Under the pieces are notes generated by a model. It was not told the origin of the DNA. It did no database searches and was given only the letters and a program-made list of their open reading frames with translations. Position numbers and translations under genes: made by a program. From positions 1 through 51,259 of the forward strand of contig JBDRGF010000122.1 in assembly GCA_043818055.1 (NCBI GenBank): a stretch of 51,259 bases of DNA. The letters run 5' to 3'. The stretch is from Pseudomonadota bacterium (lineage in GTDB: Bacteria > UBA10199 > 2-02-FULL-44-16 > JBDRGF01). Below are positions 1-51,259 of the stretch, piece by piece. Every line of letters begins with the position of its first letter. The first letter of the stretch is position 1.

Positions 1-1076
1 TCAAACTCCATGCTGTCGAAGATGTTCTCTATTTTGCCATGACCATATTTCTGAGCTTTGCCAGAGTCGAAGAGATCAAATCCTGTGGCAAGAACTACTG
101 CTCCGACCTTAATTTCTATCTCTTCATCCTTGTCATCGAGATTGATGCATCCGAAGGGGCATGCACTCACGCATTTTGCACACTCCTTTCCGTTCAGATG
201 CAGGCAGTTCTCTTTGTCGATCACCGCAACATTTGGAAGGGATCCCGGATAGGGAATGTAAATCGCCCTTCTCTCATCGAGCGATTCGTTGAATTCATTT
301 TTGACCTTTACCGGGCAAATCTCAATACACTGGCCGCATCCGATACAGGTTGAAGTGTCGACATAGCGGGCCTTCTTGTTGATCCTTGCTACAAAATTGC
401 CGTATGAGCCGAGCAGCTCAGTCACCTCGCTGTATGTGTATAGATCGATCGATTTGTTATGGAGGACATCGTCCATAACAGGATCGAGCATACAGGAGGC
501 GCATTCCATGTTGGGAAAGAGGTTCTCAAATCTGGCTACTTTGCCACCTATACAGGGAGATCTCTCAACGAGATATACTTTGCGATTCTTCTGCGCCAGA
601 GTCAAAGCGGACTTCATGCCGGCTACTCCCGCACCGACTACAAGGACTTCCGGGCAGATATCTATCTCCTTGATCTCAAGCGGTTCATGGAGCACCACAC
701 GCGCTACGGCGGCTTTGACGACCGATTTGGCCTTAGTTAACGCCTCGCCTTTGTCGGAGATTACCCATGCGCACTGTTCACGAATGTTGGCTATCTGTAA
801 GAGAAATGGATTTAATCCTGCATCTTTCAAGATTTTGTGAAAAGTCAATTCGTGCTCTTTGGGGGAGCATGCTGCGATGACGACTCTCGTCAGGGAATTA
901 TTTTTGATCTCCTCTGAAACTAGCTTTTGGCCATCCAGAGAGCAGACAAGATTGATGCGCTTGACAAAGACTACATGCTCGAGCTTCTGCACAAACTGCA
1001 ACAGCTCATCGAGTTCGATCCTATCTTTGATATTAGGACCGCATTCACATAGAAAAACCCCGACTCTCTCCCCCAT
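1..1076 (-). CDS. hdrA: Heterodisulfide reductase subunit A-like flavoprotein (HdrA family), 3' end runs off the window edge
   Basis: Not in the ORF track because there is no stop in the window. My translation from ATG 1076 (RBS AGGAGA at 1081-1086) gives MGERVGVFLCECGPNI...IAACSP...NIREQCAWV...LVVGAGVAG (FAD binding)...PNMECASC...CIGCGQCIEICP...CLHLNGKECAKCVSACP...VGAVVLATGFD. These are typical HdrA motifs. Confidence 0.93.
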   Translation of the reverse strand, partial: MGERVGVFLCECGPNIKDRIELDELLQFVQKLEHVVFVKRINLVCSLDGQKLVSEEIKNNSLTRVVIAACSPKEHELTFHKILKDAGLNPFLLQIANIREQCAWVISDKGEALTKAKSVVKAAVARVVLHEPLEIKEIDICPEVLVVGAGVAGMKSALTLAQKNRKVYLVERSPCIGGKVARFENLFPNMECASCMLDPVMDDVLHNKSIDLYTYSEVTELLGSYGNFVARINKKARYVDTSTCIGCGQCIEICPVKVKNEFNESLDERRAIYIPYPGSLPNVAVIDKENCLHLNGKECAKCVSACPFGCINLDDKDEEIEIKVGAVVLATGFDLFDSGKAQKYGHGKIENIFDSMEF

Positions 1077-1101
1077 AACATCTCCTGATTTCAAATCCGT
1101 T

Positions 1102-1264
1102 TGTCATTCTGAGCGAAGAGACTGTGTCGCAATTAGGATTTTGTATGTTCTGTCATTCTGAGCGTAGCGAAGAATCTTGTAATTTCTAACACTTAAGATC
1201 CTTCACTGCGTTCAGGATGACACCAAAAAACAATTACAACACAGTATCTGCGCTCAGCATGACA
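1102..1264. mobile_element. Nested palindromic element: MITE-like unit (about 1117-1249) inside a TGTCATTCTGAGCG...CGCTCAGCATGACA palindrome
   Basis: Outer arms TGTCATTCTGAGCG (1102) and CGCTCAGCATGACA (1264). Inner ends AGAGACTGTGTCGCAATT and AATTACAACACAGTATCT. Internal palindrome TGTCATTCTGAGCGTAGCGAAGAATC...GATCCTTCACTGCGTTCAGGATGACA at 1151-1222. Confidence 0.75.
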
Positions 1265-1273
1265 TCAATATTA

Positions 1274-1519
1274 TTACTCCACTTCCAAAGAATCGATTAT
1301 TATCTTATTTCCATCGACCGCAGTTACCTGAAGCTTTGCCCCCTCAAGGACTGTATTTTTTGCAAAATCATTGAACCAGAAGTTCAAAGATTCCTCTGAA
1401 ATTCTTAATCCATCGCCTAATGTAATGAAGATTTTAGTAGGTTTTTCAGTCAGTTTTTTGGATTCGATTCTTTCAAGCAATTCTTTAACAAGGTTTTGAA
1501 CGATTCCGACTTCATGCAT
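1274..1519 (-). CDS. hypA: Minimal HypA/HybF-like nickel metallochaperone lacking the zinc-finger domain
   Basis: N-terminal MHE nickel motif, I.ITLG...I.EESL.F.F....K.T.LEGAKL, and C-terminal G.KIIIDSLEVE strand. There are no cysteines, so the two CxxC motifs are absent. Confidence 0.82.
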   Translation of the reverse strand: MHEVGIVQNLVKELLERIESKKLTEKPTKIFITLGDGLRISEESLNFWFNDFAKNTVLEGAKLQVTAVDGNKIIIDSLEVE

Positions 1520-1534
1520 AATGTCCCCCCTTCA

Positions 1535-1671
1535 TTAGATGATGTGTCACAATTAGGATTTTGTGCGTGCTGTCATTCTGAGCGAAGCGAAGAATCTTTT
1601 TATTTCTAACACTTAAGATCCTTCACTACGTTCAGGATGACACCAAAAGACAATTGCGATACAGTCTCTAA
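1535..1671. mobile_element. Second copy of the ~135 bp MITE-like element carrying a TGTC-type palindrome
   Basis: Near-identical to 1117-1249. The right end AATTGCGATACAGTCTCT is the reverse complement (one mismatch) of the left end of copy 1, AGAGACTGTGTCGCAATT. Confidence 0.75.
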
Positions 1672-1699
1672 GTCGCTAGCTTTTATATCACTTTTAATA

Positions 1700-3085
1700 T
1701 TAAAAATAAACATCTCTTTTGCCTTTTTCAATAGCGCTCAGCCCCTTTAGAATTTTGGATTTCATATCAGGGAGCGTGACTTTTTCCAGCTCCCTATTGA
1801 TGAGCCTCTTTCCTGATTCAATCAGCGCATTATCTCCATAATCTACTATAAACTCCTTAAATGTGAGGATGGCGTTAGGGGTGCAATAATTGTGGATTGA
1901 TGCTGTTTTAGCTAACTTCATAAATCGTTCCCCTGTTCGTTCGCTTCTGTAACAAGCAGTACAAAAGCTGGGCATATATCCCCTGCCCGTGACCTCCTTG
2001 ACGACGTCGAGCAGCGTTCTCTGATCGTAGAGAGAGAACTGTTCCGAGTTTGCTTTGCTCACCCCTGAATATTCACCGGGCCCGGTGCGCGATCCGGCGC
2101 TGATCTGCGAAATGCCAAGGCCGAACATCCTGTTTCGAAGTTCGGCACTTTCGCGCGTGGATAGGATGATCCCCGTATATGGAATCGCGAGGCGAATTAT
2201 GGCGGTTAACTTTAAAAAATCAGTGTCAGATACCGCATGAGGCGGATTTATGGTCTCTTGAGCCCCAAGGGCAGGCTTAATCCTTGGAATCGAGACCGTA
2301 TGTGGCCCGAAGCCAAACTTCCTTTCAAGATAGTTGGCATGTGTTAGAAGGGCTAATACATCAAACTTGTAATCGTAGAGGCCAAAAAGGACTCCCAGAC
2401 CGACATCATCGATGCCTCCCGAGATAGCCTCATCCATTGCAAAAAGGCGCCCCTTATAGTCCGATTTTGGGCCGGATGGATGCATCTTATTATAGGTTTC
2501 CCGATGGTAGGTCTCCTGAAATAGCTGATATGTGCCAATTCCAGCTTCTTTAAGACGCTTGAAATTATCAACGCTCATCGGCGGGAGGTTGATATTTATC
2601 CTGTTGATTCTGGATCCAGAGCGCTCAAAACGATAAATAGCGTCGATTATCCCTTCTAATTGTTCAATATTGGCTCTCACGGGGTCATCTCCAGCGACGA
2701 GAAGCACCCTTTTATGACCCTGGGAGAGCAAGATCGAGACCTGATTTAATATCTCTTCTGTGGAAAGCGAAACCCTCTGCAAGCTTTCATTATCCTTTTG
2801 AAAGGCGCAATAGCGACAGCTGTTCTGGCATCTGTTGGTGATGTAGAGGGGGGCGAAGAGCACCAGCCTGTTTTTATAAATTGAATCCTTGATCTTAGAT
2901 GCCGCGGAAAAGAGCAACTCGAGGATATCCTCATCATCGTTGTGCAGCAAAATAGCGGCATCATTCAGGCTTAGTCCTTCGAGCTTTAGGGCTTTTTGAA
3001 TAACGCCCTCGGCCATGCTTTTAGAAGAAGTCTTAGCATCGTCAAGCATTGACTGAATTATGTTCTCATCTATAAATGGCTTCAT
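1700..3085 (-). CDS. hydG: [FeFe]-hydrogenase H-cluster radical SAM maturase HydG
   Basis: LFAPLY..N.CQNSCRYC (CX3CX2C), YQLFQETY, GPHTVSIPR (His ligand of the dangler Fe), ILSTRE, and C-terminal PSFCTACYR-X-C with exact CX2CX22C spacing, which ThiH lacks. Confidence 0.93.
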   Translation of the reverse strand: MKPFIDENIIQSMLDDAKTSSKSMAEGVIQKALKLEGLSLNDAAILLHNDDEDILELLFSAASKIKDSIYKNRLVLFAPLYITNRCQNSCRYCAFQKDNESLQRVSLSTEEILNQVSILLSQGHKRVLLVAGDDPVRANIEQLEGIIDAIYRFERSGSRINRININLPPMSVDNFKRLKEAGIGTYQLFQETYHRETYNKMHPSGPKSDYKGRLFAMDEAISGGIDDVGLGVLFGLYDYKFDVLALLTHANYLERKFGFGPHTVSIPRIKPALGAQETINPPHAVSDTDFLKLTAIIRLAIPYTGIILSTRESAELRNRMFGLGISQISAGSRTGPGEYSGVSKANSEQFSLYDQRTLLDVVKEVTGRGYMPSFCTACYRSERTGERFMKLAKTASIHNYCTPNAILTFKEFIVDYGDNALIESGKRLINRELEKVTLPDMKSKILKGLSAIEKGKRDVYF

Positions 3086-4257
3086 AAGCTTAAGTCGGTA
3101 GGCGCCCTTCCCAATTCATGCAGCAGATTGATCGTCTCATCAATCTGGATTTTCAGGTCCTTATCATACCCATATTTTTTAGGATAGATCGAGTAGAGTT
3201 TTTTATATTTTTCCGGCGTAACATTGAGCATGAGAGAATTGGCACCTGATAGGAGCGCTTTTTTTCTTGCTTTAGGATCCAATGTTTCAAGGGCTGTTGT
3301 GACAACGATGTTGGAATCCTCTTTCATCATACGCGTTCTTGCAAGATGCTCGATGATCATTTCTGGATTAGGTGATTTCGTATTTTCAAATGGGGTCGTG
3401 GGGGCCGGTATCAGAGGGCCGAATGAATACATCTCAGGATTGAGCGATAGAGCGCATTTGATATCGTTCAGGTGATCTTCAACCGAAGCATCGGGGAGAC
3501 CCAAAATTGAACCGGTGATGAGTGCGTATCCGATCCTTTTCAGTTCCGAAATTAGTTTTAGCCTGGTTTCTAGTTTAAACCCGGGGCGGGATTTTGCGTA
3601 AATATTAGGGTTTGAAGTTTCAAACCTTAAGAGCACTCCTCTGGCGCCGGCTTTGTAAAACTTCTGGTATAGCTTCAGCGGAAATTCACCTATGCTCAAA
3701 AAGATCAGCACTGGGAAACGGTTGCGGATTGTTGCTATCAGATCTGCAAAAACATCATTTATAAGATCGGGATCCTCTCCTGATTGTAAAACCAGGGCCT
3801 TGAAACCAAATTCATTCGCGGCTCTATCGACAGATGCGAGAATTTTTTCATCTGACATGCGATATCTCTCTATACTTTTATTATCCTTTCTGATGCCGCA
3901 ATAATGACAGTTGTTTCGGCAAAAGTTAGATATTTCCAGTATTCCATGCACGCAACATGAATTGCCGATTGTTTTGTGCCTGATATGATTGGCCTTGGAT
4001 GTGAGGGTCGAACCCGTTTGAGAAAGCTGCAAATCCTGTTTGTCGAGCTCTTTGAAGAGTTCTTTCCAGACCTCTAATATTTTAAGGGCTTCTTTGGCTG
4101 TGATCTTCGATATTACAAACCCACCCTGCGCATATACATAATCGCCTAATTCAAGCTTTTCAAAATCGTTTCTTGCTCGTTTAACAGAATCAAAATACTC
4201 GATCGATACGATGTTATTTTTAATCTCGACAACTTTTCCGGGTATTGAGTAGCACAT
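3082..4257 (-). CDS. HypC/HupF-domain - HydE-like radical SAM fusion protein
   Basis: Residues 1-70 (MCYSIPGKVVEI...GDYVYAQGGFVISKI...EA..IL) match the HypC pattern. The rest has ISNFCRNNCHYCGIR, LQSGED, LLRFET, GLP, GPLIPAPTTPF, TTAL.TL, GANSLMLNVTP and YSIY, all HydE-like. The stop overlaps the hydG start (ATGA). Confidence 0.88.
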   Translation of the reverse strand: MCYSIPGKVVEIKNNIVSIEYFDSVKRARNDFEKLELGDYVYAQGGFVISKITAKEALKILEVWKELFKELDKQDLQLSQTGSTLTSKANHIRHKTIGNSCCVHGILEISNFCRNNCHYCGIRKDNKSIERYRMSDEKILASVDRAANEFGFKALVLQSGEDPDLINDVFADLIATIRNRFPVLIFLSIGEFPLKLYQKFYKAGARGVLLRFETSNPNIYAKSRPGFKLETRLKLISELKRIGYALITGSILGLPDASVEDHLNDIKCALSLNPEMYSFGPLIPAPTTPFENTKSPNPEMIIEHLARTRMMKEDSNIVVTTALETLDPKARKKALLSGANSLMLNVTPEKYKKLYSIYPKKYGYDKDLKIQIDETINLLHELGRAPTDLSL

Positions 4258-4260
4258 AAG

Positions 4261-4324
4261 TGTAGGGGCAGGTTTAAAACCTGCCCTATTCCATTTTTGG
4301 GCGGGTTTGAAACCCGCCCCTACA
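4261..4324. repeat. GTAG-type REP dimer
   Basis: TGTAGGGGCAGGTTTAAAACCTGCCC ... GGGCGGGTTTGAAACCCGCCCCTACA: two hairpins in inverted orientation. Confidence 0.85.
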
Positions 4325-4331
4325 AAAATTG

Positions 4332-4781
4332 TTAAATCGATTGTAAAATGTCGTTCCAGGATTTGTCGAGATCGTTTGCAATACGAACTCCGAGCTTATT
4401 CAGATCATCAATAAGTTTCTTGTCGTCATCCCCGCGTATATTCGAAATTTGATCTGCTATCGAATCAGTGACAAACTGAACAACCTTGTATTTCATTTTT
4501 TGGGCTTTTCTTTCACACAATTTCAAAATTGCTTCATCGCTCAATAAGGAGTCTGCGATCAGCTTTATGTTTTCGGAATATTCCATTGAGAAATTTAAGG
4601 ACTTATTGATTTTCTCTTTATCATCTCCGTACAAGCCGTCGAGAACCTGGCTGATAGACTCTTTTATCACAAATAAATTTGAACGAAGTTCATGTCTTAC
4701 AAAGGAGAGATATTCCGGGATTGAGGCGTCCCCCTTTGGTTTTATTCCCTGCAATTTCTCGTTATATAATTTTGTGTTCAC
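4332..4781 (-). CDS. Small protein with a HisKA (DHp)-like H-box and no ATPase domain
   Basis: EYLSFVRHELRSNLFVIKESISQVLDG resembles an H-box. The GTG start overlaps the cheR stop (GTGA). Confidence 0.6.
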   Translation of the reverse strand: MNTKLYNEKLQGIKPKGDASIPEYLSFVRHELRSNLFVIKESISQVLDGLYGDDKEKINKSLNFSMEYSENIKLIADSLLSDEAILKLCERKAQKMKYKVVQFVTDSIADQISNIRGDDDKKLIDDLNKLGVRIANDLDKSWNDILQSI

Positions 4782-6265
4782 AATGCTCCTTTCAATAAAT
4801 GTTCGATCTCAGATATATAATTCCGACATGTTTCCATGAGAATGTCACGGGTAAAATCAGGTCCATATTGTATTTTTCCTGCGACATCCAACTTCTCCAT
4901 AATTTGCAAAGCATTTTTGAATTCTCTCAAGGCCTTTTTATATTCTTTTAGATATAGATATATGGTTCCAAGATTAAAATAGGCTAGCTCAATATTTGCA
5001 TCGATATATAACACTTTTCTAAAGTTTTCCTCAGCTTCTGTAAGGTTTCCTAACCTGTATTCGACAACGCCTAAAAGATAATGCGCATCCATAGAGAGAT
5101 TATTTTTCGCTATAATTTTGTTTAAAATATCGCAGGCATTTTCATAATCTTCCTGATTAGAAAGTATTTCTGCTCTAAGAAACAACGCCTTTTCATCATC
5201 ATATTTGTTCTTTAAAATCTCATCGATGAGCTGGTTAGATTCGGCATATTCTCTCTTATTGTAATGTTCGAAAGCTTTCTGAAAGAGAACCTGATTTTCA
5301 ATATTATTCGCGGAAACAACTTCTTTTGTGGGAAAAACGATATCGCTCACTTTTTTAGGATGCTCCTTGAATTGACTTGAGATTTCAGGAAAGGAAATGA
5401 ATGGTTTAAAAGACTCCTCTTCGTCATCGAAACTCTTTTCATATATATATGTCGTTGGAAACATTCTCACTTTAAATCTTGTGGGCTTTTGCCACAGAGA
5501 CTCTGAATGGCCAAGAAATAGATATCCCACATCGGATAGACAATCATAGAAAAAATCTATCAATCTCTGGGATATTTCAGGTTTAAAATATATTGTGACA
5601 TTGCGACAAAAGATTATGTCGAGATTGCTGAATGTCTCATCGTCAAAGTCGGGTTTGGTAAGATTTTGATATTTGAAAACGACCATTCTTTTTATTTTTT
5701 CAGATAACAGATATGTATCGTTTTTTTTCGTAAAGTATTTTTTGATATATTCTTCCGGAATATTTTCCACGCTCCTTTTTGAGTATTCACCCTTTTCAGC
5801 AAATTTCAAAGCCTGCTTGTTGATGTCAGTTCCAAATATACGTATTTTCCAATCTTTTGGGAATTCCAGAGTTTCCAAAACCGCGATCGCTATTGAATAA
5901 GGCTCATCTCCACGGGAACATCCGGCCGACCATATTTGCAATTCCTTAGATGAGGAGCTTGCTTTTCGTTTGTAAATTTCTGGCAGAATATTTTTTATAA
6001 GTACTTCAATCTGAGGGCTGTTTCTAAAAAAATATGTTTCACCTATTACTATATCTTCAATCAGCTGGGTGAGCTCCTCCGGGCTTGTTTTCAAAAGTGA
6101 GTAAAACTCCATGAAAGAGTTGATTTTATTTATCGACATTCTGGAAAGAAGAATCGAATCAAGTATGTCTTTTCTGTTCTTGTCGAACGATATTCCGGAT
6201 TCTTCAAGCAACAGCGCGTTGAACAGATTAAACTCTGCATCATTGGATTGTTTAGCTGTGGTCAT
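4778..6265 (-). CDS. cheR: CheR-type methyltransferase with C-terminal TPR repeats (WspC-like)
   Basis: ETYFFRN, IWSAGCSRGDEPYS, GTDIN, IIFCRNV.IYF and LFLGHSES, plus a C-terminal TPR (AHYLLG...AYFNLG). Confidence 0.93.
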   Translation of the reverse strand: MTTAKQSNDAEFNLFNALLLEESGISFDKNRKDILDSILLSRMSINKINSFMEFYSLLKTSPEELTQLIEDIVIGETYFFRNSPQIEVLIKNILPEIYKRKASSSSKELQIWSAGCSRGDEPYSIAIAVLETLEFPKDWKIRIFGTDINKQALKFAEKGEYSKRSVENIPEEYIKKYFTKKNDTYLLSEKIKRMVVFKYQNLTKPDFDDETFSNLDIIFCRNVTIYFKPEISQRLIDFFYDCLSDVGYLFLGHSESLWQKPTRFKVRMFPTTYIYEKSFDDEEESFKPFISFPEISSQFKEHPKKVSDIVFPTKEVVSANNIENQVLFQKAFEHYNKREYAESNQLIDEILKNKYDDEKALFLRAEILSNQEDYENACDILNKIIAKNNLSMDAHYLLGVVEYRLGNLTEAEENFRKVLYIDANIELAYFNLGTIYLYLKEYKKALREFKNALQIMEKLDVAGKIQYGPDFTRDILMETCRNYISEIEHLLKGAL

Positions 6266-6741
6266 TTTACCATCCCTGACAGAAGATTAGCCTCATCTTT
6301 ATTAAGGACAGTGTCGAGGTTCAACAATATAATAACCCTTTTGCCAATCCTGACAACTCCATCGATGCAATCGCTCTCAGAGAAGTTGTTGAGAAGGTCG
6401 GGCTTAGGATCTACACTCTTATTTGCAAGGTCCACTACATCTTTCACGGCATCGACTATCAAACCGATAATATAATGTTTTATTTGGCAAATTAAGATTC
6501 GATTATGAAAAGATTTATTTGCTGCGACTTTGAACCTCTTTCTCATGTCCATGATGATGATAGATTTTCCCCTGAGATTGATTACACCTTCTATAAAATC
6601 CGGCGCTCCAGGAAGTGTGTGTATCTGTTGTGGCATCAGAACCTCTCTGACATGCTTAACCGCTATACCCAGTTCTTCGCCAAGCATTTCAATAACCACA
6701 ATATCGCCTGCTGATCCTATTTTGGTATAATCGAAAGTCAT
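6262..6741 (-). CDS. cheW: CheW coupling protein
   Basis: VREVL...LPGAPDFIEGVINLRG...GLIVDAV...GVVRIG.R.IILL. Confidence 0.92.
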   Translation of the reverse strand: MTFDYTKIGSAGDIVVIEMLGEELGIAVKHVREVLMPQQIHTLPGAPDFIEGVINLRGKSIIIMDMRKRFKVAANKSFHNRILICQIKHYIIGLIVDAVKDVVDLANKSVDPKPDLLNNFSESDCIDGVVRIGKRVIILLNLDTVLNKDEANLLSGMVK

Positions 6742-6757
6742 TCTATCGCATTTCCTT

Positions 6758-7810
6758 TCATTTACATAATTGCTTAATTATTATTTCTGCTATCTTTTTG
6801 CCGGGGAGAACAAAATCAATAACTCCCATCTCTATTGCCGCTTTAGGCATCCCAAATACTACTGAAGTCTCTTCATCCTGAGCGATCGTCAGTCCTCCCT
6901 TTTCTTTGATGGCCTTTATTCCGGATGCTCCATCTTCACCCATACCTGTCAAAATTACGCCAATAGCCTTTTCCCCATAAACCTTTGCAACAGAATGCAA
7001 TAATATGTTTCCAGGTTTATTATTATTTTCATCGACAATCGATATCAGCTTGATCGACATATCTTCGGCTATAATCATGTTAAAATTTGCAGGGGCAAAA
7101 TAAATGACGCCTCCCATCAATTTTTCATTATCTTCTGCTAATTTTACCTTTATTTTACACTTTGACTGGAGCCATGAGACTAATTCTTTAAGAAAAGATT
7201 CGGATATATGCTGCACTACAACAACCGGACATCTGAGATGCGTGGGAAGTTCTTCAAAGATTGAGGCGAGTTCCTTAGGACCGCCTGTGGAGGTTACGAT
7301 TGCGATAATTTTATATGTTGTAGAGTTTATCTGATGATAATGAAATAATTTGTCCTGTTCTTCAATTCTTGCAAGAGGGTGTCGAATAACTTTTACTTTG
7401 CTAGAGTCTTTGATCAACTTGAGAAATGCAGGAATCAGCTTTTGATTGGATAGCATTGTAGCTTCATCGTTGGTAACAATATCGATAACACCATAAGAAA
7501 TAGCGTTGATCAGCTTAGTTTTGTCAATTTTTGAATTTGAATATGGAACTGCTAATATTGGCACCGGCCTATAGGCCATGATCTTTTTGATAATCAGATA
7601 ATCGTCATGCACAGACATCAAATCGTCAATAATTATGACATCTGGCTTATGTTCTACAAGAGAGGATATAATATCCCTTGGCAACGACAGCTCTGCAAGA
7701 AGTACAATATCTTTATCTTTTTCCAAAATTCTTTTGATCGACTCTATAAAAGATAGTGTCGAACCTATTATTATCACCTTTATATTATTTTTGTTTAGGT
7801 CTGTAGTCAT
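6758..7810 (-). CDS. cheB: CheB methylesterase with a degenerate N-terminal receiver domain
   Basis: Catalytic motifs TSTGGP, VQHI and LTGMGEDGA, plus AQDE.TSVVFGMP. The N-terminal REC-like domain lacks the usual acidic pair and Lys. Confidence 0.92.
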   Translation of the reverse strand: MTTDLNKNNIKVIIIGSTLSFIESIKRILEKDKDIVLLAELSLPRDIISSLVEHKPDVIIIDDLMSVHDDYLIIKKIMAYRPVPILAVPYSNSKIDKTKLINAISYGVIDIVTNDEATMLSNQKLIPAFLKLIKDSSKVKVIRHPLARIEEQDKLFHYHQINSTTYKIIAIVTSTGGPKELASIFEELPTHLRCPVVVVQHISESFLKELVSWLQSKCKIKVKLAEDNEKLMGGVIYFAPANFNMIIAEDMSIKLISIVDENNNKPGNILLHSVAKVYGEKAIGVILTGMGEDGASGIKAIKEKGGLTIAQDEETSVVFGMPKAAIEMGVIDFVLPGKKIAEIIIKQLCK

Positions 7811-7820
7811 AAGATTTTCG

Positions 7821-10013
7821 TCATCCGATCAATCTGTCAATTGTATCCATGAGATTAGTTTGATCAAAGGAACCCTTTACAATATAAGCAGATCCTCCGG
7901 CTTCAATTCCTCTTTTTTTGTCTTCATTTTTTTCAAGCGCTGTGACAAATATAATAGGTATATTTTCATCTCTTTTGTTCTTCCTGATCAATGCACATAG
8001 CTCAAAGCCGTTCATCCTTGGCATCAATATGTCCGTGATGATTAGATCAAATGACTCGTCATTGAACTTATCCATAGCATCCATTCCATCGATTGCGGCT
8101 GTGACTTCGAATCCCTTTGTTTTAAGGATTGTACTCATGAGTTGTCTTGTGGAGAGTACGTTTTCGACAATGAGTATTCTTTTGCCCTGCCTCAACTTGC
8201 TTTGCAAAGGCTTCTTCTCAAGTAGAGCAGGATGGCACATATCACTTCGCCTGATTAAATCTCCTACATCCAAAATTACAATGACATCTCCCGTACCCAA
8301 TATTGCAGCTCCGGCAACATTATCAACCTTCCCAAGATGAGGGCCCAGGCTCTTTATAAAAATCTCCTCCTCACCGCAGATTTCGTCGACTATAAATCCA
8401 ACCTCTTTATCAAGCGAGGATGTAATTATAATATTAGCCTCATCTGAATTACCTTTTTCAGTTTTTTCATTCTCTTTTGGCAATGCGAGAATATCTCTTA
8501 AATTAGCAAGCGGCAGCAGGCGGTCTCTGATGCTTACTGCCATTTTGCCTTCCAGATGTGACATCTCACTTAGTTTAATTTTCAGACATTCGTTGACAGA
8601 ATACATTGGGACGCCAAAGATCAATCCCCCTGATTTGACCAGAAGAACCTGGATGATAGCTATCGTTAACGGCAAAACAATTTTGAATGCCGTGCCCTCA
8701 TCTTTTACTGAATCAAGTATGATCTGTCCTTTCAACAGTTCAATCTCTCTTTTGGCTATATCAAGACCGATTCCTCGTCCTGATACATCAGTAATGATTG
8801 GGCTGGTGGAAAAACCATCCATAAAGACCATATTGACAATCTCTTTCCCGGTCATCTCACTTAACTTGTCATTGGAAATGAGATTTTTTTGGATGAGAAT
8901 GTTTTTGATATTTTCCGGATCTATCCCTGACCCATCATCCTTTATTTCTATCAAGACATTTCCGGCCTGATGATAGGCATGAATAGTGATGTTGCCTGAT
9001 TTGGGTTTGCTTTTTTTTAGCCTTACATCAGAAGATTCAATGCCGTGATCTATACAGTTGCGCACAATATGCATGATGGGAGTCTTAATACCCTCCAGAA
9101 CTTTTTTATCGAGTTCTGTCTCCTCTCCAATGATATTGAGATTTACCTCTTTTTCTTCCTGAGTTGCAATATCCCTGACCATTCGGGGGTAATTTTGAAA
9201 AATAGTGGAAAGCGGCAACATCCTCAGCTTCTTCGTTTCACTCTGAAGCTCTTCTACTACGGGTTCCAACTGAAGAACATCTATGGATATTTCGTCATAA
9301 AGGGTCGTTGAAACATCTTTGAGTTTAAAAAGTTTCGATGTGCACTGACTTAGTATATTCATAATCTCAGAATCAGCAGGAATATCAAAGGCGTTGAGTT
9401 TGTCGGTTAAAGTGATTATGTTCTTTGATAAATCGGAGGAGAGTTGTGAGGCCTTTTTTGCATGTGATAATCTATGAGGATTGCGCATCTTATTTATCAC
9501 CAGCTCCCCAACCAGATTGAGCAACATTCCAACTCTTGATGAGGGGATTCGTATATAATCATCAATTCCCCCTTCAGAGACTTTCTCTTTGGTCATTTCC
9601 GTGGCTGGAATATTTTTTTTGAGCTTTCCTTTGCTGGGAGTGTTTTTTTCTGCAAGGCAGGAATCAAGCAATGAAAATGTTTCAGTGATGTCTATCTCTT
9701 TGTCGACTAGTGTATTCCTGATCACATCAAGGGAAGCAAAAATTGCATTTGCTATCTTCGGGGAAAATTTTATTTTCTTATTTAAAAGTTTTTCAAAAAT
9801 ATCTTCAATTTTGTGTGCAACATCCTGAATCTTGTTATATCCAAATACTCTCGCAGAGCCCTTCACTGTATGCGCAATTCTGTTCATCTCCTTGACGAGC
9901 CTGAGATCTGCCGGCTTTTTCTCGAGTTTGACCAGGGCGCGGTCGAGTATTGTAAGGTTATCTTCAATCTCAGCCCTGAATATCGCTATCAGATCTTTAC
10001 TGATTTCTGTCAT
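7821..10013 (-). CDS. cheA: Hybrid CheA histidine kinase (Hpt-dimer-HATPase-CheW-REC; WspE-like)
   Basis: RIAHTVKGSAR (Hpt His), HIVRNCIDHGIE, DDGSGID, SGRGIGLD, a CheW domain and C-terminal REC (ITDILMP). I moved the start to ATG 10013 (RBS AGAGGAA) because the longer ORF's 5' extension is repeat-derived. Confidence 0.93.
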   Translation of the reverse strand: MTEISKDLIAIFRAEIEDNLTILDRALVKLEKKPADLRLVKEMNRIAHTVKGSARVFGYNKIQDVAHKIEDIFEKLLNKKIKFSPKIANAIFASLDVIRNTLVDKEIDITETFSLLDSCLAEKNTPSKGKLKKNIPATEMTKEKVSEGGIDDYIRIPSSRVGMLLNLVGELVINKMRNPHRLSHAKKASQLSSDLSKNIITLTDKLNAFDIPADSEIMNILSQCTSKLFKLKDVSTTLYDEISIDVLQLEPVVEELQSETKKLRMLPLSTIFQNYPRMVRDIATQEEKEVNLNIIGEETELDKKVLEGIKTPIMHIVRNCIDHGIESSDVRLKKSKPKSGNITIHAYHQAGNVLIEIKDDGSGIDPENIKNILIQKNLISNDKLSEMTGKEIVNMVFMDGFSTSPIITDVSGRGIGLDIAKREIELLKGQIILDSVKDEGTAFKIVLPLTIAIIQVLLVKSGGLIFGVPMYSVNECLKIKLSEMSHLEGKMAVSIRDRLLPLANLRDILALPKENEKTEKGNSDEANIIITSSLDKEVGFIVDEICGEEEIFIKSLGPHLGKVDNVAGAAILGTGDVIVILDVGDLIRRSDMCHPALLEKKPLQSKLRQGKRILIVENVLSTRQLMSTILKTKGFEVTAAIDGMDAMDKFNDESFDLIITDILMPRMNGFELCALIRKNKRDENIPIIFVTALEKNEDKKRGIEAGGSAYIVKGSFDQTNLMDTIDRLIG

Positions 10014-10028
10014 TGGATATTTCCTCTG

Positions 10029-10113
10029 TGTCATTCTGAGCGACTGGCCGGCAGGAGCGAAGAATCTTGTTATTCCGAACACTCAAGATCCTTCGCTAAA
10101 GCTCAGGATGACA
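10029..10113. repeat. TGTC/CGTC-type palindromic repeat
   Basis: TGTCATTCTGAGCG...GCGAAGAATCTTG...CAAGATCCTTCGC...GCTCAGGATGACA, the same family as the core of the elements at 1151-1222 and 1571-1642. Confidence 0.8.
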
Positions 10114-10146
10114 AAAAAAGTAAATTCACTAACAGCCAAAAAATAC

Positions 10147-11577
10147 CTACAGCCTAAACTCCCTAACCGAGTTGTTCATATCTTCGGATAACTTGATCAG
10201 ATCGTTGGATGAAACAAAAGATTGTTTTGTTGATACGACAAACTGATGGGTGACAGCGTCGATGTTCTGCATCGCAGTTACTACCTGATCCGAGGCGCTT
10301 TTTTGTTGCTGGGTTGCCAGGGAGATATCTTTAGCGGCATTTGTGGTCTCCTCAACCATCTCCAGGCCCTTTCCCACCCATTTGGTTGACTCTTCAATTC
10401 CCATTATGGTCAAATTAGTCTCAGACTGCATTTCATTGATCACATTTCGAATCATCTCAGTTGATTCCGAAGACCTCTCAGCTAACTTTCTTACCTCCTG
10501 TGCAACGACTGCGAAACCACGCCCTGCCTCGCCTGCTCTCGCCGCTTCTATCGCGGCATTCAGAGCCAATAGATTTGTCTGCTCTGAAATATCATCAATG
10601 ATCCTTGTGATATTTCCAATCGACTGCGATTTTTCAGCAAGTGAGAGGATCTTTTTGGCAGTTTCATCAACCTTGTCGTTTATCGAATGCATTCCGGTTA
10701 AAGTTCTGTCCGCAATATCAGCCACACTTCCAGCCTTTAGGGCGATCTGGGACGCGGTGGATGCGAGCTCTTTGATGGTAGAAGAAACCTCTGCAACAGC
10801 TGATGACTGGACATTGGCCCCGCTCGTCTCCTGTTCCGCGTTCTTTCGTATCTCTTCACATGCCGCATTGAGATGCAGGCTGGCATCCCGCACCTTTTGC
10901 ATAAGCGAGCTTAACTTTTCAATGGTTTGATTGATCATGAACCCAAGTTTATTTAATATTTCAGTAGTAAAAGAAAAATTTGTCCTTACGGAAGAATCGC
11001 CCTGTGAAAAACGACTCAGGACCTCAAATCCCTCTGATAATCCCAATGCAAGTTCCATCGAGATATTCTCGACCTCAGTTTTCTGGGCAGCAGCAAGGTT
11101 GATCATGGCATCAAACTGATCGGAGAGGTGATCGATATCATCCCCTGAGTGTTTCAGATAGAGGATGCAATCCTTACAGTTTCCGATCTTATGGGCATAT
11201 TCGCCCTGAACGCCATCCCCACAGAGCGTACCTGCAATATACCAGCATTTGACGCCTAATTTGCCAAATGCAGGGCAGGATTCTTTATTGCAGTTTTGCT
11301 CCTTCCAACACTCAAATCCCTTTCTCAACGATTTGGTTTGTGAAAAATTCCCGCTGATTAAAACTTCGTCGATGGCCTCTGTTACTCCGTTGATGCGCTT
11401 TGAAAACTTTTTAAAAATAAGAATTGAGAAAAAAAGTGTAAAAACCAAGCCCAGACCTAACAAGAGAAGAACATCCAGATGAGGAGTGCGAAAATATTCC
11501 AATATAGCAATAAAAATAAGAAAGCTTAGCGGAACAGAGTAACCAACAGCAATGCTTTTACCATAACTCAATTTCAT
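10147..11577 (-). CDS. Methyl-accepting chemotaxis protein with a cytoplasmic Cys-rich two-CW domain
   Basis: Two N-terminal TM helices with a very short loop, then CWKEQNC...CPA...CWYIAGTLC...CKDC, then the signalling hairpin [37 protein letters not shown]. Confidence 0.92.
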
Positions 11578-11589
11578 CTAATCCCCCCT

Positions 11590-12075
11590 TCAAACCTGAT
11601 CAAAGATCTTTTTTATAGACAACATTCCGATCAACTTATTTTCAAAATTGCAAACCCCTGTGAAATATTCAGCCCTCTCAGGGGCTATCGTCAGCAAAAC
11701 CGGCTCAGTTAAACTTTTAGGTATAGCTTCTACCCGTAAAACCTCATCTACGAGAAGAGCTGTCTCTTTTTCACCCAACTCAATGACGACAAGTCTTGAG
11801 TCTTCTGTTAACTGCTCACTTTCCAAGCTTAACGCTTGCCTGATATCAGTAACCGACAGAATATTACCTTTTAAACTGATAATGCCCGCAATATTTTTTG
11901 GAGCCGAGGGCAAAAAAGTTATTTTATCTATGGTGATGATCTGTTTTACATCTAAAATATCAACGCCGAACCACTCATTTGCTAATCTGAATAATGCAAG
12001 TTCCACACATTCTTCTTTTACAGAATCATCTTTATAAAAATCATCTTCATGTATAGTTATCTTTTCTTCTTTCAT
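11590..12075 (-). CDS. cheW: CheW coupling protein
   Basis: FRLANEWFGVDI..V..I....IT.LPSAP..IAGIISLKG...LLVDEV. Confidence 0.9.
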   Translation of the reverse strand: MKEEKITIHEDDFYKDDSVKEECVELALFRLANEWFGVDILDVKQIITIDKITFLPSAPKNIAGIISLKGNILSVTDIRQALSLESEQLTEDSRLVVIELGEKETALLVDEVLRVEAIPKSLTEPVLLTIAPERAEYFTGVCNFENKLIGMLSIKKIFDQV

Positions 12076-12114
12076 GTTAATTCTAGATTCTCTTTAAATA
12101 TGTTTGTAAATGTC

Positions 12115-12477
12115 TTAATTAATATAGCCTTTTATTTTTTTAGCCAATTCCTTCCCTTCACAGGGAAGAGTTATAAACCCTTCAGCACCGGTAGTATTTA
12201 TAATATTTTTTAGTTCACTTTCCTCTTTGGCCGACATGAATAGGACTGGAATCGCTTTGGTCTCTTTGAATTTTTTTAGCTCTGCAAAAACTTTAGTGCC
12301 ATCAATTCCCGGAAGGAGAAAATCAAGGAGGATAAGCTGGTATTTTCCCGTTTTGGCCATCTTCAGGCCATCCTCACCTGTCTCAGCAAGGTCGATTTCG
12401 AAACCTTCAGGCTCTAATCTTGATTTTAAGAGAAAATTTATCGACGGGCTATCCTGAATTATTAGCAATTTATACAT
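12115..12477 (-). CDS. Single-domain response regulator (CheY-like, atypical)
   Basis: REC fold pattern LLIIQDS...LILLDFLLPGIDG...IPVLFMSA...FITLP, with RBS AAGGAGG upstream. Confidence 0.88.
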   Translation of the reverse strand: MYKLLIIQDSPSINFLLKSRLEPEGFEIDLAETGEDGLKMAKTGKYQLILLDFLLPGIDGTKVFAELKKFKETKAIPVLFMSAKEESELKNIINTTGAEGFITLPCEGKELAKKIKGYIN

Positions 12478-12502
12478 GCTACCTCCTTAAGTGAAAGAAT
12501 TT

Positions 12503-12531
12503 ATCATAAATCTCATAATGTTAACAGTAAA
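12503..12531 (-). promoter_or_regulatory. Putative sigma70 promoter of the chemosensory operon
   Basis: Minus strand TTTACT-N17-TATGAT, about 25 nt upstream of the REC gene start. Confidence 0.5.
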
Positions 12532-12566
12532 AAGTGACTTTAAATCCTTCCGCCCAAAAGCACTCA

Positions 12567-12692
12567 CCCCCATCCGCCCTGCGGGCACCTTCCCCCGTCA
12601 AGAGGGGGAAGGGCACAGAGGAAAATGTCATTGGGGGCACCTTCTCCCGTCTCAGCCAGAGGCTGATCCGCTTTTGCGGAAAGGGTGAAGGG
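12567..12692. repeat. GC-rich palindromic intergenic repeat (CCCCCATCCGCCCTGCGGGCACCTTCCCCC...GGGGGAAGGG type), partly duplicated
   Basis: Two CACCTTC(T/C)CCCGTC...GGG(G/T)GAAGGGCA hairpin units just downstream of recG. Confidence 0.6.
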
Positions 12693-12705
12693 CATAGTGG
12701 AAAGG

Positions 12706-14811
12706 TCATCCCACTTCAGCTAAATTGAGGTTCCCCTTCCATCTGATCTTCAGGGTTTCCCGGATCTTATGATGGTCGGGGTGCGCTAGATGGGGGTCTT
12801 TATCAAGAATTTTTTGTGATGCCTCTTTTGCCGCGTTCAAAATCAGGCCGTCAAGGGTAAGGTTTGCCACCCTGAATGCAGGAAGACCAGACTGGCGTGT
12901 GCCGATGAATTCGCCCGGGCCTCTGATCTTCAGGTCCTCTTCAGCTATACGAAAACCGTCGTTCGAATCTATCATCACTTTTAAACGCTGTCTGGCTACC
13001 TCGGATTGTCTGTAATCGGTCATGAAGATGCAGTAAGACTGTTCATCACCACGACCTACCCTCCCTCTCAATTGATGGAGTTGTGAGAGGCCAAAACGCT
13101 CGGCGTGCTCGATTATCATAGCGGTTGCGTTTGCTACATCCACCCCAACCTCGACAACTGTAGTCGTTACCAATACATCGATCTTTCCATCGGCAAAACT
13201 TTGCATTGTCTCATCTTTGAGTTCCCCCTTCATCCTTCCATGCAAAAGATCAACATTGTATCTCGGTGCAAAATGTTGTTTCAAGCTGTCGCAGACGATA
13301 GTAGCTGCTTTTAAATCGACCTTTTCGGATTCTTCTATAAGTGGGCAGACCACATAGATCTGTCTCCCTTGTTTTAAAATCTTCTCCATCCCCTGCAAAA
13401 GCCTCGATCTCTGATTCTCTGAATACAGCTTTGAGATGATAGGCGTTCTCCCCTTGGGGAGCTCATCGATTATCGAGATATCCAGGTCGCCATACAAGGT
13501 CATGGCAAGCGTTCTGGGGATCGGTGTGGCAGTCATGATGAGCGTATGCGGAAATATTCCTTTATCCTTCAGCGCCGCTCTTTGTCTCACTCCAAAGCGA
13601 TGTTGCTCATCGATGATGATAAATCCGAGTTTAGAAAAATCGACGCTTTCCTGTATCAGGGCGTGTGTTCCGATGATGAATGAAGTCTCACCGCTTTTAA
13701 TTTTGTCCCTGATATCCCTCTTTTCACCCTCCTTCACAGAGCCCGTTAAGAGTGTTACTCCGAATGGGAGATCCTTTTTGAATTTTTCTATAGTTCTGTA
13801 GTGCTGGTTGGCAAGAATTTCAGTCGGTGCCATGAGGGCAACCTGATAACCCGCATCTATCACTTGCAACGCGGCGATGAGGGAGACTATCGTCTTTCCG
13901 CTTCCCACATCTCCCTGCAGGAGCCTGTTCATAGGTCGTGATCTCGCAAGATCATTTCTCAATTCCTCTATCACCCTTTTCTGTGCGTTCGTCAGCTCAA
14001 ATGGAAGGGTTGATATAAATTCATCGTGAAGGTTTTTTGACCTCGGAAAGCTTACGGTCTCTATCATCTGAACGTAGCTTTTTTTAAGCGATAACCCAAG
14101 TTGGACGAAAAAGAACTCATCGAAGATCAGAGATTTCCAGACGTGAGAATTTCGGTCTTCAAGAAGTTTTATATCGGTATCATTTGAAGGGTAATGAAGC
14201 TGCTCGAGCGATTCCCGCGGATGAAGCAGATCATATTCATCTATCAATTGAGAGGGGAAATGAGGTTCTACATATTGAGAATATTTCTCCCAGGCATTAT
14301 GTATGATCTTCCTGATCTGGCGCTGCGAGAGACCTTCTGTTGCCGGATAGACCGGGAGTATTTTGCCTGAAATATTTGAATCGGGTGGAATCTCGTAGCC
14401 CTGTGAACTTTCAGTCTCAGGGTGAACTATCTGAGGGATGTTTCTGAAAAATGAGACCTCGCCTGAAACTATGAACTGAGCTCCTATTTTAAAACGGGCT
14501 TCATAAGACTTTTGCTGAAAGCGGAACCACTTTAGCGAGATGAAGCCTGTGTCATCTGAGAGAATGACTTCGAAAATCCTCTTTCTGCCGCCAAGGAACG
14601 CAACTCCCGAGCGTATCACCTTACCAGAGATAGTCCTGTCCTTCCCCTCGATTAGATCAGAGATTTTCGATATCACCCTTCTGTCGATAAATTTTACAGG
14701 AAGAAAAGAGAGTAAATCCGCTACAGTGATAATCCCCAGACGCTCTAATTTAACAGCAACAGCCGGTCCAACTCCTTTGACAAATTGGACCGGCGTTGAA
14801 AGAGAATTCAC
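12706..14811 (-). CDS. recG: ATP-dependent DNA helicase RecG
   Basis: LLQGDVGSGKT, MAPTEILA.QH, IIDEQHRFGV, MTATPIPRTL, TTVVEVGVDV, ERFGLSQLHQLRGRVGRG and DLKIRGPGE. I moved the start to GTG 14811 to remove the 100 nt overlap with the OmpA gene. Confidence 0.96.
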   Translation of the reverse strand: MNSLSTPVQFVKGVGPAVAVKLERLGIITVADLLSFLPVKFIDRRVISKISDLIEGKDRTISGKVIRSGVAFLGGRKRIFEVILSDDTGFISLKWFRFQQKSYEARFKIGAQFIVSGEVSFFRNIPQIVHPETESSQGYEIPPDSNISGKILPVYPATEGLSQRQIRKIIHNAWEKYSQYVEPHFPSQLIDEYDLLHPRESLEQLHYPSNDTDIKLLEDRNSHVWKSLIFDEFFFVQLGLSLKKSYVQMIETVSFPRSKNLHDEFISTLPFELTNAQKRVIEELRNDLARSRPMNRLLQGDVGSGKTIVSLIAALQVIDAGYQVALMAPTEILANQHYRTIEKFKKDLPFGVTLLTGSVKEGEKRDIRDKIKSGETSFIIGTHALIQESVDFSKLGFIIIDEQHRFGVRQRAALKDKGIFPHTLIMTATPIPRTLAMTLYGDLDISIIDELPKGRTPIISKLYSENQRSRLLQGMEKILKQGRQIYVVCPLIEESEKVDLKAATIVCDSLKQHFAPRYNVDLLHGRMKGELKDETMQSFADGKIDVLVTTTVVEVGVDVANATAMIIEHAERFGLSQLHQLRGRVGRGDEQSYCIFMTDYRQSEVARQRLKVMIDSNDGFRIAEEDLKIRGPGEFIGTRQSGLPAFRVANLTLDGLILNAAKEASQKILDKDPHLAHPDHHKIRETLKIRWKGNLNLAEVG

Positions 14812-14824
14812 GCTAGCGCATGAA

Positions 14825-16138
14825 TTACTGAATGACTGTGAATTCAACACGACGATTTTTTGCACGTCCCATTGTTGTATTGTTATCGGCGATCGGATTC
14901 GACTCACCATATCCGACTGCTTCAAGCCGGTCAGGTTCTACGCCTTGCTGTACAAGGTATTGCCTGACTGAATCTGCACGTCTCTCGGAGAGCTTCTGGT
15001 TATATTCTGTAGGACCAATCCAGTCGGTGTGACCCCCGATCCTGATCTTCTTGAGCTGTGGATTCTGCTTTAGGATATTAGCAACGTCGTTGAGGATCGG
15101 ATAGGAGATCGGACGAATGACAGCCCTGTCAAATTCGAAGTGAATCTTCTGTGTGATGACAATCTTCTCTTCTACAACTGCTTCAACCTCAACTGGCTTC
15201 ACAGGTGGCGGTGTACGTTCGTGTCTAAAATTGACACCGAGCATTGCTCTCCAGTCGGGGGAACCGACGCCGTTCGTGATGCCTCTTCCGCCGGCAAGGG
15301 TTAAATTCAGGCCTTTTGCAGCTTGAGGTGTAAATTTCACGCCAGCAAGAAATTCCCAAGGCGTCTGGAGTTGTTTTTTAAATGCATTTTTTGCAACTGT
15401 CTCGGCCCACATTTCGCCAACTACTGCCCAGTCATCTGTGATCCTGACGTTTGCACCACCACCGATTCCAATCGTATCATCTATTATCGCATCGGTGTTG
15501 TTGCCATCCCATTGTGTGTTGGCGTAATTTCTGTAAGTGGCGTTCAATGTCAGGAATACGCGATTTGCGATATCGGTGTCGAAGACGAGTGTTGCGCCCG
15601 GTGACCACATGCCGTTACCTAAGAAATACTGCTCCTTGCCATTTGGAAAATAGAAGAAAGGAACCAAAGATAAACCGACATGGTATCTGTCGATATCGAG
15701 AAAACGGATCTTCGTTTCAACCCTTAAATCAGCCATCTTGAATTTTAAAGACTGTTTAGTGACTGCGGCAGGTGCAACGCTCGGATCATAAAATGTCATA
15801 TAGGAGACCATGGGGAAATCAAAACCGAGTGACCACCAATCGGTGAAGGCAAAAGCCGCAGTAACGTGATGGGTGATCATATTGTCGATGATGCCGGATC
15901 TTCTTCTGTTCAGGGCATCCTGATATTCGAGTGGGTTTTTTGCGAAATCAGATGTCAAACCGACATTGAAACCGAATTGTTTTAAAGTTTTCGACTGCTG
16001 CAATGTGATATACTTTCCACCATCACTTGGCGGGGAATATGTGATCACATCGACATTGTGTCTGGCCTGAGCTAATGAGCTAATAAGCATCACAGGCAGA
16101 AGAATAAGAACACTTAAATAAAATCTTAGCTTTTTCAT
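14825..16138 (-). CDS. OmpA-family outer membrane protein (signal peptide, beta-barrel-like N-domain, peptidoglycan-binding C-domain)
   Basis: Signal peptide ending AQA, and C-terminal IHFEFDRA...GHTD...YNQKLSERRA..V..YL...GYGE..P...N....GRAKNRRVEF. Confidence 0.92.
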   Translation of the reverse strand: MKKLRFYLSVLILLPVMLISSLAQARHNVDVITYSPPSDGGKYITLQQSKTLKQFGFNVGLTSDFAKNPLEYQDALNRRRSGIIDNMITHHVTAAFAFTDWWSLGFDFPMVSYMTFYDPSVAPAAVTKQSLKFKMADLRVETKIRFLDIDRYHVGLSLVPFFYFPNGKEQYFLGNGMWSPGATLVFDTDIANRVFLTLNATYRNYANTQWDGNNTDAIIDDTIGIGGGANVRITDDWAVVGEMWAETVAKNAFKKQLQTPWEFLAGVKFTPQAAKGLNLTLAGGRGITNGVGSPDWRAMLGVNFRHERTPPPVKPVEVEAVVEEKIVITQKIHFEFDRAVIRPISYPILNDVANILKQNPQLKKIRIGGHTDWIGPTEYNQKLSERRADSVRQYLVQQGVEPDRLEAVGYGESNPIADNNTTMGRAKNRRVEFTVIQ

Positions 16139-16186
16139 ACGTTTATCCCCACTTTGGTTAGTACGGTTTGAATATAAGATTCTCGT

Positions 16187-16214
16187 ATAATATTGAAATT
16201 ATGAGAAAAGTCAA
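16187..16214 (-). promoter_or_regulatory. Putative sigma70 promoter of the OmpA gene
   Basis: Minus strand TTGACT-N16-TATTAT. Confidence 0.45.
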
Positions 16215-16220
16215 AATAAA

Positions 16221-16280
16221 TGTAGGGGCAGGCCCCCGTGCCTGCCCGTTGAAGGGCAACCACAGGGGGTTGCCCCTACA
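16221..16280. repeat. GTAG-type REP dimer
   Basis: TGTAGGGGCAGGCCCCCGTGCCTGCCC...GGGCAACCACAGGGGGTTGCCCCTACA. Confidence 0.85.
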
Positions 16281-16288
16281 AAAACATT

Positions 16289-19200
16289 TCAATATGAAGC
16301 AGATCTTCTTCTCCTCCTCATATAGCCTATTCCAATCCCCAACAGCGAAATTGCGATTATCAGATAGTGTACCAGTGCTGCCGACTTTTCATTTCCTAAT
16401 GCTGAGCAGCCGCATCCGTGACCGGCTGCTACGAAACTTAACGGTTTCGATGCAACGGCGAAAGGAGTCACGTACGGATCACCTGTTACCTTGTCCTGAA
16501 CTATCATATAATCGTTGTCACCGAGGCCTACTAAAAGAGCTGTTCCTTTAGTCCCTTTCGCCACCCTATTATCGATCTCAGTAAGGTATTCTTCAAATGT
16601 GAGCGTATCCTCATCTGCCTTTTTCATATCGCCAAGGCCTGAGAACCTTCCTGCTAATGATTTCGGGGTGGCCCTGATATTTGTTACGATGGCGTTTGTT
16701 CCAAGTCCCGTTTGTTGGCTATCAGCCATCGCATCGACACCGCTTGAGACTGTAACAACTTTATTGATTATTGTTGTGCCATTCGACTCTGATAGATCGG
16801 TTACGGGATAATTTTGATACTTTTGTAACACTGAAGGAACATTTGAAGCACTCATCAGTGGCAAGGTTATGCTTCCTTGAGCTGTTGGAAGTGGAGCGAG
16901 AAGCAGATTATCGATTCCCATCGATTTCATAGTCGGAAGGGGTTCAAAGTCTTTAGTGAAATCCCTGTTGGAGATATCACCTGCCGTCTGGAAGATGGCA
17001 AATTTGTTCCCTTTACCGACTCCCGGCAATCTGCTGCCGGCGGGAGCAAGGCTTGGGGAAACAGATTGCTTTGTCTGAGCCGCTAGAGGAAAGAAGCATC
17101 TGACGGTTATAGTCGAGTAGCTAGGTTCCCCGATGTGGCGATAATGTGTGAGTCCTGTCTTCAATACAACTTCATCCACCATCTCCTTATAAAGCTCAGC
17201 AATCTCGGCATCGGAATATCCAGAGACCTCAGCTGTGCATGTTGGCTCAGTCGCTGATACATATTTTGGTACTTCTTTAACAATTGCGCCCGGGGATTCG
17301 CATATGCAGTCGGTGCTGCATATCTGATCAGGTTTACATACCCTGTTGTCAGCATTGCATTCATCACCTTTGGTGAGAGGGCCAAATCTCTGGCACTCTA
17401 GTACATCTTTGTTGATTACAACAGTCACTTCACCTTGTCCCTGCATGATCATTCCACGAGGGGAAAGGCCTTTGAAGGTTTTAAATCCACCGGGTGGTTG
17501 AGGAACAACAAACCTAGATGGAACAACAGCCACAGCCGGGCGAACATTAGCGACTATATTATGTTCAACTCTTATAGATCCTTGAATCGGCTGTCTGAAT
17601 TCCTCCCTCATCTCTGCATGTATTTGATTACTTGGAGGAGGCGGTTGATTCAGTGCGGATAAATCAATTCTATTTTCAATCGGCTTAGCCAGATCACGCG
17701 CACGGTTTGAAATATTCTGATCATCGGAGAGTTGAGGTTGTTGAGCGAGATTCTGGCCCCCCAGATTATCGCCAGATGGTAGTTCTCCCATCTGGTTCGA
17801 TGCTTGGTCAACGGATTGAGGTATCGGGATTGCAGTTAGATCGTATCCCAAGAATTTAACCATGCCATAGAAGAGCATTGACGCTATGATATCTGTTGGA
17901 TTCTCAGGTTGAAACATAGCCTTGTTGATGTATGATATCAACTCATCTGATTTTACTATAAATTCATCAGTTGTCCCTTCAGGAGCCTCAATGCGCTGCA
18001 TCTTTTCAACAATCTGATCACGAATATGTGTAAGCATCATCGGTTGTGTTGCATCGGTAGCATATCCTATATCGTCTGCATCCGCCTGGGCTAGCAGCAA
18101 ATTGGTGTTTATTTCAGATATCGTCACATCATTCATAGCCAGCATGAGTGTTTTTTCAACAGAGGGGGCAAACACTGCAGAAGTGCAAGCGGGGTTATTT
18201 GCCGAATGATTCCATGGAATAGGTGTAAGAGGATCAGGTTCTGGTATAGATACCGGTTGACGGCGTTTTGCTGGTTGTGCTTTTTTGACTTTTGTTTTTT
18301 TGACACCTATATTCCCACATTTATCGATATTACATGGATCCAAACAACATTCATGATCAGGGGGAAGAGCAATTTCGTCTCCTTGAATTTTACAGACTTC
18401 GATCTTCTGGCATGATGCTGAATAGTAATAAGGGGCATTCTTATCAGCGAATGGATAACTAGCAACTTTTTGCACCTTATCTATCAATCTGGCACTTGGC
18501 GTGGCGAGCTGTTCCATTACTTTAGGCAAATAATAATATAGATGAGACAACAACGTATCCGTCGGGCTATCAGCGCACTCCGGGTCTTTGGCATTATTAC
18601 AGCATATCGGCCTTAAGGACAATGGCTGTTTGTTTGTGACTGCTGCTATGTTAGGTAGCGGATCATCAACATCGATGCTCGCAACACCCATTATTCCATC
18701 TTCAAGACCACTAACGAATTTAATAGGATCAACACTCTTTCCTCTTGTAAAACCGACCGGAATCATCTTTTTTTCGACAAACAGCGGTCCAAACGCAGCA
18801 TGTACTTGTCCCGCTGATTTGTTGATATCCCCTTTCACTGGTTGTGCAACTACATCGCCCATGAGAATATCTGATTTTCCATCCTTATCGATATCAGAGA
18901 TTTCAACTGCTGCAATCTGTGAAGTAGCTAAATAAGCTGGTATATACCGTGGAACGAGATTTGGATATTGAGCTGAGTTGGCCTCTGTTACAAAAATGAT
19001 ATTTCCATTTGCATCATTTGTTCCATAATAGACAGTAACGCCATTCGCAAACATTCTCTGATTGAGATTGTTTCCATTTGCGTCAAGTAAATCGCTTACA
19101 AAATAAACATCTGCAGTCGGATCGGTAAGTCTTTTTTTACGACCCCCTACTTTAAGACCCACCACTTTTGTATTTTTTCCTCTCCAACTCACAACACAGT

Positions 19201-20872
19201 CACTGATATCGTCTACATCGATATTTAAATTTCCACAAGCGATCTGATATGGGGCATATCCCTCGCTGCTATCCAGATTTGGAAATTTATCGACCGGCGG
19301 TGTGATTTCAAATGTTCTAGGAACAGATATATATCTGTTTTCAGAAGTATTTGTGAGATCTAAACAACTTCTTTCGTACATGTTCCGTGAGTGATCTGAG
19401 GGAGAAACCATGTATAGGTAATACTTACCGTCTGAACAATTTTTATTGTAATTTGGACAAGTCGAATCGCCGCTTGCAATCACCAAGCTTTTATCAACGC
19501 CTGCTTTTTTAACTACAGCCATATCCCACGATCCAGGAGGTGCTATGAAAAACATAAGGGGAGCAAATATCTCATTGGGATTTCCAACATTCTGATTGTT
19601 GTTCCAGCCATCAATAATCCCCGTAACTCCTCTGTCGCTTGTCCAGATAGTCCCAAAGGAGAAGTTGGGGTGTGGAATGATGTTTGAAACAGGTGTAAAG
19701 ATCCCATTCTCTTCTATTCCCCATAAATCGCCCCAAGGATGAGCCTTACCGTCTTTGCAGATCCTTGGATTGCCAACATAATTAAGCATGAGTTGTTCAT
19801 TTGGGAGTACAACTCTGTTCAAAATTGCATAACTCGTAATGTAATCTGTAACCTGCACATTGAATTTTTCAACTGCGATCGGGTTTAGATTATGAGCAAG
19901 CATGCTTGCCAAATTGTTAAAAAGATCAATTCCTTGTCCACCTCCTCTTGGCAATTGAAGTGTCGAATAACCGCTGAGTTTCACAGTATCCTGAACCATC
20001 TTTTTAAAAAACACCGTGGGTGATAAATAAGGTAAATTCATTGAAGTTGAAAGAAGATACTTAATCTGGGCAGCACCAACACCCAGAAGCAATTGAGGTG
20101 AAAGATCTAAATTCAACGGGTCATGACTTAAAGTTATTAAACCAGCATCCAAGTTGGCGATATCGTAAGTGATGACATCTTTGATAGAGTACTTGCCCTT
20201 TTCACTCGGATACAAAAATGTCCAGTCGAAAGGAGAAACTTTATTGATCACTGTTCCGGGATATGTAGAAATATCGTATGGTTTTTGATCCTCTCTGCCA
20301 TCACCCAGGAAGGCTTTTTCTAGTGGGTCCTCACCAAAGATTGATTTGAATTCCCCCGGATTCCTAGGAGAACGAATATCAGCAACTTCAAGCTGGTGGC
20401 TTATTGAGTTTGTATCTCCTAAAGAAAATTCCATTCCCAGATAGTATTGACCGTCAACAAATCTGTTGGGAGAAAAACCGTGCATAGCTTTATTTCCAGA
20501 TGAAGTTCCAGTTGCTTCGAGCATTGTATCCCTCGGTTGAACTGTCAGTCTTCTATTCCCTTCATCAGGCACTAGTCCTGGCACAGCAACGACATCACCA
20601 ACTTCGTAATAAGTGCCATCAATCTTAATACGCTTATCCTGTTTGAAATTGTGACTATCGTCAAAGGCGCTGGGATGTGAGAAAAATTTGACATGTGTGG
20701 CATCGGATTTTTTTGGTGTTCCCTGCCCCACCTGTTCGTTAGCTGACCCCACAGGTCTTGGCTCCGAATAGTTCACCCTTCCCTGTTGTGCGATGAGATC
20801 TGGAATAAATAAATTGATTAAAAAGAGGGAAACAACGATTACCGTGGTGAGAGAACCTAATTTCATCTTCAT
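16289..20872 (-). CDS. Large secreted surface protein (1527 aa) with FG-GAP-like motifs and a MYXO-CTERM-like sorting tail; paralog 1
   Basis: Signal peptide; DIDKDGKSDILMG and GNLNIDVDDISD motifs; Cys-rich segments; C-terminal GHGCGCS + hydrophobic helix + RRRRR. Confidence 0.8.
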   Translation of the reverse strand: MKMKLGSLTTVIVVSLFLINLFIPDLIAQQGRVNYSEPRPVGSANEQVGQGTPKKSDATHVKFFSHPSAFDDSHNFKQDKRIKIDGTYYEVGDVVAVPGLVPDEGNRRLTVQPRDTMLEATGTSSGNKAMHGFSPNRFVDGQYYLGMEFSLGDTNSISHQLEVADIRSPRNPGEFKSIFGEDPLEKAFLGDGREDQKPYDISTYPGTVINKVSPFDWTFLYPSEKGKYSIKDVITYDIANLDAGLITLSHDPLNLDLSPQLLLGVGAAQIKYLLSTSMNLPYLSPTVFFKKMVQDTVKLSGYSTLQLPRGGGQGIDLFNNLASMLAHNLNPIAVEKFNVQVTDYITSYAILNRVVLPNEQLMLNYVGNPRICKDGKAHPWGDLWGIEENGIFTPVSNIIPHPNFSFGTIWTSDRGVTGIIDGWNNNQNVGNPNEIFAPLMFFIAPPGSWDMAVVKKAGVDKSLVIASGDSTCPNYNKNCSDGKYYLYMVSPSDHSRNMYERSCLDLTNTSENRYISVPRTFEITPPVDKFPNLDSSEGYAPYQIACGNLNIDVDDISDCVVSWRGKNTKVVGLKVGGRKKRLTDPTADVYFVSDLLDANGNNLNQRMFANGVTVYYGTNDANGNIIFVTEANSAQYPNLVPRYIPAYLATSQIAAVEISDIDKDGKSDILMGDVVAQPVKGDINKSAGQVHAAFGPLFVEKKMIPVGFTRGKSVDPIKFVSGLEDGIMGVASIDVDDPLPNIAAVTNKQPLSLRPICCNNAKDPECADSPTDTLLSHLYYYLPKVMEQLATPSARLIDKVQKVASYPFADKNAPYYYSASCQKIEVCKIQGDEIALPPDHECCLDPCNIDKCGNIGVKKTKVKKAQPAKRRQPVSIPEPDPLTPIPWNHSANNPACTSAVFAPSVEKTLMLAMNDVTISEINTNLLLAQADADDIGYATDATQPMMLTHIRDQIVEKMQRIEAPEGTTDEFIVKSDELISYINKAMFQPENPTDIIASMLFYGMVKFLGYDLTAIPIPQSVDQASNQMGELPSGDNLGGQNLAQQPQLSDDQNISNRARDLAKPIENRIDLSALNQPPPPSNQIHAEMREEFRQPIQGSIRVEHNIVANVRPAVAVVPSRFVVPQPPGGFKTFKGLSPRGMIMQGQGEVTVVINKDVLECQRFGPLTKGDECNADNRVCKPDQICSTDCICESPGAIVKEVPKYVSATEPTCTAEVSGYSDAEIAELYKEMVDEVVLKTGLTHYRHIGEPSYSTITVRCFFPLAAQTKQSVSPSLAPAGSRLPGVGKGNKFAIFQTAGDISNRDFTKDFEPLPTMKSMGIDNLLLAPLPTAQGSITLPLMSASNVPSVLQKYQNYPVTDLSESNGTTIINKVVTVSSGVDAMADSQQTGLGTNAIVTNIRATPKSLAGRFSGLGDMKKADEDTLTFEEYLTEIDNRVAKGTKGTALLVGLGDNDYMIVQDKVTGDPYVTPFAVASKPLSFVAAGHGCGCSALGNEKSAALVHYLIIAISLLGIGIGYMRRRRRSASY

Positions 20873-20912
20873 TTTTTCCTCCGTGTTCTACCCCCCACCA
20901 AGGGGTTTTTAC

Positions 20913-20929
20913 AGCAAGATTGATGCCAA
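20913..20929 (-). promoter_or_regulatory. Putative sigma54 (-24/-12) promoter of paralog 1
   Basis: Minus strand TTGGCATCAATCTTGCT with exact GG-N10-GC spacing, about 40 nt upstream of ATG 20872 (RBS GGAGG). Confidence 0.7.
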
Positions 20930-20931
20930 AA

Positions 20932-20955
20932 GTAGGGGCGGTTTGCGAACCGCTC
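20932..20955. repeat. GTAG-type REP singleton
   Basis: GTAGGGGCGGTTTGCGAACCGCTC. Confidence 0.7.
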
Positions 20956-21041
20956 AAGTTTACCCTTTTAACAAATTACATTAAAAAAACAACTGTTTTA
21001 TGGGATTATGCGATAACCAAAACAAAATACCGGCCGGGTTT

Positions 21042-22301
21042 CTATTCCAAAAGCAACTTCCACAGGGGCTTCACTTCAAACTTCTTGCCTGCATATATTT
21101 CCGTTCCCTCTGTATCGAGAGTAACTATCATCAGATTGTCGCATTTCAACTCTTCGGACGCTTCATAGAGCGCACTCATCTCCCTCTCCCTGGTCTTACT
21201 CTCTCCCATAGCGTAGCAGACCTGTATGAGTGAGTCTATGTTGATCCCTCTTCTTATGACAAAATCGATTTCTTTTTTATTCTTTGTCTTATAATAAAAG
21301 AGTTCCCGGTTTGGCCTGTGTCCCTTTCTCAATGCCCATTGAAAAACTGTATTTTCCATGAATTTCCCAAGATTCGGCACGATTCCAAAGGCAACAGCAT
21401 GGACAAGACCATTGTCGGTCACATATATCTTGCGGGGGGAGCGCAGCTGCTCTTTTAATTTGTAATCAAAACGATTGAGCGAAAAAAACAGATAGCACTC
21501 CTCAAGATATCCTAAAAATTTCTGCACCGTCCTGACACTTCTGAACGAAAGTGCTCTTTTGAGGCTATTCAAAGAATATTCTGAACAAAAATTGGATATG
21601 AGATAGATCGCAAGGTTGTATAAATCCTGCGCGAACCTCACCTTATACCTCTTTACTATATCTTTAAACAGTATCGCTTCAAACAGAGTAGTGAGATACG
21701 GTTTTACATCCAGAAGCTTAGTCACTGGTTCTGGATAACCTCCATAGAGCAGATAGGATTCCAAATGGCCGATGAGTTTCCCCTTTTCCTCCGGCAGGAG
21801 AATGTCTTTATACAAAAATCCCCTTGCGGATAAATATTCCTTAAAGCTGAAAGGAAATACTTCTATCGGTATATATCTGCCGGTAAGTGATGTGGCCAAT
21901 TCCTTGCTGAGAAGATTTGCATTGGAACCTGTTAAAATCAGGTTGTATCCCCTTCGATGTAGTTTATTTACAAAGAGTTCCCATTTATCCAGATTTTGAA
22001 TTTCATCGAAAAAAAGATATTTTGCATCGTGATAAACCGAAAAAATTGCCTTAAGCAGTTCGTCATAGTTTTTGATCTTGAGAATATTCTCATCGTCAAA
22101 ATTGACATATGCAAAATCTCTCCCCTTTAAAAGCATAAGGGAAAAGACAGATTTTCCGGCACGCCTTGGCCCCATTATCGCTTTGATCAGCGGCGATTCC
22201 AAATCGCTATGATATTTTGCCAGATTTTCCCTTTCAATAAAATCCTGTGCAACTATCCTCTCAATCTCAGCCTTATCCTGTAATATCGCCTCTTTTATCA
22301 T
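21042..22301 (-). CDS. AAA_14 family ATPase with C-terminal DUF4143-like domain
   Basis: GPRRAGKS (Walker A), FFDEIQ (Walker B), LTGSN, LTGR, GGYP, KIY..DNGL, G..MEN.V, YYKT....EIDFV. Confidence 0.88.
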   Translation of the reverse strand: MIKEAILQDKAEIERIVAQDFIERENLAKYHSDLESPLIKAIMGPRRAGKSVFSLMLLKGRDFAYVNFDDENILKIKNYDELLKAIFSVYHDAKYLFFDEIQNLDKWELFVNKLHRRGYNLILTGSNANLLSKELATSLTGRYIPIEVFPFSFKEYLSARGFLYKDILLPEEKGKLIGHLESYLLYGGYPEPVTKLLDVKPYLTTLFEAILFKDIVKRYKVRFAQDLYNLAIYLISNFCSEYSLNSLKRALSFRSVRTVQKFLGYLEECYLFFSLNRFDYKLKEQLRSPRKIYVTDNGLVHAVAFGIVPNLGKFMENTVFQWALRKGHRPNRELFYYKTKNKKEIDFVIRRGINIDSLIQVCYAMGESKTREREMSALYEASEELKCDNLMIVTLDTEGTEIYAGKKFEVKPLWKLLLE

Positions 22302-22311
22302 TTTTACTCCC

Positions 22312-22377
22312 TAGTGAACAAAAAACGTATATTTTGTTCACTACAGTGAATATAATGCACAACTATGAGTATGTAAA
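22312..22377 (-). promoter_or_regulatory. Sigma70-like promoter plus a 12 bp perfect inverted-repeat operator upstream of the ATPase
   Basis: TTTACA-N17-TATATT (22377-22349) and TAGTGAACAAAA-N8-TTTTGTTCACTA (22312-22343) next to the RBS. Confidence 0.6.
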
Positions 22378-22382
22378 GGAGT

Positions 22383-22489
22383 TTTTAGGCTGAGTGTGAC
22401 ATTCTTTTAACCCGGGAACTTCAGCCACAAAGTATCCATCCTCATCCCTCTCTAATAATCACATTAAATACTCTTTTTTGATCCTCATA
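22383..22489 (-). pseudogene. hicB: Frameshifted, truncated hicB fragment
   Basis: Minus strand reads ..KRVFNVII / (frameshift) ERDEDGYFVAEVPGLKECHTQPK, closely matching the intact hicB at 28129-28353. Confidence 0.8.
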
Positions 22490-22632
22490 TACACACCTCT
22501 TTTCAGCACGCATATTGAAAGTAAAGTCAATATCGTACTTCTAATCTTTTTAAAACCAAACTTATTCCCTTGACATTCATAGTATCTGGAAATAGCGATA
22601 AAACTTACATTAAAAGGGAGTCGGAGGATAAT

Positions 22633-24174
22633 ATGGTGCTGCCGGTTATCATAGGCTTAGGAATAGTGGCATTGCTATTGAAGGGATGTAGTCCCCAGGG
22701 CTATGTCGAAACCAAAGGAAAGAGATACAAACCCATGGGGGATGAAGATGGTGACGGGGTAAAAAACATCGTCGATCGCTGCATGTTCAAAAAAGGGCCG
22801 CATTCCAACAGCGGTTGCCCTCTTCCGGTAGCATATGAAAAACTTAAAGAGGGAAAATATTACGAAGTGACTAAGCCGGACGGGGGAACGGAGAAAGTAC
22901 CACCACCGGAAACTGAGCCTGTTAAAGAGTCGTCTCCCGCGGAAAAAGCACAATCAGAAGAGGCAACTAAGCCAGAGACCCAGCCACCGAAAGAGACCAC
23001 GCCGGAAAAACCGGGCAGCTGTATCAACGGTACTGCTCCGGCTACAAAGGTGTGGACGAGGCAATTTGGAAGGAGTGGATATGACAGTGCTATTGGGATT
23101 GCAATTGATAATAACGAAAATATTTATATTGCTGGTACTGTAAGTGAAAGATACCCAGGAACAAGTTGTAATATTTTTTTAGCAAAATATAATTCATCAG
23201 GAAAACAAGTTTGGACATCAGAAACAGGCATTCCATATAAAGGTGATGGAGCCAGCGGTATTTGTATAGACGCACTTGGAAACATTTACGTTGCTGGTTC
23301 CACTGACGGTGATTTAGATGGTAATAAAAGTGCAGGTGGAACCGATATTGTCCTGATTAAATTTGATCCTTCGGGAAAAAAACTTTGGACTCAACAAATT
23401 GGAGGCACCAATGCTGATGAATCTCAAGGTGTCGCCAGTTATAGTACTAACATCTATATCACAGGAGAAACAAGGGGTGATCTCAATGGAAACAAAAATG
23501 CAGGATACAATGACGTTTTCCTTATAAAATTCCAAAACGACAAACAAATTTGGACTAAACAGTTTGGGACAACCGATCGCGATTCACCACATGGCATCGC
23601 AATAGATAAAGATGAAAATATCTATTTGACAGTGACAAGTCATGGAGATTTCGATGGAATCAAAAATATGGGGCAAAACGACATTTTTCTCGTTAAATAC
23701 AACTCATCAGGTCAAAGAATTTGGACTCGTCAAATAGGAACAGCGGATCTAGATGGTTTTGCAAAAGTTGTTATAGACAAGAATGGGAATATTATCATTA
23801 CTGGAACGAGATTTGTAAGAAAATATTCATCCTCTGGCAACGAAATATGGACAATTCCAATAACAACATCCACATGGTTTCCCCCCGCAGCATCTATAGA
23901 TAACTATGGAAATATTTATCACACCGGTGGTATCTTTGGCGACTTAGATGGGAATAAGAATGCGGGCGACGATGATGTTTTTTTAATCAAATATGACTCA
24001 TCAGGAAAAAAACTTTGGACACAGTTGATGGGAACACCAAGCGAAGATCATGCTTATGACATAGCCACATATGGTGCAAATATCTACATCACAGGCTCTA
24101 CGACAGGAGATTTAGACGGCAACAAAAATGCCGGAGAAGAAGACATCTTCCTAACCAAATTCACATGCCAGTGA
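22633..24174 (+). CDS. Putative lipoprotein with a TSP3-like motif, Pro/Glu linker and SBBP-type beta-propeller repeats
   Basis: ATG 22633 after GGAGG; lipobox-like LLKG-C; DEDGDGVKNIVDRC; repeats of IAID...NIY..G.T.GDL.GNKNAG..D.FL.K. Confidence 0.8.
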   Translation: MVLPVIIGLGIVALLLKGCSPQGYVETKGKRYKPMGDEDGDGVKNIVDRCMFKKGPHSNSGCPLPVAYEKLKEGKYYEVTKPDGGTEKVPPPETEPVKESSPAEKAQSEEATKPETQPPKETTPEKPGSCINGTAPATKVWTRQFGRSGYDSAIGIAIDNNENIYIAGTVSERYPGTSCNIFLAKYNSSGKQVWTSETGIPYKGDGASGICIDALGNIYVAGSTDGDLDGNKSAGGTDIVLIKFDPSGKKLWTQQIGGTNADESQGVASYSTNIYITGETRGDLNGNKNAGYNDVFLIKFQNDKQIWTKQFGTTDRDSPHGIAIDKDENIYLTVTSHGDFDGIKNMGQNDIFLVKYNSSGQRIWTRQIGTADLDGFAKVVIDKNGNIIITGTRFVRKYSSSGNEIWTIPITTSTWFPPAASIDNYGNIYHTGGIFGDLDGNKNAGDDDVFLIKYDSSGKKLWTQLMGTPSEDHAYDIATYGANIYITGSTTGDLDGNKNAGEEDIFLTKFTCQ

Positions 24175-24198
24175 TTTGAAGTTTGAAAGAAAAACACC

Positions 24199-25572
24199 AT
24201 GGAAATCAAAAACAAACATCACAGCTTAAACGTCGGAACGCTAATCAGCCCCATATCCATCGGAGATTCTGAAATTGAGGTCGGTTATAAATTTGGCCTT
24301 GTAAAATCGAATTTCGTACTTAGCTTCGGCGCCGGTCTTAGCCTCTCTCCTTTTCAGGGAGGTCCAGTCAAATCTGAAGGCAACAGCAAGGCAGGTATCT
24401 CGGAGTGGTCGGCTCAAAAAGACAGCCAAATTTCATTCTCAGGTCAGATTTCAGGTATGTGGCATCCTATTAAAGGCCGTTTTGGCATCGTTGGATTTGG
24501 ATTGCAGGGCGATGTTGGATATTTTTATCGTTCAGGCGACACAGTCGCAATGAAACCCGATAACGCCACCGAGAATGCAAACTACGGCACGGCAGTTGAA
24601 CCCACAATTTTTGATCCCATGTCAAACGGCCTCGTCATCCAGGGGTTGCTATTTCAGGGGAGTATCATAGCGGAATATCTCATTCCAAAGAGTTTTTTGG
24701 CGTTATATCTCAAAGGTACGATTCAGGGCTATCTCCCACTCTCCTCCTCCGTTGAAGCTGTTTCATGGGGGAATCTGTCTATAGCGCTTGGGATTATATT
24801 TTACATCAATTCATCATCGACGAAACCCGCAAAGGATATTGCAGTTAAGAAACCAGAAATACCAATAGTAACTCCCCCTGCCCCAAGGGTTGTAATTTCA
24901 ATTGTTACGCCACTTGTTAAACCAGCCACAAAAATCGAACCTTTGCCGCCAAGAGTTCCAACTCAAAATCATTTAAATATTTTCAAGAAGGCATATCGCG
25001 ACGAAATCAAAACCGCATACAGGGCAAACATGGCATCGAAAGAGGCGTTGCAGAAAGCGAAATGGAAATTGATAGTCGAGGCTAAGAAGTTTTTACGATT
25101 AGCCTATCTGGCAAGAAAAGAGAGACTTTCACTTAAAAAGAAAGAAACAAATTCTTTTGATCAACTCACTCAAAAAGAAAAACTGCTTTTAAATAAACTT
25201 GTAAAAGGTGCGAAATCGCTAAGACAAATGGCCAAATCAAATCTCAAAGCTGTCGAAGAAAAGTTGTTATTGGATCGAGCCACGAGAAACGTCAGGATAA
25301 ATTCAAAGGAAGTTCTGGATTTTGCAAATAAGGCTCTAAAAAAGGCGACCGACTCGAAGGTTAAAGATGATCCAAGGATGAAGATGATCGCCGGAAGATC
25401 AAAAAAAATCATCAAGGAATTAAGGAGTATAAAAAAACGAGCAGATGAGGCGGTGAAAAATAAATCGTTGCGGAAAGTGAAGATCTTCATCAGACAGATC
25501 GTAAAACTAAAAACGAAAACCAGGAAACTTTTTAAAAGCGCCGATGCAATCTACAGAAGCATTGGATATTAA
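24199..25572 (+). CDS. Hypothetical protein (beta-strand-rich N-half, Pro-rich linker, Lys-rich helical C-half)
   Basis: 457 aa ORF in operon-like spacing; no recognisable family. Confidence 0.65.
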   Translation: MEIKNKHHSLNVGTLISPISIGDSEIEVGYKFGLVKSNFVLSFGAGLSLSPFQGGPVKSEGNSKAGISEWSAQKDSQISFSGQISGMWHPIKGRFGIVGFGLQGDVGYFYRSGDTVAMKPDNATENANYGTAVEPTIFDPMSNGLVIQGLLFQGSIIAEYLIPKSFLALYLKGTIQGYLPLSSSVEAVSWGNLSIALGIIFYINSSSTKPAKDIAVKKPEIPIVTPPAPRVVISIVTPLVKPATKIEPLPPRVPTQNHLNIFKKAYRDEIKTAYRANMASKEALQKAKWKLIVEAKKFLRLAYLARKERLSLKKKETNSFDQLTQKEKLLLNKLVKGAKSLRQMAKSNLKAVEEKLLLDRATRNVRINSKEVLDFANKALKKATDSKVKDDPRMKMIAGRSKKIIKELRSIKKRADEAVKNKSLRKVKIFIRQIVKLKTKTRKLFKSADAIYRSIGY

Positions 25573-25580
25573 GAACATCA

Positions 25581-26381
25581 ATGTCAAACGCTTGTGCAAA
25601 TTTAAAGATACCAGCCGGAATCAACTCCTCCCGCACTGCTTATGAGTGGTGGCTGAAAATCAAATCCGGTCAACAACTTCCTTCAGGAAAGATTGACAAT
25701 CAGGGACTCGATATTTCGATTTTTCGAGAGAAAAATAAATTGAAACGCTTTAAAAGGTTGATCTCTGTCAACCCAGCGCTTCTGAAAAGTTTTAACCGAC
25801 ATGTTTTGAGTTTTGTGAGAGATTTCAGAGGAGACCTCAATGTTGATAAGGGAAAAGGTTTAAGAAGTGCCGATCTGATCACTGCCAAGGAGGTCAAGGC
25901 TTTGGCGAATATGCTCTTTTCCGAACAGGGGGCAGAGGATGTGATTGTCGATATTTCTGTTTCGATCTATCTGATGAAAAATCTTCTTTTCCTTGATCCG
26001 GCTGGATTAAAGAACTCCCGGACAATGCGGGAGGCGTATCTCATATCCAAAATGAAAGGCAAAAATGTAATCCCCGTTACATTGGGAACAGAATATAAAC
26101 CCTCTATGATAGGATGTTTCAAAGAACTGACTAAAAAGAATCCAAAATTGCTGATGGACTGGAAGCGTACGAAGCGGGAAAAGGACAAAATAAGATCAAA
26201 TTCATTCCATGTGCTTTTTAAAGCGATGATGCCTGAAATCAGGAAGATAAAACAAATTCAGCGCAAAACAGAAATAAGAAAGCCTCTAAAAATAAGAGAG
26301 ACAAAAAAGACCAAAACAGCCAGGGTGCTACTCGGTGTAGCCCTCTCCATTGCGCTGATTTTGTTATTGGTTCTGATATGA
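25581..26381 (+). CDS. Hypothetical basic protein with a C-terminal transmembrane anchor
   Basis: 266 aa ORF ending in VLLGVALSIALILLLVLI; its stop overlaps the kinase start (ATGA). Confidence 0.65.
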   Translation: MSNACANLKIPAGINSSRTAYEWWLKIKSGQQLPSGKIDNQGLDISIFREKNKLKRFKRLISVNPALLKSFNRHVLSFVRDFRGDLNVDKGKGLRSADLITAKEVKALANMLFSEQGAEDVIVDISVSIYLMKNLLFLDPAGLKNSRTMREAYLISKMKGKNVIPVTLGTEYKPSMIGCFKELTKKNPKLLMDWKRTKREKDKIRSNSFHVLFKAMMPEIRKIKQIQRKTEIRKPLKIRETKKTKTARVLLGVALSIALILLLVLI

Positions 26382-28036
26382 TTCCAAAAATATCGCACAT
26401 AGGAAGACATCATCCCCCTTATCATAGTAAAAATAAGGGGACTGATCTGATCGAGGAATCCACTTTTCAAAAAACCGACTGGATCCCCATCTCCACGGGG
26501 ATGATACAACGGGATAAACTTCGAGGTTTTCAATCTCATAAAAAACCTTTTGCTTCAAATTCAGCAAATTGTTTCAACACAATTTCAGGTCTGCTGCTTT
26601 TTGCTGAAACTTCTGTCAAAAACAATCAGGGCTCATTTTTAGAATCTTTCACGGATTTAATGGCAAGCCCTTATTATTGGCTTTTTTGCGTTGTGGCAGG
26701 TCTCGTGAAAATTGGTTTTTATCTGCACAACAGGCGTATGAAACAAATTTACGAGGTCTCTGAAGAACTGGAACCCTCCTCCGCTCTTCCACCACTTATG
26801 ACACAGCAGGATATCTCTCCTCTTTTTTTTCAGGAGGGAGCAAATTCAATCAAAACAACTCTGGTTTCTACGCCTTTGGATTTCTCACAATTTCCCGAAG
26901 AGTCTCTTCGCTCTTCGACCGAAGAGTCGATAATCAACGGCAATCTGCCAGTTCAGACAATTTCTGAGGATTTGTCGAATGTAGGAAGTAAAAAGATCGA
27001 TGTGTTGGATTCTTTAAGTGGAAAAACTGCTGTTGAAAATATACCGAAACTGCGTCGAACGGATATAGAAACTTCGAATATCTGCCCACACTGTCAACGA
27101 CCCAATGAAGAAGAGGATAAATTATGCCATCACTGCGCCTTTCCCCTCGAGTTGATCGAAGGAAGGTATAGATTGGTCGGCACAATATCCTCCGAAGGTG
27201 GGCAGGGAGTTGTATATAAAGCGATACACCTTGGTCTGAAGAGAGCGGATGAACGTGCTATCAAAGTGATAAAGCTCGAACCTACAAGAATGGACGAAAA
27301 AAAGAAGAGAACCAACGATGCGATCAGAAGGCGTTTTTATCTGGAAATTGATACACTACATGAATTATCGTCGGTCAATGAACACATAGTTCGTATTCAT
27401 GACACGTTTGATGAGAAACCATGGCTTGGACTTTATTATGTGATGGAATATCTGGATGGAATAACATTGGATAAAATTATAAGAGATAAAGGGAATCCCG
27501 ATCTAAAGCGAATCTTACATATTTTTTCCCAGATATGTGAGGCTATATCCGCTGTTCATAAAGCAGAAATCGTCCACAGAGATTTAAAACCGGCGAATAT
27601 AATGCTCATCGAAAAGGGCGATGATAGAGATTTTGTCAAAATAATCGATTTTGGCATCGTTAAAGATCTTACTCAAAGGAACGAAAGGATTCAGACCCAG
27701 AGTTGCATCGGAACGCCACAATATATGCCTCCAGAGCAATGGCTAAATGAACAACCGACACCGCAAACAGATATATACGCGCTTGGATTTATTCTCTACG
27801 AACTTCTGACAGGTGGCAAATTGCCGCTCGTTTTTGATAAACGAGATTCGTTGACAGTTGCAACACGCCACCTTACAGGGGCGAGAATTCCGATGTCACA
27901 ACATAGCGGTTTTTCACATCTGAAGCCTCTGGATGAAATTGTCCTAAGGGCATTAAAACCAAAAAGCTATGACCGCTACTCATCTGTACAGGAATTTCTG
28001 GATGCTGTAATAATGGGATTTGAAAGGATACTATAG
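26378..28036 (+). CDS. Hanks-type Ser/Thr protein kinase with an N-terminal TM helix and zinc ribbon
   Basis: CPHC...CHHC ribbon; GGQGVVY, AIK, VHRDLKPANI, KIIDFG, GTPQYMPPE, DIYALG. Confidence 0.92.
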   Translation: MIPKISHIGRHHPPYHSKNKGTDLIEESTFQKTDWIPISTGMIQRDKLRGFQSHKKPFASNSANCFNTISGLLLFAETSVKNNQGSFLESFTDLMASPYYWLFCVVAGLVKIGFYLHNRRMKQIYEVSEELEPSSALPPLMTQQDISPLFFQEGANSIKTTLVSTPLDFSQFPEESLRSSTEESIINGNLPVQTISEDLSNVGSKKIDVLDSLSGKTAVENIPKLRRTDIETSNICPHCQRPNEEEDKLCHHCAFPLELIEGRYRLVGTISSEGGQGVVYKAIHLGLKRADERAIKVIKLEPTRMDEKKKRTNDAIRRRFYLEIDTLHELSSVNEHIVRIHDTFDEKPWLGLYYVMEYLDGITLDKIIRDKGNPDLKRILHIFSQICEAISAVHKAEIVHRDLKPANIMLIEKGDDRDFVKIIDFGIVKDLTQRNERIQTQSCIGTPQYMPPEQWLNEQPTPQTDIYALGFILYELLTGGKLPLVFDKRDSLTVATRHLTGARIPMSQHSGFSHLKPLDEIVLRALKPKSYDRYSSVQEFLDAVIMGFERIL

Positions 28037-28132
28037 CAACTTTAGGAACTCTTTTGGAGTTATCTCGACGTCACGAATTTTCTCAAGCGCTTTGATGATT
28101 TTTTGAGAAGAAACAACAGGAAGCTTCGTCAT
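28031..28132 (-). pseudogene. hicA: hicA remnant with an in-frame internal deletion
   Basis: MTKLPVVSSQKIIKALEKI-RDVEITPKEFLKLL*. The HicA N- and C-terminal helices are joined and the central GSH-containing region is missing. The ATG overlaps the hicB stop (ATGA). Confidence 0.75.
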
Positions 28133-28353
28133 ACAGCGACCCTTTGAATGCCGATGAACTCCAAACTTTTTTCATCATATTTGTTGTCTTCAATCTCCAA
28201 AGAGAGAGCGATGGCTTCTCTTATACGCACGATTAGTTCATCCAGCGATTTAGCCTGAGTATGGCATCCTTTCAACTCAGGAACTTCAGCAATAAAATAC
28301 CCATCCTCATCCCTTTCTATAATCACATTAAAAACTCTCTTATGATTTTTCAT
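28129..28353 (-). CDS. hicB: HicB family antitoxin
   Basis: VIIERDEDGYFIAEVPELKGCHTQAKSLDEL..RIREAI.L.LE; ATG 28353 follows GAGGTG. Confidence 0.9.
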   Translation of the reverse strand: MKNHKRVFNVIIERDEDGYFIAEVPELKGCHTQAKSLDELIVRIREAIALSLEIEDNKYDEKSLEFIGIQRVAV

Positions 28354-31300
28354 ATCCACCTCTTTTCTGGAGCGGTTCGCGAACCGCCCCTACAAATTAT
28401 GATTCTCATCATTGCCAGCCCTGCTAAGGTGAAAATCAATAGGATATAATCTCCCAACGTCGATGCAGCATCAAACTCACCATTCATGGAGCATTTGCAC
28501 CGGCCTCCTCCTTTGTAATACATCTCAGGAGGTAAGGAAATTATCCCAAGTTTTGCGACTGTCGGTTTTCCCGATGTTGTATCCTGGGCGATAAGAAAAT
28601 CCTCGCTTAAAAACTTTTCGGCAGCAATATTGTAAGAAATTTCGCTCCCTTGTATCCCCTGCTTCATCCGGTTTTCAATCTCGCTCATCAGAGTCTCAAT
28701 CTCCTTCTCTCCGGATCTCGGTGCTGTCAGTGGAGGAAATTTTATGTGCATCTTTATCACCGAATCTGCCGGCTGTGAAGATTTTGAAGCTTCAACGTTA
28801 AATACCTTGTTGATTATCGTCTGGTTGTTATACGTTTGAATCGTGACATCGGGAATAGCCTGATATGAGGGCGCTCCCGATGGCAGCCCTGCCAAACTCA
28901 GCTGTGGTAATATTGCGTTAGCGCTGGGCGGGGGAAAAATCATCACATGCGAGAACCCCTTATCTTTAAGTTTTGGCGGTTCTGTAAAATCTGCTGTGAA
29001 ATCGACATATAGATGCTCGCCGGTCTGAATGATTGCGTAAGGAAGAATACTTCCCTTCGCATCGACAGAATCCTTGAATGTGCAGATGATATTGTCAGTC
29101 GAAACACCCGGTTCTCCGATGATCTCAAAATTCGATCCTGTCTTTGCGACAACATCGGCATTGAGCTTCTGATAGATCTCACCCATTCCGACATCCGAAA
29201 AACCTGTCACCTGAGAGATGCATGAATAACCGCCTTCAAAGGGTCTTTGAGGAGGAGTTATTGGTGGCTTGGCAGGTTGTGGCGGTGGTGGTACAGGAGG
29301 CGGTACAACTTTTTTAGCACATAGGTTTTTGTTGATGCGTGTTGTGATCTCCCCTGTCTCCGGCTTGATCTTCGCACGTGGTAGGCGAAATTCCTTATCT
29401 GGTGTAAATGGTGGAGGTTGTGAAGAAGTTCCTTTACGTGGTTTTTTCCCCTGACATATTTTAGCGGGAACAGGGTTATATATATCAGGAACCTTATTAG
29501 GATCCTGACACAAGCTATAACACATTGAAGGAACGCTCTTCTCCCTAAAAGCGCTACAACAAAAATCATCTTCCCAAAGGCCGATCTTTTCGCCACCGAT
29601 TGTACAGGCATTGAGTTTTTTGCATGAACAGGGGATCATATTCTTTTTAGCAAAGATTCCTGAATAACAGGGTATGGACCCATATCTTTTGAAGTGTGCA
29701 AGTGAACCGGGTGGCATGCCATCGAATTTCATTGCACTCTCATTGGTTGCAACGCTCTGTAGCGCTTCAAAGGGACTATCTACATCAAGATTTGTTTTCT
29801 CTGAACAACCCATCGGTGGAAGCATGACTGGAGCGTAACCGACAACAGCAGAAAGATTAGCCCCGTTTGGATGTTGATCGACAGAAAGAGCCGACATCTC
29901 ACGTTCTTTAAAATATTTAAAATTCAGAAAATCGAGATTTCCCTGTTGATTGGGAGATTTTGTAATATCATAATAAAAGCGATCAACTGGCGGTGGTTGT
30001 ATATTCTTTCGCGTAGTATAATCCTTATCATTATATATCACCAATATGTTTCCAACAGTTGTGCCAACCAGAATATCAACATCTCCATCTCCATTTACAT
30101 CGCCGGTTGTAACCAAAGGAACCTCTGCATCAATATCTAATCTCAGATCGATTCTTTTATATGACGGAGAACCTTTAGCGTCCGCAAAACTACAACCTTT
30201 GGATTTATTGCTATAAAGTATTGTCAAATAGTCACCAAATCTTCTTGTTGAGATATTATCGTCAAACTGGACATGCTGAGAGTAATCATTTGTAAAATCA
30301 GCTGTTTTAAATGAAGGATTGCCGACGTTTCTATCTATCCACGGAACAACCGTCTTTCCCCTCCATGTGAAGACCAGGTCAGAGCAACCATCGTTGTTAA
30401 AATCGGCGGAAGCGATGTTATACGGAACAAAATTAGCAACATTGGGAACAGAGGTGACCTTGATCGGATTTGCCACAACAAATGGCAAGTCGCTGACGGA
30501 AGCTATTTTACTTGAAGGATTGAATTCAGCGTGTTTGAGAGCATCCTTATCATTCGGATCTATCTGATAGAAATAAAAAGTATTCTCAGGAACATTTCCA
30601 CAATTGCGATCGTATCTGGGACAGATATTCTCGCCCGAAGCAACTATAACAGTTTGCCTCTTCTTACCCTGAACAGTATCAATCACTTGTGCTGCATCAT
30701 AGGCGCCGGAACCGATGAGCGCGTGAACATGAGGTTTGAAAACAACATTCGGATCATCGAGCGTGTTGTTATTATTGTCGATCCTTTTCTCCCATGGAAG
30801 AGCCTGTTTCATTATAGTTGCATAAGAGACAACCGGATGAGGTATGCGATCGCTGATATTTACAAAATTAGCAACTGAACCTGTGCCGAGGATTTCTTTG
30901 AAAATGTGACTCTTCCCATCTCCAAATATTTTCGGCTGCCCAGTTGCAATATCAATTACCGGCTGATTAATATCAAAGAGCGTTGCCTGATTTATGACAG
31001 CGAAATCGTGAAGATCGTCGGACGGATCAATTTCAATCTCCTTCACGGCGATAGGATTTAATCCCGGAGAGAGTTCTGTTAACGCTTCTGGAAGCTGTTT
31101 TGGCAAAAGAATTCCGTTATGACTGTAACCGCTAAGCTGCATCCTTCCGACTTCATTTCCATTTGCATCTGTTTCATTGCGGAAATAGACAATAGGAGAT
31201 GTGAAGATGTGTGCATCAGATTGGAAGCTTTGAGAACTTACCACATTATTTGTTGCATCCAGGGTTCTTTGATCAACGGTTCCCTGTGCTGTAATAGTAT

Positions 31301-32105
31301 CGTATATTGCGCTTGCTAATCCATTTTTCAAATTTGCTATTCCATATGGTATCGCATTGATGTAAACGTAATTGAGGGGTTGTCCAAGTTTGCCCCAATT
31401 AAATGCCTTCATAATACTTGTCACATCGGCGGGATAGGTTTGTGGATTGTAGGGAGAAACCGACTCCTGCGCAGATCCTATGAGTCCTATAAAACAATTC
31501 GGTAAAAACTGTGGACATGTTTTACCAAATAATTTTTCATATTCGTTTTTATCTGAATTTCTTATATCTGCAATCTGAAGTTGAAATGAGATGAGATTTT
31601 CCTGATCCCTCAACTGGAAACTCTTATATGTAGTGGTAGGAGGAAAAGGCTGAGGCGGTGGTGATAAACCGTGACGAGGTTTTAAAACAGGGGTGCCGAT
31701 AGTCAGAAGAGGATCGACCATAACGTCGAACGGCTTCGATAACGACAAAAGTCGCTCAGGATTATTTTGATCAAACCATGGATGATTTCCTGGCATTCCC
31801 ACTAAATCGTTGACCGTACACTCACCCCAATCCTGGACAACGCCTTTGCTGTCCGTCCAGTTCAACGTAAGTGTGTCATTTTCAAAATTTCTGATCTTAG
31901 CTGTCTGATCTGGATTTTTTGGATGTTTGAAGCTTTTCAAAAAGAGGGCCAGCGTACTCGTTGGAGCCATTACCTGACCCACCTGATTGGGATCTGATCC
32001 GACAGGTACCGGTGGTGAGAATTCAGGCTTTTGTATCTGCTGGGCTTGAGCTAAAAATGGAATGATAAAGAGAGCAAGGACTAAAATAGTTATTCTATTC
32101 TTCAT
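28350..32105 (-). CDS. Large secreted surface protein (1251 aa), FG-GAP-like, CTERM-like tail; paralog 2
   Basis: Signal peptide (AQA-QQ); ADFNNDGCSDLV and GDVNGDGDVDILVG motifs; Cys-rich and Pro-rich linker; GGGRCKCS + TM helix. Confidence 0.8.
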   Translation of the reverse strand: MKNRITILVLALFIIPFLAQAQQIQKPEFSPPVPVGSDPNQVGQVMAPTSTLALFLKSFKHPKNPDQTAKIRNFENDTLTLNWTDSKGVVQDWGECTVNDLVGMPGNHPWFDQNNPERLLSLSKPFDVMVDPLLTIGTPVLKPRHGLSPPPQPFPPTTTYKSFQLRDQENLISFQLQIADIRNSDKNEYEKLFGKTCPQFLPNCFIGLIGSAQESVSPYNPQTYPADVTSIMKAFNWGKLGQPLNYVYINAIPYGIANLKNGLASAIYDTITAQGTVDQRTLDATNNVVSSQSFQSDAHIFTSPIVYFRNETDANGNEVGRMQLSGYSHNGILLPKQLPEALTELSPGLNPIAVKEIEIDPSDDLHDFAVINQATLFDINQPVIDIATGQPKIFGDGKSHIFKEILGTGSVANFVNISDRIPHPVVSYATIMKQALPWEKRIDNNNNTLDDPNVVFKPHVHALIGSGAYDAAQVIDTVQGKKRQTVIVASGENICPRYDRNCGNVPENTFYFYQIDPNDKDALKHAEFNPSSKIASVSDLPFVVANPIKVTSVPNVANFVPYNIASADFNNDGCSDLVFTWRGKTVVPWIDRNVGNPSFKTADFTNDYSQHVQFDDNISTRRFGDYLTILYSNKSKGCSFADAKGSPSYKRIDLRLDIDAEVPLVTTGDVNGDGDVDILVGTTVGNILVIYNDKDYTTRKNIQPPPVDRFYYDITKSPNQQGNLDFLNFKYFKEREMSALSVDQHPNGANLSAVVGYAPVMLPPMGCSEKTNLDVDSPFEALQSVATNESAMKFDGMPPGSLAHFKRYGSIPCYSGIFAKKNMIPCSCKKLNACTIGGEKIGLWEDDFCCSAFREKSVPSMCYSLCQDPNKVPDIYNPVPAKICQGKKPRKGTSSQPPPFTPDKEFRLPRAKIKPETGEITTRINKNLCAKKVVPPPVPPPPQPAKPPITPPQRPFEGGYSCISQVTGFSDVGMGEIYQKLNADVVAKTGSNFEIIGEPGVSTDNIICTFKDSVDAKGSILPYAIIQTGEHLYVDFTADFTEPPKLKDKGFSHVMIFPPPSANAILPQLSLAGLPSGAPSYQAIPDVTIQTYNNQTIINKVFNVEASKSSQPADSVIKMHIKFPPLTAPRSGEKEIETLMSEIENRMKQGIQGSEISYNIAAEKFLSEDFLIAQDTTSGKPTVAKLGIISLPPEMYYKGGGRCKCSMNGEFDAASTLGDYILLIFTLAGLAMMRIIICRGGSRTAPEKRWI
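28369..28394. repeat. GTAG-type REP inside the 3' end of paralog 2
   Basis: GGAGCGGTTCGCGAACCGCCCCTACA. Confidence 0.8.
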
Positions 32106-32135
32106 ATTTGATTATCCCCTCTGAAATTGAGGTGT

Positions 32136-32164
32136 ATTCTAGCTTGATATACATGATTTTACAA
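32136..32164 (-). promoter_or_regulatory. Putative sigma70 promoter of paralog 2
   Basis: Minus strand TTGTAA-N17-TAGAAT. Confidence 0.55.
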
Positions 32165-32192
32165 GAATTTTTCTGTAATAGAAGTTATAGTA

Positions 32193-32222
32193 TAAGGGCA
32201 ACCACTGGGGGTTGCCCCTATA
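32193..32222. repeat. GTAG-type REP-like hairpin
   Basis: AAGGGCAACCACTGGGGGTTGCCCCTATA, nearly identical to 16252-16280. Confidence 0.75.
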
Positions 32223-32244
32223 TTTGAAGGTCAAAGTGGAAAAA

Positions 32245-35200
32245 TCATCGTTCATCTAACCTGTTAGATTTTTTGAGTAGAGAAATCAGCAGGAGCGAGA
32301 TCAAAAGCGTCAAAATTCCATACAGCGAAGATGTTGATATTTTGACGCTTTGCACGAGTGAACAGCTGCCACTTCCCGTCTGGATCATCTCAGGCGGCAT
32401 CGGAACAACGCCGAATTTTATGCTTTGCGTCTTTCCTGAGACGTTGTCATGCACGAGGATAAAGTCATCTGTTAGCACCTCGGTGTTATTGAGTCCCACG
32501 TAGATCTCTGTCCCCTTCACACCCTGGGCAACCCTTTCATCGATAGCTTCGATGTATTGATCGAGGTAATCCTTTGCAACCCTTGGGGTTGTAAGGACTG
32601 GGAGGCGAAACTCCATCTTTACGACCGAATATCCCATGCCGTGATCTGCTGTATCGAGTTGCAAGGCACTCGACCTCTCAACCCGAATGACTTTGTTGAA
32701 TACCAACCTGTCGTTTGAGTCTGTCTCAATCGTTAAATTTGGCATAGCCTGAAATGCGAGGACGAACTGTGGTAGTGTTACAGCGCTCAATTGTGGCAAC
32801 ATATTTCCCGATGTCAATTGCGGAAAAATCATCATTCCTGTCAAATTTTCATCGGCAAAGGTTGTTGGTTCAATCCACTCAGTTGTGAAGTTTTCATAAA
32901 GATGACCTCCAGTTTGAACAAGTGCGTAAGGAAAGCTCTTGCCTTTACCCGGGAGCGTAACGCCTGACGCGACGACCGCGGGATCGACGTTTGTTTCAAC
33001 CTGGGCGCTCAACGGAAAGTAACATGTGACGGTGGCCGTAGAATATCCCGGTTCACCAGCATGTTTGAAATATGTGAGTTTGCTATGACTTGCTATTCTG
33101 TCGTTGAGGTCTGAATAATATCCTTTTCTCCATTCTTCGGAGAAGCCTGTGATTTCCGCCAGACAGTCGGGTCGTCCCTCCAAAAGCCCTGGCAATGTTG
33201 GAACAGGATTTGGCTGGTTGGGAGGCTGCGGAGGATTTGGTACGGGGGGATTTGGTGTTTTTGGTGTCTCACACAGATCCTCATTTATGCGAACTGATAT
33301 CTCGCCCGACCCTGGCATCTCTTTGCCTCTCGGGAGGCGGAAATTCTTTGATGGAGCGAGCATGAATTTCGCGACTGGATTAAACATGGGCAGTTTTCCC
33401 TGACATATTGAATCCGGGATAGGCTTATCAGCAGTTGGCAGAAGATTTGGCGCCTGACATAAATTTGAGCAGTTGAAAGAGAGGACATTGTTTTGCAATT
33501 CATCACAACAATCATCATTTTTCCAGAGAGGAATCTTTTGTCCTCCGACATCGCACGTTTTGAGTTCTACGCACGAACATGGATGAGACTGGGATTGGAG
33601 TAATACCGTGCTTTGACACGGAATGCTTCCATGATGAAAATCTCCAATAAAATTGGCCGCCTTGTCATTTATCTCAACGCTGTAGAGTGCTTCATAAGAA
33701 CTATCCACTTCTAGGTTGCCCTGATTTGAACATCCCATAGGAGGAAGTGTTAGAGGTAGATGATTGACGATTCCCCCTATATTTGCACCAACGCCCGGAT
33801 GTTCTTCAATAGAGAGTGCTGCTGTCTGAGTTGGATATTGTCCTTGAGAAAATAGAGAAAGATCGAGATTCTCCCGGTTTTCTTTATTATTGAAATCAAA
33901 ATAAAAACGATCGTTTCTGGTTCCTTTGCTCTTATCATTATACAGAACAAGAGCCGAACCGTACTGTGTCCCGACGATAATGTCCTTTTCACCATCACCA
34001 TTCACATCACCGGTTTCCACAATTGGAACATCTCCATCAATAACGATCTGGATATCTATCTGTTGATTTAGAAGGTTGCCACTCTTGTCTGCAAAGTCAC
34101 AACCGCTCGCACCCTTCTTCCCATAGATGATCGAGAGATAGTCTGAAAACTGCAGAAAAACTCCATCAAAAAATTCCACCTGCTGATCATAATCATTTGT
34201 GAAGTTGGCAACCTGATATTGGGGATTTCCATTTCTTGTGCCGTAGGGATTCACTAATATCCCCCTCCATGTGAATACCAGATCGGAACAACCATCTTTA
34301 TCTAAATCTGCTGAAGCGATGCTATAAGGAACAAATCTTCCACTCTTCTGTGGGCTGTTGACCTCTATAGGTTGACTTTGTACAAACGGAAGAGAGGTCA
34401 GGCTTTGAACATTGCCAGAGGGATTGAAGGCAGCGACCTTGAGTTGTTCTTTGTTGTTCGGATCAATTTTATAAAGGTAGCTGCTGTTATCAGCACAATT
34501 GACGTCATATCTGTGACAGAGGTTGCTGCCGGAAGCAACGACTATGGATCTCTTTCCACTCGATGCGTCTTGTACGCTGGCCGAGTCAAAAGCCCCCGGG
34601 CCTATAAAGGCGTACGCGTATGGCTTGAAGACGACATTCGGATCATCGAGCGTATGTTGATTATTGTCTGTCTCCTTTTTCCAGGGGAATTCCTGTCTCA
34701 TGATTGTCAGATAGGAGACAACTGGATGTGGAACCAAATTTCCGTTTGCAGATCTCATAGGTTGAAAGTTAGCAACATCTCCAACACCTATTATCTCCCC
34801 GAGAGTGTGACTGCGTCCATCGTCGAATACGACAGGCTGACCGCTCTGAATATTTATAACGGGCTGATCGAGATCAAAGAGTGTAGCCTGATTTACTACA
34901 GCGAAATCGATCAGAGTGTCGTTATCGAAATCGAGCGGTTCTATTGAAACCGGGTTTAACGCGGGAGGCAATTCAGTGAGCGCCTCCGGAAGTTGTTTCA
35001 CTCCTATTTCAAAATTATAACTGTAACCGCTCAATTTAAGACGGGCTGCGACATTCTGATTTGGATCATTTTTTCCATCATCGTACCTATAAAAAACAAG
35101 GGGAGATATAAAACTAAAGGAACCTGATTGATTGAAGGCAAATGGCCGATGAAGCATTCTTGCATAAACCTTCACCGGATCATAGAGCGCAGTGACAATT

Positions 35201-35946
35201 CCCGATTTAAGGTCCCCTATTCCATACTGGACTCCCTTTTCAAATCCTGTCAGCTGATTGAGATTCCCCCATCCAAAATTATCTACATTACTCTTTATGG
35301 CCCCGGGAAACGAATCCTTGGTATATGGAGAGAGCGATTCCTGCGAAGAGGCTATCACACCGGGTTCACAAGTCTTTCCTGCTGGACAGTTTCCAAAAAG
35401 ATTTCTAAATTCATTTGGACCGATCTCATTTCTGATATCTGCTATCTGCAACTGATTTGCTATTATATTGTTTCCTGATGAGTCGACCTGAAAATCCATA
35501 TAGACATTGTTGATTGGAGGATGAGTAAAACCGTGACGCGGATTGAGAGGTTGGTCCGGACCTACAGCAAATAACGGATCCAGAAGATCCCATTTAAGTA
35601 ACGATCGAATCGGCTGATTCCCTTCCCACGGCATCTTACCCGGGACAGCTGCTAGATCAGAGAGCTTGCACACCTTTGAATTTGCGATGGTTATCTTGTC
35701 AGTCCAGAAGTTGTCCGTTTTGATATTGGCGTTTTTTGGATGATCAAAGCTTCTAAGGTAGAGCGCGGATGTATCAGTTGCAGAATTGAAATTTCCTTGA
35801 GCGTTTTTTCCCACCTGTGCAGGATCAGAGCCGACAGAAATCGGATTTAGAAATTGCGGTTTTTTAATCTGTTGTGACTCTGCAATTTGAAAATTATTTC
35901 CAACAAAGAGCAGCAAAGATAATAAAAATAAGATTTTCCTGAGCAT
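32245..35946 (-). CDS. Large secreted surface protein (1233 aa), FG-GAP-like, CTERM-like tail; paralog 3
   Basis: Signal peptide; ADLDKDGCSDLV and GDVNGDGEKDIIVG motifs; Pro-rich linker; GSGSCSL + TM helix + KK..R. Confidence 0.8.
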   Translation of the reverse strand: MLRKILFLLSLLLFVGNNFQIAESQQIKKPQFLNPISVGSDPAQVGKNAQGNFNSATDTSALYLRSFDHPKNANIKTDNFWTDKITIANSKVCKLSDLAAVPGKMPWEGNQPIRSLLKWDLLDPLFAVGPDQPLNPRHGFTHPPINNVYMDFQVDSSGNNIIANQLQIADIRNEIGPNEFRNLFGNCPAGKTCEPGVIASSQESLSPYTKDSFPGAIKSNVDNFGWGNLNQLTGFEKGVQYGIGDLKSGIVTALYDPVKVYARMLHRPFAFNQSGSFSFISPLVFYRYDDGKNDPNQNVAARLKLSGYSYNFEIGVKQLPEALTELPPALNPVSIEPLDFDNDTLIDFAVVNQATLFDLDQPVINIQSGQPVVFDDGRSHTLGEIIGVGDVANFQPMRSANGNLVPHPVVSYLTIMRQEFPWKKETDNNQHTLDDPNVVFKPYAYAFIGPGAFDSASVQDASSGKRSIVVASGSNLCHRYDVNCADNSSYLYKIDPNNKEQLKVAAFNPSGNVQSLTSLPFVQSQPIEVNSPQKSGRFVPYSIASADLDKDGCSDLVFTWRGILVNPYGTRNGNPQYQVANFTNDYDQQVEFFDGVFLQFSDYLSIIYGKKGASGCDFADKSGNLLNQQIDIQIVIDGDVPIVETGDVNGDGEKDIIVGTQYGSALVLYNDKSKGTRNDRFYFDFNNKENRENLDLSLFSQGQYPTQTAALSIEEHPGVGANIGGIVNHLPLTLPPMGCSNQGNLEVDSSYEALYSVEINDKAANFIGDFHHGSIPCQSTVLLQSQSHPCSCVELKTCDVGGQKIPLWKNDDCCDELQNNVLSFNCSNLCQAPNLLPTADKPIPDSICQGKLPMFNPVAKFMLAPSKNFRLPRGKEMPGSGEISVRINEDLCETPKTPNPPVPNPPQPPNQPNPVPTLPGLLEGRPDCLAEITGFSEEWRKGYYSDLNDRIASHSKLTYFKHAGEPGYSTATVTCYFPLSAQVETNVDPAVVASGVTLPGKGKSFPYALVQTGGHLYENFTTEWIEPTTFADENLTGMMIFPQLTSGNMLPQLSAVTLPQFVLAFQAMPNLTIETDSNDRLVFNKVIRVERSSALQLDTADHGMGYSVVKMEFRLPVLTTPRVAKDYLDQYIEAIDERVAQGVKGTEIYVGLNNTEVLTDDFILVHDNVSGKTQSIKFGVVPMPPEMIQTGSGSCSLVQSVKISTSSLYGILTLLISLLLISLLKKSNRLDER

Positions 35947-36045
35947 ACGACCCCCTCGCGCACTGTCTAACCGGATTTAAACCGATGCACAAGTGCAAAA
36001 TCAAGCCTATTGAGTCTTATTCGTGTTTGAAATAAAATAGTTAAT

Positions 36046-37260
36046 TTACTTCTTTAAGTTAAAGGCCGTAAGCAGCGAATCAACAGCGTCAAATGAATGT
36101 GATTCGCCTGTAACCATAGAGACCTTGATCTCGGATGTGCCTATCATCTGAATCGGTATGTTTTTATCCGCCAAAGTGTCGAATATCTTAAAGGCAACCC
36201 CCGGGTTTGATCTCATGCCGACGCCGACTACAGAGACCTTCGCAATATTGCAATCGGCTTCCACCAGCCCTGCCCCAACCTCTTTCGCAGCGAATTCGGA
36301 TAAACTGAGCGCCTTTTTGATGACCACTTTGGGGACTGTAAATGAGAGATCTGTGAATCCATCCCTTGATACATTCTGGATGATGAGGTCGATATCGATG
36401 TTTGATGCTGAGAGTTGTTTAAAGATTCTCGCGACGATGCCGACCTTATCCGGAACGCGCCTGATTGAAATCTTGGCTTCGTTGATATTTGATGTCACTG
36501 CAGAGATGAGCGGCCTTTCAATTAGATCATCTTCAGGTTGTACCAATGTCCCCGTATTGTTATTAAATGATGAGTGAACATTGAGAGTAACTTTAAACTT
36601 GGCCGCGATCTCGACAGCCCTCGGGTGAACTACCTTTGCACCAGCATCAGCAAGTTCCAAAAGCTCTTCGTACGAGATGCTCTCCATTTTTTTTGCACCC
36701 AGATGCTGAGTTGGATCCGCAGTGTAAACACCATCGACATCTGTTGCAATATCGCAACGCGAGGCCTTCAAAGCTGCGGCTATTGCAACTGCTGTTATAT
36801 CAGAACCGCCGCGACCGAGCGTTGACACCTTTCCCGAAGTGGTGAGCCCCTGAAATCCGGCTATTACAGGAATTTTATTTTTTGAGAGTGCTTCAAGAAT
36901 TTTTGTAGTTTCTATATTTCGAACGCGAGCCCCCCCATGAAAGTCATCAGTGAAGAGTCCAAGATTTGGTGCGAAGAGGGTCTCGGATTTTATCCCCCTC
37001 TTCTCGAGGGCAATCGACATCAACGCAATCGAGATCTGTTCACCTGTGGCCAGGAGCAAATCATATCCAGATGTGTGAACGATATCTCCAAACTCGCTTG
37101 CGAGTTTATTCAACCTGTTCGTCTCCCCAGCCATTGCGGAAAGAACGAGCACAACACTCTCCCCTTTTTCCTTTGCCTGCAAGACAGCATCGGCAACCCG
37201 GGAAATATGTTCCGTTGTTGCAAGCGACGTTCCACCATATTTTTTAACGACTATATCCAT
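36046..37260 (-). CDS. lysC: Aspartate kinase
   Basis: VKKYGGTS, SAMAGETN, GEQ, AGFQG, TLGRGGSD, TDVDGVYTADP and two ACT domains (STSE-like GTSEIKVS). Start set at ATG 37260. Confidence 0.95.
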   Translation of the reverse strand: MDIVVKKYGGTSLATTEHISRVADAVLQAKEKGESVVLVLSAMAGETNRLNKLASEFGDIVHTSGYDLLLATGEQISIALMSIALEKRGIKSETLFAPNLGLFTDDFHGGARVRNIETTKILEALSKNKIPVIAGFQGLTTSGKVSTLGRGGSDITAVAIAAALKASRCDIATDVDGVYTADPTQHLGAKKMESISYEELLELADAGAKVVHPRAVEIAAKFKVTLNVHSSFNNNTGTLVQPEDDLIERPLISAVTSNINEAKISIRRVPDKVGIVARIFKQLSASNIDIDLIIQNVSRDGFTDLSFTVPKVVIKKALSLSEFAAKEVGAGLVEADCNIAKVSVVGVGMRSNPGVAFKIFDTLADKNIPIQMIGTSEIKVSMVTGESHSFDAVDSLLTAFNLKK

Positions 37261-37269
37261 AATAAACCC

Positions 37270-37354
37270 GCATGTAGCATGTGGCATGTAGTATGTAGGC
37301 AAAGACTGGTATTACTGGCTTTTCTCCACATACCACATGCTACATGCCACATGC
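37270..37354. repeat. Inverted heptamer repeat arrays forming a long stem-loop
   Basis: GCATGTA-GCATGTG-GCATGTA-GTATGTA at 37270-37297 pairs with CACATAC-CACATGC-TACATGC-CACATGC at 37327-37354. Confidence 0.75.
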
Positions 37355-37358
37355 GCCT

Positions 37359-38732
37359 TTAGATCTTATGCATTCCCATCCCCTTCGCATCCAGCAGCGC
37401 TTCGGCAAAGACCTCTGATAGCGTCGGATGCGCGTGCGGTGTCTCAAGAATTTCATCGCAAGTCAATTCATTTTGAATAGCTACGGCTGCCTCTGCAACT
37501 ATCAGATCGGCATCCTTTCCGATGAAGTGGGCTCCCAATAGTTTTTTATTTTCATCGAGATGAACGATCGCCATACCATCCCTCTCGCCATCACATGCTG
37601 CCTTGCCGGAAGCGAGATATGGAAACTTTCCGGTGGAAAATATGATGCCTGAATCGGAAAGCTCTTTAGAGGTTTTGCCCACAGATGCAATCTCAGGGAT
37701 TGTGAAAACAGGAGCCGGTATCGCCCTCATATCGATTTTTTGTTTTTCGCCTAAGATGTTTTCAACTGCCCTCACAGCTTCATGCGAGGCGACATGCGCC
37801 AATAAACTTCCACCTATCACATCGCCTGCTGCATAAATTTTTTCATTCGATGTTTGAAGATATTCGTTCACCTTAATCGATCCTCTATCATTCAATTCGA
37901 CTCCCGCATTTTCAATTTCAAGTCCTTGAACGCAGGATTTCCTGCCGACCGAAACAAGAACTTTCTCTACCCTAATCGTTTCACCTGAAGAAAGTTTTAC
38001 TTCAACAAGATCATCTTTAGATGTAGCGGATTCTACCATGGTCGAAGTGATGACTTTGATTTTATTTTTTTTGAATACTCTGAGAAGCAGTTTCGAAATC
38101 TCTCCCTCCATCATGGGAAGGATCGAATCTGTCGCCTCGACGATTGTGATTTCGCTCCCCATAGCGCTATATAATGAAGCGAATTCGCATCCGATGTAAC
38201 CACCGCCTACGATTAGAATCGATTTTGGGAGCTCGCTCCAGAGCAGCGCGTGGTCGCTCGTGCAGATATGCTTTCCATCGACGGGAAGATTTTTTAGCTC
38301 TATCCATTTCGACCCGGTCGCTATCAGATAATGATCAGCTTCTATCATATTTCCATCGACGCTCAAAGCATCAGGTGATGAGAACCTCGCCTCACCTTTG
38401 ATCAATTCAACCTCGCGTGATTTGAGAAGCATGCCGATGCCTTTTTTGAGATTGTCGACCACCTGCCAGACGCGATCAGATGCCCTTGAAAAATTGAGAT
38501 TGACTGAATTAGCATTCATCTCGATGCCGAACGTTCCAAAATCAGAGCAGCTCTTATATCTTTTTGCTGTGGCTATAAAAGCCTTCGTCGGAATGCATCC
38601 CCGATTAAGACAGACACCTCCAAGCTCCGATTTTTCTATGAGAGCGACTTTCGCTCCCAACTGTGCAGCCCTTATAGCGCCGACATATCCGGCCGGCCCT
38701 GCTCCGATAATCGCTAAATTGTATTTGGACAT
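37359..38732 (-). CDS. lpdA: Dihydrolipoyl dehydrogenase
   Basis: GAGPAGY, redox-active GGVCLNRGCIP, GGGYIG.E, GDV, HAHPTLSE. Confidence 0.95.
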   Translation of the reverse strand: MSKYNLAIIGAGPAGYVGAIRAAQLGAKVALIEKSELGGVCLNRGCIPTKAFIATAKRYKSCSDFGTFGIEMNANSVNLNFSRASDRVWQVVDNLKKGIGMLLKSREVELIKGEARFSSPDALSVDGNMIEADHYLIATGSKWIELKNLPVDGKHICTSDHALLWSELPKSILIVGGGYIGCEFASLYSAMGSEITIVEATDSILPMMEGEISKLLLRVFKKNKIKVITSTMVESATSKDDLVEVKLSSGETIRVEKVLVSVGRKSCVQGLEIENAGVELNDRGSIKVNEYLQTSNEKIYAAGDVIGGSLLAHVASHEAVRAVENILGEKQKIDMRAIPAPVFTIPEIASVGKTSKELSDSGIIFSTGKFPYLASGKAACDGERDGMAIVHLDENKKLLGAHFIGKDADLIVAEAAVAIQNELTCDEILETPHAHPTLSEVFAEALLDAKGMGMHKI

Positions 38733-38849
38733 TTCAACTCCCTCTTCAGGTTATTTAGGCTGAAGGTGTTTAGGTTGAGAGGAAAAGCATAACTCAAAAA
38801 CCTCTGCCATGTTACAAGTATCAAACCTACAGCCTATACACCTGAATCA

Positions 38850-39275
38850 TCAATAACAAATCCTTCTCTGTGTTTCCGATATGATTTCAAATCTAACGTA
38901 TATCGTACGTTCGGGCCAGAAATCTGGAAAGTGATCTGCCCATTCGATCACCGAGATCCCATCCCTCTCCAGATAATCCTCAATGCCGATCTCGAAGAGT
39001 TCAGCCTCGGAAAAGAGCCTGTAGAGGTCGAAGTGATATAGCGCGATTTTGCCTGTGAGATGTTCGTTGAGAAGCGTGAACGATGGCGAACGAACGAGGT
39101 TCGTCTTTTTTACTCCTAAACCTGATGCCATTCCCTTTACAAAGGATGTCTTTCCCGCCCCCAGCTCGCCGATCAGGGCAACGACATCGCCCTTCTTCAA
39201 CGATTTTGCAAATTTGTTTCCGAGCTCGAAGGTCTCTTCCAGAGATTTCGATATGACGACTTTTGATTTAGTCAT
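38850..39275 (-). CDS. tsaE: tRNA threonylcarbamoyladenosine biosynthesis ATPase TsaE
   Basis: GELGAGKT, SPSFTL, HFDLYRL, IEWA. Confidence 0.95.
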   Translation of the reverse strand: MTKSKVVISKSLEETFELGNKFAKSLKKGDVVALIGELGAGKTSFVKGMASGLGVKKTNLVRSPSFTLLNEHLTGKIALYHFDLYRLFSEAELFEIGIEDYLERDGISVIEWADHFPDFWPERTIYVRFEIISETQRRICY

Positions 39276-40815
39276 TTGAAATTTTGCTCCCGGTTAATGA
39301 GAGAATAGCGTCGGGAATTTCTTCCAGAAGGTCGCTCGCTATCATCGCAGCCTCTCCCTTTTTCGATGCCGCGAGGTCTCCGGATAAACCGTGCAGATAT
39401 ACTCCCAAAATAGATGCTTCAATCACATCAAGTTTTTGCGCTATAAAGCTCGCTATCATTCCAGAGAGCACATCGCCGGTGCCAGCCGTTGCCATGCCCG
39501 GATTTCCGGTTGAGTTGATGTAAACATTCCCTTCAGGAGTCGCGACGATTGTATGCATACCCTTCAAGACTAAAACTACACCAAACTTTTTTGCAAAAGC
39601 CGCGGCAATACCGACACGATCGGATTGAACATCTTTTGTAGATGCACCGACAAGTCGCGCCATTTCTTTTGGGTGAGGTGTCAGAACTTTCGGAGCTGTG
39701 TCTCTCTTGAGTGGTTTGAGCTTTCGCAAAGCTATGCAGTTGAGCGCATCGGCATCCAGAACGAGAGGGACTTTCACGCAATTCAAGAGCTCCTCGATGA
39801 ATTCAGCAGTCTCATTTTCAGTACCAATTGCAGGGCCGACAACGATTGAGCTGAATTTATTTAGTTCCTTCTCTAATTTTTTAATTCCGGATTTAACAAA
39901 AAAACCTCTTTCTTCATCTTCGATGATGAAAGGCATTATTTCAGGATACCTTGAGTCGAAATGTCTGTAAGAGCTTTTTGGCATCGCAAAACTCACAAGG
40001 CCAGCGCCACAGCGCAGACTTGCAAGGCTGGCGAGATACCCTGCCCCCAACCTGTCGCTATCTCCGGAGATGATCAACGTGTGACCGAAGAGACCCTTGT
40101 GCGCATTTGGTCTCCTCTTTGGAATCAATGAAGCTGCAAGATTGAGATCGATATATTCCATATCCGAATCGAGGCTCTCTATCAGTGATGAGGGAATTCC
40201 TATATCGACAACCTCAAGCCTCCCCGAAAATTCGTAGCCTGATTTAAGAAAGAGCCCCCTTTTAGGCGCGCCAAATGTGCAAGTGTAATCAGCTTTGAAA
40301 GTCGATCCCAAAACTTCGCCTGTATCAGATGAGAGTCCTGAAGGAATATCGACAGCTATTTTCATTCCCTTAGAGTTGTTGCACAGCTCAATCGCCGTTA
40401 AGAAATCTCCTAAAACCTCTCTCGTAAGTCCCGTGCCGAATATCGCATCTACGACAAGATCAGCATCTTTCAACGAGCCCTCAAGCTCATCCATCTGAAT
40501 GAATCTTACTTTTTTTGGAAGCTTATCGAAGTTGATTTTGGAATCATGAGAGAGCTTTTCAGGAGCGGCTAAAATACATACATCGAGTCTGTCCACCTTG
40601 TCCGCAAGTATTCTCGCAGCGACAAGTCCATCCCCGCCATTGTTTCCACTGCCTGCAATAATCGTGATCTTTGATTTTTTTTTGCCAGATAATCTGATGA
40701 CAAGATCAGCAATACCCAAGCCTGCCTTCTCCATCATCGAGAGAGTATTTAACCCGAACTGTTTTACAGCCTCTTCTTCCAAAAAACGCATTTGCTGGGA
40801 GTTAACAATTTTCAT
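39268..40815 (-). CDS. nnr: Bifunctional NAD(P)H-hydrate epimerase/dehydratase
   Basis: GSGNNGGDG, DAIFGTG and DIPSG (YjeF-N), then HKG.FG, DADAL, LTPH..E..RL and GTGDVL.G. Confidence 0.95.
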   Translation of the reverse strand: MKIVNSQQMRFLEEEAVKQFGLNTLSMMEKAGLGIADLVIRLSGKKKSKITIIAGSGNNGGDGLVAARILADKVDRLDVCILAAPEKLSHDSKINFDKLPKKVRFIQMDELEGSLKDADLVVDAIFGTGLTREVLGDFLTAIELCNNSKGMKIAVDIPSGLSSDTGEVLGSTFKADYTCTFGAPKRGLFLKSGYEFSGRLEVVDIGIPSSLIESLDSDMEYIDLNLAASLIPKRRPNAHKGLFGHTLIISGDSDRLGAGYLASLASLRCGAGLVSFAMPKSSYRHFDSRYPEIMPFIIEDEERGFFVKSGIKKLEKELNKFSSIVVGPAIGTENETAEFIEELLNCVKVPLVLDADALNCIALRKLKPLKRDTAPKVLTPHPKEMARLVGASTKDVQSDRVGIAAAFAKKFGVVLVLKGMHTIVATPEGNVYINSTGNPGMATAGTGDVLSGMIASFIAQKLDVIEASILGVYLHGLSGDLAASKKGEAAMIASDLLEEIPDAILSLTGSKISND

Positions 40816-40858
40816 GGTTTAAGCTTAATACTTATAGCTTACAGCTTATAGCTTCTCC

Positions 40859-41236
40859 TCACCCTTCCACAACAACATTTGCCACGCCGTAGTTGCCGTC
40901 GTGCGAGATCATCAGGTGAACCTTTTTTACTGAAAGCTCCTTGTAACGATTCTTGAGCTTTCCCGACAAAACTGCCGTTGGTCTTCCCTCTTCGTCCTGA
41001 TCGATTTCGATCAGTCTGTAATCGACGGTTCTCTCCTCTTTAGAAAAGAGGGCTTTGATCAGCGCCTGCTTTGCTGCAAAGCGTGTCGCAAATCTGATCG
41101 CCGGGTTTTTCTTGTTGTTGCAATAGCGAATTTCGTTGTCAGTGAAGAGCATACGCAGGAAGCGTTCCTCCCAGCGAAATATGGCACTCTCGATTCTGCG
41201 CACATCGACCAGATCGACTCCAATCCCTAATATCAT
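40859..41236 (-). CDS. acpS: Holo-[acyl-carrier-protein] synthase
   Basis: GIGVDLV...RI, FT..E, RFAAKQA.IKAL, GRP, ISH; located after pdxJ as usual. Confidence 0.9.
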   Translation of the reverse strand: MILGIGVDLVDVRRIESAIFRWEERFLRMLFTDNEIRYCNNKKNPAIRFATRFAAKQALIKALFSKEERTVDYRLIEIDQDEEGRPTAVLSGKLKNRYKELSVKKVHLMISHDGNYGVANVVVEG

Positions 41237-41955
41237 GATGCCCCCCTTATCAAACGGTTCATCTCTGCAACCGCTTCTTTTATTCCTACAAATATTGATC
41301 GTGCGACAATAGCATGCCCGATGTTGTATTCTTCTATTGCTGAAATCTTTTCAGCAATCATTTGGATGTTATCGTAATTTAGGCCGTGCCCTGCAGCGAC
41401 TCTCAAACCATAGATCTTTGCAAGCTTTGCGGAATTTGCAAGTTTGTCGAGCTCAGATGCAACAGCATCTTTTGTAGCCTGGGCGTAGTTACCCGTATGT
41501 AGTTCTATAGCATCTGCGTTAAATTCCTTTGCTATCTCAATTTGAGCCGGTTCAGGATCGATAAACAGGCTGACGGTGATCCCGCTCCTTTTGATTTCAG
41601 AAATAATATTGCGAAGATGTTCTGTATTCTTTGTGAGATCGAGTCCTGATTCTGTCGTGATCTCCTCTCTCTTCTCCGGCACTAAGGTCACGATATCGGG
41701 CTTGGCTTTGATGGCGATTTGCACAATCTCATCAACTGGCGCCATCTCCAGGTTAAGCTTTACAGTCGTTTTTTTTCTGATTTCGAAAAGGTCTGAATCC
41801 TGAATATGTCTTCTGTCCTCTCTTAAGTGTATGGTAATCTGATTCGCGCCACCATCGATCGCCTGAAACATAGCATCAAGCGGGCTGGGATATTGGGTCC
41901 CCCGAGCCTCGCGAAGCGTTGCGACATGATCGATGTTAACACCCAAAGTTGTCAC
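41233..41955 (-). CDS. pdxJ: Pyridoxine 5'-phosphate synthase
   Basis: LGVNIDHVATLR, HLREDRRHI, NLEMA, LVPE.REE.TTE, ELHTG, AGHGL, NIGH. Confidence 0.97.
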   Translation of the reverse strand: MTTLGVNIDHVATLREARGTQYPSPLDAMFQAIDGGANQITIHLREDRRHIQDSDLFEIRKKTTVKLNLEMAPVDEIVQIAIKAKPDIVTLVPEKREEITTESGLDLTKNTEHLRNIISEIKRSGITVSLFIDPEPAQIEIAKEFNADAIELHTGNYAQATKDAVASELDKLANSAKLAKIYGLRVAAGHGLNYDNIQMIAEKISAIEEYNIGHAIVARSIFVGIKEAVAEMNRLIRGAS

Positions 41956-43328
41956 TGTATCTCTCCAACTCCAAGCTCCTGTTCGATCGTTCCTGCGATA
42001 TCACGCGCCATCGTTCTGATGCGATCTATCGATTCCCCCTCGACCATGATTCGTGCGATGTTTTCGGTCCCGGAATATCTGATCAGAAGACGGCCGGCTT
42101 CACCTAATTCCTTCTCATAGTTTGTAACCACTTTGGCGATGGGAGCAAAATCATTTAGATTTCTCTTCTCCTTCACCTTCACATTTACCAAAACCTGTGG
42201 ATAGGGCTCAAATATATTGGCAAGCTCGGAGAGTGGTTTTTCGTGTCTCAACATCAAATATAGCACCTGCAGAGCCCCCATTATGCCATCCCCTGTCGTG
42301 TTGTGATCTAAAAATATCATGTGGCCCGATTGTTCGCCTCCGAGGTTATAATTTTCGCTCTTCATCTTCTCGATGACGTAACGATCTCCGACTTTCGTTC
42401 TCACGACCTTGATATCCTTGGCTGCCATCGCCCTGTCGAGAGCGATATTACTCATAACCGTCGCTACAAGCGTATTATTATTCAATTTTCCTTCCGCCTT
42501 CATTCTCTCGGCGCACAGCGCCATGATAACATCGCCATCGACGACAGTCCCCTTTTCATCGCACATGATGAGTCGATCGGCGTCTCCATCGAGCGCGACT
42601 CCAACATTCGCTCCCGTCTTTCTGACCAGCTCGCACATCCGCTCAGGGTTTAACGAGCCACAATTCTGATTGATGTTTGTTCCGTTCGGGCTAGTTCCCA
42701 GCTCGACGACTGACGCCCCAAGTTCACAAAAGACGGATGGGGCTATAATATAGCCGGAGCCGTTAGCACAATCTACGACGATTCTGAAATCGTCCAGCAT
42801 ATATGGCTGTGGGAATGTATTTTTGAGAAACTGGATATAGCGACCCAGCGCATCTTCGATTCTCTTCGCTCTTCCGATGTGATCATCGACCGGGCGGGAT
42901 TCTGGAGGAAAACCCTTTGCCATGATCCCCTCTATTTGCAACTCCAGGTCATCGGATAGCTTGTAACCATCGCGGTCAAAAAACTTTATGCCGTTGTCGC
43001 TGTAGGGATTGTGCGAAGCAGAGATCATCACCCCCGCGTCCGCGCGCATGCTCCTCGTTATGAAGGCAACACCCGGTGTCGGGATTGGACCGACGAGCAA
43101 AACATCCGCGCCGGCGGAACATATTCCTGTAGCGAGCGCCTGTTCGATCATGTAGCCGGACTGACGTGTATCCTTGCCGATCACTATCCTGTGCTTGTGG
43201 GTTCCGTTGATGAAAAGAGAAGCAGCTGCCCTCCCCAGAGACATTATAGATTCAGGATCCATAGGTGGGATATTCGCTTTACCCCTTACCCCATCCGTTC
43301 CAAAAATTTTCCTGCGATCTTCTTTCAT
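41952..43328 (-). CDS. glmM: Phosphoglucosamine mutase
   Basis: FGTDGVRG, GKDTR.SGYM, ISASHNP, DGDADR, GGEQSGH, RYSGTE. Start set at ATG 43328 because the upstream extension is REP-derived. Confidence 0.96.
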   Translation of the reverse strand: MKEDRRKIFGTDGVRGKANIPPMDPESIMSLGRAAASLFINGTHKHRIVIGKDTRQSGYMIEQALATGICSAGADVLLVGPIPTPGVAFITRSMRADAGVMISASHNPYSDNGIKFFDRDGYKLSDDLELQIEGIMAKGFPPESRPVDDHIGRAKRIEDALGRYIQFLKNTFPQPYMLDDFRIVVDCANGSGYIIAPSVFCELGASVVELGTSPNGTNINQNCGSLNPERMCELVRKTGANVGVALDGDADRLIMCDEKGTVVDGDVIMALCAERMKAEGKLNNNTLVATVMSNIALDRAMAAKDIKVVRTKVGDRYVIEKMKSENYNLGGEQSGHMIFLDHNTTGDGIMGALQVLYLMLRHEKPLSELANIFEPYPQVLVNVKVKEKRNLNDFAPIAKVVTNYEKELGEAGRLLIRYSGTENIARIMVEGESIDRIRTMARDIAGTIEQELGVGEIQ

Positions 43329-43347
43329 AATTGTTCCCCCAAAATTA

Positions 43348-43373
43348 TGTAGGGGCGGTTCGCGAACCGCCCT
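43348..43373. repeat. GTAG-type REP singleton
   Basis: TGTAGGGGCGGTTCGCGAACCGCCCT. Confidence 0.8.
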
Positions 43374-43425
43374 TAATAACACTTTTATATATGACGCGCT
43401 GCTTTATAGCAATTTTTAAAAAAGA

Positions 43426-44226
43426 TCAAGTAAAGCTCGTAAGTTTAGACTCCATTTCTAGAAATCTTCTAGTCGATGCGACGTCGTGCACCCTGAATAT
43501 TGTTGCGCCGTTTCTGTATGCCAAACCTATAGTAGCAAGCGTTGCTTCAAGCCTTTCTTCAAGTTGATGACCTAACAAGTTATTAATAAAAGATTTATTT
43601 GATAATCCGATTAATAATGGAGCTTTATTTTTTAGCCAGATGGGGATTCCATCCAAGAGCTTGATGTTATCCTTTGCATCCTTTCCAAATCCGATTCCCG
43701 GATCGAGGATAATTTTATCAGTCTTGATTCCATTTTTTTTTGCGCATTCGATTCTCTCTTTGAAATATTCCTCTATTTCATCAATCAGATTATCGTAATG
43801 TGTATTTGCCTGCATACTCTTTGGAGTACCTCTCATGTGCATGAGGCAAATCTCAACATCGTGCTCAGCAGCAACATTGAGTATTTTTGGGTCAGTCCTC
43901 CCACCGCTCACGTCGTTTATCATATTCGCACCCGCACATATGGCGCTAAGAGCAACCTCAGATTTCTGCGTATCTATTGAAATTTTAACGGACGAGTGTT
44001 TTCTGATTTCTTCTATAACCGGTATACATCTCTCTATCTCTTCGTCGTTTGATACGGGACTTGAACCCGGGCGGGTCGATTCTCCACCTATATCTATTAT
44101 ATAAGCTCCATCCCGCTCCATCTGGAGTGCGTGATCGACAGCCTTCGATCTGTCGAAAAACCTGCCGCCGTCAAAGAATGAATCGGGAGTGATGTTGAGA
44201 ATTCCCATCAGCTTGAACGATTTCAC
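43426..44226 (-). CDS. folP: Dihydropteroate synthase
   Basis: MGILNITPDSFFDGG, DIGGESTRPG, DPGIGFGK, S.KSF, RVHDV. Confidence 0.96.
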   Translation of the reverse strand: MKSFKLMGILNITPDSFFDGGRFFDRSKAVDHALQMERDGAYIIDIGGESTRPGSSPVSNDEEIERCIPVIEEIRKHSSVKISIDTQKSEVALSAICAGANMINDVSGGRTDPKILNVAAEHDVEICLMHMRGTPKSMQANTHYDNLIDEIEEYFKERIECAKKNGIKTDKIILDPGIGFGKDAKDNIKLLDGIPIWLKNKAPLLIGLSNKSFINNLLGHQLEERLEATLATIGLAYRNGATIFRVHDVASTRRFLEMESKLTSFT

Positions 44227-44229
44227 CTT

Positions 44230-46167
44230 TTACTCCCTATCGCCACCCGTGGCGGGCTCTTCGTTATCAAGAGTGGGCTCCTCATCCGGTGCTGCTTCCT
44301 CTGGTAAAACCTGAGGTGGTTCATCCCTTGGTTCGAGTGCCTCTCCCTTCATTATCCTCTCGATCTCTTCGCCGGTCAGTGATTCGTACTCGAGCAGCGC
44401 TTCGGCGAGGTTTTTAAGAGTCTCAACGTTATCCTTGAGAAGTGTTTTCGATCTTTCGAAGTTTCTCATAATTATAGCTTTGATCTCGTCGTCGATCATC
44501 TGTGAGGTGCGTTCACTAAATTCTACATGTCTCGTGATCTCGCGCCCTAAGAAGATCTCCTCCTCCTTGCTGCCGTAAGCAAGAGGCCCCAACTCGCTCA
44601 TCCCCCATTCGCAGACCATCTTTCGGGCGAGCTCGGTTGCGCGGTCGATGTCGTTTCCAGCCCCTGTCGTCTGATGTTTGAATATAAGCTCTTCGGCCGC
44701 CCTGCCGCCGAGCAGAATCGCGATTGTATTTTCACAGAAGAGGCTGCTCTGAATATAACGGTCCTCAGTAGGAAGCTGCTGCGTAAGGCCCAGCGCTGCG
44801 CCTCTCGGTATGATAGTAACCTTGTGAATCGGGTCGGTGCCGGGGATGAGTCTCGCGACTAGCGTATGTCCCGCTTCATGATAGGCAGTGAACCTCTTTT
44901 CCTCATCGAGAATCATCATACTCTTTCGCTCCGAACCCATGAGCACCTTATCCTTGGCGACATCGAAATCCTTCTTCGTGATCTCTTTTTGGTTGTGGCG
45001 CGCAGCCCAGAGCGCTGCTTCGTTGACGACATTTTCAAGATCAGCGCCTGAAAAGCCGGGAGTTCCCCGTGCGACGACTGAGAGATCAACATCTTTAGAG
45101 AGAGGTTTTTTTCGTGAATGAACTTTGAGAATCTCTTCCCTTCCTTTGTAATCTGGCTTGGGAACCATGATGCGCCTGTCGAATCTGCCTGGCCTCAAAA
45201 GCGCCGGATCGAGAACATCAGGTCTGTTTGTCGCGGCCATTATTATGACACCTTCATTTGACTCGAAGCCATCCATCTCGACAAGAAGCTGATTCAAAGT
45301 CTGCTCCCTCTCATCATGTCCACCGCCAAGCCCCGCCCCTCTGTGCCGACCGACCGCGTCGATCTCGTCTATGAAAACGATACACGGGGCGTTTTTCTTT
45401 CCCTGTTCGAAAAGATCGCGCACCCTTGCGGCTCCAACGCCGACAAACATCTCGACAAATTCTGAACCCGAGATCGAAAAGAAGGGAACGCCTGCTTCAC
45501 CGGCGACAGCCCGCGCTAGCAGTGTCTTTCCGGTACCGGGAGCTCCGAGCAACAAAACTCCTTTGGGAATTCTGCCGCCAAGGCGCGTGAATTTTTTTGG
45601 CTCCTTCAAAAAGGCGATAATCTCCTCGAGTTCCTCCTTGGCCTCCTTCACACCTGCGACATCTTCAAATGTGACCATTTTCGCCTTGTCGGCGATGAGC
45701 TTCGCCTTGCTCCTGCCGAAGTTCATGGCCTTTCCGCCACCGCCCTGAAGCTGTCTCATCGAGAAAAAGAAAAATCCGAAGAGGAGCAGGATCGGAAACC
45801 ATGATATGAGAAGGTGCTGCCAAAATGGCGTCTCCTTTGGTTTTAAAAATGTGATCTTTGCGTCACTCTTGGAGACCATCCGGAATATTTCATCGGTGGG
45901 GTTGGGGCCTATAGTCTGAAAACGGGCACCCTCTTTATATTCGAATTTAAACTCGCCAAAATATGACTGTTCCTGGATCGTAAGGGTCGCAACCTGATTT
46001 TTTTCAAGCACCTGAACCAGTTCTGAAAATGAGATCTGTTCGGCCTGTACCCCGGGTTGGCTCGAAAAATGCAGGATAGCCAGGACGACTAAAACTATTA
46101 TCAACCAGAGGGCGATAGTCTTTTGCGTCTGATTGAAGTTTCCGGCAGGTTTTTTTTGTATAGGCAT
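44230..46167 (-). CDS. ftsH: ATP-dependent zinc metalloprotease FtsH
   Basis: Two TM helices, [26 protein letters not shown]. Confidence 0.98.
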
Positions 46168-46298
46168 TATTTTATTCCTTTCAATAAAAAAGATTCTTGG
46201 TATCTGATCTTCAAGGCTGTCGATATTATGCTATTCCCTCTTGTAAATCAATAGATTTGAGGTTTAACATGGTTAAATAGGGTTTATAATGACAGGTC

Positions 46299-46727
46299 TT
46301 ATTTCGTTTTAATCTCTTTAAGATACTGAAAAATCTGGGAACAGAATTCGTTGATATCGTTTAGATCCCTCTCTATCATCTGGGGAATCTGTTCTAAGTT
46401 CAATGTTACATATTCGTGAACAAGAATATTCCTGAATCCTACCATGGCACTGAGCGAATCTGAAAGATCGGAAGTGATGATATCATGTTTTTTTAATATC
46501 TGAAATATCTCGCGCCCCTCTTTTGGCACTCCAAAACCCTCGTCCGCTATAATATGGCTCCCCAAATCCATCGTGGTTTGAATTGCATGGTGCAGGTTGA
46601 AGAGGATGAGCTCCTGACAATCCTGATCTGTGAGAAAAAGATCTTTCGAGACGAATTTATCCTTTATACGCATTAGATACCGCTGAATCAGATCAATCTT
46701 GTTTGTGGCAATATCGTGATCAACCAT
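46299..46727 (-). CDS. HEPN-domain (DUF86/HepT-like) RNase toxin
   Basis: GFRNILVHEY (RX4HXY) motif; overlaps the upstream MNT gene. Confidence 0.88.
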   Translation of the reverse strand: MVDHDIATNKIDLIQRYLMRIKDKFVSKDLFLTDQDCQELILFNLHHAIQTTMDLGSHIIADEGFGVPKEGREIFQILKKHDIITSDLSDSLSAMVGFRNILVHEYVTLNLEQIPQMIERDLNDINEFCSQIFQYLKEIKTK

Positions 46728-47133
46728 TTGAAGCTCCCTTTTCTAAACGTTTGTACATAGCCCTTTCCACAATCCCCCTATTATACTGAAGATCTATATA
46801 CTCCATGATGCTCTTGGCAACGAATCTGCGGGAGGTTATCCGATCTCTCTCAAGAACGATAGTGCCATATCTGAACACCTGACATTTTAAAACAGGGTCT
46901 GTGGAATTTAAAATAACGACATCTGCCTCTTTGCGCAAAAGCCCTGATAACTCACTCATCAGTTTTAGATGCTCCTGCAGCGAAGGCTCTTTGCCTCGTT
47001 CAAAAAGCAGAGCTATATCCACATCGCTTCGTTCGTGTTCCAAACCCTTTGCATGAGACCCAAAGAGATAGAGGGCAACGACATCTTTGCGATCGGAAAA
47101 AAAGATTTTTAGCCGGTTGATGATATTATTCAT
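46720..47133 (-). CDS. Minimal nucleotidyltransferase antitoxin (MntA-like)
   Basis: YLFGSHAKG....SDVDIA and DVVILN. Confidence 0.88.
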   Translation of the reverse strand: MNNIINRLKIFFSDRKDVVALYLFGSHAKGLEHERSDVDIALLFERGKEPSLQEHLKLMSELSGLLRKEADVVILNSTDPVLKCQVFRYGTIVLERDRITSRRFVAKSIMEYIDLQYNRGIVERAMYKRLEKGASNG

Positions 47134-47174
47134 TAGCGGATGATCTACACTATATAAGGATTAAAATCAACTCA

Positions 47175-48152
47175 TTACATATTCCTGATAATCAGAAGAT
47201 CGGCAGTTGCCAAAAAATGGAAATTTCCTGGAAGTGAGTACTCCTTTCCATGAGTCTCCCTTCTGGCTATATGATCCATCCTCTCGATGTGATCGCCTGA
47301 TAGGTGCTCCTTGTTGCCCCGCAATTTCGTATATGCGAGTATGAGGATCCGCTTTCGAATGGAGATAGGCTTCTTTAGATATTCATCCCTATCGAAACTT
47401 ATTTCTCTCTCATCGTGATGAAAAAAAATCGCGGAAAACTCGTCGGCAAATTTACTGAGTGCATCGTCATCTTCCTTAGCATGGCGTGAGAGATGAAAGA
47501 TCGCCTCTTCGACTTTTGGGTTGATTTCCTTCATGACGGAAATAAGTTTATGTCTCATTATATTGCGCGTGTATATGAGCTTTTCGTTTGAAACATCCTC
47601 TCTCCATTCAATTTTGTTTTTTTCGGCAAATTCGAAGATCTCGTTTTTACTGAATGCGATTAGCGGCCTGATGAGTTTCACTCCACAGTAATTTGATTTT
47701 ATCTCGATTCCACGCAAACCGGCGACCCCGCAGCCGCGAACAAGGTGCATCAGCACGGTCTCAACCTGATCGTCGAGATGTTGGCCAAGCACGATCGCAT
47801 CTGCACCAAGTTGTCCTGCAATCCTTGCAAAAAAATCGAGTCTGAAATTTCTCGCCTCCAGTTGGAAATTCTCCCTTTCGTTCGAGAGATCCACCCTTCT
47901 TCTGAAAAACGGGATGGATTTGTTTTCACAGAGTTCTCTCACAAAATATTCATCTCCGTCTGAATCTTTTCCTCTCATTTTGTAATTCACATGAACCACA
48001 TGAAGAAAAACGCCGAGTTCATCCCGAAGACGCAGCAGCAGATGAAGAAGGACGACAGAATCGACACCACCTGATACTCCGACGACGAGATTGTCCCCCG
48101 CCTCAAATAGCCCGTTTTCTTCAATCGTTTTTAGAAAGTTTTGATATAGCAT
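47175..48152 (-). CDS. tilS: tRNA(Ile)-lysidine synthetase
   Basis: VSGGVDS (PP-loop), EAR..R, H..DQ.ET, RG.G..GL, RPL, D.SN, RN..RH. Confidence 0.94.
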   Translation of the reverse strand: MLYQNFLKTIEENGLFEAGDNLVVGVSGGVDSVVLLHLLLRLRDELGVFLHVVHVNYKMRGKDSDGDEYFVRELCENKSIPFFRRRVDLSNERENFQLEARNFRLDFFARIAGQLGADAIVLGQHLDDQVETVLMHLVRGCGVAGLRGIEIKSNYCGVKLIRPLIAFSKNEIFEFAEKNKIEWREDVSNEKLIYTRNIMRHKLISVMKEINPKVEEAIFHLSRHAKEDDDALSKFADEFSAIFFHHDEREISFDRDEYLKKPISIRKRILILAYTKLRGNKEHLSGDHIERMDHIARRETHGKEYSLPGNFHFLATADLLIIRNM

Positions 48153-48470
48153 CTGTTATTTTTCCTCAATAAATTAGCACCTATCACCCTGGACATCCAA
48201 CTTCTTTAACAGTTTTTTGCGTAAGCCTTAATATCAGCCTCTTTTAGTGCCTTATATCAAAATCAATGAGCATCATCTTTTCACGACAACACCTAAGCGG
48301 TCGATGAAAACAGTGTCCATCAGAAGAACTTCCTTGAAAAGTTTTAATAGTGCCGTTGAATATTCGGATTGAACATTCAAATCGTCTAAAAAAGATTGCT
48401 CCTTCGGGCTAATTTTTGATTCGATAAACGCAATTTTTTTTCATCAGGTCCATATTTCTTAAACAGCAGT

Positions 48471-49031
48471 TTATTTGTTCATTTTGTGCTCATAACCAAA
48501 AGCAGCGTCGCTATCGATAGATATTGCATCGTTCATATGTGCCTTTGCCAGCTCAGCATACCATTTTGCAGATGTTTTTATGGAGGCGATTTCATCATCC
48601 ATAAGCTCTCTGACAACTTTGGCCGGAAAACCGAGTACGAGCGATCGCGGTGGAATTATGTTTCCCTCTGTGATTAATGCCCCTGCGCCGATTATTGTAT
48701 CCGAACCGACCTTCACGCCATCCATTATTATCGAGCCCATGCCGACCAGGACACGATCGGATATATCGCATCCGTGACAGACGGCTTTGTGGCCTATAGT
48801 AACACCCTCGCCGATTATGAGTTTTCTTCCGTTGGGAATGTGCAAGACTGAATTGTCCTGAATGTTGGTGTATTTTCCAATTACGATTTCTCCAACATCT
48901 CCACGCAAAACCGCCCCGTACCAGACGCTCGAGTGATCTGCAATCGACACGTTGCCGATTACAGTTGCATTTTTGGCAACAAAGACATCCTTCCCTATTT
49001 TGGGAGTGAATTCTTTAAATTTACACAGCAT
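48471..49031 (-). CDS. Gamma carbonic anhydrase family protein (YrdA-like)
   Basis: Hexapeptide repeats; WYGAVLRGD, NIQD..VLH, GH...HG. Confidence 0.9.
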   Translation of the reverse strand: MLCKFKEFTPKIGKDVFVAKNATVIGNVSIADHSSVWYGAVLRGDVGEIVIGKYTNIQDNSVLHIPNGRKLIIGEGVTIGHKAVCHGCDISDRVLVGMGSIIMDGVKVGSDTIIGAGALITEGNIIPPRSLVLGFPAKVVRELMDDEIASIKTSAKWYAELAKAHMNDAISIDSDAAFGYEHKMNK

Positions 49032-49410
49032 CTCTCCTCCTGAAAAGAGACTTTATCTTTGATATCTGGTATCCCAAGGCCACTCCGGCAAAGCCACCGA
49101 TGGCATCTGCTATCCAGTCATAAAAACTCGCATCCCTTCCCTCGACAAATGACTGATGATATTCATCGCTCACGCCATAGAGTGAGACGATGATAAGGGA
49201 GATGATAAACTGCGGTGGGAGGCTACCCCAGCTTTTTAATCTTACGGAAAAGATCACCAGAATTCCAAAAACCATATACATGCCAAAGTGGATGACCTTG
49301 TCCATGTAGGGAGGAAGCGTCGATACATCGTTCCACGTACGTGAGGAGAGATAAAATATCGCGCACGCGTAAATCATGGTTGGAATTATTCTGACAATTG
49401 TTTTTTTCAT
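49021..49410 (-). CDS. VanZ-like membrane protein
   Basis: IFYLSS, DK..HF..Y, SDEYHQSFV.GR.AS..DW.AD..G. Confidence 0.88.
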   Translation of the reverse strand: MKKTIVRIIPTMIYACAIFYLSSRTWNDVSTLPPYMDKVIHFGMYMVFGILVIFSVRLKSWGSLPPQFIISLIIVSLYGVSDEYHQSFVEGRDASFYDWIADAIGGFAGVALGYQISKIKSLFRRRDAV

Positions 49411-49422
49411 ATTGTGATTAAA

Positions 49423-49450
49423 CGGGCAGGCACGGGGGCCTGCCCCTACA
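49423..49450. repeat. GTAG-type REP singleton
   Basis: CGGGCAGGCACGGGGGCCTGCCCCTACA, the exact reverse complement of 16221-16248. Confidence 0.85.
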
Positions 49451-49460
49451 TTAATTATAT

Positions 49461-49973
49461 TTACATTTTGTATTTACCAAAATCCTCAGGGGAGAGGTTA
49501 TCTAAAATCTCTGCCCACTTTTTTCTTCTCTCCTCCTTCGTGTCGTCCATAGTGGTTGTGATATCGATCTTCCGCGATTTATCAATCACGCTCTTTGAAA
49601 CGTAGATCGGAGTTTCGCATCTCAAGGCAAGCGCTATTGCATCGGATGGTCTCGAATCAACCACCCACGAGTCCTTCCCTCTCTTTAAAAAAATCTTTGC
49701 GTAAAATGTATTATCCGCAAGGTCGTGAATTGTTATCTTCTCAACATCAACTCCAATATTGCTTAAGATGTTTTTCAAAAGATCGTGAGTCATCGGGCGC
49801 GAGAGTTCCACTTTTTCAAGTTCAGTTGCTATTGAACTCGCCTCTATAAGTCCTATCCAGATCGGCAGGGTATGTTTCTCCTTATCATCTTTCAATATAA
49901 CTATCGGCATGCTGGTAAATGGATCGATTGTAAGGCCGGTAACTGCGACCTTTATCATAATATCTTTGTTCAT
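49461..49973 (-). CDS. Bifunctional nuclease family protein (DUF151)
   Basis: LPIWIG..EA..IA, RPMTHDL, DSRPSDAIALALR. Confidence 0.92.
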   Translation of the reverse strand: MNKDIMIKVAVTGLTIDPFTSMPIVILKDDKEKHTLPIWIGLIEASSIATELEKVELSRPMTHDLLKNILSNIGVDVEKITIHDLADNTFYAKIFLKRGKDSWVVDSRPSDAIALALRCETPIYVSKSVIDKSRKIDITTTMDDTKEERRKKWAEILDNLSPEDFGKYKM

Positions 49974-51259
49974 TATTCTAATCTCCCTTGTAATGAATTG
50001 ATCATCCCCTTCGTGATGGTGACCCGCACTATACTCCCAATGAGAGAGCTTTCACCAGAAAAATTTACTAATCTATTGTCGGGCGATCTTCCCATCAGTT
50101 GGCCAGTTGCCATCCTGTCTAAGCCTGTCACAAGAACATCGATTTCAGATCCTATGAGCTTATTGTTTTTCTCGAGACATATCCCCTGTTGAAGTTTCAA
50201 AAGTTTGTCGAGGCGCATCACCTTCTTGTCATAATCGACGTCATCCGGCATAGTCATCGCCCTTGTGCCGGGGCGTGGAGAATATTTGAAGGCGAAGATC
50301 GAATCAAAGCGGACATTTTCAATCAGCGCGTATGTTTCATTATAATCCTCATCGCTCTCGCCCGAAAAACCGGCTATGATGTCGGTCGTAATGGCTATAT
50401 CAGGGCTGATATCCCTCAATTTATTTATAATCTCATAGAAACGCTCGATCGTATATCCCCTTCGCATCGACTTCAGCGTGCGGTTGCTTCCTGACTGGAC
50501 TGGCAGATGCATATGTGGGCAGAGCTTTTTATTTTTTCCAAATTCATCTATAAGCTCATCGGTGACATCGGAAGGATGCGGTGCAACGAAGCGGATCCGC
50601 TCTATGGTAGTCTCATTTGAAATTCTCTGGATCAGTTCCGGCAAAGCCCTGCGTTTAGTTCCTATCGAATATGCCGTCACATTCTGGCCAAGGAGTGTGA
50701 TCTCCTTCACGCCAAGGGCTATTAATTTTGACACCTCATCTACTACTGACGAAGGATCGCGCGATATCTCGCTTCCTCGAACTGATGGTACGATGCAATA
50801 GCTGCATTGATAATTGCATCCTTTGATGACCTTCACAAAAGCGGTGCACGACGAGATGGGATCAGAAGTAACGAGCTCTATGAACTTATATTCATTGGCG
50901 TCACTTATGAGTTTGTCGGAGCTTATTCGTTTGCCTTTGAGCGCCCCCTCCACGAGATTCTGTAACGTCGATATCTGATCCGGACCGCAGACAAAATCGA
51001 TCTCGGGAAATTTCCTGAGTAGCGCCTCTCCATCCTGCTGGGCAACGCAACCACAGACGCCGATGATCTTGTTAGTCATGCGTCTTTTAATCTTGGTCGC
51101 CCGTCCTATCTCGCTCATCGCTTTATGATACGGTTTTTCGCGGATGGTGCATGTGTTGAAAAGGATGAGATCCGCCAGCTTAGGATCATCCGTCATAACA
51201 TAACCCATCTGAGAGAGGATCAGTCCCATCTTCTGACTGTCGAGATCATTCATCTGACA
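49973..51259 (-). CDS. miaB: tRNA-2-methylthio-N6-dimethylallyladenosine synthase MiaB, 5' end beyond the window
   Basis: The window edge reads C-Q-M-N (the GCQMN motif), followed by NTCTIRE, GCVAQ, GCNYQCSYCIVP, HLPVQSGS and a C-terminal TRAM domain. Confidence 0.93.
   Translation of the reverse strand, partial: CQMNDLDSQKMGLILSQMGYVMTDDPKLADLILFNTCTIREKPYHKAMSEIGRATKIKRRMTNKIIGVCGCVAQQDGEALLRKFPEIDFVCGPDQISTLQNLVEGALKGKRISSDKLISDANEYKFIELVTSDPISSCTAFVKVIKGCNYQCSYCIVPSVRGSEISRDPSSVVDEVSKLIALGVKEITLLGQNVTAYSIGTKRRALPELIQRISNETTIERIRFVAPHPSDVTDELIDEFGKNKKLCPHMHLPVQSGSNRTLKSMRRGYTIERFYEIINKLRDISPDIAITTDIIAGFSGESDEDYNETYALIENVRFDSIFAFKYSPRPGTRAMTMPDDVDYDKKVMRLDKLLKLQQGICLEKNNKLIGSEIDVLVTGLDRMATGQLMGRSPDNRLVNFSGESSLIGSIVRVTITKGMINSLQGRLE

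Follow-up and report, generated by a model that had tools for sequence, protein, structure and literature searches.

What does a gene that joins HypC to a HydE-like protein do beside hydG, and which hydrogenase would its product serve? HydG makes complex B, Fe(cysteinate)(CO)2(CN), from tyrosine, cysteine and iron; HydE attacks it by radical chemistry and strips its cysteinate; and HypC carries iron on its Cys2 into the apo large subunit. A preliminary description of the window (the whole stretch of DNA analyzed, 51,259 nucleotides, contig C122) had suggested that these activities are combined here into a hybrid maturation system for a [NiFe] enzyme.

Gene content of the cassette and of its genome

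An ORF check and profile searches bore out the reported cassette: hypC::hydE, hydG, a zinc-free hypA, and hdrA lie in this order on the minus strand, and the start of hydG overlaps the stop of the fusion in an ATGA at bases 3082-3085. The features are the following:

3082..4257, minus strand: HypC-HydE fusion, 391 aa; HypC domain with Cys2, long helix, HydE-like radical-SAM barrel (C113/C117/C120)
4066..4257, minus strand: HypC domain of the fusion; Cys2 kept, Gln44 at the conserved HypC histidine position
1700..3085, minus strand: HydG, 461 aa; radical-SAM triad, His262, auxiliary-cluster motif CX2CX22C (C375-C401)
1274..1519, minus strand: short HypA, 81 aa; MHE start, without a CxxC zinc site
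3..1094, minus strand: HdrA, N-terminal part; ATG at 1076 as likely start; truncated where the contig ends
1123..1249, no strand: intergenic repeat, copy downstream of hypA, from a repeat search
1543..1669, no strand: intergenic repeat, copy upstream of hypA, 89.8% identical to 1123-1249
4256..4325, no strand: short, hairpin-containing intergenic repeat immediately upstream of the fusion

The repeat family flanking hypA is genome-wide (26 hits on 20 contigs) and not specific to the module. The short repeat gave 70 hits on 41 contigs, with one copy between mvhG and mvhA on contig C83. Promoter and terminator scans of the cassette yielded matches at chance level only.

In the fusion, HupF_HypC (PF01455) matched residues 1-64 with 46 bits (cut-off 28.5), and the Radical_SAM domain was also matched, while TIGR00074 remained below its cut-off (42.6 versus 48). 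The best NCBIfam model was HydE TIGR03956, at 246.5 bits just below a cut-off of 254.6 that some other fusions narrowly exceed. BioB, PylB, and HmdB were rejected as identities of the barrel on far lower scores. A chance read-through was also rejected: PF01455 and PF04055 both occur in 120/120 of the best homologs listed, and in the AlphaFold2 model the chain forms a single, confidently predicted unit (pLDDT 93.1, pTM 0.92). The second gene product scored 511.7 bits with HydG TIGR03955 (cut-off 312) and retains the auxiliary-cluster cysteines C375-C401 as well as His262, which we take, from the 4wcx alignment, to be the dangler-iron histidine; ThiH was rejected for this gene, as it scored 297 versus 512 bits and the product has an auxiliary cluster. 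The short HypA matched PF01155 with 40.6 bits and begins with MHE, presumably the nickel motif. Its lack of a CxxC pair stood, but this form was rejected as a defining part of the module, as it recurs in many fusion loci and also in one canonical hypFCDEA cluster, and fusion-bearing relatives use zinc-type HypA.

Compared with the 661-aa HdrA of a relative, the HdrA of the window covers residues 1-367, and C83 opens with residues 503-660. The genome has no HdrA piece besides these two, and mvhD-mvhG-mvhA come after the one on C83; it is therefore very probable that the cassette stands at the head of an HdrA-Mvh [NiFe] operon continuing into these genes, which agrees with the earlier placement of a [NiFe] enzyme just past the left edge. 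MvhA is the one [NiFe] large subunit in the genome. It has all four cysteines, in two CxxC metal-binding pairs (C62/C65/C455/C458), as well as R389 and T413 (PRG and VAT motifs); its first motif begins with Lys rather than Arg, its matches to 7t2r_D and 5odc_F have E values of about 1e-108, and it runs off the end of C83. In tetranucleotide profile the 3.4-kb C83 scored 0.765, which is close to the 5th percentile for comparable chunks.

HMM searches of this genome (93.6% complete, 166 contigs, breaks inside hdrA and mvhA) found no match to HypD, HypE, HypF, or HypB, no HypC besides the fusion domain, no ordinary HydE, no maturation protease, and no HydF, for which the best match (90 bits versus 325) was an MnmE-like GTPase. 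The absence claims rest on HMM searches; in local tblastn, short queries for HypC and HypA failed to recover even the copies in the window. It should be noted that HypB and the protease were also not found and that MvhA is cut, so hyp genes of the source genome could lie in unassembled DNA. A HydABC-type [FeFe] hydrogenase is encoded on another contig, C14, with a HydA that looks intact (768 bits, cut-off 765); the tetranucleotide profile of C14 (r 0.958, low-middle of the range) neither excludes it from the genome nor proves its membership. The preliminary description had named hydA, hydF, and a full hypDEF set together as the gene content that would speak against a hybrid system. Of these only hydA, which lies outside the window, was found, and the genomic side of its prediction, a system working without HypD/E/F and HydF, holds. 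Because the genome encodes this [FeFe] hydrogenase while HydF and an ordinary HydE were not found, the module may have a second role in the source genome.

Residue pattern and distribution of the fusions

Cys2 is invariant in 58/58 unfiltered homologs. Residues were further counted over 181 fusions, a set without partial fusions and without five loci whose start patterns differ. The conserved HypC histidine, E. coli H51 (PMC12134894), is replaced by Gln44 in 181/181; a divergent fusion (G001) has Tyr at this position, and stand-alone HypCs read VHAGF/IHAGF. The radical-SAM CX3CX2C motif (C113/C117/C120) is present in 181/181, M276, the counterpart of HydE M224, in 176, and M343, that of M291, in 181; equivalents of HydE E58, R159, M224, T269, M291, and Y306 are retained, and the SAM-cluster and complex-B-processing residues are kept in about 90-100% of the 181. 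The HydE cyanide contacts are R54, T134, R155, and T269 (PMC11826987). R54 has become His104 in 181/181 fusions, T134 is mostly I/F/V, and R155 is Gly207 in 166/181, whereas ordinary HydEs have R in 19/19, T in 18/19, and R in 19/19 at these positions. A new cysteine, Cys102, is invariant in the fusions. Among the 80 loci described below, invariance of Cys2, Cys102, and His104 follows in part from the search patterns themselves; the three were likewise seen in the unfiltered alignment and in the 21 phylum-sample fusions recovered through PF01455.

In a quick tree with 40 fusions, these formed one branch apart from the 19 ordinary HydEs (SH-aLRT 100); the outgroup, a ThiH-like protein, has a very long branch, and no direction of origin is claimed. 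A complex prediction of MvhA, the fusion HypC domain, and Fe gave a median of 0.24 against a mark of 0.32, with controls not folded, and counts neither for nor against the proposal below. A plasmid search returned 29 records below 60% identity, five listed rows of which begin at residue 41 or later and thus come without the HypC part.

We then consider 201 genomes from one phylum under an equal quality filter, all genomes here being metagenome bins in which kin are not independent. PF01455 was found in 80/201, one copy each, 23 in long frames (fusions) and 57 not. HypD occurred in exactly the 57 genomes with non-fused HypC and in 0/23 with the fusion (6.5 expected if independent), and a [NiFe] large subunit in 23/23 fusion genomes versus 0/57 of the HypC-less genomes tested. 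Within this sample, the fusion thus tracks [NiFe] large subunits and excludes HypD, as had been anticipated. HydG without HydA was seen in 11/11 fusion genomes versus 3/104 others. In a second set of 50 fusion genomes, HypD was found in 1, PF00374 in 49, HydF in 12, and HydA in 14, and HydG was above cut-off in 48/49; all 12 with HydF carry a second HydE match, a separate ordinary HydE. HypF and HypE were above cut-off in 0/5 further fusion genomes and, including the source genome, not found in 6/6; HypB was not found in the same number tested (6/6). Some genomes depart from the pattern: G080 has a fusion without a PF00374 match, and G077, G185, and G223 have one without a HydG match.

A related-loci scan gave nothing with a single-protein query; an alignment-based query gave loci. 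The neighbors at 80 fusion loci were the large subunit in 32, HydG in 46, HydF in 2, HydA in 1, and HypD/E/F in 0; HypB adjoins the fusion in 6/80, and 33/80 are without a [NiFe]-system gene in their surroundings. In the relative G004, hdrA-mvhD-mvhG-mvhA-protease-hypA adjoin hydG and the fusion. Immediately upstream of the fusion, genes for a protease and for HypA are frequent, clustering of 84 loci revealed no other conserved neighbor, and the partner large subunits have the four cysteines in 27/27 aligned. In G232, a single 915-aa HypC-HydE-HydG chain is encoded last in a group-4 [NiFe] operon, and HydA was not found there. Fusion homologs also occur in records labelled Omnitrophota, Elusimicrobiota, Planctomycetota, Spirochaetota, WOR-3, Margulisbacteria, and Micrarchaeota.

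A candidate assembly line and its alternatives

Gene content, conservation, residue pattern, and distribution lead us to propose an alternative Fe-cyanide-carbonyl assembly line: judging from sequence, it is likely that an Fe-CO/CN unit made by HydG is processed by the fusion and delivered by the HypC Cys2, replacing HypD, HypE, and HypF. Complex B would pass from HydG to the HydE-like barrel, which would remove the cysteinate. The remodelled lower pocket (His104, Cys102, Gly207) may hold a single Fe without dimerization, standing in for the HypD scaffold, and one CO would probably be exchanged for a spare cyanide also made by HydG. The fused Cys2 would then hand the unit to MvhA, the target in the source genome being the HdrA-MvhDGA enzyme, and HypA would add nickel.

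The HydG product holds 2 CO and 1 CN, and the [NiFe] site 1 CO and 2 CN; the CO-for-CN exchange step is inferred. A bolder version, in which the fusion passes the HydG unit unchanged, the [NiFe] centers are Fe(CO)2(CN), and the same line matures HydA without HydF in the source genome, appears unlikely. To our knowledge, all [NiFe] hydrogenases carry Fe(CN)2CO, and the non-canonical ligand ratio once suggested for this locus is not favored, since the active-site residues of the partner large subunits are the usual ones.

Free ligands would also remove the mismatch. HydG might give free CO and cyanide, or CO alone, with the barrel serving as a scaffold or for other chemistry and an unrecognized protein completing the center; a report of such release of both ligands is mentioned in PMC10114646, and the anaerobic CO source is an open question according to PMC12134894. 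We nevertheless regard this partial role as quite unlikely, given the retained SAM-cluster and complex-B-processing residues and the lack of another conserved neighbor in the clustered loci. CO alone would moreover be insufficient, as cyanide usually comes from HypF and HypE, and neither was found in the fusion genomes tested (6/6).

The replaced cyanide contacts of the dimer pocket argue against the fusion being an [FeFe] maturase whose HypC domain replaces the HydF carrier and makes HydF unnecessary, or one serving both hydrogenase classes. So do the lack of a HydA match in 36/50 and, in the phylum sample, 11/23 fusion genomes, the ordinary HydE kept in 12/12 fusion genomes with HydF, and the rarity of HydA beside the fusion (1/80, versus 32 for the [NiFe] large subunit). 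This reading is very unlikely, even though the source genome and the similar G055 have HydA with the fusion as sole HydE and HydF not found, and M224 and M291, proposed hosts of dimerization, are kept.

Could the absence of hypDEF be an artefact of incomplete bins, with the fusion an accessory or regulatory protein beside the normal pathway? The fragmented source assembly, in which HypB and the protease are likewise missing, would allow it, and G049 holds both the fusion and hypFCDE. However, the hyp cluster of G049 adjoins its own group-1-like large subunit, fusion-bearing relatives at 94-97% completeness are without HypD/E/F, and the same search found HypD in 57/57 genomes with non-fused HypC under an equal filter, which makes this account highly improbable. 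That the [NiFe] genes stay unmatured and the module makes a cofactor for another, unrecognized enzyme would suit the missing HypB (6/6 tested) but is hardly credible given the conserved cysteines of the large subunits (27/27), the upstream protease and hypA genes, and the loci with adjacent HypB.

No description of a HydG/HypC-HydE route to the [NiFe] cofactor turned up in the literature searched. According to PMC12134894, a 2025 review, anaerobic synthesis of NiFe(CN)2CO requires six Hyp proteins, and the most urgent question still to be answered is the origin of CO under anaerobic conditions. If the proposed line exists, it would be a second pathway, with tyrosine supplying both ligands and three Hyp proteins bypassed; it would connect the maturation machineries of the two hydrogenase classes, extend the role of HydG beyond [FeFe] enzymes, and provide a trappable mononuclear Fe-CO/CN intermediate on a HydE-like barrel. 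The module is common (23/80 HypC-bearing genomes of the phylum sample). It cautions that hydE and hydG calls need not mean an [FeFe] hydrogenase, nor a lack of hypDEF a nonfunctional [NiFe] enzyme. Recombinant production, too, could become simpler with a maturase of two genes.

Comparison with known systems

The novelty lies in the proposed pathway, as the parts have known folds, and the module belongs to neither of the two known maturation systems. With the HypC-HypD-HypE-HypF system (E. coli, T. kodakarensis; HypC PDB 2z1c, HypCD 3vyr) it shares the HypC fold and N-terminal Cys2, linkage to hypA, protease, and large-subunit genes, and the presumed end product and target. It differs in that its HypC is fused to a radical-SAM barrel and has Gln at the histidine position, that HypD, HypE, and HypF were not found, and that CO and CN, derived from carbamoyl phosphate in the HypCDEF system, would come from tyrosine.

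HydE (T. maritima; PDB 3ciw, 7o1o, 7o1t) is the best match in sequence and fold (E 9e-71, TM 0.75/0.84); the fusion adds the N-terminal HypC domain, replaces R54/T134/R155, has the invariant Cys102, lies on a separate tree branch, and coexists with ordinary HydE where HydF is present. The HydG-HydE-HydF system shares HydG, with its auxiliary-cluster cysteines and histidine, and the HydG-HydE coupling. In contrast to that system, HydF was not found in the source genome or in 38/50 fusion genomes, the partner is a [NiFe] large subunit, and the product would be mononuclear. Finally, the order hdrA, mvhD, mvhG, mvhA is shared with MvhADG-HdrABC/group 3c [NiFe] complexes (PDB 5odc, 7t2r), whereas the maturation genes of the source genome are of a hybrid kind.

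The cassette and the probable hydrogenase operon beyond the contig edge

The assembly comprises 2.93 Mb in 166 contigs (completeness 93.62%, contamination 2.73%), and the window is the whole of contig C122. The gene order of the preliminary description, hypC::hydE, hydG (ATGA-coupled), a short hypA and hdrA, was borne out by the minus-strand ORFs and their family matches, as was its zinc-free HypA.

Features of the window
3082-4257, minus: HypC-HydE fusion ORF, 391 aa; HypC domain (residues 1-64) and radical-SAM barrel
1700-3085, minus: HydG ORF, 461 aa; 511.7 bits against a cut-off of 312
1274-1519, minus: HypA ORF, 81 aa; family match, without CxxC motifs
3-1094, minus: HdrA ORF, start only, truncated at the contig end; family match
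4332-12075, genes in the same direction as one another: chemotaxis-like cluster directly upstream of the fusion
16289-20872, 28350-32105, 32245-35946: three large, mutually similar proteins, 1233-1527 aa
1123-1249, 1543-1669, 4256-4325, 10029-10126: short intergenic repeats of two families, spread genome-wide

The fusion and hydG ORFs share an ATGA overlap (3082-3085). HydG is ordinary. The closest model to the barrel of the fusion is HydE (246.5 bits, below the cut-off of 254.6). Both domains are present in all 120 of the best homologues listed for the fusion, which NCBI and JGI label as HydE or biotin synthase. An AlphaFold2 model of the fusion forms one confident unit (pTM 0.92), and its closest structure is T. 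maritima HydE.

The single [NiFe] large subunit of this genome sits on a 3.4-kb contig, C83, in the order hdrA C-terminal part, mvhD, mvhG, mvhA. Searching the genome for HdrA gave just these two pieces, that on C122 spanning residues 1-367 and that on C83 residues 503-660 of a relative's 661-aa HdrA; C83 therefore very probably continues C122 across a gap of about 400 bases. The mvhD, mvhG and mvhA genes sought to the left of the window thus very probably lie there, after the end of hdrA. All four metal cysteines are present in MvhA, which aligns to group-3c subunits of solved structure with E ~1e-108; its reading frame leaves C83 at the contig end. In G004, a relative from the same order, a single contig carries hdrA-mvhD-mvhG-mvhA-protease-hypA, oriented towards hydG and the fusion.

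No match to HypD, HypB or a maturation protease was found in the genome (93.62% complete), and matches to HypF, HypE and HydF were all weak and far below cut-off. The sole HypC and the sole HydE-like protein are both the fusion. The expected absence of HypD/E/F and HydF beside a [NiFe] large subunit therefore held, but HydA proved to be present: contig C14 encodes one that scores above the cut-off of an [FeFe] family model, with two partner genes upstream. This HydC/B/A-like three-gene [FeFe] hydrogenase (C14:21835-25148) has intact-looking H-cluster motifs. Neither HydF nor an ordinary HydE to accompany it was found in the assembly, as is also the case in another genome, G055. Its hydF and hydE could be missing from the assembly; otherwise, maturation of this HydA does not follow the usual route. 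The orphan enzyme is one main caution on the [NiFe]-maturation reading.

HypA proteins of about 80 aa without the zinc site are common beside the fusion (e.g. window 1274-1519; L087:9756-9998) and also occur in one canonical hyp cluster (L250:12685-12936). In the window, hypA is flanked on both sides by one repeat pair (1123-1249, 1543-1669). The chemotaxis-like cluster appears to encode a methyl-accepting protein, two CheW-like proteins, a CheA-like protein with a receiver, a CheB-like protein and a CheR with TPR repeats (the family search there concerned CheR only). The three large proteins look secreted; each has stretches rich in proline and a membrane anchor at the C-terminus.

Distribution of the fusion and of the maturation genes

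The fusion cassette is real, conserved, tied to [NiFe] hydrogenases and exclusive of HypD. An alignment-based scan of species genomes gave 443 related stretches, of which 80 were kept. These fusion loci encode a [NiFe] large subunit in 32 cases and any [NiFe]-system gene in 47; HydG was present in 46, HypB in 6, HydF in 2, HydA in 1 and HypD/E/F in none. Many of the 33 loci without a nearby [NiFe] gene are short. Whole-genome searches of 50 genomes from these loci (one duplicates G004) detected PF00374, the large-subunit family, in 49 (profile matches, with cysteines checked in part of them), HypD in 1, HydF in 12 and HydA in 14; HydG was above cut-off in 48/49. In each of the 12 HydF-bearing genomes, a shorter frame gives a second match to HydE, and in 10 of the 12 one HydG exceeds the cut-off, so one HydG seems to supply two different HydE-type proteins there.

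The fusion was found in four of 30 relatives: G001, G004, G007 and G018, the last counted from two search pieces of a single frame. HypD, HydF and HydA were found in none of these four; five others have HypD and no fusion. In G019, hypF adjoins the hydrogenase, and in the fragmented assembly of G010 a large-subunit piece but neither maturation system was found.

A second sample, in which the fusion played no part in the choice, took 200 genomes spread evenly over the phylum of G031 (record title: Omnitrophota), plus G031 itself, which had been picked for its fusion. The HypC family PF01455 was found in 80/201, once each: the frame is short in 56, a fragment at a contig edge in one, and long in 23. 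All 21 of the long frames fetched were HypC-HydE fusions, and the first set had already included the remaining two. HypD occurs in exactly the 57 genomes whose PF01455 frame is not long and in none of the 23 fusion genomes, where 6.5 would be expected under independence (Fisher p 4e-4, overstated since kin genomes are not independent). The large subunit, searched for in the fusion genomes and in 57 of the 121 HypC-less genomes, was found in 23/23 versus 0/57, and it lies inside 18 of the 21 fetched stretches, frequently in the order large subunit, protease, short hypA, fusion. The predicted co-occurrence with [NiFe] large subunits without HypD was thus observed in all 23. HydG is common in this phylum (95/201) because [FeFe] enzymes are (86/201); among HydA-less genomes, it was found in 11/11 with the fusion versus 3/104 without.

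One genome of this type, G232, encodes HypC, HydE and HydG in one 915-aa frame (L251:9651-12398), a single case, last in a group-4 [NiFe] operon that also has a protease and an 80-aa hypA. The HydG part has a CX5CX19C-like auxiliary motif. HypF, HypE and HypB were below cut-off in all five fusion genomes tested, and no HypB above cut-off was found in six (our genome, G001, G004, G018, G212 and G232), in which nickel insertion may also be simplified.

Several genomes show other combinations. G049 has a canonical hyp cluster adjoining a group-1-like large subunit (L250, contig C4) and, elsewhere (L041/L042), one hydG, the fusion, hydF, hydA and an ordinary hydE in one locus, making it a natural case for asking which maturation system serves which enzyme. 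G072, a fusion genome in which the search found no HypD, has a group-1-like [NiFe] hydrogenase (L110); the module may be wider than [NiFe] groups 3 and 4. G080, whose record is labelled Woesearchaeota, has a fusion, a hydG broken by TGA and no large-subunit match (L093/L195), possibly a decaying copy.

Residues of the fusion and a putative maturation route

The 40 fusion barrels placed in a quick tree group on a single branch (SH-aLRT 100), separate from 19 ordinary HydEs, some from the same genomes as fusions. When 181 fusions were numbered against T. maritima HydE, the SAM cysteines and the equivalents of E58, R159, M224, T269, M291 and Y306 were kept; that of K309 is mostly Arg, and Lys in the window protein. 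Of the HydE residues, M224 is where the Fe(CO)2CN product binds, with M291 as its proposed transient holder (PMC10114646; PMC11826987), and R54, T134 and R155 are named as contacting cyanide (PMC11826987). These last three, near-fixed in ordinary HydEs, become His104, a hydrophobic residue and Gly207 in fusions, where a new Cys102 is invariant. The HypC part keeps Cys2 and has Gln at the conserved HypC histidine, a proposed further Fe ligand in HypCD (PMC12134894). The deep-branching G001 fusion (L098:1501-2790; 40% identity), with a differing HypC sequence, retains Cys2, the Cys/His pair and the Arg-to-Gly change.

The partner large subunits resemble five from Hyp-bearing genomes, and all 27 aligned retain the four cysteines as well as the arginine of the PRG motif and the threonine after it. 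In structures of [NiFe] large subunits, this arginine and threonine bind the two cyanides, and their retention mildly favours a usual Fe(CN)2CO centre.

In the established pathways, the product of HydG is complex B, Fe(cysteinate)(CO)2(CN), presumably released by a second cyanide (PMC10114646); HydE attacks the sulfur of complex B, freeing an Fe(CO)2CN unit (PMC10114646; PMC11826987); and HypC alone is proposed to deliver Cys2-bound Fe to the apo large subunit (PMC11565642). The fused barrel would accept complex B from HydG, strip its cysteinate, keep a single Fe in a pocket remodelled around Cys102/His104, standing in for HypD Cys41, swap one CO for cyanide and pass the Fe unit to Cys2 of the HypC domain. 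This domain meets the barrel via helices before the first strand; by topology, the junction would lie at the product end. From the genomic patterns, the fusion and HydG are likely to replace HypD/E/F in [NiFe] maturation; the particular steps, from complex B uptake to the hand-over to Cys2, are offered tentatively. The ligand-count mismatch (two CO and one CN in HydG's product, one CO and two CN at [NiFe] sites) and the incomplete genomes behind the counts are further main cautions.

Neither a HypC-HydE fusion nor HydG-dependent [NiFe] maturation appeared in the titles and abstract openings found, and survey supplements might mention the fusion. The text of PMC12134894 has neither "HydG" nor "tyrosine", and that of PMC9431212 does not have the word "fusion".

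The module belongs to neither known maturation system and most likely works like a splice of both. It shares a HypC bearing Cys2 with the HypCDEF system, whereas HypD was not found in the fusion genomes of the phylum sample; compared with the HydE of [FeFe] maturation, its barrel keeps the radical-SAM and Met residues, but R54, T134 and R155 are replaced.

Follow-up and report, generated by a model that had tools for sequence, protein, structure and literature searches.

A HypC–HydE fusion protein encoded with HydG: a candidate alternative maturation module for [NiFe]-hydrogenases

Organization of the locus

The stretch of DNA analysed here (the window; 51,259 nucleotides) carries a minus-strand gene for a protein in which a HypC domain is joined to a radical SAM barrel of the HydE type (Table 1). 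The reading frame starts with an ATG at 4257 and stops at 3082, with zero internal stops along its 391 codons, while the plus-strand frame over 3082–4257 is riddled with stops. An uninterrupted in-frame join of HypC and HydE, read earlier from the sequence with no strand given, was borne out in this way and assigned to the minus strand. The inverted repeat at 4261–4324 leaves no obvious ribosome-binding site for the fusion; it is probably another dispersed repeat, because it is very deep in two runs.

The HydG of the window keeps the CX2CX22C auxiliary-cluster motif together with the GPHT motif, the His of which we take to be a ligand of the dangler iron. The short HypA retains the N-terminal MHE nickel motif, has zero cysteines and is missing the zinc domain; forms of 80–98 amino acids with 0–2 cysteines were also seen near other fusion loci. 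The hypA gene is flanked by two copies (1102–1249 and 1543–1669, 90% alike) of a palindromic repeat of about 130 nt, presumably REP- or MITE-like, which is present also at about 10030–10126 and has related copies on at least 15 other contigs. Upstream of the fusion and on the same minus strand, a chemosensory-type cluster occupies 4332–12477 (CheR-TPR by Pfam; CheW, CheB, CheA and MCP read from sequence), and no link between this cluster and the fusion was seen.

Table 1. Features of the HypC–HydE locus, with positions in the window
Feature	Position	Strand	Basis
hdrA, first 364 aa, cut by contig end	3..1094	-	profile match
Short HypA, 81 aa	1274..1519	-	PF01155 40.6 bits, cut-off 28.9
hydG, 461 aa, ATG overlapping fusion stop (ATGA)	1700..3085	-	TIGR03955 511.7 bits, cut-off 312
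hypC-hydE fusion gene, 391 aa	3082..4257	-	ORF, Pfam/TIGRFAM profiles, structure model
Met276 (=Met224), Thr321 (=Thr269), Met343 (=Met291), Tyr355-x-x-Tyr358	3184..3432	-	alignment to T. maritima HydE
CX3CX2C radical SAM cluster motif (Cys113, 117, 120)	3898..3921	-	sequence, alignment
Clade-specific Cys102-x-His104, barrel strand 1	3946..3954	-	120/120 relatives
Long linker helix, residues 54-78, HypC to barrel	4024..4098	-	model secondary structure
HypC domain, residues 1-64	4066..4257	-	PF01455 46 bits
Gln44, at HypC His place	4126-4128	-	Gln in 120/120 best relatives
Cys2 codon	4252-4254	-	kept in 120/120 best relatives
26-nt inverted repeat directly upstream of fusion start codon	4261..4324	.	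sequence

Domain structure of the fusion protein

HypC uses Cys2 to ferry Fe(CN)2CO to the large subunit of [NiFe]-hydrogenase in its apo form. The N-terminus of the fusion scores as HypC, as the sequence-only reading had it: the whole Pfam HupF_HypC model (PF01455, 1–65) was matched with 46 bits against a cut-off of 28.5 (E 6e-12), and the curated model TIGR00074 (HypC) with 42.6 bits, where 48 are required. Cys2 is present in 120 of the best 120 hits, and in 115 of these it is the second residue of the called protein. The conserved His of the VHxG hairpin is missing from the fusion family, Gln being found in its place (VYAQGG in the window's protein) in 120 of 120 close relatives. Both features, Cys2 at the true N-terminus and the change of His to Gln, had been pointed out before and were confirmed. 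The fusion shares with HypC, HybG and HupF (E. coli; T. kodakarensis PDB 2z1c, 3vyr) the full-length PF01455 domain with its N-terminal Cys2, and like them is tied to the genes for a [NiFe] large subunit, protease and HypA. In contrast to HypC of the HypCDEF scaffold, it has Gln for His51 (E. coli numbering), is joined to an enzyme of 310 residues, and is found with HypD, HypE and HypF absent.

The radical SAM model of Pfam matched residues 108–263. The best curated family for the barrel was HydE (TIGR03956). Its score of 246.5 bits falls slightly short of the cut-off of 254.6, which the scores of the fusion relatives straddle; PylB, BioB and HmdB gave 107, 72 and 41 bits, respectively. All of the radical SAM motifs named earlier, CX3CX2C, EMYSFGP, GANSLMLN and YxxY, were found in the protein. 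In a structure model based on 28 sequences (pLDDT 92.6, pTM 0.91), five strands are followed by a 25-residue helix and then by the barrel, and the best structural matches of this model were all T. maritima HydE (Foldseek E 5e-34, 38% identity). The proposal that HypC stands in place of the N-terminal helices of HydE holds for a subtype of about 392 amino acids, in which the match to the HydE model starts at position 16–28, but not for a subtype of about 430 amino acids, in which it starts at position 2–4 and the helices are kept behind HypC.

An artefact of assembly or gene calling is already refuted, and its probability is practically nil. The HypC–HydE junction is spanned without differences by contigs from public runs (3897–4198, 3627–4093 and 3936–4112), belonging to two samples of which one may be the source sample, and a total of 388 fusion stretches were confirmed in the genome collection. 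With the best 120 database hits all fused, the fusion is neither unique to this assembly nor unsupported. Nothing speaks for an artefact in the window's copy; one relative (G053) has only a broken N-terminal piece of the fusion. Contigs from an RNA library, which cannot show transcription, cover most of 1–4500 including the hydG/fusion boundary, and none covers 3901–4200.

Distribution and phylogeny

A search for the same architecture in other genomes returned both Pfam domains in each of the best 120 protein hits. The best 80 of the 388 confirmed stretches were taken for neighbourhood analysis, and the hosts of these 80 loci belong to Omnitrophota, Planctomycetota, Elusimicrobiota, Spirochaetota, Margulisiibacteriota, WOR-3 and other groups. 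A quick tree was built from 85 barrels. It places 39 fused and two unfused proteins on one branch inside HydE (SH-aLRT 100), apart from 11 ordinary HydE sequences that come from the same genomes. The earlier assignment to HydE is upheld by this tree against BioB and HydG, while PylB and HcgA are outside the tree and are excluded by HMM score only. Triple fusions of HypC, HydE and HydG were found on long contigs in two cases (P0123 and P0133; 906 and 881 amino acids). Two unfused members of the fusion clade (P0139 and P0145) carry the Cys-x-His motif.

Remodelling of the barrel

Residue equivalences were read from a profile alignment (E 3e-90) in T. maritima HydE numbering. Residue counts are given for the 120 search hits instead of the sets of 207 and 193 sequences, on which counts are partly circular because the loci were found with Cys2/Cys102/His104 patterns and “fused” was set by the Cys pattern. 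Like HydE of T. maritima (PDB 3ciw, 7o1o, 7o1t), the fusion has CX3CX2C, the SAM site, both iron-binding methionines and YxxY, and HydG as partner. The equivalents of Glu58, Gln107, Arg159, Glu161, Met291, Tyr303 and Tyr306 are kept in 120/120 relatives, and those of Met224 and Thr269 in 116/120. Unlike T. maritima HydE, it has the N-terminal HypC domain, a clade of its own and a new Cys102, gained two residues before His104 and present also in divergent and unfused clade members.

His104 takes the place of Arg54 of T. maritima HydE, and is His in all 120 relatives; among 72 HydE-like proteins without the fusion, 69 have Arg at this position. Thr134 is replaced by Ile, Phe or Val, the position being hydrophobic or Ser in the relatives with Thr in one of 120, and Arg155 by Gly, with Gly, Ala or Ser in 120/120 and Arg in none. 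Lys309 is mostly Arg (113/120), and is Lys in the window's protein. Further differences are Gly195 to Met, Phe or Ile, Pro266 to Leu or Val, and Gly226 to Ser. The ordinary HydE proteins from fusion genomes (11/11) keep Arg54, Thr134, Arg155 and Lys309. According to the available part of a QM/MM study of HydE (PMC11826987), the di-iron product has its cyanides in contact with Arg54, Thr134, Arg155 and Thr269, Met224 and Met291 are way-stations of the iron, and Lys309 is the radical relay for cysteine cleavage. Three of the four residues modelled to hold the product cyanides (Arg54, Thr134 and Arg155) are lost in the fusion barrel, and Thr269 is kept. The fused barrel is thus a remodelled HydE paralogue, which probably does not make the usual di-iron product of HydE.

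Among the top 25 pairs in a covariation analysis between HypC and the barrel, 14 were located on the strand N-terminal (exit) face, compared with 1–5 of 25 in permutations (n = 4) and 14% expected; the covariation carries much noise at an effective depth of 139, no pair is relied on individually, and the face was chosen after an earlier covariation result had been viewed. It is a weak, post hoc indication that the HypC domain may sit preferentially against this face.

Association with [NiFe]-hydrogenase

Genomes, all of them incomplete assemblies, were counted in two sets, of which two genomes are shared and within which related taxa are not independent. The first comprises 50 fusion genomes, which are those of the 80 loci with the longest contigs and which were searched as whole genomes. 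The [NiFe] large-subunit family and HydG were each detected in 50/50, HypD in 1/50, HypE over the cut-off in 1/50 and HypF over the cut-off in 0/50; a single partial HypF match is in G019, the genome that also has HypD and HypE. G019 is the sole genome of the 50 with both systems, and its hypD and hypE lie beside a different large subunit on its contig C4. The second set, an unselected control, consists of 73 genomes of the window's phylum, each at least 85% complete. [NiFe] enzymes are present in 20 of them, 11 with canonical Hyp, nine with the fusion and none with both. Free HypC, HypD and HypE were all found in 10 of the 11 canonical genomes, and the remaining one (490 contigs) has a HypE piece only; HypD and HypE were each found in 0/9 of the fusion genomes, one of which has a broken piece of the fusion. 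HydG is present in 8/9 fusion genomes and 0/11 canonical ones, and in addition in six genomes without [NiFe] enzyme. In the 53 genomes of the phylum without [NiFe] enzyme, neither a HypC domain nor HypD was found. The loss of the HypD partnership, which had been surmised from the missing His, agrees with HypD in 1/50 fusion genomes, with the split in the phylum (HypD in 0/9 fusion against 10/10 free-HypC genomes) and with the Gln in 120/120 relatives. From this near-exclusion and the co-occurrence with [NiFe] large subunits and HydG, as read in genome sequences, the fusion probably serves [NiFe] maturation in place of HypD, HypE and HypF.

The neighbourhoods of the best 80 loci contain a [NiFe] large subunit in 35, a maturation protease in 31, a HypA-like gene in 20, HypB in four, HydG in at least 41, and [FeFe] genes in four, each of the latter together with [NiFe] genes. 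By family match, the [NiFe] enzymes near the loci are of groups 3b, 3c and 4 types. The C-terminal CxxC is present in 34/35 of the nearby large subunits and the N-terminal CxxC in 30/35 by pattern, with three of the misses at locus ends, these cysteines being checked in the large subunits retrieved, not in all genomes counted. Large subunits 80–83% identical to each other occur with either machinery, and their active-site motifs are the same. All 44 HydG proteins checked from the fusion loci carry CX2CX22C, and 43 of them the His motif. HypD, HypE and HypF were absent from 69 scanned representatives of the 129 commonest neighbour clusters, and their absence as such rests on the genome searches. 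A MoeB/ThiF-like gene is located directly before hydG in four of the 80 loci (L012, L031, L046 and L055).

The fusion could also be considered an ordinary [FeFe] maturase, namely HydE with an appended HypC as a carrier replacing HydF. Databases call the relatives HydE, and an [FeFe] enzyme is encoded in the genome of the window, where neither HydF nor another HydE was found; one more genome (G025) is alike in this. This explanation is very unlikely, however: in departure from HydE, 35/50 genomes with the fusion have no HydF and no [FeFe] enzyme, and among the 15/50 with an [FeFe] enzyme a separate ordinary HydE is retained in 14 and a HydF match in 13, which are all the HydF matches of the set. 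The rarity of [FeFe] genes near the loci, always in the company of [NiFe] genes, and the loss of product-binding residues stand against it as well.

It is hardly more credible that another Fe-carbonyl cofactor or signal is made and that the nearby [NiFe] genes are co-regulated bystanders or immature relics. A total of 35 of the 80 loci have no large subunit, protease, HypA or HypB in the DNA examined around them, and the rarity of HypB nearby (4/80) fits such a product; against it, the large subunits retain both CxxC motifs, the split of the phylum between fusion and canonical Hyp is exact, and these genomes, if deprived of the fusion module, would be left with no means of making Fe(CN)2CO.

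The genome of the window

The window's assembly is 93.6% complete. Another contig of it, C83, starts with the C-terminus of HdrA, followed by mvhD, mvhG and mvhA, the last encoding a [NiFe] large subunit. The HdrA pieces on C83 and on the window's contig are the sole two in the assembly, correspond to the non-overlapping segments 1–367 and 503–660 of a relative's HdrA, and have G+C of 0.473 and 0.476. In one relative (G054), the genes hdrA-mvhD-mvhG-mvhA-protease-hypA lie beside hydG and the fusion. No overlap is shared by the ends of the two contigs, no public-run contig was seen joining them, and the tetranucleotide fit of C83 is low (0.76). Taken together, hdrA of the window probably continues on C83, which would link the fusion locus to mvhA. 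A predicted complex of the HypC domain (residues 2–80), the genome's MvhA and one iron scored 0.02 and was given no weight in either direction.

HypD, HypE, HypF, HypB, a protease, HydF, a second HydE and any other HypC were not found in the assembly; weak matches to HypE, HypF and HydF were far under the cut-offs and were dismissed as paralogues. Contig C14 (21835–25148) carries one [FeFe]-hydrogenase cluster of three subunits, the motifs of which look intact. Its presence without HydF and ordinary HydE may reflect either an orphan enzyme or an assembly gap. The missing HypB and protease, and the [FeFe] enzyme without HydF or a second HydE, count against a [NiFe] module in this genome.

Proposed route to the [NiFe] site

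Altogether it is likely that HypC–HydE and HydG form an alternative [NiFe] maturation module in place of HypC, HypD, HypE and HypF; given a role in [NiFe] maturation, the chemistry outlined here has about an even chance of being right. In canonical maturation, the iron is held between HypC Cys2, HypD Cys41 and possibly HypC His51 (PMC12134894, available part). HydG cleaves two tyrosines, which yield two CO and two CN−, and releases [Fe(CO)2(CN)(cysteinate)] (complex B) and a second cyanide (PMC11256358, available part). Both ligands of Fe(CN)2CO would thus be supplied in sufficient number. The fused barrel would take complex B from HydG. HydE binds complex B, and the 5'-deoxyadenosyl radical attacks its cysteine sulfur. 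In the fused barrel, a radical step would strip the cysteinate, and the iron would be kept mononuclear with no dimerisation. The mononuclear unit would then move down the barrel by way of Met343, Met276 and Cys102/His104 to Cys2 at the exit face, with Cys102/His104 taking over from HypD Cys41 and from the His that HypC has lost; somewhere along this route one CO would be swapped for the second cyanide of HydG. Finally, Cys2 would hand the Fe unit to the large subunit, HypA would insert nickel, and the protease would close the site.

With two CO and one CN, the product of HydG does not have the ligand ratio needed, and the chemistry known for HydE ends at Fe(I) with a sulfur, so that a ligand exchange and a re-oxidation must be assumed. 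The Arg in place of the Lys309 radical relay in most relatives counts against the proposed chemistry. The hand-over of an Fe-carbonyl to Cys2, already put forward in the sequence-only reading, is conjectural, with weak support from the covariation. That enzymes matured by the fusion end with a non-standard Fe(CO)2(CN) centre is improbable, because their large subunits share second-sphere motifs with those of HypD genomes.

With the same [NiFe] client, the barrel may instead be mainly a HypD-like scaffold: HydG would supply CO and CN−, either free or bound in a labile iron complex, Cys2 and Cys102/His104 would hold the iron between them, and the radical SAM site would only give electrons or edit a side product. 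The new invariant Cys-x-His, the loss of the HypC His and the frequent Arg at Lys309 are in line with a scaffold, and a release of CO and CN− in free form by HydG has been reported (PMC9431212, available part). On the other side, the whole upper site for SAM and complex B, including both methionines, is kept in 116–120 of 120 relatives, beyond what a scaffold needs, and the scaffold is considered unlikely.

The proposed chemistry, extended to all hosts, would represent a complete second route to the [NiFe] site across uncultured anaerobic phyla, with the diatomic ligands all derived from tyrosine by radical SAM enzymes. Carbamoyl phosphate, HypD, HypE and HypF would all be dispensable, and one HypC–HydE(–HydG) machine would load the large subunit; the balance leans somewhat towards this wider reading.

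Relation to known systems

A search of the open-access literature turned up neither the fusion nor a [NiFe] route that dispenses with HypD. The maturation pathways of [NiFe] and [FeFe] enzymes are treated as separate in the available part of PMC9431212. The parts are known and the combination is not, and in the strict sense the fusion is a member of neither the HypC nor the HydE family. It resembles HypX, the aerobic CO supplier for [NiFe] enzymes, in being an add-on with its own means of supplying a diatomic ligand (PMC12134894, available part), but HypX supplements HypCDEF, whereas the fusion module, from an unrelated sequence family, would replace HypD, HypE and HypF. If the proposal is true, tyrosine becomes a directly testable answer to the question of CO origin for the [NiFe] site, the two hydrogenase maturation pathways are linked, and a two-gene route is available for making [NiFe] enzymes. 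Many proteins annotated as HydE or HydG would be wrongly taken as markers of [FeFe]-hydrogenase; the database labels of the fusion relatives are HydE or biotin synthase.
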